From a virus (lineage: Duplodnaviria; Caudoviricetes): 64,000 bases of DNA. The position numbers and the translations under genes were made by a program. Positions within the stretch are counted from its first letter, which is position 1. The number at the start of each line of letters is the position of its first letter. Shown piece after piece: positions 1 to 64,000 of the stretch. The stretch lies in the IMG/VR virus record IMGVR_UViG_2941446319_000002, positions 4,485 to 68,484 of that record; one strand, 5' to 3'. The notes under the pieces are model-generated. The model saw nothing but the letters and a program-made list of their open reading frames with translations. It was not told the origin of the DNA and ran no database searches.

Positions 1-1254
1 TTGTAAACCATCATCGCGAACAGCCGGTCCGCGGTGAGGCCCTTGAGGCCCCTCTCTCCCAGGACCGCGGTACGGTAGATCTCGAACTCATTCCGGATGT
101 TGCGAATCAGGCGCATGTCAGTCAGACGCCCGCCAACCAGATTCACCAGCGCAGCCGAAGGCCGCTCATCCGATTCGGCGAACTCCGCCATCAACAGATC
201 CCTCGCCGACCGGTGCGTGATGAACGGAACCATCGGGACAACCAGGTCGAAAAACTTTGTCCTGTTCGCCGACGGGGCGGACTCCAGAGCGGACGCACGA
301 AGCGCTGCCGCATCGGCATCCGCATCGCCGTCCGGGGCGCCATCGACTCTGAGTTGCTCGAAGATACTGTCGCGGACCGCATACACGAACCGAACCGGCC
401 GTGACCTGATCTGCTCGGAGTTGTTCAAGACGGTGTTCAGTTCGCGTAGCGTCTCGAAGATGTGAGGGTCCCCGAACCGGTCCAGGTCCTCAAAAGATCG
501 CAACCTGGGTGCGCGTCTTCTGGAAGAAGTAGACGATCTCGTCGAGGTACTCATCAAAATACGAGTTTTCTTTGGCTCTCAGCGTGACGGCCGCTCCGCC
601 CGCGGAGACGCTCTCCACGCGCACTCGGCTTTGCAGAGCACGCAAACCAAGAAAGCAGATCATCCCCAGGAACACGCCGAGCCCAGCGACGATGACCCAC
701 GGAACCCAGTCATGACTGGTGACCATGGCCTGGGGTCCCACCTTCTTCACGCGCTCCACCAGCCCGAGCAGGACCGCGACCACAAAGGACCCTACAGCGG
801 CCAGGGCGCTCCAGACCGCAGCCCGCCAGGGCCTGAACGAGTCGATACGGAAGTACCTCGACCCCGGCATGTCCGCAGGGGCCTTCCGGTAGAGGAACTG
901 CTTGACGATCTCCTTCTGGATGAGGTTCGTCAGTGGAGCGGGGGTGGTGTCATCCTGGATGCGCGCCCGCTTCGTGTCGCCTACGCCCAGGCTCGACAGC
1001 GACAGGTTGACCCAGCTGATCTTCCGCTTATCCAGCTCCTCCTGGACACCGCGAATAACACTGCTCTTTCCGCTGCCGTAGTGCCCCGCGAGGGCGATAT
1101 TCCTCGCGGCGTTCGCCGACTTGTCGGTCAGAATCTTGAGGAGGACCGCCGCGTGCCGCCCATGCAGGTTTTTTTCATACGTGGGCCCGAGACTCCGCAG
1201 GACCGGCACGTCGGGCTGTGATGCGGGCTGCCGGGCCGGGAGCACTCGTGACAT
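1..1254 (-). pseudogene. YobI/KAP-family P-loop NTPase with two TM helices, frameshifted near 492-495 (or sequencing error); runs off the window
   Basis: Walker A NIALAGHYGSGKSS, TM segments, SYFDEYLDEIVYFF. ATC TTT TGA stop; removing one T gives IFEDLDRF..IFETLRELN..RTKFFDLVVP, open to position 1. Confidence 0.8.
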
Positions 1255-1736
1255 GGACGGAATCTTATGCCCGGGTTGCGCAGTTGGTGGGCACACGTGA
1301 TGCCGAATCCGGGGCATGAGCTGGGCGAACGTCGGCAGGGTCGGGAGGGGGCATGTGTCCAACACCCTGCCGACCGGTTTCGATCCCATGGGCTGGCTGG
1401 TGTGTGCCTCTCCTGCGTTGCCCGGCGCCGTTCATGACGCGACCGTCGTCTTGATCGACGTCTTAGCCGCCGCTCCACGTGATGACCTTCCCGGACAAGG
1501 CTTATTAGGGTGCGGCACGATCCGGGCGCCGTTCAAGCGGCGGCGACATCGTCCGGGCTGTCGCGTGGGCAAACCGTGCTCATGGGCAGCGTCCTCGGTA
1601 GCTGCTCCTTGCTTTGAACCACCAGAGACGGCAGACCGGCACCAAATCAGCGATCAAGGTGCCCAGGAGAACTCGTTTGAACCCGTCACGACCCCATGGA
1701 GGCGTTCAGAGCCACGGTCAAATGACGGTCAAACGA

Positions 1737-1776
1737 TCAAGGGCCTGATCGCTGTCTCCAGCGATCAGGCCCTTGA
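1737..1776 (-). terminator. Stem-loop downstream of the tRNA 3' fragment
   Basis: tcaagggcctgatcgctg-tctc-cagcgatcaggcccttga, perfect 18-bp stem. Confidence 0.7.
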
Positions 1777-1790
1777 CCTGCTACTGCACT

Positions 1791-1838
1791 GTCGGGGTGG
1801 CGGGATTTGAACCCACGACCTCTTCGTCCCGAACGAAG
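1791..1838 (-). tRNA. 3' half of tRNA-Pro(CGG) = prophage att core (not a full tRNA)
   Basis: Minus strand CTTCG-TTCGGGA-CGAAG anticodon arm, GGTTCAAATCC T-arm, GCCACCCCGAC 3' end; D-arm and 5' acceptor strand absent. Confidence 0.9.
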
Positions 1839-1893
1839 ACACCGCCGCAGGTCAGAACACCTGGTGGTGCGGTCTACCTGCGGAAACAGTCTC

Positions 1894-1950
1894 CTGGTGT
1901 CGGCTGATGTCGGCTGGTGTCGGTCAGTCGTGACGCACGGGTGACGCACG
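1894..1950. repeat. Putative Xis and integrase arm-binding repeats beside att
   Basis: Three tandem 10-mers ctg(g/a)tgtcgg at 1894-1923; gtgacgcacg at 1930-1939 and 1941-1950. Confidence 0.6.
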
Positions 1951-2054
1951 ATCAACGAAACCGGGGGCCGCTACAGAACGTGACCCCGCTCATGCCACAG
2001 CCCCGCCCCCGTCACAGCAACGGGAGGCGGGGCTGACGCGTGTCACGACCGGAA

Positions 2055-2657
2055 TCAGGACGGGCGGCCGAACTGATACACCTCGGCATCCGGCTTGTCA
2101 TTCCCCTTCGTCTCCAAAGCGCGAGCAGTATGCAGGGCGACGACCAGATGATGTCGCACGTAAGGCGACAGGCTGTCCATCTCCATGATGCGGCGCTCGT
2201 CCGGGTCGGCGTACAGGCTGCCCTCCGGCTCCTCGCCGAGCTCCTTCTCCCGCAGAACCGCCCGAAGGTCATCCGTCGACAGGCGGCGGGCCACCTGGAT
2301 GAGCGTGGCACGAAGCTCGTCGTCCGGCAGTAGTGACTCCTCCCGGCCGACCGTCCCCTGCGCTTGCATGGACAGCGACGGCAGGCCTCCCGGCTGCGGC
2401 GCCTCTTCAAGTTCGCCGCCGGCGAGCGCGCGGCCGATCGCGCCTGGCGCGAGCTGGTAGGCCTGCTCAAGAGTGGCGATGGTCGATGGGGTGAAGGTGT
2501 CTCGTTGTGCTGTCTCGATGTCGCGGATGAGCCCCAAGTTCAGGCTTGCCTCTTCGGCGAAAACCTTGCGGGTTGCGTAGCGGGGGTTGAGCCGGGCGCG
2601 CCTCTCGATGAGTAGGCGGCCTAGGCGTTCCCACGCTGGTCGCGTCTGGGCGTCCAC
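2055..2657 (-). CDS. Immunity repressor (XRE-type HTH)
   Basis: N-terminal HTH (RKVFAEEASLNLGLIRDIETAQR), divergent from cro-like gene, next to att. Confidence 0.8.
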   Translation of the reverse strand: MDAQTRPAWERLGRLLIERRARLNPRYATRKVFAEEASLNLGLIRDIETAQRDTFTPSTIATLEQAYQLAPGAIGRALAGGELEEAPQPGGLPSLSMQAQGTVGREESLLPDDELRATLIQVARRLSTDDLRAVLREKELGEEPEGSLYADPDERRIMEMDSLSPYVRHHLVVALHTARALETKGNDKPDAEVYQFGRPS

Positions 2658-2691
2658 CGTGACCCTTTCGTCAGGGAATGTCCCGTTTGGC

Positions 2692-2886
2692 TGTCATACG
2701 ACTAGCCCACATCTAACCGTAGCTGACGCAGGTTAACCCGTCTATGACCGGGGCTGACGTCTCCTGACTTCATTACTGCCTCACAAGCCCCTGTCATTGT
2801 CAGTTGCAGCGGTCCAAACTCAGATCGCATCAGATGGACTGACCAAAACGCTTGTCATATGACTTCATCTGAGCCAGACTGCGGGC
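2692..2886 (+). promoter_or_regulatory. Lytic promoter (leaderless) and putative operators
   Basis: TTGTCA (2852-57), 17 bp, CAGACT (2875-80), 6 bp, ATG; tgtcatatgact over the -35 and near-copy tgtcatacgact at 2692-2703. Confidence 0.6.
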
Positions 2887-3108
2887 ATGGCTCTTCAAAA
2901 CGGCCCCGCAATCCGGGCTATCCGGCGAAGCGCAGGCCGCACCCAAGTGGACATCGCAGAAGCCGCGGGGATCGACCAGAGCTACCTGTCCCTGCTCGAA
3001 AGCGAGAACCGCACCGCATCCCCCGACGTCATCAAGGCGATCGCCGACGCGCTCGGCGTCCCCGCCGAAATCCTCCACCGCCCCGACCGCGAGCAGCAGG
3101 TCGCCTGA
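2887..3108 (+). CDS. Cro-like XRE HTH protein
   Basis: TQVDIAEAAGIDQSYLSLLESENR. Confidence 0.88.
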   Translation: MALQNGPAIRAIRRSAGRTQVDIAEAAGIDQSYLSLLESENRTASPDVIKAIADALGVPAEILHRPDREQQVA

Positions 3109-3332
3109 TGGCCGCCCGCAGGAACGCTCCAAAGGCGCCGCTGCTGCACACCATCCTCGAAACCGCCGAGCTGCTCCGCTGCGGCAGAGACAAGGTCTAC
3201 GAGCTGATCGTCGACGGCGACCTCGAAGCCGTCGACATCGCCCGCAAGGGCAGCAAGCGCACCCACCTGCGCGTACCAGACGCCTCAATTCAGGCGTACA
3301 TCGCCAAGCTGCCCCGCGTACTCACCCCATGA
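3108..3332 (+). CDS. Excisionase-like HTH protein
   Basis: TGATG coupling; LHTILETAELLRCGRDKVYELIVDGDLEAV. Confidence 0.8.
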   Translation: MAARRNAPKAPLLHTILETAELLRCGRDKVYELIVDGDLEAVDIARKGSKRTHLRVPDASIQAYIAKLPRVLTP

Positions 3333-3405
3333 CATGCAGCAGGGCCCGGCCACGCCCGGCCAGGCCCCGCAACGAACGCATCCACCACAACCAAAGGACG
3401 CGACC

Positions 3406-3966
3406 GTGACCACCATCCTCGCAGAACCGACCACCACCGTCACCAGCGTGCCCGGCGTGCTGTACGCCGCCGCCGACCACCTGCAGACGCTCCGGCACGC
3501 CCGCGTCGGCAGCCTCGAAATCCACCAGGCGCTCCACGCCGCCGGCACCACCGTCGAGCAGGCGCAGGACGCCCTCAACGCGCTGCACGCCCGCATGCCA
3601 GCCCGGTACGGCCTCAACCGGACGGTGTGGCGTCTCCACCGCGACGAGGCGGCCTCGCTGCTCCGCCGGGCCGCCGACATGATGCACCCTCCCGCCGTCC
3701 GTGCGGCCCGCGTCGCGGCGGTGCTGCGGACCGCCGCCCGGTATGTCGCCCAGCCGGTCAACGCCTCCCTGCCGGACGCGCTCCGCACCGTCACGCGGGA
3801 TGAGCTGCTGGTGGGGGAGGCGGTTGAGGCGCTGGCCCGCCGTCTGCGTTGCCACCCGCGCGACGTGTCGATGTGGGATCGCAGGCGCACCCGCGCGCAG
3901 GTGGGTGCCGCGCTGGCTGACGCCGCCCTGCTGGTGGAGCACGACGCTGCGGCGGTGACCCGATGA
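3406..3966 (+). CDS. Hypothetical protein, DUF6197-like
   Basis: SD aaagga; repeated VL.AA motifs; WDRRRTRAQVGAALADAA C-terminus. Confidence 0.6.
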   Translation: MTTILAEPTTTVTSVPGVLYAAADHLQTLRHARVGSLEIHQALHAAGTTVEQAQDALNALHARMPARYGLNRTVWRLHRDEAASLLRRAADMMHPPAVRAARVAAVLRTAARYVAQPVNASLPDALRTVTRDELLVGEAVEALARRLRCHPRDVSMWDRRRTRAQVGAALADAALLVEHDAAAVTR

Positions 3967-4331
3967 CCGCGAAGGAATACATCATCCGGGCCACGCACGA
4001 CTACGAGTACAAGGTCACGGCCGAGAGCGCCGACGAAGCCGCGCAGATGATGAGCGACGGCGAGAACATCGGCCCCGGCAACTGCGTCGGCTACGGGATC
4101 GAAGCGGTGGTCTCCGCCGACAAAGCTGGCTACTACTGGGACTTCGACCAGGACGAACGCGCCATGTGCGGGGAGTGCGGCCACCTGCTCTACGACGGGC
4201 ACACAGGTCGCCGCTACTACGACCGCAAGGCGCGGTCGAGCAAGTGGCCGAACGCGTGCGACGAGTACGGATGCGACTGCCTCAACGGCGCTGAGCCGGT
4301 CACCGAGCAGCCTGCGGCGGTGTCCTCCTGA
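3963..4331 (+). CDS. Hypothetical protein with Cys motifs
   Basis: ATGA coupling; CGECGH..CDEYGCDC. Confidence 0.7.
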   Translation: MTAKEYIIRATHDYEYKVTAESADEAAQMMSDGENIGPGNCVGYGIEAVVSADKAGYYWDFDQDERAMCGECGHLLYDGHTGRRYYDRKARSSKWPNACDEYGCDCLNGAEPVTEQPAAVSS

Positions 4332-4612
4332 TGTCCACCGCCAACATCCTGCGCCGAGCCGCCGACCTCATCGAGAGGGGCGAGAGCGGCACCCCCGCCT
4401 CCGCGTTGATGTCCGCCGTCTACGACGTGACCGACAGGTGGGACCACCAGCTCTTCGACAAGGCCCGCCTCGCGCTGGCCACCCACCTCAACTACGCGAC
4501 CGACCGCGACCCCAGCCGCGACCTGCGCCGCTGGTCGCAGCTCCGCACCCCCGCCCAGATGGCCACCCAGATGCGCGCCGCCGCCGACGCGTCCGAAAGA
4601 GGTGCCCCGTGA
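4331..4612 (+). CDS. Hypothetical protein, DUF6197-like
   Basis: ANILRRAADLIERG...RTPAQMATQMRAAA. Confidence 0.65.
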   Translation: MSTANILRRAADLIERGESGTPASALMSAVYDVTDRWDHQLFDKARLALATHLNYATDRDPSRDLRRWSQLRTPAQMATQMRAAADASERGAP

Positions 4613-6114
4613 TCGCCCTCGACCTGCACGCCGACCTGCTCGTCTCCGCACCCGAATGGGAAGACGGGCAGCCCGTCCGCATCCTCCACACCCACCCCGC
4701 ACTCGACGGCGTCGCCGTCCGCTACCAGGACGTGCACGCCCACCACCACGCCCACGACGTCGTCGTCGAGGTCGGCTTTCACCTCGACCTCATCTCCGGC
4801 GGATACGGCAGGGCCGCCTGATGACTGGACCCGAGCACTACCAACGAGCCGAGAACCTCCTCAGGGACCTGACCAAAGCCGAATGCAGCATGAGCGGCCG
4901 TACGGACCAGGTCGCCATGGAGCGGACGCTGGCGAAGGCCCAGGTACACGCGACGCTCGCCCTGGCCGCCGCCACCGCGCTCAACGACTACCCAGAAGGC
5001 GCCCCGATCGCTGACATCAGGGCATGGCGGGCAACTGCGGGCACGCCCGAGGAGGGCACCCGATGACCCGCCCCTGCCAGGTGGGCCGGTGCAACCGGCA
5101 CGACGCCACCCGCCGCCCCGGCGCCGTCTACGCCTGCACGCGCTGCTGGGCCGTGGTCGAGCGGCTCGCCGCCCAGCACCTCGCAGCCAGCACGGGAGGC
5201 AGGTCGTGAAGGCCACACCGAAGAAGCCCGCCAGCAGCAAGCCCGACCTGCCGTGGCTCGACCCCACCACCACCAACACCCGCGTCTGCTCCTGCGGCGC
5301 ACCCAACTGGGGCACCGCCACCACCTGCCGCAAGGGGTGCACATGAGCCGGCCCCGCACAACATGCCCCGTCTGCGGCCGCAACATCGTCAAGCGCAAGA
5401 ACGGCAGCCCCGTCTCGCACTACCCGCCGCCCGGGCGCAGCGACCTCGCATGCGGGGACGACCCGCGCGCCCACTGCCGTGGCAGCCACCCGCAGGAGAC
5501 AGCCCGGCCGAGCGTGCGCGGCGGCGCGCAGCTCACCCCCAACGACGAGGACACCTACCGCGAGGAGCAGAACGACCGTGACTGACCACAAGGTAGACGT
5601 CCACATCGCCCGGCTGCAGCCCGGCACCCTCGTCGACGTCGTCATCAAGGGCGTCGAATTCGCCTACGAGCGCACCATCGACCACAGCACCGGCACCTTC
5701 TCCATCCGTGATGAGCACGGCCGCCGATACATCATGCCGCCCCAAGCCGCCATCACCCGGGCGGGCGAGGCCAGCACCGACGACCGCATCGCCGCTGCCC
5801 TCAGGGTGCTCGACGCGATGGAGTACGACGGCCGGCTACAGCCGTATGTCGCCGCCGCCGTCCGCAAGGAGGTCGGCCTTCCACCGAGGCACTGGCCGCC
5901 GCAGCCTGGCGACGTCTGGGACGACGGGTTTCCGTCCGGCTTCATCGCCTCCCAGTGGTTCGCCCAGGCCATCACACGGAACGGCGGACCCGCCGAGATC
6001 GTGATGGTGCCGGTCGAACGCGGCCCGGAGGACGCGGAGGTGAAGACGCCCGAGGAGCTCATGGCGGACGCCATCGAGCTCACGCTGGTCTACCGCAAGG
6101 ACGGCGGCCAGTGA
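4609..6114 (+). CDS. Run of six coupled small early genes (4609-4821, 4821-5066, 5063-5209, 5206-5346, 5343-5585, 5578-6114)
   Basis: Overlapping start/stop codons, SD motifs, several CxxC pairs. Confidence 0.65.
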
Positions 6115-6977
6115 CCGCCCTCGCCGACGCACCCGCCATCGTCCCCGGCGTCTACGACATCCCCGAGGCCGACTACCACCGCGACCCCGTCCCTGGCCGC
6201 TCGCTGTCCAGCTCGGGCGCGCGGAAGCTCCTGCCGCCGTCCTGCCCCGCCAGGTTCCGGTGGGAGCAGCTCAACCCGCCTGGCCCCAAGAAGACGTTCG
6301 AGATCGGGAGCGCCGCGCACAAGCTCGTGCTCGGCGCCGGCCCCGACCTCGTACTTGTGGACAAGGCGCGGTGGGACGACAAGGAGACCAAAGCCGAGGT
6401 CGCCGACATCCGCGCACGCGGCGGCATCCCGCTCAAGCGCACGGAGTGGGACATGGTCCACGGCATGGCGGCAGCTCTGCGCCGTCACACCGACGCCCGC
6501 ACCCTGCTGTCACCCGACCGCGGCGACCCGGAGCAGACCCTGCTCTGGCCGGACCGGGAGACAGGCGTGTGGCGGCGGGCGCTGCTCGACCACCTCCCGC
6601 ACAACACCAGCCGGCGCATGGTCATCGCCGACTACAAGACGACGACCAGCGCCAACAAAGCCGCCATTACCAAGGCGATCTTCAACTACGGCTACCACAT
6701 CCAACTCGACTGGTACCGCGACGGAATCGCGTCGCTCGGCATCGACGGAGACCCGGCCATGTGCCTCGTCTTCCAGGAGAAAGAGCCGCCCTACCTGGTC
6801 AACATCGTCCAGCTCGACCGCGAAAGCCTCCAGCTCGGACGCGAACTCAACCGGCGAGCCATCGACCTCTACGCCGCCTGCGCCGCCACCGACACGTGGC
6901 CCGGCTACAGCAACAAGATCACCCTCATCGAAACGCCGCCGTGGGCGGCCACCGCGCTCTACGAGGAGTCCATGTGA
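6111..6977 (+). CDS. RecE-like PD-(D/E)XK exonuclease
   Basis: YH..LSSSGARKLL, GSAAHKLVL, RALLD, IADYKTT, YGYHIQ..WY. Confidence 0.88.
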   Translation: MTALADAPAIVPGVYDIPEADYHRDPVPGRSLSSSGARKLLPPSCPARFRWEQLNPPGPKKTFEIGSAAHKLVLGAGPDLVLVDKARWDDKETKAEVADIRARGGIPLKRTEWDMVHGMAAALRRHTDARTLLSPDRGDPEQTLLWPDRETGVWRRALLDHLPHNTSRRMVIADYKTTTSANKAAITKAIFNYGYHIQLDWYRDGIASLGIDGDPAMCLVFQEKEPPYLVNIVQLDRESLQLGRELNRRAIDLYAACAATDTWPGYSNKITLIETPPWAATALYEESM

Positions 6978-8320
6978 GCAGCCCCAACACGCCCGCCACC
7001 ATCAACCTGCCCGCCCCGTCGCGCGTCGGCCAGGCCACCGCCGTCGAGCAGTCCCGCGCCGTCGCGGAAGTGCACGCCGCCATGGTGATGGCCCAGCAGG
7101 TGCCGCGCAATCTCGACCGCGCCGTGGCCGAGATGGAGCGGTCCTGCCGCCAGATGGAGATGGCGTCGCGGGCGTTCTACTCCTTCCCCCGAGCCGGGGG
7201 AACCGTGAACGGGCCGTCCATCCACCTCGCCCGCGAACTCGCCCGCTGCTGGGGCAACATCCAGCACGGCCTGCACGAGATGCGCCGCGACGACGAAGGC
7301 CACCAGTCCGAGATGCAGGCCTTCGCCTGGGACATCCAGACGAACACCCGCATCGCCCACACGTTCATCGTCCCGCACAAGCGCGACGCCCGCGGCAGTG
7401 CTCAGGTCCTCACCGACATGCGCGACATCTACGAGAACAACGCCAACAACGGCAGCCGGCGCGTCCGTGAGGCCATCTTCGCCGTCCTCCCGCCCTGGTT
7501 CGTCGAGCGCGCCAAAGAGCTGTGCAACGAAACCATCGCCGCAGGCCGCCAAGGGGAGACGCTGCCGCAGCGCATCGACGAGGCCATCAAGGCATTCGCC
7601 GGCGGCGGCATCACCCAGGACCAGCTAGAGCGCAAGCAGGGCAAGCCCGCGACGGCGTGGACCGCGCACGACGTCGCACAGCTCGAAGTGCTCTTCAAAA
7701 GCCTGCGCCGCGGCGAGGTCACCCGCGACGAGGCGTTCCCGGCCAGCGAGCAGCCGGTCACGGTCGCCGAGATCGCCACCCCCACACCGCCCGCACCGCA
7801 GCAGCCGGAAGCCCAAGACGCCCCGGCCGCCGAGCAGCCGCAGGTTCCGGCTCAGGCCGCCCACCCCGACCGGCTCCGCGAGATGAACATCCTGTTCACC
7901 GACACCGGCATCACCACCCACACCGGCAAGGGCTCCACCGCCGCCAACGACGCCGCGCGCTTCGCGTGGATCGCCGAACACCTCGGCGTAACGGTGACCT
8001 CAACGAAGGACCTGACCGCCGACCAAGCGGACCAGGCCATCACCCGGCTCACCGCAGCCAAGGTCGAGGCCGCCCAGCGCCGGACGGAAACCGAGCGGCA
8101 CATCGGCGAACTGTTCGACGGACTCACCCCCGCCCTGTCCGGCGCCGAACGACTGCACGACCTGGGCCGGCTGTTCGGCCGGGAGATCGGCGCGCCGCGC
8201 GACCTCACCAACGTCGAGGTGGACGACCTCGCCGAGCTCCTCACCGACTGCCAGGGCCAGACCGCCGCATGGGATGTCGCCGTCACAGCCGCCGAAGCAG
8301 CGCGGCGACAGGTGGTGTGA
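6974..8320 (+). CDS. Putative ssDNA-annealing recombination protein
   Basis: Directly after RecE-like gene; YSFPRAGGTVNGPSIHLARELARCWGNI conserved-looking core; helical C-terminus. Confidence 0.65.
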   Translation: MSSPNTPATINLPAPSRVGQATAVEQSRAVAEVHAAMVMAQQVPRNLDRAVAEMERSCRQMEMASRAFYSFPRAGGTVNGPSIHLARELARCWGNIQHGLHEMRRDDEGHQSEMQAFAWDIQTNTRIAHTFIVPHKRDARGSAQVLTDMRDIYENNANNGSRRVREAIFAVLPPWFVERAKELCNETIAAGRQGETLPQRIDEAIKAFAGGGITQDQLERKQGKPATAWTAHDVAQLEVLFKSLRRGEVTRDEAFPASEQPVTVAEIATPTPPAPQQPEAQDAPAAEQPQVPAQAAHPDRLREMNILFTDTGITTHTGKGSTAANDAARFAWIAEHLGVTVTSTKDLTADQADQAITRLTAAKVEAAQRRTETERHIGELFDGLTPALSGAERLHDLGRLFGREIGAPRDLTNVEVDDLAELLTDCQGQTAAWDVAVTAAEAARRQVV

Positions 8321-8321
8321 G

Positions 8322-10557
8322 ATGGGCCGCCACCGCACCGCCACACCCGTATACCCCGGCCTCATCCGCCGGACCTGGCGCCGCCTCCCAAAGCCGTTCC
8401 GCGCCCGCGTCTGGGAGCGGCGGCAACGCTGGCGCGCCTGGCTCGACCGCCGGCACACCCCCGCCGGGGAGTGGGACGCCCACCTGCCCAAAGACGCATC
8501 CAACTGGGCCGACGACTGGCTGTGGGGGTCAGTCGGTGTAGCTGCCGCCCTCCGCACCCGCCGCCAACAGCGCGGCGACCTCCTCCCACCACACCACCGC
8601 AACCCTCCGAAGGGGACGCCGTGACACCGACCCTCACCTCGGACGGGCACCTCGACTGCGACCTGTGCCCGGCCCGCTACGACCACACCATCGTCGTCGA
8701 CCACCCCGAGTTGACCCCCCGCCAGCAGCTGCGGCAGGCCGCAGTCCGCGCCGGCTGGAAGCAGACCTCGGCCGGGCTGGACGTGTGCCCGGACTGCGGC
8801 GACGGCGAGGCGGCGATCCTCATCCCGGGCTGGGCGATGTTCTGGACGCCGGAGCACGCCGTCGTGCCGCTGGTGTCGCCGGATTTGGAGGCGGCGGCCG
8901 CCGTCCTGGCCGCCCTGCTGGATCCGGAGGCGACGGTCGTCATGCCCGCCCTGGTGAAGCACAAGGCCGCAGCATGACGCCTCCCGCCGCCCCTGCCCCG
9001 GGTGGCCCTCCTCAGGCCGTACAGGCCCAGCCACACACCTCGAAGGACACAGCCATGACCATCACCAACGAGCGCCTCGCCGAGATCCGCGACCTCAACG
9101 TGGACTCCTGCTCCGCCGACGCCCCGCACAACCCTGACGTGTGGGCACTGGAGTCCGCGCGCAAGGACCTCCTCGCCGAGGTGGATCGGCTCCACGGCCA
9201 GCGGGACCGGCTGCTCGCCCTGCACGAGTACGACGAACTCATCTTCGGCGGCTTCATCTGCACCCACTGCACGCCCGACGACACGGACGACCCCGACGAC
9301 AACGTGTACTGGCCGTGCCCGTCGCTGCTCGCCGTCGGCGTGGACAACGACGAGGGCAACACCATCATCCGCGCCCGCCGCGCCGAGATCGCCCGCAAGG
9401 CCGCCCAGGAAGCGGGCGCGTGATGACCGTCACCGCGCTCAACCTGGCAGCCAGGCCCGTCCTCCTCCGAGCCGCCAACCGGATCGTCGAAACCGGGCTC
9501 GCCCACAACGACTACACCACCCCCGCCCTCAACCCAGACCCCGACACCTGGCCCGTCGACCCGATGGGCGCCATCGCCGACGCCTGCGGACTCCCAGCCC
9601 GCGCCTGGGAAGACGACCGCATGCACCACCCCGCGCTCGTGCACGCCTGCGAAGCCGCCGACCTGCTCGTCACCCACCTCGGCCTCGACCCGGCCAAGGC
9701 CTACGACGAAACACTCGGCGCCTGGTCCGACGAGCACACCGTCGAACACGTGGTCACCGCCATGCGCAACGCCGCCCGAGAGGAGACCACGTCATGAACG
9801 AACGCGACCTCACCGTCTACCGCACCACCAACGCCGACGTACTCAAGCGCTGGCATGAGACGGCCAAGGCCCGCGAGGCGTGGGGCGAGCAGATGAAGGC
9901 GTTCCTCGCCGAGCACGGCTTCGGCAAGCGCCAGGTCTGGACGATCAACATCACCGGCTACATCGCAGGCATCGAGCACGACGACGGCGACGTGCCGGAA
10001 GGGTGGCGCATCGACCGGTACGGCCGTCTCGTACCCCGGCGTAGCACCAAGGCGGGCAAGGCGATCGCCGCCAAGCTCGACGCTCTGCGCCAGCCCGACC
10101 CGCGCGCCAGCCTGCCCGGCATGCCGGGCGAGTGCCTCGTCAGCCTCGCCCTGCTCACCTGCGGGCTACGGGTCATCGACGACGCCCTGTTCGCAACGTG
10201 GAGTCAACCGATCCCCGAAGAGCGGGTGGACCTGGACATCTGGGAGCGGATCAAGCTCTCGGAGTATTACGCGGCGATCGAAGCCGACGACGAGCAGGCG
10301 GAGGCGACGCTGTGACGCCGCTCGCAATCACCGCCGCCACCGTCTGCCTCGCAGCAGCCGCCATCGCCGCCGCCAAACTCGCCAGGCCCGCACTCCTCCA
10401 CCGCAAAGCCCTCCGGCTCGACCGGCAGGTACGGGCCGCCAAACGGCAGCAGATCAGGATCAACGTCGCAGGACGGCTCGCCGCCGACAGCGACGCCTGG
10501 CAGCGCTTCCTCGCCTCGCATGAAGAACTCCGGCCCGACCGGCACGGCGGCAACTGA
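8322..10557 (+). CDS. Run of small hypothetical genes (8322-8624, 8621-8977, 9055-9423, 9423-9797 DUF6197-like, 9794-10315, 10312-10557)
   Basis: Coupled starts/stops, SD motifs, high GC3 frames. Confidence 0.65.
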
Positions 10558-10609
10558 TGCGCCACCTCGCACCGCCGGCCACGCCCGCCACCAGCCAGCA
10601 GGAGACCCG

Positions 10610-11674
10610 ATGACCGCCATCGAATGGACCGACCGCACCTGGAACCCGACCACCGGATGCGACCGCGTCTCAACCGGCTGCGACAACTGCTACGCCCTCA
10701 CCCTGGCCAAACGGCTCAAGGGCATGGGGTCGGCGAAGTACCAGCGCGACGGCAACCCGCGAACCTCCGGTCCCGGCTTCGGACTCAGCGTCCACGCCGA
10801 CGTCCTCTCCATGCCGTTCACCTGGACCACGCCGCAGATGGTGTTCGTCAACTCGATGAGCGACTTGTTCCACAAAGACGTCCCCGAAGAGTTCATCGCC
10901 CGCGTGTGGACCGTCATGGCCAATACGCCGCAGCACACCTACCAGATCCTGACCAAGCGGCACGACCGCATGCGCTCCATCGTCCGCCGGATCGCCTGGC
11001 GCTCCGCGACCACCGAGGAGCGGCAGCGCGGAGTGCGCGGCTCCGTCGCCTACGTCCAGCCGGACGAGAAGCTCAACGACCACCTCGGCGCGCCGCGCGT
11101 CCTGCCGAACGTCTGGCTCGGCGTCTCCGTCGAGAACCAGAAGTGGGCCGACATCCGCATCCCCGCCCTGCTGAAGGTGCCGGCTGCGGTGCGGTTCATC
11201 TCCGCCGAGCCGCTGACTGGCGCAGTGGATCTGAACGGTCAATGGCTCGATGGCGAGTGTGCAGAGTGTCAGGGCAGCGGGACGAAGGGCTGGGACGAAG
11301 GGCAGTGCTCGGTGTGCGCAGGCACTGGCGAACTGCCCCGCCTGCACTGGGTGATTGCTGGCGGTGAGTCCGGCCCGGGCGCACGGCCCATGCATCCTGG
11401 CTGGCCACGGCTCATCCGCGACCAGTGCGTCAACGCGGGCGTGCCTTACCTGTTCAAGCAGCGCGGCGCCTACACGTGGGAGGCGGGCAGCGGCTGGCGT
11501 GAGCCGGACCTGTACGTCAACGACGACACGGGCGAGGCGCTCCCTGAGCACGAGGTGCCCAACACCGGCTCCTGGCAGGGCGTCTGGCGCATCGGCAAGA
11601 AGGCCGCTGGCCGCGAGCTCGACGGCCGCACCTGGGACGAGTACCCCACGCCCGCCATGGCAGGCGCCCGATGA
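10610..11674 (+). CDS. DUF5131 / phage Gp37Gp68 family protein
   Basis: IEWTDRTWNPTTGCDRVSTGCDNCYA, FVNSMSDLFH, ILTKR, NVWLGVSVENQ, WVIAGGESG, GRELDGRTWDEYP. Confidence 0.93.
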   Translation: MTAIEWTDRTWNPTTGCDRVSTGCDNCYALTLAKRLKGMGSAKYQRDGNPRTSGPGFGLSVHADVLSMPFTWTTPQMVFVNSMSDLFHKDVPEEFIARVWTVMANTPQHTYQILTKRHDRMRSIVRRIAWRSATTEERQRGVRGSVAYVQPDEKLNDHLGAPRVLPNVWLGVSVENQKWADIRIPALLKVPAAVRFISAEPLTGAVDLNGQWLDGECAECQGSGTKGWDEGQCSVCAGTGELPRLHWVIAGGESGPGARPMHPGWPRLIRDQCVNAGVPYLFKQRGAYTWEAGSGWREPDLYVNDDTGEALPEHEVPNTGSWQGVWRIGKKAAGRELDGRTWDEYPTPAMAGAR

Positions 11675-12240
11675 CCGCCCCGACCACCGCCGCCCCCACC
11701 ACGGGGGCGGCGGCCCCGCCCAACGTGACCGGGCTCGACCTGTCCATGACCGCCACCGGCGTCGCCTACCTGGCAGCCGGCCAGCTCGTGACCGCCACCA
11801 TCCGCCCCACCCCCGGCATCGGCGACCAGCGCCTGCTCTACATCGCCGAACACGTCGGCCTCGCCGTGGGCATCAACGGCCAGACCGACCTCGCCATGGT
11901 GGAGGACCTGCCGACCCACGCTCACGGGGCGGGCATCACCGGCATGGTGCACGGCGCCATCCGCATGACCCTGCTCACGCTCGGCGTGCCGTATGCGCTC
12001 GTCACCCCGGCCAGCCTGAAGAAGTACGCCACCGGCAAGGGCAACGCGACCAAGGCCGACATGCGCATGGCCCTGTTCCAGCGTGCCGGGCTCGACCTGC
12101 GTGACGACAACCAAGTCGACGCCTGGTGGCTGCGCGCGGCCGGACTCGACCACCTCGGCCACCCGCTCGTCACGCTGCCCAAGGCGCAGCGGGAAGCCCT
12201 CGCCAAAGTGGCCTGGCCGCAGGCGGTGAACGCCGCATGA
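11671..12240 (+). CDS. RuvC-like Holliday junction resolvase
   Basis: GLDLSMTATGVA, VED, PASLKKYATGKGNATK, DDNQVDA. Confidence 0.88.
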   Translation: MTAPTTAAPTTGAAAPPNVTGLDLSMTATGVAYLAAGQLVTATIRPTPGIGDQRLLYIAEHVGLAVGINGQTDLAMVEDLPTHAHGAGITGMVHGAIRMTLLTLGVPYALVTPASLKKYATGKGNATKADMRMALFQRAGLDLRDDNQVDAWWLRAAGLDHLGHPLVTLPKAQREALAKVAWPQAVNAA

Positions 12241-13421
12241 GCCACCGAATCGGAAGCATCTGCTCCGGCACCGGAGCCCTCGACATGGCCGTCCACCAAG
12301 TGCTCGGCGCCGAAACCGCCTGGTTCTGCCAGTACGAACCACCCGACAAGGACGACAAACCGGACCGGTGGCAGTTCGCCTCCCGCATCCTCGCCCACCA
12401 CTGGCCCGACGTGCCCAACCACGGCGACATCACCAAACTCGACTGGGCCACAGTCGAGAAGGTCGAAGGCATCATCGCGGGCTGGCCCTGCGAAAACATG
12501 TCCCTCGCCGGCCGCCGCGAAGGACTCGTCGCGGGCGTGCAATCCGGGCTGTGGTTCAACATCGTCGACGCCATCCGCGCCCAGCAGGCGATGCGCGAGC
12601 CGGGCGAGCCGGGACCGTTCATCTTCCTGGAGAACGTAAGGGGTCTTCTCAGTGCCCGAGCCGACAGCGACGTGGAACCCTGCCCGTGGTGTCTGGGAGA
12701 CGTCGAGGACGAACCTGATCTGCGGGCACTCGGAGCTGTACTCGGGGACCTGGCCGAGCTCGGGTTCGATGCGGAATGGACGGGCCTTCCCGCGTCCGGA
12801 GTGGGCGCCTGCCACGAGCGGTGGCGGGAGTTCATCCTCGCCTGGCCAGCTACTGCCGACCCCGCGGTCTTCGGACACGAACGGGGCAGGCCTACACGGG
12901 AACGGCGGCATGGATCTGCGGACGGCGGTGAAGCTGCTGCCCACCCCGACCACGTCCAACATCTCAGGCAACCAGGTGAACAACCGCGGGGATCTGCTCC
13001 TGCCGGGCGTCGTGATGGCACTGCTGCCGACGCCCGCAGCGAGCGACTCAACTCGCGGGCGCACTCGACGCGGCGGGAGTCGCGCAGAGGAGATGCTTCT
13101 CACCGAGGTAGCGCATCAGGCGTCGACTGGGGCCCTTACCGACCAGCGATCGACCGGCACGAACGCGTCTTCAGCCGGCCCGCACCCCGACCAACTCAGC
13201 CTGGACGATCCGGTGCCGAGCAGCTGAGCCCCCGCTTCACCGAGTGGATGATGGGCCTCCCGGCCGGCCACGTCACCGACGTGCCCCGACCTGAAGGGAT
13301 GTCCGCCCCCGCCTACCGCAACGCGTGCATCACCGCGTGCGGCAAAGGCGTCGTCCCCGCCCAGGCCGCCCACGCGCTGCGCATTCTGCTGGACCGTGCC
13401 GGACGGCAGGTAGCTGCGTGA
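12237..13421 (+). CDS. C5 cytosine DNA methyltransferase
   Basis: SICSGTGALD (I), GWPCEN (IV), FLENVRG (VI), HERWREF (VIII), FTEWMMGLP and GKGVVP at C-terminus. Confidence 0.9.
   Translation: MSHRIGSICSGTGALDMAVHQVLGAETAWFCQYEPPDKDDKPDRWQFASRILAHHWPDVPNHGDITKLDWATVEKVEGIIAGWPCENMSLAGRREGLVAGVQSGLWFNIVDAIRAQQAMREPGEPGPFIFLENVRGLLSARADSDVEPCPWCLGDVEDEPDLRALGAVLGDLAELGFDAEWTGLPASGVGACHERWREFILAWPATADPAVFGHERGRPTRERRHGSADGGEAAAHPDHVQHLRQPGEQPRGSAPAGRRDGTAADARSERLNSRAHSTRRESRRGDASHRGSASGVDWGPYRPAIDRHERVFSRPAPRPTQPGRSGAEQLSPRFTEWMMGLPAGHVTDVPRPEGMSAPAYRNACITACGKGVVPAQAAHALRILLDRAGRQVAA
12652..13227 (+). CDS. Nested out-of-frame ORF in the methyltransferase (putative second subunit)
   Basis: GTG with SD-like AAGGGG; TWPSSGSMRNG and three LLPTP repeats. 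Confidence 0.65.
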   Translation: MPEPTATWNPARGVWETSRTNLICGHSELYSGTWPSSGSMRNGRAFPRPEWAPATSGGGSSSSPGQLLPTPRSSDTNGAGLHGNGGMDLRTAVKLLPTPTTSNISGNQVNNRGDLLLPGVVMALLPTPAASDSTRGRTRRGGSRAEEMLLTEVAHQASTGALTDQRSTGTNASSAGPHPDQLSLDDPVPSS

Positions 13422-13864
13422 ACGCCTACACCGCGCCAGCCCACCAGCAGCTACGCCGCCACCGGCAAGCCGCCGACATCCACCAACGACACCTCGCCCA
13501 CACCATCGGCGTCAGCGAATCCGCCCTCCGACGGTGGGAACTCGGCCACACCACCCCCCGCATCAACCACGCCTACGCCTACGCCGCCACCCTCAACCAG
13601 CAACTCACCATCATGCGCGGCAACCAGCCGATCAGCCCCCTCCAACAAGTGCTCCCCAACCTGGCCCGCTTCCGCGACAGACACCACACCACCCGCCTCG
13701 CCATGGCCGCCCACCTGCACGTCACCGAATCCGCCGTCGGCAACACCGAACGCAAAGCCGCCGCCGGAGCACCCGTCGTGCTGGCCACCCTGGAGCGCTA
13801 CTTCGCCGCCCTCGGCTACCGGATCGCCGTCACCCCGCGCCAGCCCGAAAGGACACCAGCATGA
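13418..13864 (+). CDS. Tandem XRE HTH protein
   Basis: LAHTIGVSESALRRWELG and MAAHLHVTESAVGNTER. Confidence 0.75.
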   Translation: MNAYTAPAHQQLRRHRQAADIHQRHLAHTIGVSESALRRWELGHTTPRINHAYAYAATLNQQLTIMRGNQPISPLQQVLPNLARFRDRHHTTRLAMAAHLHVTESAVGNTERKAAAGAPVVLATLERYFAALGYRIAVTPRQPERTPA

Positions 13865-14277
13865 CCGCCACCAACATCGCCGACTGGATCCGGCCCTGGT
13901 ACCCCGGCGGGACCGTCGGCCACACCCGGGCCAACTGCCCCGACCTCCTCCACGTCGTCCCCGCCCCCATCGAAGGCACCGGCTGGCTCAACCCGAACAA
14001 CGGCAAAGTCTGCATGCCCTGCCTCAAAGCCGACGGCTACCCGCTCTGGGACGCCCGCTGCAACACCTGCCGCCTCTCCCTCGCAGAAGAGAAGAGCTGG
14101 AACGCCTGCGCCTCCATCTTCACCACCAAGCAGCAGGCCATCGCCTGGAAGCACGCCCACCAGTGCGAACCCGCCGTCTCCCTCGTCTCCCCCGAGCCTT
14201 TCACCCTGCCCGAGGCCGACGACCGGCTCACCCTGTTCCCGCTCGCCGACCTGATCACCGTGGAGTCCGCAGCATGA
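13861..14277 (+). CDS. Cys/His-rich hypothetical protein
   Basis: SD aaagga, coupled both ends, CxxC pairs. Confidence 0.6.
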   Translation: MTATNIADWIRPWYPGGTVGHTRANCPDLLHVVPAPIEGTGWLNPNNGKVCMPCLKADGYPLWDARCNTCRLSLAEEKSWNACASIFTTKQQAIAWKHAHQCEPAVSLVSPEPFTLPEADDRLTLFPLADLITVESAA

Positions 14278-15362
14278 AGCTCACCGTCGACCCCAAACCA
14301 CTCGCCGAACTCATCGCCTGGGCCGCCCGAGCCATCCCCAACCGGCCCACCGTCCCCGTCCTCTCCGGCCTCCTCCTCCACGCCAGCGACGACAAACTCA
14401 CCGTCAGCGCCTTCGACTACGACGCCTCCGCCGTCGCCACCATCGCCTGCGAAGTCGCCGAACCCGGACGCATCGTCGCCCCCGGCAGGCTCCTCGCCGA
14501 GGTGGCGAAAGCCCTGCCGGACAGGCTCATCGTCGACCTCACCGCCACCGACACCGAAGCCACCATCAGGGCCGGACGATCCGACTTCACCCTCCGCCTG
14601 CTGCCCGCCGACGACTACCCGACCCTGCCCACCCCGCCCGAGCCGGCCGGAACCATCGACGCCCACTCGTTCGCCGCCGCCGTCGCCCAGGTCCACCCGG
14701 CCACCTCGAACGACGACACGCTGCCGATGCTCACCGGCATCCGCCTCGACACCGACGGAGACCAGCTCACGCTCGCCGCCACTGACCGCTACCGGATCGC
14801 CGTCACCGACACCACCTGGAACCCCACCGCAGGCCCGATCAGCGCGATGATTCCCGGCCGCCACCTCCACGACATCGTGAAGGGCCTCGGCAACGGACCC
14901 GTCCAGCTCGCGATCAACGACAGCATGGCCGCCTTCACCACCAGCGACCGACAGTCCACCGTCCGGCTGCTCGACGAGCAGTTCATCGACTACCGCGCCC
15001 GCGTCGCCATGGACACCACCATCACCGCCACCGTGGACGCCCCCGCGCTGGCCGCCGCAGTGAAGCGGGTCGGCCTGGTGGCCGACCGCAAGACCGGCAC
15101 CGCCATCCGGCTCGCCTTCACCGACGGCGAGGTGACCCTGCGCGCCGGAGGCGACGACATCGGCCGCGGCAACGAAACCCTCGACAGCGCGCTGGACGGC
15201 GAACCCATCGAGATCGCCTTCCAATCCGGCTTCCTCCTCGACGCCCTCGGCGCCATCCCCGGCAAGGCACGCATCGGCATGACCGAGCCGAACAAGCCCG
15301 CCCTGTTCTCCAGCGAGGACGGCAGCCACAAGCAGCTCGTCATGGCGCTGAGGCTGTCGTGA
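14274..15362 (+). CDS. dnaN: DNA polymerase III beta sliding clamp
   Basis: RPTVPVLSGLLL, SAFDYD, DDYPTLP, DDTLPMLTGI, AATDRYR, IAFQSGFLLDAL. Confidence 0.93.
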   Translation: MKLTVDPKPLAELIAWAARAIPNRPTVPVLSGLLLHASDDKLTVSAFDYDASAVATIACEVAEPGRIVAPGRLLAEVAKALPDRLIVDLTATDTEATIRAGRSDFTLRLLPADDYPTLPTPPEPAGTIDAHSFAAAVAQVHPATSNDDTLPMLTGIRLDTDGDQLTLAATDRYRIAVTDTTWNPTAGPISAMIPGRHLHDIVKGLGNGPVQLAINDSMAAFTTSDRQSTVRLLDEQFIDYRARVAMDTTITATVDAPALAAAVKRVGLVADRKTGTAIRLAFTDGEVTLRAGGDDIGRGNETLDSALDGEPIEIAFQSGFLLDALGAIPGKARIGMTEPNKPALFSSEDGSHKQLVMALRLS

Positions 15363-16080
15363 CCGCCCCGTGCACCCGCTGGGACGCCGCCGCAGCCAAG
15401 CACTGCGGCGGCACCCCCACCCGCCTCTACATCAGCGGCAGCCGATGCCCAGCCTGCACCCCCACCGCACTCAAAGGCCAGCCAGAACCCGGCCAAGACG
15501 CCCACTGCGCGCCCCTGCGTTGCTACTGCCCCGGCGGGCCGCCCTGCCCCAGGGCCGACCCCGGAGGTGAAGCGGCATGAGCCTCACGCTGCAGCAGGTC
15601 ACCGACCGCGGCCTCACCTACCGCAGATTGGATCACTGGGTGCGCGCCGGATACCTGCACCCCCACCACCAAGGCGGCACCGGCAACAACCGCACCTGGC
15701 CCACCCGCGAACTACAAGTCGCCGACCTGATGCGCCGCCTCGTCGACGCCGGACTCACCGCCGGCGTCGCCGCCATCGCAGCACGCGCCCACCTCGACGG
15801 ACGCCCCCTCGTCCGCCTCGCCCCCGGCCTGGTGCTCGCCATCGACACCGACCTGCTCACCGAAGCGGGCCAGCCGTGAGCGGGGACCGCGGTGACACAC
15901 CCGTGCTCCACCTGCACCCGGCCCGCCGCGCTCATCATCACCGGACGAGTACCCGGGAGGACCTGCTACAGCGCCCTCACCTGCGATCGGTGCGCGGCCA
16001 AACACCGGCAGCAGGCAGCCAAAGCCGGGCCCGTCCACGAAGAACCCCTCGAAGACGGCCCGCAGGACGCCCTGTTCTGA
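15359..16080 (+). CDS. Three small genes: Cys-rich 15359-15580, MerR-like HTH 15577-15879, Zn-finger 15892-16080
   Basis: GLTYRRLDHWVRAGYL..GTGNNRTW; CxxC pairs. Confidence 0.65.
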
Positions 16081-16156
16081 CCCGGCGAAAAACGCGCTGA
16101 ACCACCCAAGCCCTCCCGCCCGAACACCACCCAGCACCACCACTCAAGGGGGACCG

Positions 16157-18985
16157 TTGACCACCCCGCAGGACCCGCCAGCAGCCGACCTCGAACAGGC
16201 ACGGCGATGGCTCGCGACGCTCCACGGCGACGCCCCCGGACTCATCAACATCGTCTCCACCGGCAACTGGGTCGGCGAGTTCTACCCCACCGACGACGCC
16301 GGACTCGACGCCGCCGTCAGCTACATTGCACGACTCGACCGGCAGCAACGGGCAGGCATCTACGCCCGCGTCACCACCCTGTCCGCAGCACCCCCACCCG
16401 GCCGCCGCGGACTCGCCGACCTCTCCCTGTCCTTCCCCGGCTTCTGGGCCGACCTCGACATCGCCGGCCCCGGCCACAAAACCACCGAAAAACTGCCCGC
16501 CACCGTCGACGACGCCCGCCGCATCATCGACACCTCACCCCTACCCGAACCCACCATGTGGATCCACTCCGGCGGCGGCCTCTACCCCTGGTGGCTCCTC
16601 ACCGACCGCCACCAGATCGAGCCCGGCGGACACGACGACATCGGCACCCTCACCGCACGCTGGCAACTCGTCATCCTCGCCGCCTCCGAACAACTCGGCT
16701 ACAGCTACGGCCAAGGCGTCGGCGACCTCTCCCGCGTCCTGCGCGTCCCCGGCACCATCAACCGCAAGACCGCGCTCGGCCGCGAATGCCGGATCCTCGA
16801 AGGCGCGTCCGGCGTCACCTACACCCTCGACGAGCTCGCCATCCTCCTCTACACCATCGACCTGCCCGACCCCCAACCACCCGCCCACCGAGAACCGCCC
16901 ACCCGACCCCAACCCGCCAACCACACGCCCGGCACCATCGGCCCCTTCGACGCCCTCGATGAAGTGTGCGAATGGCGCGACCTGTTCGAGCCGTACGGCC
17001 TCACCTACGTCGGCAGCGAACGCGACGGCGCCGAACTCTGGAGACGCGACGGCGCCAGCAGCGCCTACAGCATCCGCGCCTGGCCCCACGTCTGCGTCAA
17101 CCACAGCGAAGCACTCGACCTGCCCTCCGGCGCAGGCCACCGGCTCACCCACGGCAAAGTATTCGCCCACTGGCACCACCACGGCGACACCAGCGCCGCC
17201 GCCACAGACCTCATCCGCGCCGCCGCCGGCCACCCCGACGCCAGCCCCGCCGCCCGCAGCCTCCGGCCCGCCATCCTCGACCACATCCGCCAGCGCTGCA
17301 CCGTACGCCCCTGGACACCCAACACGCCGCCCGACGACGTGCCCTTCCCCGACGCACCCACCGACCACATCACCCAAATCCCCATGAGCACTCGCACAGG
17401 AGAAGACCCGCCCTGGCCTGACGACCCGAACCGCGGCGACCACACCACCGACGCGCAGATCATGGCCGGGCTCTACATCGACGCGAACGCCGCACGCGCC
17501 CACTTCAAAGACGACGCCGAAGACGTAGAAGGAAGCGGGGCGAAGCCTCCACCCCTCGACGTCGCCACGATGCTGCCCGTCGGCCTGAGGAACTTCGTGA
17601 CCGCCGTAGCCGAGCACCTGCAAGTGCCCGTCGAAGCCCCTGCCCTCATATCCATCAGCATCCTGTCCGCCGCCACATCCGGCCGAGTCGTGGTCGACGG
17701 GCGCAACGGATGGCGGCAGCCATCGATCGTCTGGACCGCCACCACGATGCACTCCGGCGAACGGAAAACCGACGTCGTACGACTCGCCGCCGCGCCACTA
17801 CGCCAGATCGAACAACGCATGATCGCCGAATACCTCGACGGGGTCCAAACCTTCAAGCGGGACAAGGCCGACCTCGAAGCGCAGGACAGAGACCTGAAGC
17901 AGGAACTCCGCCGCGCCAGAGGAGCAGATCGCGCACGCGTCGAGCAGGACCTGATGGAACTGCAGGTGCGAATCGAAGAGATGCCCGCCGACGCAGGACC
18001 GATGCCCGCCGTGCTGGTCGAAGACATCACCGTCGAAGCCCTCTCGCAGCGGCTCGACGAGAACGGGCAGGCGCTCGGCGTCATCTCCGACGAGGGCGGC
18101 GTGTTCTCCCTCATCGCAGGCCGCTACAGCAAGGACAACGGGCCGAACCTCGACCTCTACCTGAAGGCGTACGACCAGAGCCCCGTCCGCGTCGACCGGG
18201 TCATGCGCGGCAGCCTCATGCTCACCAAGCCGTCCCTGGTCGTCGGCATCCTCGCCCAGCCGCACGTCTTGGAGAAGGCGGCCGGGATCGACGGCGCCAT
18301 GGAACGCGGCCTCATGGGTCGGTTCTTCCTCGTCTTCCCCGAGTCCACCTTGGGGAAGCGGCAGATCGACACGCCGCCCATATCGCCGGTGGTCGCAGCC
18401 CGCTGGGAGGCCGTCGTCGCCCACGCCTACAGCCTGCGGGCCTGCCAGGACGAAGAGCCGCACGTCCTGGCCATCGAGGACGGAGCGCACAGCATGCTCC
18501 GGGAACTACGGATGCGGCTGGAGCCGCACCTGGAGCCGGTCGTGGGCCGGTACGCGCACATGACCGACTGGGTGGGCAAGCTGGCGGGCAAAGTGTTGCG
18601 GCTCGCCGGCGTGTTCCACCTGGCGGACGGGCGGCCGGTCGCGGAGCCGATCAGCGCGGCCACCATGAACCACGCCATCGCCTTCGGGATTTGGTCACTC
18701 CGGCACGCCGAACACATCTACGCGAGCTGGCAGAAGCGCGCGGCCACCCCGGCGGGCGAGGGGACGGAGTGGGTCCTGGAGTGGCTGAAGCGCACAGGCA
18801 AAACAGAGTTCACCCTGCGGGACGCGCAGCAGGGCGCGAAGCGCACGAAGTGGTACACGGCGGCGACGTTGCAGACGGCGCTTTGCGGTCTGGTCCGCTC
18901 TCGTCATCTGGCCAGCTGTGCGCGCTTGGACGGTGCGGGGCGCCGGCAGGCGACGGGGATGTTTCTGGTGCGGGGTGACCAGTGA
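16157..18985 (+). CDS. Primase (RepB-like) fused to DUF3987/YfjI-type domain
   Basis: FWADLD, WIHSGGGLYPWW, DLSRVLRVPGTIN; SGERKT, DITVEAL, SDEGG, RGLMGRF. Confidence 0.85.
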   Translation: MTTPQDPPAADLEQARRWLATLHGDAPGLINIVSTGNWVGEFYPTDDAGLDAAVSYIARLDRQQRAGIYARVTTLSAAPPPGRRGLADLSLSFPGFWADLDIAGPGHKTTEKLPATVDDARRIIDTSPLPEPTMWIHSGGGLYPWWLLTDRHQIEPGGHDDIGTLTARWQLVILAASEQLGYSYGQGVGDLSRVLRVPGTINRKTALGRECRILEGASGVTYTLDELAILLYTIDLPDPQPPAHREPPTRPQPANHTPGTIGPFDALDEVCEWRDLFEPYGLTYVGSERDGAELWRRDGASSAYSIRAWPHVCVNHSEALDLPSGAGHRLTHGKVFAHWHHHGDTSAAATDLIRAAAGHPDASPAARSLRPAILDHIRQRCTVRPWTPNTPPDDVPFPDAPTDHITQIPMSTRTGEDPPWPDDPNRGDHTTDAQIMAGLYIDANAARAHFKDDAEDVEGSGAKPPPLDVATMLPVGLRNFVTAVAEHLQVPVEAPALISISILSAATSGRVVVDGRNGWRQPSIVWTATTMHSGERKTDVVRLAAAPLRQIEQRMIAEYLDGVQTFKRDKADLEAQDRDLKQELRRARGADRARVEQDLMELQVRIEEMPADAGPMPAVLVEDITVEALSQRLDENGQALGVISDEGGVFSLIAGRYSKDNGPNLDLYLKAYDQSPVRVDRVMRGSLMLTKPSLVVGILAQPHVLEKAAGIDGAMERGLMGRFFLVFPESTLGKRQIDTPPISPVVAARWEAVVAHAYSLRACQDEEPHVLAIEDGAHSMLRELRMRLEPHLEPVVGRYAHMTDWVGKLAGKVLRLAGVFHLADGRPVAEPISAATMNHAIAFGIWSLRHAEHIYASWQKRAATPAGEGTEWVLEWLKRTGKTEFTLRDAQQGAKRTKWYTAATLQTALCGLVRSRHLASCARLDGAGRRQATGMFLVRGDQ

Positions 18986-18996
18986 GTCGGCGAGAC

Positions 18997-19327
18997 GTTG
19001 GGGACATCGTTCCCCCCAACGGTCCCCAATGTCCCCAACGTGTCCCCGGTGCTGGGGACATTGGGGACCGTTGGGGGGGCGAATGTCCCCAGCGAAAGCG
19101 CAGGTCAGGGGCCCTAGAAAGCTCGTTGGGGACATTGGGGACCGTATCTGCCCTGTTCGCGCGCGCACACACAGAACTCGCCGTGCTGGGGACATCCCCA
19201 AAAGGTTTAATAACGATCTTGTTGTTTTCTTATCTCATATCCCCCCACCTGCGGAAACGCGCACAGACGCTCCCGCGCACAGACGCACACCCCAGCACGG
19301 TCCCCAATGTCCCCAGCACGGTCCCCA
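18997..19327. repeat. Putative replication origin: GTCCCC iterons plus AT-rich tract
   Basis: About 13 GTCCCC/GGGGAC copies; perfect 26-bp inverted repeat 19012-19037/19053-19078; AT-rich 19200-19240; directly after primase. Confidence 0.75.
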
Positions 19328-19343
19328 CCACCGGAGGCGCCGC

Positions 19344-19970
19344 ATGACCCCACCACGCGACACACCACCCGCCGACCTCACCGCAGGCCAGAAATGCACA
19401 GCCACCGCCAAACGGTCCGGCAAACGGTGCACCCACTGGCCGATGCGCGGCTCCACCGTGTGCGCCCAACACGGCGGCAAAGCACCCCAAGTCATGGCAG
19501 CCGCCGAACGCCGGATCGTCGAAGCGGAGGCGTCAGCGATCGTCCGCCGTCTCCTCGCCGACCCTGACGCCGAACCCGTCTACGACCCGGCGTGGGAGCT
19601 CGCCCGGGTGGCCGGCCGGATGGGCAACGCCGTCGATGTGCTCGGCGTGCGGGTGAACGAGCTGGACGAGGCCGGGCGGCTGGAGTACACGGACGCCAAC
19701 CTGGTGCGGCGGCTTCACGTGCTGGTGGAGGCGTGGAAGGAGTTGATGGTCGAGTACCGCAAGACGTTGACGGATATGACGCGGCTGGGCATTGAGGCGC
19801 GGACGGCGGCCCGGCTTGAGGATCGGGTGCAGGAGTTGCACGGCGCGGCGTTGGCTCGGGTGATCGGGCGGCTGTTGGACGGGCTGCAGTTGACGGCTGA
19901 GCAGCGCGCGTTGGTGCCGACGGTTGTGCCTGGCGTCCTGTTGGAGATCGCCGGAGAGGCGGCGCCGTGA
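19344..19970 (+). CDS. HGGxSTG-type Zn-domain protein, possible terminase small subunit
   Basis: CTATAKRSGKRC...CAQHGGKAP, then helical region. Confidence 0.65.
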   Translation: MTPPRDTPPADLTAGQKCTATAKRSGKRCTHWPMRGSTVCAQHGGKAPQVMAAAERRIVEAEASAIVRRLLADPDAEPVYDPAWELARVAGRMGNAVDVLGVRVNELDEAGRLEYTDANLVRRLHVLVEAWKELMVEYRKTLTDMTRLGIEARTAARLEDRVQELHGAALARVIGRLLDGLQLTAEQRALVPTVVPGVLLEIAGEAAP

Positions 19971-20539
19971 TGCACCTGCACCGCTGGCAGACGGTTGAGC
20001 GGATCGGCTACGTCGTCACTGAACGCCGCAGCCGCTGCGGCCGGACTCGCACCCGTCTGAGAGCCGCTGTGAGCGTTTCTCCCGACATTCCGTCATCACG
20101 ACACCCGGACAAGCCTCTGAGGCTGCCAGCGGCCACCACAGCCCCGTGCAGGAACGCTCCAACCCCAACCAGCAACCACCGGAACGAGGCAACGTGAACC
20201 AACCCGACACCGCCATCGCCCGCGCCCGCCTCCTGCACCCCAGCCCGGCCGAACTCGTCGCCGCCCACGCTGAGTCCGACACGTTGTGCACCACCTGCAT
20301 CAGCCCGGCACCATGCCCCACCCGGCGGGCACTCGACGGAGAGGACTGACCCGTGGCTGACATCCACCGCTGGAGATCGTCGAGTACAGCGTCCACCCGC
20401 CCGCAGACCAGCTCGTCATCGTCGAAGTCCTCGACCGGCTCCGCGACGAGCTCGGCGACCGCTGGCGCTACTCCCGCGCCGTTGAGATCACGGTCGGCAG
20501 CGACGGCGAGATCGTGTTCCGCTACCGGAAGGCACGCAC

Positions 20540-20791
20540 ATGAACCGCGCCTGGATCGCCCCGCTCGGCACTAGCCCGGACGAACCCGGCTGGACCGAGA
20601 TCGGCTACATCGGAAACGACGGACTCATCTTCGAAGACGAGCCTGAGCCGCTCCCGGAATGGCTTACCCCGAGGCGGTACACGATCACGCTGCGCGGCCG
20701 GTTCCCCTGGCGTTTCTACCAGCGGTTCTTCGGGACGCCCGGCCCGCACGCGTCGCGGGTGAAGCGCGAGTACCACCGGCGGCGCCGATGA
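20540..20791 (+). CDS. Small protein resembling a tail-tube N-terminus
   Basis: AWIAPLGT..GWTEIGYIGNDGL. Confidence 0.55.
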   Translation: MNRAWIAPLGTSPDEPGWTEIGYIGNDGLIFEDEPEPLPEWLTPRRYTITLRGRFPWRFYQRFFGTPGPHASRVKREYHRRRR

Positions 20792-21092
20792 GCTGCCTCG
20801 TCTGCCTGGAATGGATCGACTACCCGGCGCTCAAGACAGAGTGCCCCTACTGCTGGCGCCCGATCAGTGAGCTGGAGTGGCGGTCAACCAGGACGAGCCC
20901 GCCGCCCCCGTTGCCCGCTCGTGGCCCGGTCTGCCTCTGGCGTGGAACAGGGCACCGATGAATTTCCTGCGCCGCCTCTTCCACCGCCACCGCTGGGCCG
21001 TCCTCTCCGGCAGCATCGACCGCCTCACCATCACCGCGCACGCCTGCTGGTGCGGCGCCAACAAGCAGATCACCACCAAGGGGGAGTGACCC

Positions 21093-21845
21093 GTGCCGAT
21101 CAACCCGGATGCCTGCCCAGGCCCGTGCAACCACCGCGCCCGCCAAGCCTGGAACACCTACGACACCGCCCAAACCCAGCACACCGCCGACATGGCCGCA
21201 TGGCTCGACATCCCCGGCGACGACCGGCCCGCACGCCCCGCCCCGCCCCAGCCGCCCACCACCCCCGTCACCCCCGGAGCCCCCGTCTGGGATCACCGGT
21301 GCGCTCGCGTCATCCGCGAAGCCCTCGCCGAACTCGACGACACCGCCGCCATCCTCGCCGCCAGCATCGACGGCCACCGCGGCGCCGCCATGGCCGGCCC
21401 CAACGGGGTGAAGCCGGTAGACCACAAGACGATCGTCGAATCGCTGGACGAGCTGTTCGGCGACCTGGTGGAGGTGGAGGATCAGTGGCGGCAGGCGCGC
21501 GGCTACCGGCCCAGGCCGCGCAGGGCTCGGGGCGCGCACGCTCGGGCTGCCTGCGTGAGCTGGCTGCTCGACCAGTTGGACGACCTGCTGCTGCACCCGG
21601 GCTCGGTGGAGTTCGGCCTGTCGGTGCTGCGCTGGCAGCGCAGGTTGCGGGCGATGGCGAAGGTGGATCCGGCGTCGCGCCGGTCGCCGATCGCGTGTCC
21701 GCGCTGCCGGGAGCGGCAGGTTTCGCGGCGGGAGGATGGCTACTTCGAGTGTGTGTGCGGGAGGCTGTTGACGCAGGGGGAGCATGACCGGGAGTACGCC
21801 CGGCAGGCGGACGAGCACGAGCAGCAGGAGGCGCGAGCGTCATGA
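21093..21845 (+). CDS. Hypothetical protein with C-terminal Zn ribbon (possible late regulator)
   Basis: SD ggggag; CPRC..ECVCG. Confidence 0.7.
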   Translation: MPINPDACPGPCNHRARQAWNTYDTAQTQHTADMAAWLDIPGDDRPARPAPPQPPTTPVTPGAPVWDHRCARVIREALAELDDTAAILAASIDGHRGAAMAGPNGVKPVDHKTIVESLDELFGDLVEVEDQWRQARGYRPRPRRARGAHARAACVSWLLDQLDDLLLHPGSVEFGLSVLRWQRRLRAMAKVDPASRRSPIACPRCRERQVSRREDGYFECVCGRLLTQGEHDREYARQADEHEQQEARAS

Positions 21846-23151
21846 ACAAGCAAACCGCCAACATGATCAGAGCATGGAAGCCCCCGCCGCCCTGCGACCG
21901 GGTCGGCTGCGGAGCACTCCACCCGCCCGGCGTCTACCACGGCCCCGCCACCCTGGAGAAGGACTTCGGCAACCTGACGGTCATTGCGCTCGTCTGCGAG
22001 GACGACGACGGCTGGACCGCCGAAGCGCAGATCATCCAGACCTGGACCGGGCCGTGGAGCGGCGACGCCGTGCTCCGCTTCCCGGACGGCTCAACCTCGC
22101 AGGTGTTCATCGAGGAGACGCGGTTCGCGGCGGGCAGCTACGCCGAGTTCAGGTGTCGCGGGTTGGGCGGCCCTCCGGACGTGCTCGATGCTCGCGCTGG
22201 GTCGGAAGGCACCTCGTGAGCAGCCCCCCGGCGGCCCCGTTCCATCAGCGCACCGAACTCGAACGTGCGAAACGCGGCTGGTCGAAACAAGAACTCGCCC
22301 GCCATGCAGGCATCGGCCGCGTCACCTACGACCGGCTCGCCGTCAACACGGTGCCGCCCATCGCCCGCACCGTCCACAAACTGTGCGCCGTGCTCGACAT
22401 CGACTTGGCCGAAGGGCTCCGCCTCGCAGGACTCGCCACCGAGCCGCTCGGGGACGAGCCGCCGCAGTGGGCGCGCGACCTGCAAGAGACAGCAGCCAGC
22501 CTGCAACACAACATCACCCGGGCCGGCCACATCCTGGCCGCGCAGGGGGCGATGGGGTGGGCGTACCGTGGCGACCTCGACCAGTTGCAGCACGCGCTGG
22601 CCGCGATGGGGGCGGAGCAGCTGCGGGAGCTGTCCGCCGCCGCCACCCTGCTGGCCAGCGTCGCCGACGAGGAGATGAGCAGCAGATGAGGAACTCGATC
22701 ACCGTGGGAGACCACGAGGTCAAGGTCGACCAGGGCGAGTACGAGGACTTCAACGACCAGGGCGAGCCGATCATCCGGGCGACCGGACACAGCACCTGGT
22801 GGTGCACGTGCGGGGAGAAAGGCGCAGGCCCGAACGCGGAGACGACGCGGGAGATCCTGGACCACCTCGGCCTCGACGAGAACGGGGAGCAGCGTGGGTG
22901 ACGACTGGCTGACCGACCTCAAATTCTGGTGCCAGACCAACGCCGCCCAGCGCATGGTTGTCTGCAATGTCGAAGACGCCGAACGGATACAGGCCGCCGC
23001 CGTCGAAGCAGGCATCGGCGACCTCATCACCTTGACGCCCTTCTACGTGCCGCCACCCGGCTGCGCATTCGTGGTGGGCATCGGCGACACCATCGACACC
23101 ACGATCCCGGAAGAGTTCTTTCAAGCGCTCGGCGTGGACAAATACGTCTGA
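21842..23151 (+). CDS. Four coupled genes: 21842-22219, XRE HTH 22216-22689, 22686-22901, 22894-23151
   Basis: RGWSKQELARHAGIGRVTYDRL HTH; coupled starts. Confidence 0.65.
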
Positions 23152-23277
23152 TCCCGACAGTCACGGAATGGTCCAGCTTGCCCACCCGCCGCAGGCTGTG
23201 TAACACTTCCGCCAGCAGCAACACGTATGCCCTCACGCCCCGCGCGCGAGGGCATCACCTTTTTCCGGGGGTGAACC

Positions 23278-23523
23278 ATCGACCCCGTCACAGCCCAAAC
23301 CGCCGCCGCCCAACTCCGCCGCCAGCCGGTCACCATCAGGCAGTGGGCGCGCCGCTACCAGGCCCGACAGCTCGGCACCGTAGACCGCAAAGTGTTCTAC
23401 GACTACAACGACCTGGCCACCATCGACGGGTGCATGCGGCGCGGCGAGCCCATCCCGCTCACCGCCGACGAGCGTGACCAGCTGCGCGCCAGCCTCCGCA
23501 CCCGCTGGCAGGACGCCGCCTGA
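23278..23523 (+). CDS. MerR-like HTH protein with non-canonical ATC start (absent from ORF track)
   Basis: GGGGGTGA-acc-ATC; IDPVTAQTAAAQLRRQPVTIRQWARRY..YDYNDL; TGATG coupled to next gene. Confidence 0.6.
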   Translation: MDPVTAQTAAAQLRRQPVTIRQWARRYQARQLGTVDRKVFYDYNDLATIDGCMRRGEPIPLTADERDQLRASLRTRWQDAA

Positions 23524-24026
23524 TGACCGCCGAGCAGTACCTCACCCCCGAGGAAGCCGCATTCAAATCGAACGCGTTCCCCCGGTACGTCAAGAACTCC
23601 GGCACCGCGTTCGTCGTCACCGGCCTCGCCTACTCCGAAACCACCGAGATCGCGTTCTGGAAGTTCAGCCCAGCCGGGTACACCGGCGGCAACATCACCT
23701 GCGACGTCGTCTGGTACGCCGACACCTCCGTCACCGCCGCGCACGGCGTCGCCTGGCAGGTGGCCCTGGCCGCGATCACGCCGTCCGTCGATACGCAGAA
23801 TGTGGAGACCAAGGCGTTCGCCACCTCGCAGACCGGCACGACCGACCTTGGTTCGACCGACGCTCAGAAGCTGATGGTCACCACGATCGTCATCACCAAC
23901 CTCGACAGCATCGCTGCGGGCGACGAGGCGTGGCTGAGCCTGACCCGGCTGCCTGGGAACGCAGCCGATGACCTGACCGGCGACGCGATCGTCACCAGCG
24001 TGCGCCTCTCCTACAGCGACACGTAG
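23523..24026 (+). CDS. Putative virion protein A1 (paralog of 26211-26714)
   Basis: 167 aa; AFP..KN.GT, AAITP, ETKA.AT, GNAAD.L.GDA, LSYSDT shared. Confidence 0.8.
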   Translation: MTAEQYLTPEEAAFKSNAFPRYVKNSGTAFVVTGLAYSETTEIAFWKFSPAGYTGGNITCDVVWYADTSVTAAHGVAWQVALAAITPSVDTQNVETKAFATSQTGTTDLGSTDAQKLMVTTIVITNLDSIAAGDEAWLSLTRLPGNAADDLTGDAIVTSVRLSYSDT

Positions 24027-24035
24027 GGGGCTGGC

Positions 24036-25202
24036 GTGGCTGTCCGCTTCGACGCCGACACCGAGGAATACACGCGCGCCCTGTCCCTCGGCGTGGTCAC
24101 CCAGTTCGCCGTCGCCTGCTGGGTGAAGATCAGCGTCGACCGGAACAACATCTCGACCGTCTGGTGCGTCGACAACGGCGGCGGCGACTACATCCGGCTC
24201 GCCACCACCGTCAACGGCACCACTCTGCAGATCGCCGACGACCTCGGCAACCACACCCTCGCCAGTGCAGGCGTGAACACCTGGCAGTACGTGGGCTTCT
24301 CCATGAACGGCGCGGACGCGACCGCAGTCATGCAGGCGGCGACCGCGTCGACCCCGTCCTCGTTCGCCTGGGCCAGCGGATCGCCATCGCAGAACCTGGC
24401 CACCCTCGAAATCGGCGACGGCGTTTTCGACACCCAGTTTCTGAACGGGTGCGTCGCCGCGTTCAAACTGTGGGTCGGCGTCACGCTGACTCAGGCCGAG
24501 CTTGAGGCCGAGGCGTGGCAATACCTGCCGCAGCGGACGGGCGGCCTGGCCGCCTGGTATCCGTTCCTGCGTGGCGAGGCGACTGACTACAGCGGCAACG
24601 GGCGAACGTTGTCGGGCGGCACCGGCACCACGGCTGAGGACGGGCCGCCGATCCGCTGGAGCGTCGGACGGCGCCGCATCATCCGGTTCACGGGAGCCGC
24701 CCTGGGCGAGGTTGCAGCCACGCTGCCTGCTCTCACTGGCTCGGCGTCCGGCGCCGTAGTGGTGGCCGGCCAGCAGTCCGCCGTCCTCCCGTCGCTGACC
24801 GCCGCTCTGGACGCCACCGCCACCGTCGAGGGCCAGGCGCCCGCCGTACTGCCCGCGCTCGCCGCTGGCTTGGCCGGCGAGGTGGGTGCGCCCGGCCTGG
24901 TCGACGCCCGCCTGCCCGCCCTCACCGGCCAGCTCGACGGGCTGCTCACCGGCGGGTTCCTCACCGCCCAACTACCCGCCCTCACCGGCAGAGTCGACGG
25001 TGAGCTCGCCGTCCACGGCGCCGCGCCAGCCGTACTCCCGGCGCTCACCGGCAGCCTGGCCGGCGAGGCCGAGATCCCGCACAACAACCTCGACGTCACC
25101 GCAGGCGCGCCGTACCGGGGCTGGACATCCCGCCCCCTCGCCGCCGCCTGGACCGCAGGCACGCCGTACCGAGGCTGGCAGGCCCGACAGCCCACGACCT
25201 GA
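24036..25202 (+). CDS. LamG/ConA-like domain plus 6 LPxL repeats (B1)
   Basis: FAVACWVK, LNGCVAAFKLW..TLTQAE, DYSGNGRTL; about 21-aa repeats. Confidence 0.8.
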   Translation: MAVRFDADTEEYTRALSLGVVTQFAVACWVKISVDRNNISTVWCVDNGGGDYIRLATTVNGTTLQIADDLGNHTLASAGVNTWQYVGFSMNGADATAVMQAATASTPSSFAWASGSPSQNLATLEIGDGVFDTQFLNGCVAAFKLWVGVTLTQAELEAEAWQYLPQRTGGLAAWYPFLRGEATDYSGNGRTLSGGTGTTAEDGPPIRWSVGRRRIIRFTGAALGEVAATLPALTGSASGAVVVAGQQSAVLPSLTAALDATATVEGQAPAVLPALAAGLAGEVGAPGLVDARLPALTGQLDGLLTGGFLTAQLPALTGRVDGELAVHGAAPAVLPALTGSLAGEAEIPHNNLDVTAGAPYRGWTSRPLAAAWTAGTPYRGWQARQPTT

Positions 25203-25213
25203 GGGGAGGTACG

Positions 25214-25507
25214 GTGGCCGTCGCACAGATCCCCGCCATCAGCGTCGAATATGTCAAGGTCGCCATCACCGGCCCCACCGGGGTTGACCTCACCGAGCTG
25301 GACGTTGCGCTGGCGATCGTCGCCGACGGCCAGATCCCCGTCACGGACGACTGGAAGGTCGGCACGTGGATCGGGACGAGCGCGGCCGTGCTGATCGGCC
25401 CCGGCACCCTGCTGCCGCTCGACCAGGGCACGTACTACGTCTACGTCAAGATCACCTCCACGCCGGAGGTCCCTGTCCTGCCGTCCGGCAGCATCCACAT
25501 CACCTGA
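25214..25507 (+). CDS. Small beta-rich virion protein C1 (paralog of 28749-29033)
   Basis: AIV.D...P...D....W....A..LIG.G...PLD.G.Y.V pattern shared. Confidence 0.75.
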   Translation: MAVAQIPAISVEYVKVAITGPTGVDLTELDVALAIVADGQIPVTDDWKVGTWIGTSAAVLIGPGTLLPLDQGTYYVYVKITSTPEVPVLPSGSIHIT

Positions 25508-25519
25508 AAGGGAGCCGAG

Positions 25520-25951
25520 ATGGCCATCCGGATCAACACCGCCGCGCGCAACGCGGCAGCCGACGCCGTCGTAGGCGTGTTCAGCGGCGGGACCGGCGCG
25601 CCCGTGCTCCGCATCTACACCGGCACCCAGCCCGCCACCCCCGCCACCGCGCCATCCGGCACGCTGCTGGCCGAATTCACGCTGTCCGACCCGGCGTTCG
25701 CCGCCGCATCCAGCGGATCCGCCACCCTGGATGTCACCCCCGCCCTCACCGACGACGGCCTGGCCGCCGGCGACGCTGGATGGTTCAGGATTTGTGACTC
25801 GACCGAGGCGGCCGCGACCGGCCTGGGCGTGCTCGACGGCTCCGTCACCGCGACCGGCGGCGGTGGGGACCTCACCCTGAACACCGTAACGATCTCGGTC
25901 GGGGTCAGCGTCGAGATCACCTCCGGCTCGATCACGATGCCCGCAGCCTGA
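25520..25951 (+). CDS. Beta-rich structural protein D (fibre subunit-like)
   Basis: RNAAADAV, LRIYTGTQP, GTLLAEFTL, AGWFRI, LDGSVTATGGGGDLTL. Confidence 0.75.
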   Translation: MAIRINTAARNAAADAVVGVFSGGTGAPVLRIYTGTQPATPATAPSGTLLAEFTLSDPAFAAASSGSATLDVTPALTDDGLAAGDAGWFRICDSTEAAATGLGVLDGSVTATGGGGDLTLNTVTISVGVSVEITSGSITMPAA

Positions 25952-26211
25952 TGGCTCTCACCGCCCTAAATCGGGCGCGGGTGCTCAACCATTGGATGCG
26001 CACCAACAGCGCCCAGCTGCCTGCCGTCACCAAGCCGGACCTGGCCGCAGCGGTGGCGGCGATGGACGACTGGCTTGACGCCAACGTCGCCTCGCTGAAC
26101 GCGGCGATGCCGCAGCCCGCGCGGGCCGAGCTCGGTGTCGCGATGAAGCTGGAGATCCTCGCCTTCATCCTGATGCGGCGCGCGAACCGGCTACCGGCCG
26201 AGGAGGACTGA
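25951..26211 (+). CDS. Small helical protein E
   Basis: TGATG coupled both sides; TKPDLAAAVAAMDDWLD. Confidence 0.7.
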   Translation: MALTALNRARVLNHWMRTNSAQLPAVTKPDLAAAVAAMDDWLDANVASLNAAMPQPARAELGVAMKLEILAFILMRRANRLPAEED

Positions 26212-26714
26212 TGGCGACGGTCCCGCGCGAGCTGCACCCGGACGAAGCAAAGTACGGGTCGGCCGCGTTTCCGCAGCTGCTCAAGAACAACGGCACCAAC
26301 GGCCCGGTGTCGTGGCTGGCCTACGACGCGGCGTCGACGGAGACCGCCTACTGGGAGCTGACCGCCTTCTCCTACGGGTCGGGCAGCCTCACCCTCGACA
26401 TCGTGTGGGGTGCAGCCACGGCCACGTCCGGCGTGGTGCGGTGGGAGGCAGCCATCGCCGCCATCACCCCGGAATCGGACTCACAAGACCCGGAGACGAA
26501 GGCGTACGCGACCGCCTCCACCGTCGATGACACCCACCTGGGAACCACCGCACACCGGCTGATGCGCGCCACCATCACGATCTCCAACCTCGACGGGTTG
26601 GCCGCCAACGACGAGATGTGGCTGCGGATCGCCCGGGTGGGTGGGAACGCCGCCGACACCCTCGCCGGGGACGCCTGGCTGCACCGGGCGATCCTGTCCT
26701 ACTCCGACACCTGA
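26211..26714 (+). CDS. Putative virion protein A2
   Basis: 167-aa paralog of A1. Confidence 0.8.
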   Translation: MATVPRELHPDEAKYGSAAFPQLLKNNGTNGPVSWLAYDAASTETAYWELTAFSYGSGSLTLDIVWGAATATSGVVRWEAAIAAITPESDSQDPETKAYATASTVDDTHLGTTAHRLMRATITISNLDGLAANDEMWLRIARVGGNAADTLAGDAWLHRAILSYSDT

Positions 26715-26727
26715 TCGGAGGCGTGGC

Positions 26728-28749
26728 ATGGCGGTCCGCTTCTCCGCCGACGGCCAGGCCTACACGCGGGCCGCGGCGCTCGGCACGGTCACCGCGTTCA
26801 CGGTGTGCTGCTGGCTCAAGCTGTCCACGGATCGCAACACCTCGGTGGCCGTGTGGGGCCTGGACAACGGCTCGTCGGATTTCTGGCAGCTCACGACCGA
26901 CAGCAACGGCACGAGCATGTGGCAGGGCGACGACGCCGGGCCGCGCTCGACCAGCGTCGCGTTGACGCTCAACACCTGGTACTTCTTCGGAATCTCCGTC
27001 AACGGCGCGGCTGGCACACGCATCTACCGCTCCGCCGCCAGCCCCACCTTCACGGCTGGCACCTGGACCGGCGGCTCCCCGAGCACCAACGGAGCCAACT
27101 TCCGCATCGGCGCGAACAGCTTCGCGGGCGAGTGGCTCAACGGCTGCGTCGCCGCCGTCAAATTCTGGACCGGCGCCACGCTCACCCAGGCCGAGATGGA
27201 AGCGGAGTCGCAGGCGTACGCGCCCGTCCGCACCAACGGGCTGGCCGCCTGGTATCCGCTGCTCAGCCCCGAGACGACCGACTACAGCGGCAACGCCCGA
27301 ACCCTGACCGGCGGAACCGGCGCGACCGTCGAGGACGGCCCGCCCATCTCCTGGAATTCGCGCCGCCGGCACCTGTGGATCCCGCCCAGCGCCCTGCCCG
27401 TCACCGGTAGCCTCACCGCCCCCCTGCCTTCCCTCACCGGCAGCGCCGCCGCGAGCGTCACCGTCGAAGGCGCGGCCGCCGCCGGCCTCCCAGCGCTCGA
27501 CGCAACGGCGTCAGCCCTCGCAACCGTCGTCGGCAGCAGCGCAGCCGAGCTTCCCGCACTCCAGGCGTCAGCCACCGGTACGGCCCAGGCCGCCGCAGTT
27601 CTCGCCGCGCTCCTGCGGTCCCTCGATGCCAGCGCCGCGGGTAACCTCGCCTCGCCCGCCGTCCTGGCCGCAGAGCTTCCCGCCCTCACCGCCGCCCTCA
27701 CCGGCACTGCCGCCGCCGACGCCGAGCTGCCCGCCACCCTGCCCGCACTCACCGCCACCGTCGAGGGTACGGTCGCCGACACTCCGTCCGCCGTCACCGA
27801 CCTGACGCTGCCAGCCCTCACCGCCAGCCTGGCCGGCACCCTCACCGCCGACGCGGTTCTCACCGCGGCGCTGCCCACGCTCGGCGCGGCCGCTGCCGGG
27901 CACGCCACCGCAACCGCCCAGCTTGACACGACCCTCCCCGCGCTCACCGGCGGCCTGGCCGGAGAAGCCGGCACCGACGGCCAAGTCACTGTTGCACTGC
28001 CGCCGCTCGCCTCGACCATCACCGGCCAGGCTCAAGCCGACGCCAGCATTGACGCCGCACTGCCCACCCTCACCAGCACGCTCGCCGGGACGATCGACAC
28101 CGGCGACACCCTGCTCGCCGCAGTCCTACCAGCCCTCGACAGCAGCCTCGCCGGACAGGCCGCCATCACCGGCAGCCTCACCGGACCGCTGCCCGCCCTC
28201 ACCGCAGACGTGGCAGCCGCAGCTGCCAGCGATGCCGCGTTCGCCGCTGATCTTCCGTCGCTCACTGCCGCCGCTGCCGGGCAGGTGACCGCCGAAGCCA
28301 AGCTGGCCGCCACCCTGCCGCCGCTGACCGCCGTCCTTGAAGCGGAAACCCACGGCGACGGCGCGCTCACCGTCCTCCTCCCCGCGCTGTCCGGCCAGAT
28401 GGAGGGCGCCGCCCGCATCGCGGGCACCGTCGAGGCCGGCCTGCCAGCGCTCGCCACCGCCGTCGGCGGGGCGCTCACCACGCGCGGGCCGCTCACCGCC
28501 CCGCTGCCGCCGCTCACAGCCCTACTGCAGGGCGGCCCCATCCTGCCCGTCGGCCCGCTCGACGCACGCCTGCCCGCCCTCGTCGGCGCGCTGGCCGGAA
28601 CATCGGCCGCTGTTGACCTGCCCGACGTTTTCAACCGTCCCGGCCCGCCGCATTTCAGCTGGCCCGCCGGGAGTCCGAGCCTGACCGGCTCTGCCGGAAC
28701 ACCGTCGCTGACCTGGTCTGCCGGTCCGCCGCGCCTGAAGGGGGAGTAG
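26728..28749 (+). CDS. LamG/ConA-like domain plus about 19 LPxL repeats (B2)
   Basis: MAVRF start with SD ggagg; paralog of B1 with a much longer repeat tract. Confidence 0.8.
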   Translation: MAVRFSADGQAYTRAAALGTVTAFTVCCWLKLSTDRNTSVAVWGLDNGSSDFWQLTTDSNGTSMWQGDDAGPRSTSVALTLNTWYFFGISVNGAAGTRIYRSAASPTFTAGTWTGGSPSTNGANFRIGANSFAGEWLNGCVAAVKFWTGATLTQAEMEAESQAYAPVRTNGLAAWYPLLSPETTDYSGNARTLTGGTGATVEDGPPISWNSRRRHLWIPPSALPVTGSLTAPLPSLTGSAAASVTVEGAAAAGLPALDATASALATVVGSSAAELPALQASATGTAQAAAVLAALLRSLDASAAGNLASPAVLAAELPALTAALTGTAAADAELPATLPALTATVEGTVADTPSAVTDLTLPALTASLAGTLTADAVLTAALPTLGAAAAGHATATAQLDTTLPALTGGLAGEAGTDGQVTVALPPLASTITGQAQADASIDAALPTLTSTLAGTIDTGDTLLAAVLPALDSSLAGQAAITGSLTGPLPALTADVAAAAASDAAFAADLPSLTAAAAGQVTAEAKLAATLPPLTAVLEAETHGDGALTVLLPALSGQMEGAARIAGTVEAGLPALATAVGGALTTRGPLTAPLPPLTALLQGGPILPVGPLDARLPALVGALAGTSAAVDLPDVFNRPGPPHFSWPAGSPSLTGSAGTPSLTWSAGPPRLKGE

Positions 28750-29033
28750 TGGCCTACATGCCTGTCTCCTCTAAGGAGGAGTTGCGTGTCCCGCACAACG
28801 CGGACGCCATCGTCTACCCCGTCGAAATCGCGATCGTCCTCGACGACGCGGGCGAGCCGGCCGACTCCGACTACCACGCCGCCTCCTGGGATGGTCGGGA
28901 CGCCGTCCTGCTGATCGGGGCTGGCAGCGACATCCCGCTCGACGCCGGCGAGTACGCGGTGTGGACCCGGCTGGATGCTGGCCTGCAGCGGCCGGTCCGC
29001 CGGTCAGGGACGTTGACGGTGGGCACGCCGTGA
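28749..29033 (+). CDS. Small beta-rich virion protein C2
   Basis: Paralog of C1; coupled to terminase. Confidence 0.75.
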   Translation: MAYMPVSSKEELRVPHNADAIVYPVEIAIVLDDAGEPADSDYHAASWDGRDAVLLIGAGSDIPLDAGEYAVWTRLDAGLQRPVRRSGTLTVGTP

Positions 29034-30583
29034 CCGCGACGCTGTCGCCCTGGGAGGCCGCCGCTCGGCACTTTCAGGTGAAGCCCCGTAAGTGGGCCAG
29101 CCCAGGGGCGATGGCGGCCGCGCTCGACCCGGGCAGCCACCGGCAGACAGCGATGCTCGACCTGATCGACCGCGAGATCGTCGAGCTGTTCGACGGCGAC
29201 CAGCATGACCGGCTCATGGTGTTCTGCCCCCCTCAGGAGGGCAAGAGCCAGAAGATCAGCCGCCGCACCCCGGCCTGGCTGCTCTCCCACGACCCCACGC
29301 TGCGCATCGCCATCGTCAGCTACGCGGCGAACAAGGCCGAACGGTGGGGCCGGCAGATCCGCCGCGACATCCTCACCCACCCCGAACTCGACATCACCCT
29401 CCGCCAGGACTCCCGCGCGGCCGGCCGGTGGGAGACCGAGGAGGGCGGACAGCTCGTGTGCGTCGGCATCGCGGGCGGCATCACCGGTGAGCCCGTCGAC
29501 GTGCTCATCGTGGACGACCCGGTCGAGGGCCGGGCCGAGGCTGAGTCGGCCACGTACCGGAACGCGGCCTGGGACTGGTGGGAGTCCAACGGATCCACCC
29601 GCCTCTCGTCGCGGGCACGCGTGGTGCTGATGATGACCCGCTGGCACGAAGACGACCTTGCCGGCCGGATGGAGATCCGCGAGCCGGGCGACTGGCGGAT
29701 CGTCCGCGTGCCCGCCATCGCAGGCCCCCGAGACCCGCTCGGCCGCCGACCGGGCGAGGAGCTCGCCTCCGTTCAAAAGCGCAAACCGGGCTACTTCCGG
29801 AAACTGGAGAAGACCCGGTCGGCGTACGTGTGGAACAGCATCTACCAGCAGGCGCCGACTGCGGCCGAGGGCAATCTATTCAAGCGGGCTGACTTCCGGT
29901 ACTGGCGGGAGATGCCCGCCGATCTGGGGCGGCACGGCGTCATGGGTGGCCGCCGGATGGACCTCGGCGGCCGTGCGGTGATGCTGGACGACTGCTGGCG
30001 GTTCATGACCGTCGACCTCGCCGCGTCGAAGCGCACCTCGGCCGACTTCACGGTGGCCGCCGTGTGGGCCATCAGCTTGGACGGCGACCTGATCCTCCTC
30101 GACCGGGCCCGCGCCCGCGTTGAAGAGGCCGGCCACTGGGACCTGGTGCGTCCGCTGCGCGAGCGGTGGTCGGTCGACAGTGTGTTCGTGGAGCGCGGCT
30201 TCATCGGCACCACGCTGGTGATCGACGCGACGCAGTCGGGGATCCCGGTGCAGCCGCTGGACGCGGACACGGACAAGCTGACGCGGGCGCTCCCGGCGAC
30301 GAACCGGGTGAAGCAGCACAGGGTGTGGTTCCCGGCCGGGGTGGAGTGGCTGGACGAGTGGTGCGACGAGCTCGCGTCGTTCCCCAGCGCCGCGCATGAC
30401 GACCAGGTGGACACGCTCTCGTACGCGGCCCGGGTCGTCAGTGCGCACTGGCTGCCGATGGAGTCCGCTGACCAGGCGCACGCCCGTCGCGCGGCGCCGC
30501 CGTTGGATGACGTGATCGGGCAGGCGTACGCGGCGGCGACCGGCGGCAGCAATGGCCTCGACCTGATGAACCTCAACTATTGA
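29030..30583 (+). CDS. Terminase large subunit
   Basis: CPPQEGKS, GGITG, LIVDDP, MTRWHEDDLAG, YQQAP, TVDLA, FPSAAHDDQVD. Confidence 0.95.
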   Translation: MTATLSPWEAAARHFQVKPRKWASPGAMAAALDPGSHRQTAMLDLIDREIVELFDGDQHDRLMVFCPPQEGKSQKISRRTPAWLLSHDPTLRIAIVSYAANKAERWGRQIRRDILTHPELDITLRQDSRAAGRWETEEGGQLVCVGIAGGITGEPVDVLIVDDPVEGRAEAESATYRNAAWDWWESNGSTRLSSRARVVLMMTRWHEDDLAGRMEIREPGDWRIVRVPAIAGPRDPLGRRPGEELASVQKRKPGYFRKLEKTRSAYVWNSIYQQAPTAAEGNLFKRADFRYWREMPADLGRHGVMGGRRMDLGGRAVMLDDCWRFMTVDLAASKRTSADFTVAAVWAISLDGDLILLDRARARVEEAGHWDLVRPLRERWSVDSVFVERGFIGTTLVIDATQSGIPVQPLDADTDKLTRALPATNRVKQHRVWFPAGVEWLDEWCDELASFPSAAHDDQVDTLSYAARVVSAHWLPMESADQAHARRAAPPLDDVIGQAYAAATGGSNGLDLMNLNY

Positions 30584-30600
30584 GCGGGGTGAACACCGTC

Positions 30601-32679
30601 ATGGCTAGCGCCCCGACCCGAGACATCGGACACCTCGACCAGCACTACGGCTTGTGGCTCGGCGACTGGCTGGAGCTCATCCCCGACCTCATCTGGCCCA
30701 ACTCGGTCCAGACGTACTCCAGGATGCGGCACGACCCGCAGCTCACCGCCGTCCTCGCCGCCTACACGCTGCCCATCCGCAGGGCGACGTGGGCCATCGA
30801 CCCGGCCGGCTGCCGTGACGAAGTCGTGCAGCTCGTCGCCGACGATCTCGGCCTACCCATCCTGGGCGCCGACGCAGAGCCCGGCCCGGCGCGCAGGCGC
30901 GGTGTGCGCTGGGCCGACCACGTCCGACTCGCGCTCGGCTCCCTGACCTACGGGTTCGCGCCGTTCGAGCGCCGCTACGAGATCGTCAACGGGCAGGCCC
31001 GGCTCGTCAACCTCGGCGAACGGCTGCCGCACACCATCGGCGCGATCAACCTGCACCGCGACGGCACCATCCAGTCGATCCAGCAGGACATCGCCCCCGT
31101 CTCAAGCCCGATCCCCGCCGAAAGGTTGGCGTGGTACGTGCACGAGCGGGAGGGCGCCAACTGGGCCGGACGCTCCATCCTCCGCGCGAGCTATGGCCCG
31201 TGGCTGCTCAAGCACGAGGTGTGGAGAGTCCACGCCACGTCGATCAGGCGTTTCGGCATGGGCGTCCCATCGGTCACCGCGCCCGTCGGCGCGACCCCGG
31301 GACAGGTAGCAGAAGCGCAGCGGCTCGCATCGGCGATGCGCGTCGGTGACCAGTCCGGCGTCGGCATGCCGGACGGGTTCAAGTTGGCGATCACCGGCAT
31401 GACCGGCTCGGTGCCCGACGCGATGGCGTTCATCCACTACCTCGACCAGCAGATGAGCAGGTCCTGCCTGGCCGGGCTGATGGACCTCGGCGACACCAGC
31501 AACGGATCCCGCGCGCTGGGCGCCAGCTTCCTCGACCTGTTCCTCCTGTCGCTGCAGGCCGTCGCCGACGAGATCGCCGACGCCGCCACCTCAGGCCAGC
31601 CTGGCATCCCCGGTATCGTCACCCAGCTCGTCGACTACAACTGGGGCGAAGACGAGCCCGCACCGAAGGTCGTGGCACCGGACGTCGGCGACCGGCACGA
31701 GGTCACCGCCGAGGCGCTCGACCAGCTCATCACCTGCGGGGCGATCACGCCTGACCCCGAGCTTGAGGCGTACGTCCGGGCGTCGTGGAAGCTCCCCGAG
31801 CGCTCACAGACCGCGCTCCCGACGCCGCCGGCCCCGCGCCCCGACCCGGAGCCCACGCCCGCACCGCAGGCCCGTCGCCGCCCCCGCACCCCGCGTGCAC
31901 GCCGGCCCCGCGCCGCCGCTGAGGAGGGCGCCACACGGCGCCAGCTCACCCTCGACGAGAGCACGTCCGGTATGGACCCGGCAGCCATCCAGCAGGCGTG
32001 GCAGGAGCAGCTCGACCAGCTGCTCGCCGACTGGCAGCCGATCGCCGAGGCCTGGCGGGCCGAGCTGGGTGAGCAGGTCGAGCAGGCCCTCGAAGACGGC
32101 GACCTCGCAGCCCTGGCCGCCATGAGTCTGGACAGCGCGGCAGCCGCGGCGCTCATCGCCGCCGCGATGGTAGCGATGGCGGGGACGGCGTCCGAGCAGA
32201 TGGCGGCCGAGGCCGAATCGCAGGGCGTCACCGTCGAAGCGCCCGCCGTGGATGAGGAGGCGCTGGGCGCGATCGCCGCAGCGATCGCCGTCCTGCTCGC
32301 CGCGTGGCTCGCAGGGGCAGCCGCTCGGGAAGCGCTCCGCCTGGCCGTGCCCGGCGCTGCTGCCGCGGTGGTGGCCGCCGCGGTGGTGGCGTTCCTGGCT
32401 GGCCTGTCCGACAGGTTTTTGCGCGACCAGCTCGGTGCCGCGCTCTCCCAGGCGCAGGCGTCCGGCCGGTTCGCGGTGCTCGACGCCGCACCCGCCGCCG
32501 ACCAGTACATCGCCTCCGAGGTGCTCGACGCCGCAACATGCGGGCCGTGCCGCGACATCGACGGCCACACCTTCGACGACCTCGACGCTGCCCGCGCCGC
32601 CTACGGCAACGGCAGCTACGTGCTGTGCGAGGGCGGCATCCGCTGCCGCGGCACCGTATTCGCCCTCTTCAACGACTAG
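30601..32679 (+). CDS. Portal protein (DUF935-like) fused to MuF-like domain
   Basis: Follows TerL; GRSILRASY..W..K, RFGMGVP, GSRALG; C-terminal SEVLD..TCGPC..IDG..C..RCRG. Confidence 0.88.
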   Translation: MASAPTRDIGHLDQHYGLWLGDWLELIPDLIWPNSVQTYSRMRHDPQLTAVLAAYTLPIRRATWAIDPAGCRDEVVQLVADDLGLPILGADAEPGPARRRGVRWADHVRLALGSLTYGFAPFERRYEIVNGQARLVNLGERLPHTIGAINLHRDGTIQSIQQDIAPVSSPIPAERLAWYVHEREGANWAGRSILRASYGPWLLKHEVWRVHATSIRRFGMGVPSVTAPVGATPGQVAEAQRLASAMRVGDQSGVGMPDGFKLAITGMTGSVPDAMAFIHYLDQQMSRSCLAGLMDLGDTSNGSRALGASFLDLFLLSLQAVADEIADAATSGQPGIPGIVTQLVDYNWGEDEPAPKVVAPDVGDRHEVTAEALDQLITCGAITPDPELEAYVRASWKLPERSQTALPTPPAPRPDPEPTPAPQARRRPRTPRARRPRAAAEEGATRRQLTLDESTSGMDPAAIQQAWQEQLDQLLADWQPIAEAWRAELGEQVEQALEDGDLAALAAMSLDSAAAAALIAAAMVAMAGTASEQMAAEAESQGVTVEAPAVDEEALGAIAAAIAVLLAAWLAGAAAREALRLAVPGAAAAVVAAAVVAFLAGLSDRFLRDQLGAALSQAQASGRFAVLDAAPAADQYIASEVLDAATCGPCRDIDGHTFDDLDAARAAYGNGSYVLCEGGIRCRGTVFALFND

Positions 32680-32688
32680 GAGACGCCG

Positions 32689-33930
32689 GTGAGGCTCAAG
32701 ACCGCACGCCCCCAGGCGCGCATCGGCGCCGCCGACTGGTACCGCATCCGCAACCTGGCCGACAACGAGGCCGAGGTCGTCATCTACGACGAGATCGGCT
32801 GGTTCGGAGTGTCCGCCCAGGACTTCATCCGCGAACTGCGCGACGTCACCGCCAACCAGATCACGCTCCGGGTCAACAGCCCGGGCGGCGAGGTGTACGA
32901 CGGCATCGCCATCTACAACCTGCTCAGGAGCCACCCGGCGCATGTCACCGTCTACGTCGACGGCATCGCCGCCAGCATCGCCTCCGTCATCGCGCTCGCT
33001 GGCGACGAGATCATCATGCAGCCGCACTCTCAAATGATGATCCACAACCCGTGGGCGATGTGCATCGGCAACGCCTCCGACATGGCCGACATGGCAGCCC
33101 GGCTCAGCAAGCACGCTGACGACATCGCCGCCGTCTACGCCGACCGCGTCGGCGGCACCGTCGACGAGTGGCGTGAGCGCATGGCCGCCGAGACGTGGTT
33201 CTCCGCCGAGGAGACGGTCGAGGCAGGCCTGGCCGATCGGGTCGGGCAGCACACCGCCTGCCCCGCCGACGGCAACACTGACGCCGCCGTCAGCAACTCG
33301 TGGGATCTGTCCGTGTTCCGGTACGCCGGCCGCGAGCATGCGCCCGCCCCTGTCGCGGTCATGGCCGCGGCTTCACAGACTCCCCCGGCCGAGCCGGCCG
33401 CGGGGCCCCAAGAAACCCAGGAGGGGGACACCATGTCCACTCTGACCGAGGGGCTGCGTGAGCGGCTCGGCATCGCTGATGACGCCGAGCTCGACGACGA
33501 CGCCCTGCTCGACGCGGTCGACCAGGCTCTGGCCGAGCGTGCCGAGCCATCCACTGCGGGGCCCGCCCCGGGGCCGGAGCCGGTCGCGGCCCGCATCCCG
33601 GACGGGATGCAGCTGATCGACGAGGCCACCCTCGCCGAGTTGCGCGCCAGCGCCGCCCAGGGCGTCGAGGCTCGCGCCCTGCAGCGGACCGAGGCCCGCG
33701 ACCAGGCGCTCAACGACGCCATCCGCGTCGGCAAGTTCCCGCCCGCCCGGCGCGACCACTACGCCGCAGCGTGGGACGCCGACCCGGAGGGCACCCGACA
33801 GCTGCTCGATTCCCTCGCCGAGGGGCTCGTGCCTCTCGCCGACGTCGGCCAGCCCGGCGGCGAGCCCACCGACAACGGCTTCGACGCCGAGGTCGACCGT
33901 CTCTTCACCACGCCTGGACGGAGCGCCTAA
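32689..33930 (+). CDS. ClpP-type head maturation protease plus scaffold
   Basis: IYDEIG, RVNSPGGEV, DGIAASIAS, MMIHNP, ETWFSAEE..GLAD. Confidence 0.93.
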   Translation: MRLKTARPQARIGAADWYRIRNLADNEAEVVIYDEIGWFGVSAQDFIRELRDVTANQITLRVNSPGGEVYDGIAIYNLLRSHPAHVTVYVDGIAASIASVIALAGDEIIMQPHSQMMIHNPWAMCIGNASDMADMAARLSKHADDIAAVYADRVGGTVDEWRERMAAETWFSAEETVEAGLADRVGQHTACPADGNTDAAVSNSWDLSVFRYAGREHAPAPVAVMAAASQTPPAEPAAGPQETQEGDTMSTLTEGLRERLGIADDAELDDDALLDAVDQALAERAEPSTAGPAPGPEPVAARIPDGMQLIDEATLAELRASAAQGVEARALQRTEARDQALNDAIRVGKFPPARRDHYAAAWDADPEGTRQLLDSLAEGLVPLADVGQPGGEPTDNGFDAEVDRLFTTPGRSA

Positions 33931-33933
33931 GCC

Positions 33934-34326
33934 ATGGCTGACTACCTGCCTATCTACACCCCGGCTGAGACTGCCACGTTCACCACCAGCGCCGCCGTCA
34001 TTGGCGGGCAGCTGCTGCACGTGTCCGGCAACGGCACCGTCTCCCCGGCGCCCGCGGGTAGCGCGGCGTGGATCGGCGTCGCCTCTGGTGACGCCGCCTC
34101 CGGCGCCCGTGTCACTGTGTTCTGCCGCGGCACCGTCCACGAGTCCACCGCCGCTGGCGCCATCACGGCGGGCGCCCAGCTCGCCACCGGCGCGGCCGGC
34201 ACCGTCGCCACGCTCGCGGCCGCCGCCGGCGCCGCAGCGGGCGACATCAACAACGCGCGTGGCGTCATCGGCGTCGCGCTCACCACAGCAGCGGACACAG
34301 CGCTCGTCCGCTGGATGGCCTGGTAA
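33934..34326 (+). CDS. Capsid decoration/cement protein
   Basis: Ala/Gly-rich, IGVASGDAASG..VTV, IGVALTTAAD; just before capsid gene. Confidence 0.8.
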   Translation: MADYLPIYTPAETATFTTSAAVIGGQLLHVSGNGTVSPAPAGSAAWIGVASGDAASGARVTVFCRGTVHESTAAGAITAGAQLATGAAGTVATLAAAAGAAAGDINNARGVIGVALTTAADTALVRWMAW

Positions 34327-34335
34327 GGAGCCACG

Positions 34336-35262
34336 ATGCCTGTTAACCCGTACGCTCCGCCGAGCCTGGCCGGTGACCTGCTCACCATCCACCGCCTGCT
34401 CGCCTCGCCGACGCAGATTCGGCGCCGCCTGCAGACCATCACCGACATGCGGTTCATCTCCGACCAGATCCTCACCCAGCGTTTCCGGTCCTCCGGCGGC
34501 GCGGTGCTGTACGAGGTCTCTGAGCCGATCTTTAACGAGCGTGACCCCGAGGCGGTTGGGCCGGGCTCGGAGTATCCGAAGGCCGTCACCCCGATCGGCG
34601 CTGCGGCGCTGGCCTCGGTTCTGAAGTGGGGTCAGGCCACCCGCATCACCGACGAGGCCATCAAGCGGAGTGTGCCCGCTGGTGCGCCGGTGGACCGGGC
34701 TCTACGCAAGGTGATCAACACGGTGATCCGGCACATCGACGGCATCACCATGTCGGCGGTCGCGTCCGCTGTCACGCAGACGCAGGCCGCCGGCGACGAC
34801 TGGATCGCGACCACGGCGACGATCCTGCGGGACATCGAACTCGCCACGGCGAAGATCGACGACCTGCAGATGGGCTACATGCCCGACACGATCGTCATGT
34901 CGTCGACGAAGTACGCCTACATGGCGTCCGACGACAAAATCTCCAACCTGCGACGCAGGGAGGCGACCGACAACCCGGTCTACGGCGGAGACATCGAGCG
35001 GCTCGGCGGCCTGGTCGTCATCAAGGCGCCGCTGTCGTCGCTGCCGTCGGATGACGTGTGGATCCTCGACAGTAAGCAGCTCGGCGGCATGGCCGACGAG
35101 GCGAACGTCGACCCGGGCTACACCGTGTCGGAGATGGCGGTGCAGATCCAGACGGAGCGTCTGGCGACGAAGGACTCGTGGGAGATGTGGGGCCGGCGTA
35201 TCACGGTGCCGGTCGTGCAGGAGCCGGGCGCCGCCATCAAGATCACCGGAACGAACCCGTAA
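34336..35262 (+). CDS. Major capsid protein
   Basis: 308 aa; VGPGSEYP, KWG..ITDE, GYMPDTIVM, PVVQEPGAAIKITG. Confidence 0.9.
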   Translation: MPVNPYAPPSLAGDLLTIHRLLASPTQIRRRLQTITDMRFISDQILTQRFRSSGGAVLYEVSEPIFNERDPEAVGPGSEYPKAVTPIGAAALASVLKWGQATRITDEAIKRSVPAGAPVDRALRKVINTVIRHIDGITMSAVASAVTQTQAAGDDWIATTATILRDIELATAKIDDLQMGYMPDTIVMSSTKYAYMASDDKISNLRRREATDNPVYGGDIERLGGLVVIKAPLSSLPSDDVWILDSKQLGGMADEANVDPGYTVSEMAVQIQTERLATKDSWEMWGRRITVPVVQEPGAAIKITGTNP

Positions 35263-35271
35263 GGAGGGGCC

Positions 35272-35604
35272 GTGACTAAGCAGTACAAGGTGACCGCGCC
35301 GTGCGTGGTCAACGTCCCGGTCTCCTCCGAGCAGGGCGCCCAGCTCACCACCTTCTACCGTGGCGCGCTCCTGCCCGAAGGGGTGCCCGCGGCACGGGTC
35401 AAGCACCTGCTCGACTCGAACCTTATCGAGCAGGTGAAGGACGGCGACGCCCCCGTCGAGCAGCCGCTCACCGTTAACTCCCGCTCCAGCAAGGAGCAGC
35501 TCGTCGCGTACGGGGTGGCTCAGGGCGACGACCGGGCCGCGCTGGAGGCGATGACGGTCAAGGAGCTGAAGGAGCTCTACGTCAAGGACGCCGAACCCCA
35601 GTAG
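35272..35604 (+). CDS. Post-capsid protein with HeH/SAP-like C-terminus
   Basis: SKEQLVAYGV..MTVKELKE. Confidence 0.65.
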   Translation: MTKQYKVTAPCVVNVPVSSEQGAQLTTFYRGALLPEGVPAARVKHLLDSNLIEQVKDGDAPVEQPLTVNSRSSKEQLVAYGVAQGDDRAALEAMTVKELKELYVKDAEPQ

Positions 35605-35607
35605 ATC

Positions 35608-35652
35608 GTGGCCCGGCCAGCGCGGATCCCCAGTACCCGCCGGCCGGGCCAC
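35608..35652 (+). terminator. Stem-loop after head genes
   Basis: gtggcccggcc ... ggccgggccac. Confidence 0.5.
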
Positions 35653-35680
35653 CACCACAACCACATAGAGGAGGTGCGCG

Positions 35681-37009
35681 GTGGCCGATCCGTCGTGGAC
35701 GCCGAGCCTGGAGCAGGTGGCCGACCACATCCCCACCCGCACCCGCGACGCCGCTCAGGCCGGCGACACGGCGCTTCTGGGCACCTTCAACAGCCAGACC
35801 GAGCCGACCGACGAGCAGGCGCTCCGGCACATCAAGGCCGCCGTGGCCGAGGTGCTCGGCGCCGTCGGCGGTGACATCCCGGCCACGCCTGCCTTCCTCG
35901 GCGAGCTGGCCGGCGAGGCGGCTGCTCTGCGTGCGGCGGCGGACATCGAGCTGGGCTACCCGAACCGGAACGCTGACGCGGACCGGTGGGCGCAGCTGGA
36001 CCAGCGGGCGAAGGACGTGCTGCAGCGGCTGATCGACGCCGTCAACGACGCCGGGAGCGGCCCTGAGGGCGCGCTGCTGCCGGTCTACTCGTTTCCGGAT
36101 CCGCCGTGGCACGGCGACTACCACCTCTGAGGAGGCGCTGTGGCTGACGTGCTGTGGGTGTGGAACGAAGCGGAGCTGTTCCGCGTGCTCAAGAGCTACA
36201 ACGGGCCGGTCGGACTGCACATCGCCAAGCTCGCCCGCGAGGTCACACGGACATCCAAGCGGTACGCCAACGTGTCCCCGGCCGGGGACATCGATGCGGG
36301 CCGGCCGCCCGGCTACATGCGGGCAAAGATCCGGTGGGATCGCGGCCGTGACCTGATCGGCGTGTACGCCGACATCTCCTCCCCGGCGCGCACAGCGAGA
36401 GACGGCGCCCCGTACGGCCTGTTCATGGAGGTCGGCACGCGGCCACACATCATCCGGCCGAAACGCCCCGATGGCTGGCTGCGGTTCATGGTCGACGGCA
36501 AGGTCGTGTTCGCCCGCGTCGTCCACCACCCCGGCACCCGGCCGTACGCCTACCTGCGGCGCGCCCTCGCCACCCTGCGCGGAGCCTAGATGGCCCGCGT
36601 CGCGGCGACCGCCGCAGTCCTCGCCTGGGCCAACGCCCACCCGACCCTCACCGGCCCCGGCAACCCCTTGGATCAGGGCGCGTTCCGCGACCAGATCCGA
36701 TCCCCGTCCCGGGGCGCCTATCTGGTGCTCGCCCGCATCGACGGCGCTGACGCGCTCGTTGCCGAGGCCCCGATCGATGAGGCCCGCGTCGCCGGGCTGG
36801 TGTTCGCCGCCACCGACGAGGCTGCGGAGACGGCCGCCGTGGCGTACGCCAACGCCCTGTCCGCGCTCACCGGCACGCCGACGCCGATGGGCGACGCGAC
36901 GTGCCTGGTCGTGGACGCGATCACGGGCCCGCAGTTCCTCGACGACGGGGCCGGCGCGCGCGGGGAGCTCTACGCCTACCAGGTGGACGCGACGTTCTTC
37001 TTCGCTTGA
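35681..37009 (+). CDS. Head-tail joining genes: adaptor 35681-36130, HK97 gp10-like 36140-36589, tail terminator-like 36590-37009
   Basis: Synteny; YGLFMEVGTRPHII..VHHPGT.P..YL motif. Confidence 0.78.
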
Positions 37010-37062
37010 CCCCGCCCTTCTCCTCTCTTCTCCTTCCGCCGTGTCCTGACCTGGAGGTTCTT

Positions 37063-37664
37063 ATGGCGGCTCTAACCCTGCAGGTGCTCGTACCTGGCGG
37101 GTCCGAATCCACCCTCGTTGCCGCGACCAGCGGCGGCGACACCTGCCCTGCCGGGCCGGGCGTGTTCCTGGAGGTTGACAACGGCGGCGCGTCGCCGTGC
37201 TCCGTCACGCTGGCCGCCCAGTACTCCACGTACGGCCTGGAGCTGGAAGATCTCGTGGTCGCGGTCCCGGCCGGCGAGCGGTGGAAGATCCCCGTTCCGA
37301 AGCTGTTCGCGGCGGCGGACGGGGCTGCGTCCATCACCTACTCCGGCGTGGACACGGTCACCGTCGGCGCCTTCAAGGCCGCGTGATGGCCGGCCGCCGC
37401 GACGCCAAAACGTCGCCCACCACCGCCGCCCAAGCGCCCGCCGCGCCGCCGTACTACATCGCCACCCGGCCGCTGTTCATCGGCGGCAGCCAGTTCAACC
37501 GGGCCCACAACGTCGGCGACCGCGTGCCGCCCGACCACGTCGAGGAGTACGGCTGGCACGCCGGCGTGCGCCTCCCGGACGGCTACGAACCGCCTCCGTC
37601 CAACCCCACCCCCGAGCCTGAGACCGCCACTGGCCAGGCCACCAGCAAGGAAGGTGACGTCTGA
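37063..37664 (+). CDS. Two small structural genes (37063-37386, 37386-37664)
   Basis: SD ggagg, TGATG coupling. Confidence 0.65.
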
Positions 37665-38215
37665 TGGCTCGTGGAAACCCGGCCAACCTAGCCCTGGGCC
37701 CTGGAAAGCTGTACATCGCCGTGCTCGGCACCACCGAGCCGACCGATCTCACCACCCCGTGGGAGACCGTCTCCGCCGCGTGGATTCCGCTCGGCTACAC
37801 CGACGAGGGCTCGACGTTCAACTACTCGGTGGACTCTGAGAACGTTGAGGTCGCCGAAGAGTTGGACCCGGTCGCCGTCGCGCTCACGTCGCGCGAGCTG
37901 GGCCTGTCCTTCGCCCTCGCGGAGATCACCGCCAGCAATCTCAAGCGGGCGCTCAACGGCGGCACCATCACCCCGGGCACCGGCATCGTCGTCTTCGAGC
38001 CGCCCGCCCTCGGCGAAGAGGTGCGCACCATGCTCGGCTGGGAGAGCGAGGACGCGACCGAACGCTGGGTGTACCGCAAGTGCCTCCAGATCGGCGCCAT
38101 GGAGATGAGCAGGGCGAAGGGCGCGGCCAAGGCCACCATTTCGTGTGACTACCGGCTGGAGAAGCCCGCCGAGCTCCCCGCCTTTAAGGCCATCATGACG
38201 ACGGCGAGGGCCTGA
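37664..38215 (+). CDS. Major tail (tube) protein
   Basis: GPGKLYIAVLGTTEP..W..LGYTDEG; position before chaperone and tape measure. Confidence 0.88.
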   Translation: MARGNPANLALGPGKLYIAVLGTTEPTDLTTPWETVSAAWIPLGYTDEGSTFNYSVDSENVEVAEELDPVAVALTSRELGLSFALAEITASNLKRALNGGTITPGTGIVVFEPPALGEEVRTMLGWESEDATERWVYRKCLQIGAMEMSRAKGAAKATISCDYRLEKPAELPAFKAIMTTARA

Positions 38216-38216
38216 C

Positions 38217-38917
38217 ATGGCCAGGCGCTCCTACACCTCCCGCCGCGGCGACCAGCCCACCGCAGCCCTGCGGCCGTTCGACCTCGACGGCGTCACCTTC
38301 ACCCCGCAGGGCAACGTGTCCATGATGGACGTGTCCGAGTTCGCCCGCCTCGCCTCCCAGGGCCTCGACTCCCAGAGCCCGGAAGCGGTCGGCTTCCTCG
38401 CCGACGTCTACCGGTCCCTGCTCGGCGACCAGTACGCGGCCTTCCGCGAGCACTGCCGCAAACACGGCACCGACGGCGCCGTCCTCGTCGAGATCCTCGG
38501 CGACATGGTGGCCGGAGCTGTGGAGGAGGAGACCGGCCGCCCTACCGTCAGGTCCTCGGACTCCTCCGATGGGCCGCCACCCGCCCCGGCTACGCAGACG
38601 GTCGTTTCCTTCTCCAAGCACACGGTCGAGACCCAGCCGGTGGAGGAGACCCCGCAGCTGGTCTCCTACGGCTGAGCGACCTGCCCCTGCCTGATCTGCT
38701 CGACGTGCTGCATGCCTGCTGGATCGACTGGCGGCAGCAGACGCTGCAAACCGAAGCGCTGCTGGCGCTGGCCGGGGCGGCGGAGAAGGTCGAGCCGGAC
38801 GTGCATGTCCAGTTCGACGACCTGTACGGGGCTCCTACCCCGCCTCCGCCGCGTAGGCCGATGACCCCGCAGGAGCGCGAGGAGCGCATGCAAATCATCG
38901 CCCAGCTCGCCACATAG
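38217..38917 (+). CDS. Tail assembly chaperones G (38217-38675) and G-T via probable -1 frameshift (to 38917)
   Basis: -1 frame open from at least 38543 to TAG at 38917; lies between tail tube and tape measure. Confidence 0.75.
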
Positions 38918-38944
38918 CTACCGAAGAGACGGGCTGGGGGTGCG

Positions 38945-41900
38945 ATGGCTGCCACCCCCCTCGCCGAGGCGTTCGTCCGCGTCAGAGCGTTGACCGACCG
39001 GTTCAAGGACGACGTCGAGAAAGGCTTCTCCGGGCTCGGCGACGACTTCGGCAAGCAGTTCTCCCGCGAAGCGTCCGCCCGGCTCCGCAACGAACGTGGC
39101 CAGTTCGCGGGCGCCGGCAGCGAGGCCGGACGCGCCTTCGGCCAGGCCATGGCCACCGAAGGGGTTCTGACCTTCACCCGCGTCCAGGAGTACTTCCCCC
39201 TCGCCCGTGATCTCGGTGAGGCGGCGGGCGAGGAGGCCGGGGAGGCGTTCGGCCGTGGCTTGGCGGAGGAGGGCGCCGTCCGGTTCGGTGAGGACGGCAA
39301 CACCTTCGTCCGGGCCGGCCGTGAGGTGGGCGGCGACGCGGGCGAAGCGGCAGGGGAGTCCTTCTCCTCCCGGTTCTGGCGTGACGCGAACGGCCGGTGG
39401 CGGGACGAGCGCGGCCGGTTCGTGTCGGAGGCCGAAGCGCTCGGCGAGGCTGCCGGGCGTGGCTTCTCCGACGGTTTCGACCGTGGCCAGGGCGGCGGGC
39501 GTGGCCGCGGGCAGCGGCATGGCCGGGACTTCGGTGACGGCTTCTCTGATGGGCTCGCAGGCGCTCTGTCCCGGGTGGGGGATCTGGGGCGGCGTGCGCT
39601 GGAGGCGATGCTGCCGTCGCTCGGCCGGCTCACCGCCGGGTTTGGTGGTGCCGCCTCTGCGGCTGGCGGGCTGCTGGCGACGGTCGGCAAGTGGACTGCG
39701 CTGGCGGGTGGCGTGGCTGCGGTCGGCGCCGCGGCGGCGTCGGCGGCCGGCTACGTGGTGGCCTTGTCGGCTGCGCTGGCGCCGCTGGGCGGGCTGCTGG
39801 CCGCGCTGCCGGGCGTGGCGCTGACGGGTGCTGCGGCGTTCTCAGTTTGGCGTCTGGCGACGGGCGGGCTCGGCGAGGCGATGGGCGCCGCCCTGTCGGG
39901 CAACGCGGAGGCGCTCGCCGCGGCGATGGGCAAGCTGTCGGAGGGCGGCGTCCGGTTCGTCAGCGAGTTTCAACAGGTCATCCCGCTGCTGAAGGACTTC
40001 AAGGCGGCGGCGCAGGACGCGTTCCTGTCGCAGATCGCGGGCGAGTTGGCAGGCTGGGCGTCGGCGATCGGCGGGTTGAAGCCCGCCGTCAAGGACCTGG
40101 CGTCCGAGTTCGGTGGGCTGGTCCGCACGTTCTTCGAGTTCGGCACCGCGCAGGGCACTCTCGTCCAGCTCGACGGCGTGCTGCGGGATACGCACTCGCT
40201 CGTCGGTGCGATCCACTCGGCGCTGGAGCCGCTGTTGCAGGGCTTCCTCGACCTCGGTGTGGTCGGGTCCGGCTGGTTGGCCAGCATGTCCGGCGGCCTG
40301 CAGGACGTGCTGGTCAGGTTCGGCCAGTGGATGTCGCGCATCGCCGAGAGCGGTCAGGCGCTGGCGTGGATGGACGGCGCCCTCCGGGTGCTCAAGCAGC
40401 TGGGCGCGCTGGTTAAGGACGTTTGGGACATCTTCGACGGGTTGATGGATGCCGCCAGGGAGGCGGGCGGCGACGTTCTCGGCGTGCTCGGCAGCCTGGT
40501 CGATGGGTTCGCGAAGTGGGTGAAGTCGGCTGAAGGCCAGGAGGTGCTGGTCGCCGTTTTCAGGGCGCTCAACGACATCGGCTCCGCGTTGCTGCCTGTC
40601 ATCACCGCGCTCGCTGGTGCCATCGGTGTGCTCGCCCCGATCGTCGCTCAGCTGGCCGAGCTGATCGGCCCGATCCTGACGACGGCGGTCAACGCGCTTG
40701 GCCCGGCCATCGCCCAGCTCGGGCCTGGCGCGATTGCCGTGTTCACAGCCCTGGGCGCGGCGGTGCAGACGTTGGCGGATTCCGGCGCGTTGACGGAGAT
40801 CGCGCAGGCGTTCGCCGCTCTTCTGACGGCCCTGGCTCCGCTACTTCCGGCGCTGGCTGATCTTCTGGTCCCGATTCTGCAGGGCTTGGCGGTGCTGGTC
40901 ACGACGGCTGTTGCTCCGGCTCTGTCCACCTTGGTCGGCTGGATCCAGCAGGCTGTGACCTGGATCACGACGGCGCCGCTCAACGACGATCACCCGCTCG
41001 CACGCTTCGCCGCGTTCGTCACTGACACTCTCGTGCCTGCTGTGCAGACGGCGTGGGGGCACCTGAGCACGGCGTTCACCGAGCTCGCCGGCTGGATCGA
41101 AGCCAACCGCGCCACGTTCGAGGCGTGGGGCGTGAAGATCGCCGAACTGTACGCGACTGCTCAAACGATCTGGACGACCGTCTCGCAGCTGATCGGCGCC
41201 GTGTTCACCGACATCTCGACCTGGGTCAGCGAGAACCAGGGGAAGTGGACGGAGTGGGGCGACCGGATCGGGTCAATCGCCACCACGGTCGGGGACATCG
41301 TCGCTGGCGTCTGGGAATTTATCAAGATCGCTTGGGACACCTTTGGTGGTCCGTTGCTCGATCTGATCGGCGGCTTGTTCGGCGCGATCCTGCAGGTCAT
41401 CGACGGCATCATGCAGGCCATCAAGGGCGTGATCGAAACCATCCTCGGCGTGATCACCGGCGACTGGGAGCGCGCCTGGAACGGCGTGAAAGACATCTTC
41501 GGCGGCATCTGGGAGGTGATCAAAGGCGTATTGTCCGGCGCGCTGGAGATCATCAAATTCCAGATCTCGAACGCGTTGGCGCTGGTCGGCGACACCTGGG
41601 ACGGTGCCTGGGCCAAGATGGAGCGGGTCGTCGGCGACGTGTGGAACGCGATCACGTCATGGATCGGCCGGAAAGTCGACGAGGCCGGAGACATCATCAA
41701 CCGGCTCTCCCAGATTCCTGGCCTGGTGAGCGACTGGTTCGGCCAGGTGCGGAACGCGATCGTCGACCGGTTCAACGACGCGGTCAACTTCATCCGTGGC
41801 ATCCCCGGCATGATCACGGGTGCGCTCGGCAACCTGGGCGGGCTGCTCTACGGGGCGGGCCAGTCGATGATGCAGGGCTTGATCGACGGTTTGTACTCGA

Positions 41901-42364
41901 TGTGGCAGGCCACCTACAACGCCGCGTCGGAGATCTTGAACCACATTCGTAACTTGTTCCCGTTCTCGCCGGCCAAGGAGGGCCCGTTCTCGGGCAAGGG
42001 GTGGACGTTGCATTCGGGCCGCGCCATGATCTCGGCTCTGGCTGACGGCGTCCTGGCGGAGCAGGGTGCGCTGACCTCTGCCATGGATCAGGTGATGCGG
42101 GCGGGTGCGGATGCGCTGGCTCCGTCGCTGACGGTGCCCGGTCTGTCGGCGATGGTGGAGCCGACGTCGGCTCCCGGTTTCGCGGGGTCGTTCGGGGCTG
42201 TTGCGGCAGGGGCGGGCGCGTCGGCGGGCCGGTCGATTCAGGTGGAGAACCTCATCCTTCAGGGCGTGTTCGACCCCACGAATCCGGTCTCGTATCGGCG
42301 GATGGTGGAGCGGCTGCGCGAGGCGATCATCGAGTTGGAGCAGGAGGGGTACGTCAATGGCTGA
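38945..42364 (+). CDS. Tape measure protein
   Basis: 1139 aa Ala/Gly-rich, Trp-periodic repeats, RD..GRF motifs, FPFSPAKEGP. Confidence 0.95.
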   Translation: MAATPLAEAFVRVRALTDRFKDDVEKGFSGLGDDFGKQFSREASARLRNERGQFAGAGSEAGRAFGQAMATEGVLTFTRVQEYFPLARDLGEAAGEEAGEAFGRGLAEEGAVRFGEDGNTFVRAGREVGGDAGEAAGESFSSRFWRDANGRWRDERGRFVSEAEALGEAAGRGFSDGFDRGQGGGRGRGQRHGRDFGDGFSDGLAGALSRVGDLGRRALEAMLPSLGRLTAGFGGAASAAGGLLATVGKWTALAGGVAAVGAAAASAAGYVVALSAALAPLGGLLAALPGVALTGAAAFSVWRLATGGLGEAMGAALSGNAEALAAAMGKLSEGGVRFVSEFQQVIPLLKDFKAAAQDAFLSQIAGELAGWASAIGGLKPAVKDLASEFGGLVRTFFEFGTAQGTLVQLDGVLRDTHSLVGAIHSALEPLLQGFLDLGVVGSGWLASMSGGLQDVLVRFGQWMSRIAESGQALAWMDGALRVLKQLGALVKDVWDIFDGLMDAAREAGGDVLGVLGSLVDGFAKWVKSAEGQEVLVAVFRALNDIGSALLPVITALAGAIGVLAPIVAQLAELIGPILTTAVNALGPAIAQLGPGAIAVFTALGAAVQTLADSGALTEIAQAFAALLTALAPLLPALADLLVPILQGLAVLVTTAVAPALSTLVGWIQQAVTWITTAPLNDDHPLARFAAFVTDTLVPAVQTAWGHLSTAFTELAGWIEANRATFEAWGVKIAELYATAQTIWTTVSQLIGAVFTDISTWVSENQGKWTEWGDRIGSIATTVGDIVAGVWEFIKIAWDTFGGPLLDLIGGLFGAILQVIDGIMQAIKGVIETILGVITGDWERAWNGVKDIFGGIWEVIKGVLSGALEIIKFQISNALALVGDTWDGAWAKMERVVGDVWNAITSWIGRKVDEAGDIINRLSQIPGLVSDWFGQVRNAIVDRFNDAVNFIRGIPGMITGALGNLGGLLYGAGQSMMQGLIDGLYSMWQATYNAASEILNHIRNLFPFSPAKEGPFSGKGWTLHSGRAMISALADGVLAEQGALTSAMDQVMRAGADALAPSLTVPGLSAMVEPTSAPGFAGSFGAVAAGAGASAGRSIQVENLILQGVFDPTNPVSYRRMVERLREAIIELEQEGYVNG

Positions 42365-43541
42365 CCTGCAGCTCGGCCGGCTCACCCTGCGGGAAACGAT
42401 GCGCTTCACGGAGAGCGCCTACCAGGGGTGGAGCATGCACATCGAGGGCGTCGAGGTGTGCCCACTCCTCACCCGGGCGGAAACTTGGGACCGCTTCGAC
42501 GGTGTGCTCGGCGGGCAGGGCGGCCTCATTGCCGCCTTGTGGGAGGAAAAGAGCGAGCGCAACGGCTACTACACCGTCAGCTCGGCGTCGGGTGAAGTGC
42601 GGGACCGGAAACGCCAGGGCATCACCGAGATCGCCTGGAAAGTCTCACTCCAGCGGCACGGCCCTGACTCCGACGTCGACCTGGAGTCGCGGCTGCCCGG
42701 CGCGGCGCGGCTGAATGACTTCAGCCTGACGGGAGAGCGGTGGAGCGCGCCGAGCATTGGCCACTACGCCTACTTCACCGGCGCCACGATCCCATCGACG
42801 TTGACCCGGGCGACGACGGATGGCGACATCATCGTCTACCGCGGTGTGCCGGCCGATGTCAGCCCGCGGTGGGGCTGCCGGGTGGAGGACTACCTCCGCG
42901 GCCGGGTGCGCGTGTTGAACTCCGGCGTGGAGCGGGTGGGTGCGGCGCATCCGCTCGACGCCAGCCAGTGGGAACTCGGCAACGGTCTCGTCAGGGTGCG
43001 TCCGATGTCGTCCGGCGGCAGCATTGAGGTGGCCAGCTTCACGGGCGGGGCGTGGAGGCCGAAAGCCTGGTGGGTGGACATCGGCGGCACCCAGATCACC
43101 GCGTGGGACTCGGCCAGCGTGCTGCAGAACGACCTCGAACGGTGCACGATTCGCCTGGCTGTGCGCCGGTCGCCGGTGGGCCGCGCCTACCTCGACCTCA
43201 CTCTCCGGCGCGGAAGCCGCATCATCGAGGGCTACCTGCAGCGCGGTGACAGCGGCACCTTGTCGGTGTACCTGGCCAGCGCGGAGACGCTGACCGACTC
43301 GACCTCGTACGTGGTGCGCTCGACGAACGACGCCGACGGCAACCGGGTCGTCGCCGGGTCGGCGCGCAACTTCGACCCGCACGCCGACGGCGGCCTGACC
43401 CGCACCTTGAACACTGCCATGGACTTCTGGCTCGGCGTGGTCGCGGGCGGGGACAGCTCGGTGTCGGGCGACCAGGCGACGAACCTGCGGGATCAGTACA
43501 TCGGGGCACTCCCTGAGGTTGTCGCAGCGGTGAGGAGGTAG
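42357..43541 (+). CDS. Minor tail protein
   Basis: Coupled to tape measure. Confidence 0.8.
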   Translation: MADLQLGRLTLRETMRFTESAYQGWSMHIEGVEVCPLLTRAETWDRFDGVLGGQGGLIAALWEEKSERNGYYTVSSASGEVRDRKRQGITEIAWKVSLQRHGPDSDVDLESRLPGAARLNDFSLTGERWSAPSIGHYAYFTGATIPSTLTRATTDGDIIVYRGVPADVSPRWGCRVEDYLRGRVRVLNSGVERVGAAHPLDASQWELGNGLVRVRPMSSGGSIEVASFTGGAWRPKAWWVDIGGTQITAWDSASVLQNDLERCTIRLAVRRSPVGRAYLDLTLRRGSRIIEGYLQRGDSGTLSVYLASAETLTDSTSYVVRSTNDADGNRVVAGSARNFDPHADGGLTRTLNTAMDFWLGVVAGGDSSVSGDQATNLRDQYIGALPEVVAAVRR

Positions 43542-43543
43542 CG

Positions 43544-46300
43544 GTGCCGGTCAACGAGAAGCTCATGGAGCTCGGAAGCTGGAGCTTCGAGCTGGTCGAC
43601 GAGACCCCGAAGACGGTCCTCGACCAGATCGGCTACTTCGGCCACGTCGCCTTCGTGCCCGGCAAGCTGAACCCGGCGGAGTACGGCGACGAGCTGCTCG
43701 ACATGGCCCGGTACGTCGGGGTCGTGATGGGCAAGAGCGTCGACCACCTGCGCAAAGTGGTCAGCGGGCAGGGCATGTCGCTGTGGCTGGCCGACAGCGA
43801 CGGCAAGGGCGACCTGATCGAGACGCCCATCCAGATCACCGGGCAGACGTTCGCCAACGCGATCCGAGCCATCCTCGGATCGGGCACGGCGGTCGTCGAG
43901 GGCACGCTGCACAGCGGCGTCGCCGGGACGTACACCGGCCGGCACGTCTACCAGTCGCGGCACAAAGCGATCAACTTCATCTGCACCACGATGGGCGCGG
44001 AGTGGCGGGTCAACGGCCGGGGAGAGCTGGATGCTGGCCTGACCACGTCGTTGTACAACGAGACGCCGGACACGGTGATCGTGCGACGCCGGCCGAACCG
44101 ACACACGGACGGCGATGATCTCTCGCTGCATGGGCTGCGCGGGGATATGGGCGTGGCCAGTGACGTCAAGGATTGGACGGACAGAGTCGTCCTGCTTGCC
44201 GAGGGCGAGGGGAATGCGATCGCGACGGCGAGCGCGGACAACCCCGATAATCCGTACCTTGACCTGCGCGGGCAGCCGATCCATCGAACTAGGGTGATCT
44301 CGGAGTCGACCACCGCGCCGGGGAACGCGGCGGCCAGGGCCGAGTACCAGCTCGCCAAGTACGTCACGCCTCGGTCGGCGCTCACACTGACGACGGACGA
44401 TTACGACGTCAGCGGGGCGTTTGCGGTCGGCGACTGGGCGTGGATTTACAACGTCGCCGCTGGCCTCGTGGACACGCAGAACGAGATCACGTTCCGGGGC
44501 GAGCGGATCAATCCCATCCGCATGCGGATGGTGGGCGCGTCGTGGCCAATCCGTCGTGGCATGACGGTCGCCTACCGGGGCCAGGATGGCTCGTGGCTGG
44601 ATTTGACGCCGTATGTGGTGTGGGAGGGCGGGGAAACCACGGTGACCGTGGGCGACCTGCTGAGGGCACTCTCTGATGGCAGTGTGGAGCCGGTGGGGCC
44701 CAGGCCGATCCCGGATTCGACGATCCCCGGCGTGGTGTCGTGGTCGCTGCCGTTCGAGTCGGGTGTCTACCTGGCCGCTGACGGCACTACCAGGGCGAAG
44801 ATGCTGGTCAAGTGGGATCTGCCGTTGAACGTGGACGGCTCCACGATCCTTGACGGCGACCATTACGAGATCGGCTACGGGGTATCCCCGGTTGCGGTAG
44901 ACGAGTGGCAGACCGCCTACGCCCCGTGGGGTGACCTGCAGGCGATGGTGAACGACCTGTCGCCCGGGGTGGACTACGACTTCCGGATCCGCGCGGTCGA
45001 CTCCAGCAACAACCAGGGCGCCTGGTCGGCGACGCAGACGGAGCAGACGAACGCCGACACGATCGCGCCCAGCACTCCGGCGCCGCCGACGGTGGCCGGG
45101 TCGCTGATCGCGATCCAGATCACGCACACGCTGGGCATGGCCAGCGGTGGCGAGTGGAATCTGGAGCTCGACCTGCACCACCTGGAAGTGCACGTCGGCG
45201 CGACGAACACCTTCACGGCGGACGAGACGACCCTCAAGGGGGCGGTGTCCGCTCACGCGGGCATGATCGCGGCGCAGATCCCAGCGGTGGGCACGGTGCC
45301 CGTGGCCGAGACGACCGCGCGATGGGTGCGCGTGATCGCCGTGGACGAGGCTGGCAACCGGAGCGCTGCGAGTGCGGCGGTGACGGCGACGGCGGTGCTG
45401 ATCGACGATGCGCACATCTCCGACCTGACCGTCACCAAGGTCACGGCGGGCACGGTCAGCGCGAACTGGCTGCTCGGCGCCTCCATTCGCACGGCGAACT
45501 CAGGGCAGCGGGTGGAGCTCAACCAGACCGGCCTGCACGGCTACAACAGCGGCGGAACCGAACTCGTCTCCCTGCTCAACACCGGCAGCTTCACCCTGCG
45601 CAGCGCCACGACGGGGGCGCGCGTCGAACTCGACAACTCCGGCTTCCGCGCCTACAACAGCTCATCCCAGCAGACCGTCGACATCGCCTCATCCACCGGC
45701 AACGTCACCATCGTCGGCCAGCTCAGCAGCGCCTTCTCCGGCCGCCGCATCATCTTCAACCCGTCCGGCACCACCGACCCTGAGATCAGGTTCCTGTCCA
45801 CCATCGGGACGATCGCCACCAGCGCCCGCATCATGCTGGCCAACAGCGACAGCGACTGGACCTTTTTCAAGATCGAAGGCCCGACGGCGGGTGGATCGCC
45901 AGCTCAACTGCACCTCAGCCATGGTACAGGTGTCGGGTTCACACGGCTGGGAGAGGACAGCGCAGCCGACTCGTACGACGAGGGGCAGTTCATCGGGCTC
46001 GGCAACTCTTACAGCGACCGGCGGATCTGGTTCAGCGGACGCATCAAACCCGCCAATGACTCCGGGGTTCCCTTTGGTCACAGCGCCGTCATCCCCGGCT
46101 CGGTGGACGTCGACGGCACAGCTTTCACGATCTTTGACGGGTACTACGCAGGAGATCCCATGTACGCGATGTTCACCCCCACAGCCGGTAACGCTGTCGG
46201 CCACGCGGTGACCTCGAACGGCTCGTCGAGTTTCAGCGGCATAGTGTCGGTGGGGCTGTCCGGATCCGACCGGGTCACCTACTGGAACATCAGGTTGTGA
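43544..46300 (+). CDS. Tail tip / central fibre protein with FN3-like domains
   Basis: 918 aa; LSPGVDYDFRIRAVD..N...WS, VRVIAVDEAGNRS; lower-GC C-terminus. Confidence 0.85.
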   Translation: MPVNEKLMELGSWSFELVDETPKTVLDQIGYFGHVAFVPGKLNPAEYGDELLDMARYVGVVMGKSVDHLRKVVSGQGMSLWLADSDGKGDLIETPIQITGQTFANAIRAILGSGTAVVEGTLHSGVAGTYTGRHVYQSRHKAINFICTTMGAEWRVNGRGELDAGLTTSLYNETPDTVIVRRRPNRHTDGDDLSLHGLRGDMGVASDVKDWTDRVVLLAEGEGNAIATASADNPDNPYLDLRGQPIHRTRVISESTTAPGNAAARAEYQLAKYVTPRSALTLTTDDYDVSGAFAVGDWAWIYNVAAGLVDTQNEITFRGERINPIRMRMVGASWPIRRGMTVAYRGQDGSWLDLTPYVVWEGGETTVTVGDLLRALSDGSVEPVGPRPIPDSTIPGVVSWSLPFESGVYLAADGTTRAKMLVKWDLPLNVDGSTILDGDHYEIGYGVSPVAVDEWQTAYAPWGDLQAMVNDLSPGVDYDFRIRAVDSSNNQGAWSATQTEQTNADTIAPSTPAPPTVAGSLIAIQITHTLGMASGGEWNLELDLHHLEVHVGATNTFTADETTLKGAVSAHAGMIAAQIPAVGTVPVAETTARWVRVIAVDEAGNRSAASAAVTATAVLIDDAHISDLTVTKVTAGTVSANWLLGASIRTANSGQRVELNQTGLHGYNSGGTELVSLLNTGSFTLRSATTGARVELDNSGFRAYNSSSQQTVDIASSTGNVTIVGQLSSAFSGRRIIFNPSGTTDPEIRFLSTIGTIATSARIMLANSDSDWTFFKIEGPTAGGSPAQLHLSHGTGVGFTRLGEDSAADSYDEGQFIGLGNSYSDRRIWFSGRIKPANDSGVPFGHSAVIPGSVDVDGTAFTIFDGYYAGDPMYAMFTPTAGNAVGHAVTSNGSSSFSGIVSVGLSGSDRVTYWNIRL

Positions 46301-47078
46301 CCATGTCCGACTGGAGCATCATCCGCATCAAGGACGACGCCGCCGCGAAAGGGAGCGAACGCTGGACGATCGTCTACTCGGTGCCGGTCGAATACGCGCC
46401 CGATGGGGTGTTCTCGTTCTCGATCCCGAAGAACTCCCTGAACAGCGTGGCGGCCGCGTTCGAGTACGACATCGAAGACCACGACCAGGCGGACGCCATG
46501 TTCGATCATCTGATGACGTACCCGATGCTGACCGCGCCGGTGATCGGCGAGCCTGATGCGGGCGGGTTCGGCGCGCTGATGCGCTCCGGCTCTGCGACCG
46601 CCAGGCCGTTGGCCGGCGCGAAGGCTGCGGTGGATGGAACGAACCTGTACGCGCGCGATCCCGCCGAGCTGCGGGAGAGCATCATGGCGGGCATCGGCGA
46701 AATGAAGGCGGGGCTGGCCCGGCTCCAGCCTGCAGAGAAGGTGGAGCTGCACGAGGCTGGCCGGTTCGTCGCCATGGCGGACACGTCGGAGAACCCGAAA
46801 TACCTGGTGATGCAGGACATGATGTCGCGGCTACTGCCCGGCAACATCGAAAAAGGCCGCGAGTTCCACCGCAGCAAGCGGGCGGCCCTCACGGGGAGGC
46901 GATGATGGACGGTCAGCGATGGTCGGTGCCGACGGATGCGGTGCTGGCGAAGGTGGAGGAGCAGCGCAACAGTCTGCTCACCGAGAACGCCACGCTGGCG
47001 GTGCTGGTCGACCAGCTCATGGCCGAACGCGACCAGGCGCTCGCCGACCTGGAGAAGCTCCGCGCCGACGCCAGCTAG
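46297..47078 (+). CDS. Two tail-associated genes (46297-46905; coiled-coil 46902-47078)
   Basis: Coupled; second reads MMDGQRWSVPTDAVLAKVEEQRNSLLTENATL. Confidence 0.65.
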
Positions 47079-47080
47079 AT

Positions 47081-47296
47081 CTACCGGTAGTAGTAGGTGG
47101 TCTTCCGCTTCTTCCGGAACACCATCCGGAACAGCCACCACGGCAGCCAGACGAAGATCCCCCACACCCCGCACGTGCACACCGTCAACAGCAGATGCGT
47201 CGCATGCGACATCCCGGACAGGCCCCGCTGCTTGTGCACCGCCTTCACCTTGCGCGGCATCTGCGGCTGGCGGGGATCCGGCGGCGGGTAACCCAT
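47081..47296 (-). CDS. Small antisense membrane protein (moron-like)
   Basis: SD aggag; HLLLTVCTCGVWGIFVWLPWW then basic tail. Confidence 0.7.
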   Translation of the reverse strand: MGYPPPDPRQPQMPRKVKAVHKQRGLSGMSHATHLLLTVCTCGVWGIFVWLPWWLFRMVFRKKRKTTYYYR

Positions 47297-47448
47297 TGCA
47301 ACTCCTGACGTCGGTGACCGTGTGAGACGCCCCAAGCATCCCCCCGGATGACAGCCCCCGCATGTCCACATCCGGACACCCCTTGATCGTGCCGCCCGCC
47401 GCTTGAGGGTGCCGGCGGGCGGCACACCCTTCCACGGCGAGGAGTGAC

Positions 47449-47769
47449 GTGACCGATGCCCCATCCCCGGGCGAGCTCTCCCGCCGGATCGACCAGGTGA
47501 CCATGTCACTGACACAACTCGTCCAAAGGACCGAATACACGGCAGACCGGCGCTACGACGACCGGCGGATCAGCGAAGTCGAGGCGGACGTGGCCGAAGT
47601 GCGCCGCAGCCTGGCCGACGAAATCAAGGCGCTGCGGGCCAGCATCGAAAACGCGACAGAGAAGCGCGGCACCAACATGCGGCAGGCCATCTACACAGGC
47701 ATCCTGCCCGCCGTCTTGGTCCTGCTCGGCATCGTGGTGCAGATCTGGCTCGCCAGGCAGGGGTCGTGA
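47449..47769 (+). CDS. Coiled-coil protein with C-terminal TM (lysis cassette)
   Basis: SD gaggag; [17 protein letters not shown]. Confidence 0.75.
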
Positions 47770-48374
47770 TGGGCGAGCATGTGCGGCGGATTCGCCGCAA
47801 CTGGGTGCTCGTGGCCGCGGCTGGCGTGATCGGCGTTCTGGTCGTGTTCATCTCGATCCAGATTCACGCCCTCGGGGAGCAGCTGCGCAAAGCCGAGGAG
47901 GACAGTCACGTCCTGGCCGATCAGGTGGAGCGGCTGGGCGGGACGCCGCTGGTGTCGCCCGCGCCTGGCCCGACTGGGGCGCGTGGACCTGGCGGTTTAC
48001 CTGGACCGCAGGGTGAGCCCGGCCCGGCAGGTCCTGCCGGGAGGGACGGTGCTCCAGGCCCAACCGGCGAGCCGGGTAGGGATGGCGCGCCGGGCCCCAC
48101 GGGGCCGCCCGGGGCGCAGGGAAGCCCAGGCCCCAGGGGCGAGCCGGGAGAGACGGTCACTGGTCCGCCCGGCCCGAAGGGCGACAAGGGCGCAGACGGT
48201 GGCGACGGTAAAGACGGGGCCGCCGGGCTGAAGGGTGAACAGGGCGACCCGGGGCCGCGCGGCGAACCCGGCCCGCCACCCGCCTCCTGGACGTTCACCC
48301 ACCTCGGCATCACCTACCGGTGCGCGCCAACAGAGCCAGAATCCACCATCTACACCTGTGAGCCGGGAGGCTGA
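47769..48374 (+). CDS. Membrane-anchored collagen-like protein
   Basis: N-terminal TM, more than 30 Gly-X-Y triplets, WTFT..YRC..YTC end. Confidence 0.85.
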
Positions 48375-48377
48375 CAA

Positions 48378-49079
48378 ATGCAGCTTGTGAAGCGTGCCGC
48401 GTTCGGCTGGGGCACGACAGGGGCCGCCTACGCGAAACCCCGGCAAGGGCTGGTCATCCACTACGACGGGTCCGACCAGAACCTGGCCGGGAAGCCGCAC
48501 GCCTCGTGTGTGGACTACTGGCAGCGGACCCGCAAATTCCACACCGGGTCGAACCGGCAGTGGGTCGACATCGGATACAGCTTCGGGGCGTGCCCGCACG
48601 GGTTCGTGTTCGAGGGCCGCGGCGAGAATCACGCCCAGGCCGCCCAGCCGGGCGGGAACACCACCTGGTACAGCGTGACGCTCATGTCGGGTCCGGGCGA
48701 GAAGCCGACGCCGCCGCAGATTGAGGCGGTGCGCGAGCTGCGGGCGTATCTGATGGGCCGCGGACTCGGCGCCGCGGTGAAAGGCCACCGCGACTTTTAC
48801 AGCACCTCCTGCCCCGGGGACAGCCTGTACCGGCTCGTCAAGGACGGCACCTTCACCAAGAGCCCGAGCGGCTCCAACATCATCGAGGAGGACGACGTGG
48901 ACGTTAACGCTGTCTGGCATGACGCCCGGATCAAGATGAACAAGGGCGAGAAGACCGAGTCGGAGCGTTCGCCGGCCTCCGTCCTGCAGGAGCTGGAGAC
49001 GGAGCAGGACCGCATCAAGTCCCGCCTCGACGAGCTGGGCGGGAAGCTGGACGAGGTTCTCGCCGAGCTCCGTAAGTGA
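48378..49079 (+). CDS. Endolysin, amidase_2/PGRP-like
   Basis: LVIHYDG, WVDIGYSF, VFEGRG, KGHRDFYSTSCPGD. Confidence 0.92.
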   Translation: MQLVKRAAFGWGTTGAAYAKPRQGLVIHYDGSDQNLAGKPHASCVDYWQRTRKFHTGSNRQWVDIGYSFGACPHGFVFEGRGENHAQAAQPGGNTTWYSVTLMSGPGEKPTPPQIEAVRELRAYLMGRGLGAAVKGHRDFYSTSCPGDSLYRLVKDGTFTKSPSGSNIIEEDDVDVNAVWHDARIKMNKGEKTESERSPASVLQELETEQDRIKSRLDELGGKLDEVLAELRK

Positions 49080-49290
49080 CGCGTTTCTGGCTGCAGTACT
49101 GGCCGTATCAGACGTGGCTGCCGCAGCATCCCGAGCCTGCCGAGGAGCTGCCCGAAGACGGGCGTATCCCGGGCCTCATCGACGAATCCAACTGACCGGC
49201 CTGGGGCCGCTCTTCCTGAGCGCGATCCCTGGTCTTGGGCGGGCTACGGCTTGCCCTTTCTCATGTCCCCCATCCTGAGGAGCATCCTCA

Positions 49291-49854
49291 ATGCGCATCA
49301 ACAAGTCCGCGACCCTGGCCGCCGCGGTCCTGACGGCCGCCGTCCTGACAAGCGGCACCCCGACGTCGGCCTCCGCAGAGATCGCGAATCTGAGTATCAC
49401 CGCGATCAACTACAACTCTTACGGCGCGGACACCGTGACGAACAACACCGAGTACGTCGAGGTCAAGAACGTCCACGCCACCGACGCGGTCAACGTCAAG
49501 GACCTGCTCGTCCAGGACGCGTGGGCGCGAGGCCGCGACAAGACCACCGGCTGCAACACCTTCCGCCTCGCCGCCGGAGTCCTGCCTGTGGCTGCTGGCG
49601 GGAACGCCGACGAGCTTCCCGCGGGCGCCGTGCTGCGACTCCACATGGGTGCGGGCACGCCGGCCATCGACCGGTGGGGCATCCGGCACGTCTACCGGGC
49701 CATGCCTGCCGTCTGCGGCTACAACAGCAACGTCTTCAACAACAGCGGGCCCAAGAACAACCGGTTCGCCGAGTGGGACCGCGTCTGGGTCACCCTCGGC
49801 AGCGACGTCGAGTTCAAGGGCTACAACTTCTCGTTCGGCTACGTCGCCCGATAG
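49291..49854 (+). CDS. Secreted lamin-tail-domain-like protein
   Basis: Signal peptide ending ASA; ITAINYNSYGAD..NTEYVEVKN..VNVKD; VFNNSG. Confidence 0.75.
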   Translation: MRINKSATLAAAVLTAAVLTSGTPTSASAEIANLSITAINYNSYGADTVTNNTEYVEVKNVHATDAVNVKDLLVQDAWARGRDKTTGCNTFRLAAGVLPVAAGGNADELPAGAVLRLHMGAGTPAIDRWGIRHVYRAMPAVCGYNSNVFNNSGPKNNRFAEWDRVWVTLGSDVEFKGYNFSFGYVAR

Positions 49855-49908
49855 CCCCCCTGTTTTCCGCCCCCACCCGAGGGGCGGCGAGTCCCTGAGG
49901 AGGGGCGC

Positions 49909-50274
49909 ATGCAGGTCAAACTGTTCGGCCGCGAGCCCGCGGTCATCCTGTACGTCATCAACGCCGTCGTGGCGTTTCTGGCCACCGTTCCGGCGGTCGG
50001 CCTCACCGCGGAATCGTCCGGCTGGGTGATGACCATCGCCAACGGCGTCGTCGCCCTGCTGGTCGCCATGCTGACCCGTCCGTTCGTCGTGTCCGCCCTG
50101 ACCGGCGCCATCTCGACGGTGTTGACCGGGCTGGCGGCGTTCGGGCTGCCGTTCACGGAGCAGCAGACGGGCGCGTTTGTGATGGTCGTGTCGGCGGTGC
50201 TCGGCCTGGTGTTGCGGGCGAACGTGTCGCCTTCGCCGGCGACGTCGGAGTATCCGCCTGGCACGCACGCTTAA
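49909..50274 (+). CDS. Holin
   Basis: KLFGREPA start, four TM helices, RANVSP end. Confidence 0.85.
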   Translation: MQVKLFGREPAVILYVINAVVAFLATVPAVGLTAESSGWVMTIANGVVALLVAMLTRPFVVSALTGAISTVLTGLAAFGLPFTEQQTGAFVMVVSAVLGLVLRANVSPSPATSEYPPGTHA

Positions 50275-50378
50275 GGTCGTCCCGTCTGCGGCTCTGTCGT
50301 GGGCGGGCGCGGGGCGGCTGGTTGCTCGGGACTTCCGGCCGCCCCGACAAACCGTCTGCTGAGTCCCGGCGCGTGAAA

Positions 50379-50415
50379 GCCCGTCCTCCCTGGTGGGAGG
50401 ACGGGCCGTTTTGTT
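50379..50415 (+). terminator. Intrinsic terminator of late operon
   Basis: gcccgtcctccc-tggt-gggaggacgggc then cgttttgtt. Confidence 0.8.
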
Positions 50416-50481
50416 GTGCGCGCCTATCCTGATGTGTGGGAGCCCCGGCCCGTGGGGAAGCGTGGCCGGGGCTCTCTCCTG

Positions 50482-52426
50482 CTAACTGGCCGGCGCCTCG
50501 TCGGCCTGCCAGTACGTCTCGTCCAGGTAGGAGACGACCGTCAGCCGGCCGCCGTGGTCCTCGGCGTTGTGTTGCTCGGCGGATGCGCGGGCGGCCTGGT
50601 CGCTGCGGTAGTGGCTGGCGGTCCACCTGCAGCCGCCGCACCGCCAGGCGCGGTCGTAGCGGTGCGGGTTGGCCCACACGTCGATGCCGTGCCCCCACAC
50701 CACCATCCCGGCCGGGATGGTCACGGTGGCGGCCGTCACTCGTCGTCGGGCTCCAGGCCGAGCGTGCGGGGGTTCTTCCTCCGCTCGGCTTCGGCCTCCA
50801 TCTGCGGCTTGACGCCACGGCGGAGCAGCTCTCCGAGCAGCAGGGCCTTGCTGTCCGTCTTCGTCGTGTCCTTCACGCTGTATCCCTTCGTCGGTGCCGG
50901 GGCCTTGCCGCCCCCGGAGTCCCGCCCGACGGCTGCCGGGCGGGCGCAACGTCAGCGGCTTCTGGAGACGCGGCCGAGCCGCTCCCGCCAGGCCACCTCG
51001 TCCACGTGGTCGCGGTTGGCCTCCTGGTCCCGCTCGCGGTCGGCGTCCCGCTCCTCGTCGGTCCTGTCATCGATCGGCAGTGCGTCCATGTCGCTCCTCT
51101 CGTCGGGGGCCGGTCGCCCCGGGCACCCCACCCGACGTGGGCCGGATGGAGCGCCCCGGACGGCCGGGTCAGCGGGGCGCGACAGGCCGGCGTGCGTGGT
51201 ATTCGAGGTCGAGGTCTGCGGCGGGTACGGCCCGGCGGCAGGTCGAGCACCGGAAGATGATCGGGCCCTCGTCGAGCGCGGTCGTGCAGCGCGGGCAGCG
51301 GCGGTTCACCGGGACCGCTCCCGGGCGACCGCGCGGCCGACGCGGGGCAGCTTCGCTTCCGCGTCCCGGATCCGCTTCTGGCTCGCCTGGTTGCGCGGGT
51401 CGTCCTCGCTCTCCACGTGTGGCGCGTCCCGCAGCGCGGCGGTGAGCTCGTCGCGGTCGGCCTTGTCGCCGAGCAGCTTGCGCATGCCGTTCTCCTTCTC
51501 GTCGTTTGGTGGAGCTGGCTGCTCCGGCCGTCCGCCCGACGCCCCTCATGCCGGGCGGACAACCGCAACGTCAGCGCTCCCTGCCCTCGCCCTTACGACC
51601 GGGAAGGGGCTCGCCGAGCATGGCGAGTAGCGCGGTTCCCGCTCTCTTCTGCGCGGCCACGCGAACCGGCGACCATTCCGGCCGGTGGGCGTTGTTCGCG
51701 ACTTCGGACAGGCTGTCGAGGTACTCCTGCTGCTGCTTGTTCGATGCCATGTCGTGCTCCTTTCGCGTGGAGCGCTCTGCTCCGGACACCCCGCCCGTTC
51801 AGGCGGGCGGGGATCCGCAACCTCAGCGCCGGTGTCGGCCGGACCCTTCGCAGTCGGTGCAGATGACGGCGACGAGACGGCCACGGATGGGCTGCTGGAA
51901 CCGGCCGGTCCCACCGCAGTCCCCGCACAAGCCCTGGGCGCGGGCCTCGGACGGGCCGAGGTTGCTGTTCCGCCACGCGGCCGGCCGCACTGACCCCGTC
52001 ACGCCGAACCCCGATCGGACCCCACGCCCCCGAGCGGGTCGCGGCGGCGGTCACGGGCGAGCAGCCAGATCGAGCCGATGGCCAGCACCGCCTCGCCGAG
52101 CAGCGCCAGCCCGGCCAGGGCGCGCTGGTCGGCGAGCAGCAGCCACATCGTGAGCAGCGTCCCGCCGCAGATGGCGGTGGCGAGGGCGGCGAGCTTCAGG
52201 AAGACGGCCATCAGAACGACCCCCGAGCCTTGCGGGCGGCGTCCTTGATCCGCCGCTTGGCGTCACGCTCGCCGCGCTGCCTGACAAGTTCGGCCTGGGC
52301 CTTGCGCTGCTCGTCGCGGCTGACACCGAACCCGTTCGCCGTGTGGGCGAGCTGGTTGAGGTGGTTGGTGTTGCGCGCCTGCCCCTTGGCGCGGGCCAGC
52401 TTCTCGGGGCTCATCCGGTCGAACAT
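50482..52426 (-). CDS. Array of nine micro-genes (50482-50739, 50736-50876, 50952-51089, 51169-51309, 51306-51485, 51571-51750, 51823-52002, 51999-52211, 52211-52426)
   Basis: SD motifs or coupled starts; three have CxxC motifs, one has two TMs. Confidence 0.65.
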
Positions 52427-52543
52427 GTGTACTCCTCTTAGCTGGTCGGGTGTGTGGGGAATGGGGGAGCGGATGCTCCGGGCGGCCCTCCCGAAGGGGG
52501 TGGGAGAGCACCCGCAACCACCGCTGCGAAGCGATCTTTAAGG

Positions 52544-52697
52544 GGTAGCGGCCCCGAGAGAGGTAGCGGCACCGCTACCGCAGGCCGCTACCGCCTCCAT
52601 CAGGGAAAACACGCCAAGGTAGCGGGTAGCGGGAGCCCCTCACTGACGCCTCCAGATGCCCCTCAGAGGGGTTCAGAGGGGTCCGGCCGCCGCTACC
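52544..52697. repeat. clt-like locus: seven GGTAGCGG 8-mers
   Basis: ggtagcgg at 52544, 52562, 52618, 52625; ccgctacc at 52572, 52585, 52690; directly downstream of traB-like gene. Confidence 0.7.
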
Positions 52698-54810
52698 CAC
52701 GGCCGATCTCCCGCCGCTCCACAGCGGCATCCACAGCCGTCCGCTTGCATCCCTTCAACACCTGACCAGACGCCTTCACGTTCTCCGACGGGACATCCAG
52801 ACCACGCAGCAGCGCCGACAACGACTCCGCCGTCACGTCGCCATACGCCTCCGGCCGGTGCTCCGCCAGCAACTCCGCCAGCCACTGCCACGGCAGCGCC
52901 GAACGACCCGCCGGCCACACCCGCTGAACGTCCACCAGCACATCCACCCGCGGCGTCTCCTCCCGGCCAGCCCACGGAGCAACACCGCCGCGGAGCTGCA
53001 TCGCACGAGCCAGGATCTTCTTCGCTGTCTTCTCGTCCGGGAACTGCGAGCGCACAGCGGTCGGCGAGGCGAGGCCGGTCACCATCCCCCACCCGGCGTC
53101 GATCTCCGGCCGGAAGCTCGTGCCGGTGACACCCCGCTTGTACGAGCCTGTACCGAGGATCATGTCGTTCGCGATGTGGTCCTGCACCGCGAGACACCAG
53201 CGCATGTTGACGCAGCGGGTGATGCCGGGCGGCAAGCTGTCCTTGTCCGGGATCTGCGTCGCCAGGATGAAGATGATGTTGAGCGCACGGCCGCGCTTGA
53301 TGGCCCGTTCCGCGTTCGCCGCGGCCTCCTTCGATGCGCCGAACAGCTCGTGCACCTCGTCCAGGACGACGATGACGGGGTGTAGGCCGACACCGGCGGC
53401 GGCGAGCTCAGGGGTCACCTTGCCCTCCGGCGCCTGGCCTTCCGCCCGGAACTTCTTGATCAGCTTGCCGCGCTTCTCAGCCTCCGCCAGGGCCCATGCG
53501 ATGATGCGTTCGCCGTCCTCGATGGCCTCATCGTCGACACCGCACACGTACGTGGAGCACAGGCCGGCATCGTAGAAGTCGGTGAAGTCGCCCGTCCCCT
53601 TGTACTCAGCAATCTTGAACTCGACGTACGGGTCCAACGCGCCGACCAGCGCCAACGCCCGCGCGGCGTACGACTTGCCCGAGCCGGGCATGCCGCCGAT
53701 CAGCCAGTTCCGAGCGAACAAGGGTGCGGCCACGCCACGCTGCCGCTGGTCAGCGCCGAACTCGACGGGCTCGAACACGCTCGTCCGCGCTCCGTCGGCG
53801 GCGATCGACCAGCGCGGCGGCTTCATCTTCGACGCGGGCTGGTAGCCGACCCACAAGTCCACCTGCCCGGCGTGGTCAGGGCCGACCGTCGGCCACACCT
53901 GGTCGACCGGCAGCCGCAGCGCGGAGGACAGGCCCTCGCGCGCCTCGCACACCTTGACCGCCTCAACGCCGAGCGGCAGGTTGATGCGGGCCAGCTGACC
54001 AGGCCCGTCGCGGTGAATCTGCGTCGGGAACGTGATCTTCTTCGGGTCCTTCAGGCCGCTGATGCTGAGCGCGCACAGCGCCTCACGCACCTTCTCCGCC
54101 GTCAGCCGCTCGTAGCGGGTCACCGTGACGGCAGGGCTGGTCAACGGCTTGTCGACCGGCCTGCCAGCGCGGGCCAGCCCGAACAGCACGCTGCCCCAAA
54201 GCGGCACCTGCGCCCACCAAGGCAGCGTCAACCACGCCGCTACGCCGCCACCGGCCGTCGCCACGATCGCGCCGCTGGCGAGCGGCAGCCGCGACTTGAC
54301 GTTGTCCTTGCGCTTCGCCTTCAACCGCTCATACTCGTCGACGTTTCCGCTGGCGAGCACGAGCTTTCGGGCGGGCGTGGTCTCCATGTCCCAGGTCCAT
54401 CGCCACCCCTTGGCGATGAGCCGGCCGCCGCCGACGGGCGCCCACCGCAGCGCACGCCCCACGTACACCGGAGCGCGGCTGGCCTGGAATGCGACCCGGT
54501 ATCCGGCCTGGCCTGCGGCGTAGCGGGCCGCGGCCTTGATGTCCTGCTTGGAGCGCGCCCACGCGGGCACGATGGCCTGACGTTCGACGACCGCGCGGCC
54601 GGTGATGGTGGCGAACACCTGCGGCGGCTCCGGCTCGGCGGGCAGGTCGACGGGCGGGCCAGTCAAGGTCTCTTCGACGGCGACCTCCGCGTCCTGCTCC
54701 TGCGGGAGCTCGACCTCGCGGACGGCGACGTTGCCGCGCTGCTCGCCGCTGGGCTGGTCCATGGGCTCCTCTTCGGGCGGGTTGGGGACGACGTGGAATG
54801 GCCTGGTCAC
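52693..54810 (-). CDS. traB: TraB-type FtsK/SpoIIIE conjugal DNA translocase
   Basis: TM pair, GGMPGSGKS, VVLDEVHELF, ILATQ, C-terminal wHTH (HRPEAYGDVTAESLSALLR); GTGA-coupled start. Confidence 0.88.
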   Translation of the reverse strand: MTRPFHVVPNPPEEEPMDQPSGEQRGNVAVREVELPQEQDAEVAVEETLTGPPVDLPAEPEPPQVFATITGRAVVERQAIVPAWARSKQDIKAAARYAAGQAGYRVAFQASRAPVYVGRALRWAPVGGGRLIAKGWRWTWDMETTPARKLVLASGNVDEYERLKAKRKDNVKSRLPLASGAIVATAGGGVAAWLTLPWWAQVPLWGSVLFGLARAGRPVDKPLTSPAVTVTRYERLTAEKVREALCALSISGLKDPKKITFPTQIHRDGPGQLARINLPLGVEAVKVCEAREGLSSALRLPVDQVWPTVGPDHAGQVDLWVGYQPASKMKPPRWSIAADGARTSVFEPVEFGADQRQRGVAAPLFARNWLIGGMPGSGKSYAARALALVGALDPYVEFKIAEYKGTGDFTDFYDAGLCSTYVCGVDDEAIEDGERIIAWALAEAEKRGKLIKKFRAEGQAPEGKVTPELAAAGVGLHPVIVVLDEVHELFGASKEAAANAERAIKRGRALNIIFILATQIPDKDSLPPGITRCVNMRWCLAVQDHIANDMILGTGSYKRGVTGTSFRPEIDAGWGMVTGLASPTAVRSQFPDEKTAKKILARAMQLRGGVAPWAGREETPRVDVLVDVQRVWPAGRSALPWQWLAELLAEHRPEAYGDVTAESLSALLRGLDVPSENVKASGQVLKGCKRTAVDAAVERREIGRG

Positions 54811-55106
54811 GACGCCTCCATGTGGATCGCTGACGGACTGGTCATGGCCTCGACGACGACTGCGGCGAGGGTGAGTGCGGAGCCGACGGCTGCGGCGGCA
54901 TGCCAGCAGATCCGGCAGGCGTAGACGAGGACGAGCAGGGCGGCCACGATGGCTATTCGCAGCGTGCCGAGCAGGCATCCGGCCCAGCCGGCGCGGCGGG
55001 CCCGCTCCCGGTAGTCGCTGGTAGTGCGGGCGTCGGAGGTGACTGGCCGCAGGGAGAGCAGGACGAAGAACAGCAGGACGATGGCGCCGGTCAGGAAGTT
55101 CGACAT
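54807..55106 (-). CDS. Small membrane protein (Spd-like)
   Basis: 2-3 TMs, coupled to traB. Confidence 0.65.
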   Translation of the reverse strand: MSNFLTGAIVLLFFVLLSLRPVTSDARTTSDYRERARRAGWAGCLLGTLRIAIVAALLVLVYACRICWHAAAAVGSALTLAAVVVEAMTSPSAIHMEAS

Positions 55107-55567
55107 CAGGCACCTCCGGCGATGGTCAGGGCTGCGACGAACAGGAACAGGACGTGGAAGGACTGGTCGAGCGCGTAGGCGCCGGTGCCGCACGGGGCCG
55201 TCTCCGGCGTGCCGAGCTGGTAGAAGTCGGCCTTGCCGAGACGGTCGGCCAGGCGGGCGAGCGTGCTGCGCCGGTCGGCCCAAAAGTGAGTCGCCGCGTC
55301 CACCGTCAGGCCGGCGGCCAGGTATGCGGGGTGAACGTCGAGTCCGGTCACGGTGGTGAGCGCGAGCAGGGCGGCCAGCTTGACGATGGTCAGCGCGATG
55401 ACGTGGCGGGCGCACCAGATACGGCCCGCACGTCCGGGTGCACCCTTGCCGCACGCCTGCCGGTGCGTCTGCACCCAGTGGTCACCCACCTGGTGCGCGG
55501 CGTACAGGGCGCAGAACACCGCGGCGAAGACGGCCAGCTTGGTCAGCGTGTACATGTCCACGGTCAC
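55106..55567 (-). CDS. DUF3307-like membrane protein
   Basis: AHQVGDHWVQT, ATHFWADRR, YALDQSFH. Confidence 0.8.
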   Translation of the reverse strand: MTVDMYTLTKLAVFAAVFCALYAAHQVGDHWVQTHRQACGKGAPGRAGRIWCARHVIALTIVKLAALLALTTVTGLDVHPAYLAAGLTVDAATHFWADRRSTLARLADRLGKADFYQLGTPETAPCGTGAYALDQSFHVLFLFVAALTIAGGA

Positions 55568-56826
55568 GCCTTCTTTCCAGGAAGTAGCGCCCGCCGGATC
55601 CGACCGTCCATCTCGGCCTTCCACTCGCGCGCCTTCTTGGCCCCGTACTGGGGCGAGCAGTTGCCCGCGACGGCGAGTTCGGCGCCGGTCGGGATGCGGC
55701 GCTCGACCTCGACGGATGTCTTCCAGTGACGCCACATGGCGTCGGTCGCGCGGGTTTCATCCGGGGTTTCGATCTCGGTTTCGTTCGGAGTTTCATCGCC
55801 GCCCTCCGCAGGGAGATCAACAGGGCTCTCTGCGGGCTCGGGTGAAACCTTGATCTCAACCTCGTGCGTGGTTTCGTTCTCGGTTTCGGTGCGGGTTTCG
55901 TCGGCGACCTCGTCGAGGACCGCGAGCGCCGCCGACTGCGCCCGGATGAGTGCGGCCTGCGCTGCCGTCACCTCGTCGCGGGTCCGGTCGAGCAGCACGC
56001 TCGTCTCCGCCGTCGTCTCCTCCGCCTGCACGGCGAGGATCGACGCGACGGGCGACTGCTCGCCATACCGGACGGCCCAGCGCAGCGCGGTCCAGGTCTC
56101 CGACCTCCACAGCAGCCACCGCAGCGCACTGAACTTGGGGGCGCGCGGGTCGATCAGGCCCTGCTCGCGGAGGGCTTGGCGGTGCTGGTGGCGGGAGTGC
56201 ATCGCCCACAACCACGGCGAGAGGACGGACGCGCCGCCGAACATGACGGCCTGGTCGTCGAACCGCCAGTCGGGGGCGTAGTGGTAGTAGTTCAGCGCGC
56301 CCACACCGAGCGCGATGGCGTACGAGGTGACGCGCAGCCGCATCACCGAGTCACCCTCGATCAGCGCCGTGTGCGCGTGCCAGCCCACGTAGATGGCGAT
56401 CGTCTCGATGACGGCCGCGGTAGCGATGGCCTGCAGCGGCGACCAGCCGAACCCATTCGCCTCCGTGCTGGCCGAAAAGGCGGTGACCTGGCCGACGACG
56501 GCGACGACGTTGACGCCGACGATCGCGCCGACGAGGACGAAGGCGTGCCACCACTTCTGCAGGCGGGCCTGCCAGGCGGTGACGCGCTCGCTGCGGGCGG
56601 TGGCACTGCTGGTCTTGCGGGTGCGCTTACGGTCCTGGCGGAGCTGCTCGCGTTCGGCGGCCCACTCCTCGTCGCGGCGGGCCCTGTCGCGCTTGGCCTC
56701 GTCGCGGATACGGTCGGCCTCAGCGCGGGCCGCGGCGTCGGCGGCGAGCCGCTCGGCCCGGCTGGGCCGGTGCGGTGCAGGCGGCGCGGTGGCGGTCCCG
56801 TTGACGCGCTCGTGCGTGGTGGTCAT
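55564..56826 (-). CDS. DUF2637/SpdB-like multi-TM spread protein
   Basis: Coiled coil, four TMs, DPRAPKFSALRW, C-terminal HTH PTGAELA. Confidence 0.72.
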   Translation of the reverse strand: MTTTHERVNGTATAPPAPHRPSRAERLAADAAARAEADRIRDEAKRDRARRDEEWAAEREQLRQDRKRTRKTSSATARSERVTAWQARLQKWWHAFVLVGAIVGVNVVAVVGQVTAFSASTEANGFGWSPLQAIATAAVIETIAIYVGWHAHTALIEGDSVMRLRVTSYAIALGVGALNYYHYAPDWRFDDQAVMFGGASVLSPWLWAMHSRHQHRQALREQGLIDPRAPKFSALRWLLWRSETWTALRWAVRYGEQSPVASILAVQAEETTAETSVLLDRTRDEVTAAQAALIRAQSAALAVLDEVADETRTETENETTHEVEIKVSPEPAESPVDLPAEGGDETPNETEIETPDETRATDAMWRHWKTSVEVERRIPTGAELAVAGNCSPQYGAKKAREWKAEMDGRIRRALLPGKKA

Positions 56827-57152
56827 CGCTGCACGTCTCCGTTCGGGAAGGCCCGGTCGTATCCGGCGTCGAACTGCTCGCGGGTGCGGGCCAGCGGCCA
56901 GCGGCGGCGCGGGCGGCGCTGCACGGCCGCGAGCTCGCGCACGGCGGCCGCGATGTCAGCGAGGTCACCGCGCAGGCCGGTGAGGTCCTCGTGGATCGCC
57001 AGCAGGGCGTTGCCGATGCCGGCCTGCGCGTCGCGCTGCGCGGCGGCGGCACTGTCCCAGTCGTAGGCGTTCGTGGCGCGGCGGCAGTTGCCGTCGGCCG
57101 CCTTGTCGAGGAGATCGCGGGCCTGGTCGGCGCTGGTGGGTGTGGTGGTCAT
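56823..57152 (-). CDS. Hypothetical coiled-coil protein
   Basis: SD aggag; ATGA coupled. Confidence 0.7.
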   Translation of the reverse strand: MTTTPTSADQARDLLDKAADGNCRRATNAYDWDSAAAAQRDAQAGIGNALLAIHEDLTGLRGDLADIAAAVRELAAVQRRPRRRWPLARTREQFDAGYDRAFPNGDVQR

Positions 57153-57248
57153 GGCTCCTGCTTCGTGTCTGTGGGTGGGTCGGCGTTGGTGCCCGCCCCG
57201 GGCGTTGCTCCCGGGGCGCCGGCTGGTTCCGGTCGGGCTGGGCGGGTG

Positions 57249-57548
57249 TTAGGCGTTGACGAGCGTCCGGCCGCCGCTGTTCACGACGTCCTTGAACCCG
57301 GCGCCGGGGCGGAACTTCGGCGCGTGACTCTCGGCGACGTCGACGTCCTCGCCGGTGGACGGGTTCTTCGCGGTGCGGGCGGGGCGGTGGACGCGCTCGA
57401 ACTTGCCGAACCCGATGACGACGACGTCCTCGCCGGTGGCGACGGTGTCCTGGATGGTGTTGAAGACGGCGTTGACGATCTCGGCCACGTCGGCCTTGGT
57501 CTTGCCGGTGGTGGTGGCGACGGCGGCGGCGAGCTCGGTCTTGTTCAT
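57249..57548 (-). CDS. hup: HU family DNA-binding protein
   Basis: MNKTELAAAVA, IGFGKFERVHRPARTAKNPSTGE, PKFRPGAGFK. Confidence 0.95.
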   Translation of the reverse strand: MNKTELAAAVATTTGKTKADVAEIVNAVFNTIQDTVATGEDVVVIGFGKFERVHRPARTAKNPSTGEDVDVAESHAPKFRPGAGFKDVVNSGGRTLVNA

Positions 57549-57647
57549 GTGCTTCTCCTTCGTGGTGGGAGTGGAGCGGCTCCCGTGGTGTGCTCCGAGT
57601 GCCCGTCTGGGACTCGCACCCAGAGGTCTGCTGGTCGGGCTGGTGAG

Positions 57648-58652
57648 TCAGGCCGGGGTGTTCCAGCAGTCGTCGCAGTCGCGGCACTGCCAGGTGTCGG
57701 CCAGGCGTCCGTCGTCGTCGCGGTCGTAGCCGCCGTGCATGGTGTTGGCGCTGCCGCAGCTGGGGCAGATGGGGGCGACGCCGGTCATCGCTTGCCCCGT
57801 GGCTTCGGGTCGTGCTCGTCGGTGGTTTCGGTGGGGCGGGCGGACTGCCAGCGGTTGAGCCGGTCCAGGTCGCCGGTCAGGTCCTGGGCGAGGCGCTCCA
57901 TGGCCTCCTCGTGCGGGGTCATCGCTGGCCTCCGTGGTGGTCCCTGTCGGGACAGGGGACCTTGACCAAAATCCATCGCGTGGGGTCGAACTCGACCCAG
58001 TCGAGGCTGACGGTGCCCGTGCCGTCGCAGGTCGGGCAGGGGGCCGTCACCGCTTGCTGCACTTCGTGCAGCCGGGGTGGGTGCACCCGCCGCGGTCCAT
58101 GAGGGTTCGGGTGCCGACCGGGCGGGAGGCGTTGGCCTTGAGGATCTGGTCGAGCTGCTTCTGCGTGTCCTTGATCTCGGCCGGGCTCACCGGGTCGCCG
58201 CCTTACGGTCGCGCCGGTCGGCGAGGGAAACCACGTTGGCGGGCAGGGGAGGGGCGGGCATGCCCGCCAGGGGGGCGTGGCCGGCGTGGTCGAGTTCGCT
58301 GGCGGCAACCATCGACAGTCGGGTGGCCCATTCGACCAGCTGCTGCAGCGTGGCGACGGGGACGGCGATCGTGTCGGGGGTGGTGGCGGGGATGCCCGTA
58401 GACTTGGGCATAGATCTCTCCTCCTGGGTGACGGGTTGGCGGGATCAGGCGGGGCCGGGTGGCGCAATCACCTCGGCCTCGCCGCTGTTAGAGCGAGATG
58501 TTGGTGAGGAAGACGGAGAGCTGGTTGGCCCCGGCGGTAACGCCGTGGATGACGGTGTTGACGGCGTCGGCGGCGTTGGCCGGGCGGGTAAACAGGTAGA
58601 ACCCGATGAACGCGAGGACCACGTAGAGGGCCACCTTCTTGAAGCGGTTCAT
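57648..58652 (-). CDS. Six micro-genes (57648-57788, 57785-57922, 57919-58050, 58047-58190, 58187-58411, 58488-58652)
   Basis: Coupled; Zn-ribbon motifs; last is TM peptide MNRFKKVALYVVLAFIGFYLFTRP. Confidence 0.65.
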
Positions 58653-58661
58653 GATCGTCCT

Positions 58662-58868
58662 TCACTCTCCGTCCGGCTGATAGGCGGACATCTGCGCGGT
58701 CACGTCGGACTCGCGGAACCGGTACTGACCGCCTGGAGTCCGCGTCGAGGGGAAGCGGCCGGATCGCGCCCACGCGGTGACCGTACGAGGGGCCACGTTG
58801 AACACCTCCGCAACCTCCCATCGCGTGAGAAGCCGCTCCGAGGATGGCCGCGACTGAGTTCTGGGCAC
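58662..58868 (-). CDS. BldC-family / Xis-like HTH
   Basis: 68 aa; LLTRWEVAEVFNVAPRTVTAWARSGRFPSTRTPGGQYRFRESDV; SD ggagg. Confidence 0.85.
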   Translation of the reverse strand: MPRTQSRPSSERLLTRWEVAEVFNVAPRTVTAWARSGRFPSTRTPGGQYRFRESDVTAQMSAYQPDGE

Positions 58869-58945
58869 GGCGAACTACCTCCAGGGCGTGATCAAGGGAA
58901 TCGGACTTTCAGTCGTGTCTGCGCTGCTTGAGCGGACACGTACTC

Positions 58946-58996
58946 ATGCTGTCTCTGGCAATCGCATAAGTCAAGCATTGCGCGAAAAATGCTTGA
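58946..58996 (-). promoter_or_regulatory. Leftward promoter of transfer arm with overlapping palindrome
   Basis: Minus strand TTGACT-17 bp-CAGCAT; tcaagcatt-N8-aatgcttga at 58971-58996. Confidence 0.65.
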
Positions 58997-59138
58997 GATG
59001 GCGTAGGCTCAATCAAGCCAGGTTCCGCGTTCCCGCACATCAGCCCCGTCCGACGCATCAGCTCAGGCGGGGCTGATTGCTATAACCGGCGCAACTTGCG
59101 AGCATTGATGTCGGGAATGCGAACCGGAAGGACGAGAC

Positions 59139-59339
59139 ATGCACATCGATTTCCTGTGGAAAGACGACGCCTCGGGCGGCGGCGGATGCCCCGCGCTGTA
59201 CCGCACCCCCGGCGGCTACGTCGTCCAGGGCAAGAAGCTCGACCCCGAAACCCGGGCGCAACTACGCCAACTCCTTGACGACGAGGACGGCGTGTTCGTC
59301 CCCGACAACGTCCTCGACCGCCTCAAGGACCTGGCATGA
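59139..59339 (+). CDS. Small DUF397-like protein
   Basis: WKDDASGGGGCPALY..YVVQG. Confidence 0.7.
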   Translation: MHIDFLWKDDASGGGGCPALYRTPGGYVVQGKKLDPETRAQLRQLLDDEDGVFVPDNVLDRLKDLA

Positions 59340-59881
59340 CCTCAGGTCGACCGCTCACTCCAGAGGAGTTCGGGGAGGAGATCCACCAGTTCGACCGCGA
59401 CGCCTTTCGACTCGAACTCCAAGACCAGTACCTGGAAGATGAAGAGACGAGCCTCTTCGCCGCATGGCGTCGCAGCGAACCCTTCCCGCCGACCAAGATC
59501 TACCGAGCGTGGTACGACCACATCGCCGACCACGTCCGAGCAGGCCGACACGTGCAACGGGTTCGTGTCCAGCAGGACCCGCCAACCCCCTACCAGCAGT
59601 TCGAACGCTGGCTCGACCACTGGAACGTCCAGGCCGGCGAAGACATCCGCTACCTCACACGGCAGCAGGCGCACGACATCGGCCTACTGCCATCGGCAGG
59701 CAACACCGACTGGTGGCTTCTCGACTCGAACAAGCTCATCGTCATGCACTTCGACGAGCACGGCCACCGCATCCACAACGAGCTGGTCACCGACCCGCAG
59801 GTCGTGACCCAGGCGTGCACGTGGCGGGACCTGGCAGTCCACCACAGCGTCCTGGCGACAGGCCAGAACGCGCCCGTCTGA
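59336..59881 (+). CDS. DUF6879-like protein
   Basis: AFRLELQDQY, VQRVRV..PPTPYQQF, AGEDIRYL, DWWLLD. Confidence 0.82.
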   Translation: MTSGRPLTPEEFGEEIHQFDRDAFRLELQDQYLEDEETSLFAAWRRSEPFPPTKIYRAWYDHIADHVRAGRHVQRVRVQQDPPTPYQQFERWLDHWNVQAGEDIRYLTRQQAHDIGLLPSAGNTDWWLLDSNKLIVMHFDEHGHRIHNELVTDPQVVTQACTWRDLAVHHSVLATGQNAPV

Positions 59882-59898
59882 AGCAGAAGGAAAGAACC

Positions 59899-60756
59899 GT
59901 GGAATCCCTCCAGGACTGGTTGACCCAGCCCGACGGCATCGCCACCCGCCTGCGCATGCTCCGTGCGCAGGCGGGTCTGTCCGGCAAGGCGCTGGCAGAC
60001 TCCCAAAGCTGGGCGCAATCGAAGGTGTCCCGCATTGAGAGCGGCGCGCAGATGCCAAGCCCTGCCGACATTCAGGCATGGGCGGTCGCGTGCAACGTCG
60101 GCGGCGCCGAGTTGGACGAACTACTCCGCCTTGGCGACACTGCCCGGGGTATGCGGGAGGCGTTCCGATCCCGCATGGCTCGTGGTCAGGAACATGTGCA
60201 GGCTGACCACAACGACCTCACAGCCCGATCTCACCTGATTCGATACTTCGAGACTGTGTGGGTTCCCGGGTTCCTGCAGGTGCCGGACTATACGCGTCGG
60301 GTTCTCACAGAGATGACCAGCCTGCACGATCTCCAGATCGACGACGTTGACGCAGCCCTGGCCACGCGCATGCAACGTCAGCAGATGCTCTATGACCCCA
60401 GCAAGCAGTTCGAGTTCCTGATTTGCGAGCCGGTCTTGCGCTGGCTGATATGCCCGCCCGCAGTGATGCGCGAGCAGCTCGACCGGCTCCAGAGCGTCAT
60501 CGGGCTCCCGCGCATCCGCTTCGGCATCGTCCCGATGGGCGTGGAGCTGACGACGACGCCGCAGAACAGCTTTCAGATCTATGTCGGCGCAGATGGGCCT
60601 GTAGTGGCCGTCGAAACGTTCATCACCGAGACGTTCGTCCGTGGTGACGAGGCGGAAGCCTACGAGCGTGTAATGGCCAGGCTCTGGGAGCAAGCTGCGA
60701 CCGGGGATCAGGCTCGGCGGCTCATCATCGCTGCGATAGAAGCTCTCGAACCGTAA
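59899..60756 (+). CDS. XRE HTH plus DUF5753 regulator
   Basis: WAQSKVSRIESG; VPGFLQVPDY, RMQRQ, VMREQLDRL. Confidence 0.9.
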   Translation: MESLQDWLTQPDGIATRLRMLRAQAGLSGKALADSQSWAQSKVSRIESGAQMPSPADIQAWAVACNVGGAELDELLRLGDTARGMREAFRSRMARGQEHVQADHNDLTARSHLIRYFETVWVPGFLQVPDYTRRVLTEMTSLHDLQIDDVDAALATRMQRQQMLYDPSKQFEFLICEPVLRWLICPPAVMREQLDRLQSVIGLPRIRFGIVPMGVELTTTPQNSFQIYVGADGPVVAVETFITETFVRGDEAEAYERVMARLWEQAATGDQARRLIIAAIEALEP

Positions 60757-60801
60757 GACATCAACGAGCTGGCCACGGCCAGCTGAACCGAAGGAGTCAT
60801 C

Positions 60802-61161
60802 TTGCAGGAGCCTGGCCGTACCTTCCGTGAGGCGTGGATCGCCGGCGTGCACCGGCACTTCCCGGGCGAGCCGAAGCCCGGCTACGTCACACCGTGGGAG
60901 GACACCCCGGATTGGGAACGCTCGGCCGCTGCGGCGGTGGAAGAGCAGGTGCGTGCGTTCGTCGATGCTTCAGCCGGCCGGACGGCGCGGTTGACTCGGG
61001 AGCAGCGCGGCCGGTTTGTCGCGATCTGCTGGACGGCGCAGATTTTCCGGCACTTCGACGATCCGAAGCCGTCGTACGTGGCCGACTGGGCCGACTTGCC
61101 GGAGTGGCAGAGGGAGACGGACGCCGACATCTTCGACCGCATCGAGCAGGTGCCGGTGTAG
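60802..61161 (+). CDS. Hypothetical protein with internal duplication
   Basis: PKPGYVTPWEDTPDW and PKPSYVADWADLPEW; SD aaggag, TTG start. Confidence 0.75.
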   Translation: MQEPGRTFREAWIAGVHRHFPGEPKPGYVTPWEDTPDWERSAAAAVEEQVRAFVDASAGRTARLTREQRGRFVAICWTAQIFRHFDDPKPSYVADWADLPEWQRETDADIFDRIEQVPV

Positions 61162-61163
61162 GG

Positions 61164-61334
61164 GTGAGCGGCAGCAGCGAGGCGGTGGCGGCTGCCGTCA
61201 TCGTGGACTGCGGGCGGGTACTCCTCGCCCGCCGTCGCGTTCCTGCAAGCGCATCTCGTGTAGCCCGTCCGGTCTGCCCTAAAATGTCATGGTCAATTAC
61301 AAACGGTTGCTCCCACGACGCCCGCCCTGAATAG
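61164..61334 (+). pseudogene. Truncated NUDIX hydrolase N-terminus
   Basis: VAAAVIVDCGRVLLARRR then no Nudix box; shift to AT-richer DNA. Confidence 0.5.
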
Positions 61335-61477
61335 CGGAATTAGGGCAGCCAATTCTTACCTATCAGGTATAACCTGCGGATTCGCTGGGAAAACGAGCAA
61401 ATGTCACGATCCAATAACGCGCCTTGCCCCCCGCAGGAAGTAAGCGTTAGGTGACTGGAAGGCAGGAAACAGGACGA

Positions 61478-61894
61478 GTGGGGCGTCCCAAACCCGGGCC
61501 CAAGCGGGACCCCAAACGTCAGGAGGTGGCGGCGATCAACAACGACGTTGACCGATCGGTCCAGACAGGCGAAACAGCAGCAACCAGCACCAACGAAACC
61601 ACCGGGGACGGCTTCCTGCAACGCCGCCTCGCGCGTGCCGAAGGCCTGCTCGAAGCCGCCCTTCGAGAAAACTTCCGGCTGACCTGCCAAATACGCGACC
61701 TCGAAATGGGCCAGATGCCGCCCGAAGTCGAACACGGCCTGGCCAGCCGAACCGCACGCATGCGCCCCCTCCAAGTCGTCGTCGACGGCCAACCCCTCAT
61801 CCTCGCCATCCCAGCACGAGGCATCCAAGAACCGGCCACACGCCGCCAAATGTGGCGCAGCCTCCACGAACGGTACGGAACACAGGAGCAGTAG
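61478..61894 (+). CDS. Hypothetical coiled-coil protein
   Basis: ORF after AT-rich promoter-like region; start may be 61451. Confidence 0.6.
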   Translation: MGRPKPGPKRDPKRQEVAAINNDVDRSVQTGETAATSTNETTGDGFLQRRLARAEGLLEAALRENFRLTCQIRDLEMGQMPPEVEHGLASRTARMRPLQVVVDGQPLILAIPARGIQEPATRRQMWRSLHERYGTQEQ

Positions 61895-61897
61895 AAA

Positions 61898-62752
61898 GTG
61901 CAGCGCCCCGACCGCTGGGAAATCGTAGAAATCGTAGAAGTAGAAAACCTGCTAGAAACCCTCTTCGTGCCCGCCGTCGCACGCCCAAAGAACGACGAGC
62001 ACCTCATCATCGAAGTCGACGCGTCCCTACGCGGACGGGCACGAGCCGAAGCGATCAGCACCGTCCACAAGTCGGCCAAACACCGCCGCCACAGGGAAGC
62101 CCTGCTACCCATCCCCATCCTGGTCGGCGCCTGGGAGGCGGTACGCGCCTCCCAGCGGGGTGCGGTAGCCTCCGCCGCTGTCGCAGCCACCGTCGCAGCC
62201 GGGGCGCTCAGCCTCGCCGTCATCGAGCGGAACCCTCCACCGCTCGCCCAGCCCAGGGCGACGGCGGTCAGCACCGCGACCACGTCCCTCGCCACACCAC
62301 CAGCCGCGACACCGACCACCACCCGACCAACCACACAGCCCACCCCCACCAGAGCGAAGCCGACCACCCGGCAGGCCCGCAGTGAGGAACCGCCACCCGC
62401 CCGCACCACGCCCACCAGACAGCCCCAAAAGACAACGCAGCCAGAACCAGAACTGACCCGGCAGCCGGACCACCCCGACAAGCCCACCCCCACCCGCAGC
62501 CGCGCTTCAACCCCGCCCCGCACCCGGTCGGCGAGCCTGGCCCGGCAGCCGACAGCCGCAAAGGCAGCGGAGGAGGAGGGAAACGAACCGCTGCCCACGG
62601 TTGTCGTGCGGCCTACAGTGGACGTGCCGGCGACCATCCCGGCGCCGGTCCCGCAACTCGAACCGACAGCGGGACTGGAGCTGTCAACCGGCGGGCGGAA
62701 CTGCCGGCTGGTCGAGGTCGAGGTCGGCGAACTCGTTCGCGTCTGCCTGTAG
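61898..62752 (+). CDS. Single-TM protein with Pro/Thr-rich stalk
   Basis: AVASAAVAATVAAGALSLAVI; TP-rich; C-terminal Cys pair. Confidence 0.65.
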   Translation: MQRPDRWEIVEIVEVENLLETLFVPAVARPKNDEHLIIEVDASLRGRARAEAISTVHKSAKHRRHREALLPIPILVGAWEAVRASQRGAVASAAVAATVAAGALSLAVIERNPPPLAQPRATAVSTATTSLATPPAATPTTTRPTTQPTPTRAKPTTRQARSEEPPPARTTPTRQPQKTTQPEPELTRQPDHPDKPTPTRSRASTPPRTRSASLARQPTAAKAAEEEGNEPLPTVVVRPTVDVPATIPAPVPQLEPTAGLELSTGGRNCRLVEVEVGELVRVCL

Positions 62753-62770
62753 TTCTCGGAAGGTGTCACC

Positions 62771-64000
62771 ATGGCGTACATCCGCCGCCTCGACAGCGGC
62801 CTGTGGCAGGCCACCGTCCGCATGCCCAACGGCAAACGCACCACCAAGTCGAACCGGCTCAAGAGCGTGGTCGAAAAGTGGGCCAAGCAGCTGGAAGCCA
62901 AATTCGACCAGGGCGACGTCCGCGACCCGAAGGCCGGCCAAATCAAGGTCGCCGACTGGTATCAGCGGTACGCCGCCTCCCGCGTCATCGAAGCCCCCAC
63001 CCGCACCAAAAACGACTCACTGTGGCGCACCCACTGCCAGAACCGGTGGGGCGACTGGCCCATGCAGGCCATCCAACGCGTCGACGCCCAAGCGTGGGTA
63101 GGCGACCTGCAAGAAACCCGCCGCGCCCGCCACCAAGGCAAACCCGCCACCTCATTCGACGACCCTGACGAGATCCCGTTCATCAGCGCGGCCACCATCC
63201 ACGACGTCGTCCACCTGATGACCGGCATGTACAAGGCGGCCATCAGGCAGGACCCGCCCATCGTGCTGACCAACCCGTTCGTTGACCTGGAGCTGCCGAA
63301 GCGGGGCGCCACGCAGGTGGAGTTCTACGAGCGCGCTGAGGCGGACGCCCTCTACGACGCTCTGGAGCGGCTGTACGGCCCGAAGTGGCGGACCCTGGCT
63401 GAGCTCGGTATGGACGTCGGACTGCGGCCGGGTGAGATCTACGGGCTGCACGGGCATCGGGTGGACTGGATCCGCGGGCTGCTGTCCGTGGTGGACGTGG
63501 CCACCCGGCAGGGCCTGCGCGAGTACCCGAAGAGTATGAAGTCGAACCGGACGGCCCCGGTGCCGCCCAGGACGCTGGAGGGGATGAGCCGGCTGATGCA
63601 GGGCCGGCAGCGTACCGGTCTGGTGTTCACGGCGCCGGAGGGCGGCCCGGTCGATGACGGAGACTTCCGTAACCGCGTCTGGTATCCGGCGGTGGAGGCG
63701 GCCCGGCTGTGCGGCGGCCGGTCGCCGGGGGAGGCGGGCGACCGGGAGGTGTTCGTGGAGGGGGAGTGCGGCGCGGTGTGCGACAGTGCGGCGCATCGGA
63801 TCCGCCGGTTCTCGCCGAGGATCATGCGGCACACCGCGGCCAGCTGGCTCGTGCAGGACGGGGTGCCGTTGTACGACGTTCAGGCGCTGCTGGGTCACGA
63901 GTCGTTTGAGACGACGCAGCGTTACGCGCATCTGGCTCCGGACGCCCATGAGAAGGTCGTCGAGTCGTGGAAGCGGCGTGCGTCCGGCAACGCCAATTAG
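62771..64000 (+). CDS. int: Tyrosine integrase
   Basis: GLRPGEI, PKS, MRHTAASWL, LLGHES..TTQRYAHL. Confidence 0.95.
   Translation: MAYIRRLDSGLWQATVRMPNGKRTTKSNRLKSVVEKWAKQLEAKFDQGDVRDPKAGQIKVADWYQRYAASRVIEAPTRTKNDSLWRTHCQNRWGDWPMQAIQRVDAQAWVGDLQETRRARHQGKPATSFDDPDEIPFISAATIHDVVHLMTGMYKAAIRQDPPIVLTNPFVDLELPKRGATQVEFYERAEADALYDALERLYGPKWRTLAELGMDVGLRPGEIYGLHGHRVDWIRGLLSVVDVATRQGLREYPKSMKSNRTAPVPPRTLEGMSRLMQGRQRTGLVFTAPEGGPVDDGDFRNRVWYPAVEAARLCGGRSPGEAGDREVFVEGECGAVCDSAAHRIRRFSPRIMRHTAASWLVQDGVPLYDVQALLGHESFETTQRYAHLAPDAHEKVVESWKRRASGNAN

What the first reader, a model, noticed from the sequence alone, without database searches (positions are those of the whole stretch)
50482..61334. Candidate conjugative prophage: TraB/Spd transfer arm inside a complete siphophage genome
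Seen: between holin and integrase lies a leftward operon with a TraB-type FtsK ATPase (wHTH C-terminus), three coupled membrane proteins, adjacent 8-mer repeats, HU and a BldC-like HTH, with its own promoter and divergent regulators. I found no RepSA/RepAM-type initiator, second integrase or internal att. Established: actinomycete plasmids and AICEs transfer dsDNA using TraB plus a clt site, and Spd proteins promote intramycelial spread. Inference: the excised phage circle, replicated by its own primase/origin, could move between hyphae without lysis, giving virion and conjugal routes under separate switches. Plasmid-phage hybrids are known in Streptomyces; an integrating version looks much less described.
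Basis: partly seen in the sequence, partly recalled or inferred. Interest (0 to 1): 0.88.

Follow-up and report, generated by a model that had tools for sequence, protein, structure and literature searches.

The report
Integrated phage carrying TraB DNA-transfer module
A complete-looking tailed prophage sitting in a tRNA gene of a filamentous soil actinomycete also carries the plasmid-type DNA pump and its docking repeats, so it may pass between hyphae without virus particles, a hybrid with published plasmid-phage precedents but little described in integrated form.

Summary
One 62.3-kb element is bounded by an exact 48-bp repeat of the tRNA-Pro(CGG) 3' end (window 1791-1838 and 64080-64127, just past the window). 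It has a single tyrosine integrase and no internal att copy. It holds a siphophage set (TerL, portal, protease, capsid, tape measure, endolysin, holin). Between holin and integrase lies a leftward operon: HTH_17, HU, three coupled membrane proteins, a 705-aa TraB-type FtsK ATPase, then 7 exact GGTAGCGG repeats at the traB stop.

The arm is not a one-off. TraB sits antisense after the late operon in five further prophages. Two share this capsid lineage. Three have different head and tail families, and their TraB is 58-65% identical. Each has its own repeat cluster at the traB stop. Five sibling prophages lack TraB, so the module is an exchangeable cassette. A circular 41.9-kb Pseudonocardia record has the same layout. 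PhiNon1, a published integrating plasmid-phage of Nonomuraea, shares the integrase and replication genes.

No transfer is shown. Conjugative plasmid-phages (pZL12) are published, and this scan noted TraB-bearing prophages in at least eight other genomes. Verdict: real, probably functional, and a new variant of a known kind.

The parts
1791..1838 (.). attL: 48-bp exact copy of the tRNA-Pro(CGG) 3' end. Its partner attR lies at window-equivalent 64080-64127, inside the intact tRNA (64080-64154, complement), just beyond the window.
   Evidence: k-mer and blastn-short on the window plus 20 kb each side; aragorn. No third copy was found; the next best match is 16 nt.
1939..1954 (.). 16-bp GGGTGACGCACGATCA repeat inside the left end. 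The same 16-mer lies inside the right end at window-equivalent 64015-64030. Candidate integrase arm-type sites flanking the core in attP.
   Evidence: The role is inferred.
2055..3332 (.). Left-end switch region: 200-aa leftward ORF (2055-2657, no family hit), Cro-like HTH_3 (2887-3108, +), HTH_17 Xis-like (3108-3332, +).
10520..18985 (+). Early/replication genes: DUF5131 (10520-11674), RuvC-like resolvase (11671-12240), DnaN sliding clamp (14163-15362), DUF3987 primase-helicase (16157-18985).
28961..50274 (+). Late operon: TerL 28961-30583, portal 30580-32679, protease 32689-33930, major capsid 34336-35262, tape measure 38945-42364, minor tail 43544-46300, endolysin 48378-49079, holin 49909-50274.
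   Evidence: PHROG E-values 1e-18 to 1e-128. The capsid is 45% identical to Gordonia phage capsids.
50379..50406 (+). Hairpin terminator (12-bp stem, 10 G-C pairs) between the late operon and the convergent arm.
50482..52426 (-). Tail of the leftward arm: about 9 small ORFs, including one 2-TM protein (51999-52211) and Cys-rich zinc-finger-like ORFs. No family hits.
   Evidence: GC3 frame analysis and translations.
52544..52697 (.). clt-like cluster: 7 exact GGTAGCGG (4 forward, 3 reverse). The last copy overlaps the traB stop.
   Evidence: 0 of 433 other 270-bp windows reach 7 copies of any 8-mer.
52693..54810 (-). TraB-type FtsK/SpoIIIE-like dsDNA translocase, 705 aa. It has Walker A GMPGSGKS, Walker B VVLDE, a hydrophobic hairpin at about 175-215 and a C-terminal winged helix at about 624-702.
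54807..57152 (-). Coupled genes upstream of traB: 99-aa 3-TM protein (54807-55106), DUF3307 membrane protein (55106-55558, phrog_2470), 420-aa membrane protein (55564-56826, phrog_10376), 109-aa soluble protein (56823-57152).
57249..57548 (-). HU-type DNA-binding protein.
   Evidence: PF00216, 3.2e-29.
57648..58868 (-). Head of the leftward operon: 68-aa HTH_17/MerR-type protein (58662-58868) followed by small ORFs (58488-58652, 58187-58411, 58047-58190, 57648-57788).
59139..61161 (+). Divergent rightward genes: 66-aa ORF, DUF6879 (59336-59881), HTH_31+DUF5753 regulator (about 59884-60756), 119-aa ORF (60802-61161, 77% identical in TraB-less sibling G014).
61340..62752 (.). 175-aa leftward ORF (61340-61867) and 284-aa rightward ORF (61898-62752) just before int. 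No family hit.
62771..64000 (+). Tyrosine integrase (430 aa; ends at window-equivalent 64062). It is the only recombinase found in the element.
   Evidence: It is 76% identical in G014, 69% in G093 and 51.8% in PhiNon1.

Best explanation
The region is the accessory arm of one temperate siphophage genome of about 62.3 kb (window 1839 to window-equivalent 64127), integrated by its own tyrosine integrase into tRNA-Pro(CGG). The arm encodes a Streptomyces-plasmid-type dsDNA transfer module. Its parts are a membrane-anchored FtsK-like hexameric pump (TraB), whose C-terminal winged helix reads the 8-bp GGTAGCGG repeats placed at the end of its own gene (a clt), plus coupled membrane proteins in the position of Spd spread proteins, and HU.

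Proposed working: after excision, the circular phage genome is replicated by the phage's own DnaN and primase-helicase. TraB loads on the clt repeats and pumps the double-stranded circle across hyphal walls or septa. This gives a particle-free route into neighbouring compartments or mating hyphae, alongside the virion route.

Shown: the anatomy, the single att pair, the single integrase, the fold, the repeats, and recurrence in other prophages. Inferred: TraB-repeat binding, excision and replication as a circle, and any transfer. The module is an exchangeable cassette in this phage group, not a fixed backbone gene.
For: (1) One unit. An exact 48-bp att pair was found with no third copy. A 16-bp repeat lies inside both ends. 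There is one tyrosine recombinase and no serine recombinase in the element. No Prim-Pol was found.

(2) The integrase belongs to the phage backbone. Int and the 119-aa gene are 76-77% identical in sibling prophage G014, which has no TraB. PhiNon1 shares int (51.8%), the primase-helicase (66%) and the 686-aa protein (71%).

(3) TraB identity. It hits phrog_1358 FtsK/SpoIIIE at 4.6e-23. By tblastn it matches pSVH1 (28.6%, 5e-19) and pSG5 (27.4%, 2e-18) among 28 actinomycete plasmid records. Many homologues carry PF01580. The AF2 model has pLDDT 78, and its best Foldseek hits are FtsK motor domains (6t8o, E 7e-15, TMt 0.66), then the conjugation coupling protein TcpA. The C-terminal 95 aa fold as alpha-beta-alpha-alpha-beta-beta with pLDDT 83, and the nearest folds are all winged helices.

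(4) clt. Seven exact GGTAGCGG lie in 154 bp overlapping the traB stop. This is the layout published for the pWTY27 clt, 16 bp inside traA plus 159 bp with repeats (PMC3583192, passages read).

(5) Recurrence. TraB lies antisense directly after the late operon in G001 and G115, which share the capsid lineage (TraB only 25% identical to the window's in both; 36% between those two). It also does so in G027, G134 and G135 (TraB 58-65% identical), whose portal, capsid, TerL and tape-measure proteins belong to different PHROG families.

(6) Each has its own repeat cluster at the traB stop. G134 and G135 have GGTAGCGG x5. G027 has GGTCGCGG x5, together with changes in the predicted recognition helix. 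G115 has CTAGACC x6. G001 has imperfect CAAGGACT-like repeats.

(7) att repeats enclose phage plus TraB in G115 (45 bp, tRNA-Ala, 63.5 kb) and G135 (44 bp, 45.5 kb).

(8) The circular 41.9-kb record pPaSha2 carries terminase to holin, then antisense FtsK (37.7% identical), DUF2637 and an integrase.

(9) Precedent. [quoted passage not shown] PhiNon1 exists both integrated and as a circle at copy number 17 (PMC5431353).
Against: No experiment or read data here show excision, circular replication, expression or transfer.

Pfam on TraB itself gives only AAA at 19.5 bits, below its cut-off. phmmer against PDB sequences found nothing.

The winged-helix fold matches are weak (best E 0.019, TM about 0.45-0.5). 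The N-terminal membrane anchor is only moderately hydrophobic (peak 1.40).

The membrane proteins have no demonstrated relation to Spd proteins. The 420-aa protein shows no similarity to the DUF2637 protein of G001.

5 of 7 assessable same-capsid siblings (G014, G076, G082, G093, G077) have no TraB. The module is therefore dispensable for the phage.

No match to this TraB was found in 50,697 deposited phage genomes, so no isolated virion is known to package such an arm.

The repeat clusters of G001 and G115 are not exceptional as exact 8-mers (28 of 269 and 89 of 877 control windows reach the same count).

The covariation of recognition helix and repeat rests on one change (G027).
Confidence: 0.6

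Rival explanations
1. The pump serves the phage inside one mycelium rather than mating. TraB plus the membrane proteins would move or partition the excised or replicating prophage across septa into neighbouring compartments and spores (spread or segregation), or would act on incoming DNA (exclusion). There would be no donor-to-recipient transfer.
For: The evidence is the same anatomy as above. Hyphal compartmentation makes intramycelial spread useful to a lysogen. PhiNon1, a relative, is kept as a multicopy circle and carries an SsgA-like gene (PMC5431353). FtsK-like genes of unknown role are reported in lytic Streptomyces phages too (PMC13587820 and PMC11536984, passages read).
Against: For Streptomyces plasmids, TraB plus clt is the unit that suffices for intermycelial transfer (pWTY27, pIJ101; PMC3583192). 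The nearest non-phage relatives of this TraB (43-46% identity) sit in AICE-like islands next to tRNA genes. Sequence-specific repeats fit a pump that recognises its own element, but they do not separate spread from mating.
Confidence: 0.25
2. The arm is a passenger: an AICE or plasmid fragment that landed in, or fused with, a prophage (accretion with loss of the inner att). It no longer moves anything, and the element is just a phage with cargo.
For: The arm is cassette-like. It is absent from 5 of 7 siblings and is replaced in G014 by an unrelated 11-kb leftward operon. TraBs of same-capsid siblings are only 25-36% identical to one another, so they were acquired separately. More distant TraB relatives are AICE-borne. 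Phage-ICE tandems formed by accretion are described in Streptococcus (PMC13651849, abstract seen in listing).
Against: There is no inner att remnant, second integrase or AICE-type Rep. All arm ORFs are open. The 7 repeats are exact. Walker motifs and 100+ invariant columns are kept across 31 homologues. The same position and orientation recur in six elements with four different virion modules, each with matching repeats. That pattern argues for selection rather than decay.
Confidence: 0.12

Closest known systems
pZL12 / phiZL12, Streptomyces plasmid-phage (Zhong et al. 2010, J Bacteriol 192:3747). Known to me only through citations in PMC3583192, PMC4487206 and PMC5431353; the paper itself is not held.
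   Same: One replicon holds a tailed-phage virion module and a Streptomyces-type tra gene. [quoted passage not shown]
   Different: pZL12 is a 90-kb extrachromosomal plasmid prophage with ParA/ParB (PMC4487206). The element here is integrated in a tRNA gene by a tyrosine integrase, and no par genes were seen among the 40 ORFs scanned with Pfam. I made no sequence comparison with pZL12.
PhiNon1 of Nonomuraea gerenzanensis (NZ_LT559120.1, 59,257 bp; PMC5431353).
   Same: It shares a related integrase (51.8%), primase-helicase (66%), 686-aa protein (71%) and DnaN. It integrates at a tRNA 3' end. It has an arm on the strand opposite to the virion genes, with a DUF2637 protein and a 654-aa P-loop protein that matches the TraB profile (hhalign 81.6%, E 1.1e-5). 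It is published as both integrated and circular, at copy number 17.
   Different: It has different virion genes (no capsid match) and integrates at tRNA-Val instead of tRNA-Pro. Its TraB-like protein is very distant. The paper's main text holds no occurrence of TraB, FtsK or SpoIIIE; its 3 occurrences each of 'transfer' and 'conjugati' refer to the E. coli intergeneric gene-transfer system (methods) and to tRNAscan-SE in the reference list, not to transfer of PhiNon1. Supplements were closed. I saw no clear repeat cluster after that gene.
TraB-clt(-Spd) transfer system of Streptomyces plasmids and AICEs (pSVH1 TraB, pWTY27 TraA/clt, pSAM2-type AICEs; PMC3583192, PMC2440964, PMC3218068).
   Same: An FtsK-like pump with a winged-helix C-terminus, and short direct or inverted repeats at the 3' end of the tra gene. 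It shows weak but significant sequence similarity to pSVH1 and pSG5 TraB. Integration is at a tRNA, with int at one end.
   Different: The carrier here is a 62-kb phage genome with virion and lysis genes. It has no RepSA/RepAM/Prim-Pol type initiator and no GntR Kor-type repressor next to traB in this element (G001 has one). The upstream membrane proteins are not recognisable Spd homologues.
pPaSha2 of Pseudonocardia alni (CP052773.1, 41,938 bp circular 'plasmid').
   Same: It has the same layout: terminase, portal, protease, capsid, tail genes and holin, then antisense FtsK (37.7% identical, 93% coverage), DUF2637, small genes, integrase and an HTH regulator. GTAGCG-core repeats lie nearby (4 in 120 bp against a maximum of 2 elsewhere).
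   Different: It is from another order, is deposited as a free circle and is smaller. It is an annotated record only; I found no paper on it.
Conjugative prophage Phi1207.3 and phage-ICE tandems of Streptococcus (PMC4260502, PMC13651849; abstracts seen in the listing).
   Same: Phage genomes that also move by cell contact.
   Different: They are in Firmicutes, use ssDNA/T4SS-type or unknown machinery, and form tandems by accretion of two elements rather than one element with a single-protein dsDNA pump.

Membership tests
Streptomyces-type TraB conjugative dsDNA translocase | FtsK/SpoIIIE-like motor domain with Walker A and B | tested here: met
   Motifs were read. phrog_1358 hits at 4.6e-23. 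Foldseek's top hits are FtsK motor domains (E 7e-15, TMt 0.61-0.68). Many homologues carry PF01580. Pfam on the protein itself gives only sub-threshold AAA.
Streptomyces-type TraB conjugative dsDNA translocase | Sequence homology to experimentally studied TraB (pSVH1, pSG5) | tested here: met
   tblastn gives NC_007431.1 at 28.6% and 5e-19, and NC_008792.1 at 27.4% and 2e-18, over 57-62% of the query. That these records are pSVH1 and pSG5 is my recall from size and host.
Streptomyces-type TraB conjugative dsDNA translocase | [quoted passage not shown] | tested here: inconclusive
   The AF2 topology is H-E-H-H-H-E-E-H at 624-702 with high pLDDT. The nearest PDB folds are all winged helices (PadR, forkhead, Cdt1), but the best E is 0.019.
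Streptomyces-type TraB conjugative dsDNA translocase | Cognate short repeats (clt/TRS) beside the gene | tested here: met
   Seven exact GGTAGCGG lie in 154 bp overlapping the stop. Related or element-specific clusters occur at the same place in 5 other elements. Binding was not tested.
Streptomyces-type TraB conjugative dsDNA translocase | N-terminal membrane anchor | tested here: inconclusive
   There is a hydrophobic hairpin at about 175-215. The Kyte-Doolittle peak is 1.40, below my 1.5 cut-off. AF2 predicts helices there.
Streptomyces-type TraB conjugative dsDNA translocase | Hexameric ring, pore formation, DNA transfer | not testable with these tools
   Needs biochemistry and matings.
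AICE (actinomycete integrative and conjugative element) | Int + Tra + Rep (RepSA, RepAM/DUF3631 or Prim-Pol), as in Ghinet et al. 2011 (PMC3218068) | tested here: not met
   Int and Tra are present. No DUF3631 (though the control rang nowhere) and no Prim-Pol lie in the element. RepSA has no public model and was not tested. Replication genes are phage-type (DnaN, DUF3987).
AICE (actinomycete integrative and conjugative element) | Small element (about 9-24 kb) without virion genes | tested here: not met
   The element is 62.3 kb and has TerL, portal, capsid, tape measure and lysis genes.
Temperate tailed phage (HK97-type siphophage) | TerL, portal, protease, major capsid, tape measure, lysis genes, integrase and att | tested here: met
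   Completeness and inducibility were not tested.
Conjugative plasmid-phage (pZL12/pFP4 type) | Virion module plus tra gene in one replicon | tested here: met
Conjugative plasmid-phage (pZL12/pFP4 type) | Extrachromosomal maintenance with partition genes | tested here: not met
   The element is integrated between att repeats. There is no ParA/ParB among the 40 window ORFs scanned with Pfam, but not all ORFs were scanned.
Spd spread proteins | Membrane proteins co-transcribed with traB and needed for intramycelial spread | tested here: inconclusive
   Three coupled membrane proteins lie upstream of traB. Their families are DUF3307/phrog_2470 and phrog_10376. No Spd model is available, and the 420-aa protein is unrelated to G001's DUF2637 protein.

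The most novel reading that the evidence does not exclude
TraB-clt cassettes are a widespread, exchangeable 'second transmission route' of temperate phages of mycelial actinomycetes. Each cassette would pair a pump whose winged helix is matched to its own repeats, slotted antisense after the lysis genes of unrelated virion types. It would let the excised phage genome travel through hyphae and between mating mycelia without killing the donor. Phage and AICE would then be two ends of one continuum rather than separate kinds.
Probability: 0.4. Interest if true: 0.75.

Novelty: new variant of a known kind. Interest (0 to 1): 0.55.

Why it matters
If the pump works, a temperate phage of a filamentous actinomycete has two ways to spread: virions, and particle-free dsDNA transfer through hyphal contacts. 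That would change how host range, lysogen spread in a mycelium and gene flow in antibiotic-producing soil bacteria are modelled. It would blur the line between prophages and AICEs in genome annotation, because tools that call 'Int + Tra' an AICE would mislabel these elements.

The matched pairs of recognition helix and 8-bp repeat across elements give a ready test set for how TraB proteins read DNA. The element is testable with ordinary genetics in a non-pathogenic soil organism.

Tried and rejected
Tandem or nested AICE: I looked for a third att copy, a second tyrosine recombinase, a serine recombinase, DUF3631 and Prim-Pol. None lies in the element. The DUF3631 search rang nowhere, controls included, so it is weak.

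TraB in deposited phage genomes: tblastn found no match in 50,697 records.

PDB by sequence: no hit.

First TraB HMM: one seed (G115) was by mistake the antisense ORF. The result (hits only in G000, G001 and G115 among 8 regions) agrees with the tblastn. I rebuilt the HMM correctly but used it only on three PhiNon1 proteins (no hit).

Survey of 20 further TraB 3' flanks. Of the 11 loci with 43-46% identical TraB, 8 have a tRNA 4-9 kb from traB after 3-4 co-directional genes (AICE-like), 2 have a tRNA farther off, and 1 stretch is only 5 kb. Of 10 large ORFs from six loci with 40-44% identical TraB, only one (L053, 594 aa) gave weak tape-measure hits; the others gave none or non-structural hits. 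That group is unresolved. I left out of the fetch G056 and G042 (unpublished), three short flanks, and all hits below the top 22.

G009's related prophage contig (11.8 kb) ends before the arm, so it is not assessable.

The promoter scan found nothing.

Sequencing runs: no RNA holder listed. The only full holder is kept as contigs and may be the source assembly. I did not lay reads, because contigs cannot show depth or excision.

The primers published for PhiNon1 are not in the N. gerenzanensis chromosomal TraB locus, which looks like an AICE beside tRNA-Ile.

A PhiNon1 clt search found no repeat cluster.

Literature: searches found no paper describing TraB-type modules in integrated actinomycete prophages. 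One search (prophage + AICE + FtsK + capsid) returned 0 papers. Subscription papers (Zhong 2010 on pZL12; pFP4) are not held, and supplements are closed, so PhiNon1's gene table could not be seen.

Unpublished genomes G056 and G042 appear only in the tallies (31 of 61).


Full report
WHAT IS THERE. The window is a high-GC actinomycete stretch (G000:C4, minus strand). Homologue names and the best database hits point to Nonomuraea and its relatives. A GC3 frame analysis and family scans give the following map.

Left end: a 200-aa leftward ORF, a Cro-like HTH_3 protein and an HTH_17 protein at 2055-3332. Early and replication genes follow: DUF5131, a RuvC-like resolvase, a DnaN clamp and a 942-aa DUF3987 primase-helicase. 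The late operon runs from TerL (28961) through portal, protease, major capsid, tape measure, minor tail and endolysin to the holin (49909-50274). The capsid is 45% identical to capsids of isolated Gordonia siphophages. A 12-bp-stem hairpin at 50379-50406 closes the late operon.

THE ARM. From 58868 leftward lie these genes:
- a 68-aa HTH_17/MerR-type protein;
- four small ORFs;
- HU (PF00216, 3.2e-29);
- a 109-aa soluble protein;
- a 420-aa membrane protein (phrog_10376);
- a DUF3307 membrane protein (phrog_2470);
- a 99-aa three-helix membrane protein that the first gene list missed;
- TraB.

The last four overlap start to stop. TraB begins at GTG 54810 behind a GGAGG, giving 705 aa. The 806-aa ORF start is an arginine-rich out-of-phase extension. 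After the traB stop come the repeats, then about nine small ORFs down to 50482. One is a two-helix membrane protein and some have Cys-rich zinc-finger-like motifs. To the right of the arm, diverging from it, are a 66-aa ORF, DUF6879, an HTH_31+DUF5753 regulator, three ORFs without family, and the tyrosine integrase.

ONE ELEMENT OR TWO. It does. The same 48 bases lie at window-equivalent 64080-64127, about 20 bp after the integrase stop, inside an intact tRNA-Pro(CGG). In the window plus 20 kb on each side there is no third copy; the next best match is 16 nt. A 16-bp sequence (GGGTGACGCACGATCA) lies just inside both ends, where integrase arm sites would flank the core in attP.

Whole-genome family searches place one tyrosine recombinase, no serine recombinase, no DUF3631 and no Prim-Pol inside the element. 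The DUF3631 search is weak because nothing rang anywhere. The 62.3 kb therefore behave as one integrase unit.

The integrase also belongs to the phage backbone. Sibling prophage G014 has no TraB anywhere on that contig, yet it has the same holin (80%), the 119-aa gene (77%) and the integrase (76%). G093 has the integrase at 69%.

IS THE ATPase A TraB. Pfam on the protein gives only a sub-threshold AAA hit, and NCBIfam gives only faint EccC. Other evidence is stronger:
- The PHROG FtsK/SpoIIIE family hits at 4.6e-23.
- tblastn finds 28 actinomycete plasmid records, including the 12.6-kb S. venezuelae and 12.2-kb S. viridosporus plasmids that I recall as pSVH1 and pSG5 (28.6% and 27.4%, E 5e-19 and 2e-18).
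- Hundreds of homologues in Streptosporangiales and Micromonosporales are named FtsK/SpoIIIE, many with PF01580.
- An AlphaFold model from 31 homologues (pLDDT 78) is closest to FtsK motor domains (E 7e-15). The next hits are the pCW3 coupling protein TcpA and then EccC.
- The last 95 residues fold with pLDDT 83 as a helix-strand-helix-helix-hairpin unit. Its nearest PDB folds are all winged helices, though weakly (E 0.019).
- A hydrophobic hairpin at 175-215 is a plausible but unproven anchor.

THE REPEATS. I confirmed it: 13 copies in the window against 2.15 expected, and 0 of 100 shuffles reach 13. Seven copies lie in 52544-52697, four forward and three reverse, with the last across the traB stop. 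No other 270-bp window of the 40 kb tested holds 7 copies of any 8-mer (0 of 433). This is the published geometry of a clt. In pWTY27, 16 bp inside traA plus 159 bp with direct and inverted repeats are needed for transfer and are bound by TraA. pSVH1 TraB reads 8-bp motifs through helix 3 of its winged helix (PMC3583192, passages read).

DO RELATIVES CARRY IT. In the 110 genomes held for the genus, 9 have this capsid lineage. Of the 8 others, G009's contig is too short to assess. Of the 7 assessable:
- G001 (capsid 94% identical) has, after its lysis genes and antisense, a 690-aa PF01580 protein with a DUF2637 membrane protein upstream and a small GntR regulator diverging from it.
- G115 (capsid 73%) has a 675-aa TraB, a partial homologue of the 420-aa protein and an HTH_17 homologue.
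- G014, G076, G082, G093 and G077 have none. G014 carries an unrelated 11-kb leftward operon in that slot.

The two sibling TraBs are each only 25% identical to the window's, and 36% to each other. The cassette has therefore been swapped rather than inherited.

Conversely, I examined the three closest TraB relatives: G027 at 58-61%, and G134 and G135 at 63-65% (the latter two were the only loci returned by the genome-contig scan). All three lie antisense directly after long co-directional arrays. 8 of 10 large proteins tested from those arrays are TerL, portal, capsid or tape-measure proteins, of PHROG families different from the window's and from each other. More distant TraBs (43-46%) look AICE-borne. 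The 40-44% group is unresolved.

MATCHED REPEATS. Each TraB-bearing prophage has a repeat cluster at the traB stop:
- G134 and G135 have GGTAGCGG x5 at identical offsets.
- G027 has GGTCGCGG x5.
- G115 has CTAGACC x6.
- G001 has looser CAAGGACT-type repeats.

As exact 8-mers, the clusters of G134, G135 and G027 are rare against their own 50-82 kb: 8 of 900, 1 of 900 and 2 of 548 control windows reach the same count. Those of G001 and G115 are not rare.

In the alignment of the four close C-termini, the predicted recognition helix reads AESLSALLRG or AESISALLRG where the repeat is GGTAGCGG. It reads AETISARLRR in G027, where the repeat has C for A. This is a single suggestive co-change.

BOUNDARIES ELSEWHERE. 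A 45-bp repeat of a tRNA-Ala 3' end encloses 63.5 kb in G115, and a 44-bp repeat encloses 45.5 kb in G135. Both spans hold virion genes and TraB. In G134, G135 and G027 the tyrosine integrase sits at the far (early) end, so TraB is next to the other att.

A Pseudonocardia 'plasmid' of 41.9 kb (pPaSha2) is a circular copy of the same plan: terminase to holin, then antisense FtsK (37.7% identical), DUF2637, small genes, integrase and an HTH regulator. At least one such genome therefore exists as a free circle that contains the arm.

PUBLISHED NEIGHBOURS. The integrase's best hit in the plasmid collection is NZ_LT559120.1 (51.8%). At 59,257 bp from N. gerenzanensis, this is PhiNon1 of PMC5431353, a 'plasmid-phage element' found both integrated at tRNA-Val and as a circle at copy number 17. 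It shares the primase-helicase (66%), the 686-aa protein (71%) and DnaN with the window, but not the virion genes. On the strand opposite to its virion genes it has SsgA, a DUF2637 protein and a 654-aa protein with N-terminal hydrophobic helices and Walker motifs. That protein matches the TraB profile at 81.6% probability. The paper's main text never mentions TraB, FtsK or SpoIIIE, and where it mentions transfer or conjugation it means the E. coli gene-transfer system used in its methods, not PhiNon1.

[quoted passage not shown] I could not read that paper.

This scan's own notes list TraB modules in prophages or plasmid-phages of at least eight other genomes, with pZL12 and pFP4 as precedents. 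I did not test those notes.

READING. The anatomy is that of a temperate phage that carries a plasmid-type dsDNA transfer cassette as an optional but selected module. Several observations argue that the cassette is functional: the repeats are exact, they stay paired with each pump across elements, the ORFs are intact, and the position is constant in unrelated virion backgrounds. Nothing here shows what it moves or where. Mating transfer, spread within the mycelium and partition into spores are all open. I give the transfer-or-spread reading 0.6 for donor-to-recipient capability, with spread-only as the main rival.

Against the literature I could search, the integrated, tRNA-targeting form and its recurrence with matched repeats are not described. 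The kind itself (phage plus TraB) is known. I therefore class it as a new variant of a known kind, of moderate interest.

Noticed in passing
L056 (NZ_LT559120.1, PhiNon1) 43341-49075: The published plasmid-phage PhiNon1 has a DUF2637 gene and a 654-aa hypothetical protein with hydrophobic N-terminal helices and Walker A/B motifs. That protein matches the TraB profile (hhalign 81.6%, E 1.1e-5). The paper's main text does not mention a transfer gene.
   Followed up: partly
L004 (G014:C1:1250001-1270000) 567-11640: In the TraB-less sibling prophage, the slot between holin and integrase holds an 11-kb leftward operon (proteins of 484, 288, 143, 642, 360 and 237 aa and others) with almost no family hits. 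The function is unknown; it could be defence or another transfer system.
   Followed up: partly
L023/L024/L005 and L057, just 3' of traB: A small conserved ORF follows traB or the repeats in G134, G135, G027 and pPaSha2. It encodes one hydrophobic helix followed by a Cys-rich (CxxC...CxxC-like) tail. It is not present in that form in the window.
   Followed up: no
window 490-1389 (-): A YobI-like P-loop NTPase (PF20693, 3.2e-43) lies in lower-GC DNA just outside attL. It may belong to a neighbouring island.
   Followed up: no
window 24036-25202 and 26641-28749: Two LamG-like (PF13385) proteins lie upstream of TerL, the second at 702 aa. Homologues are present in siblings G001, G014 and G009.
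   Followed up: no
G093:C3, about 24.2-25.0 kb downstream of its capsid gene (within L018/L019): A dense cluster of GAGTTCCC/CGAGTTCC 8-mers (4-5 per 300 bp over about 750 bp) appeared in the repeat scan. Its nature was not examined.
   Followed up: no
L008 (G001:C27) 13552-14229 (-): A secreted-type staphylococcal nuclease with an Excalibur domain is encoded at the end of the G001 prophage arm.
   Followed up: no
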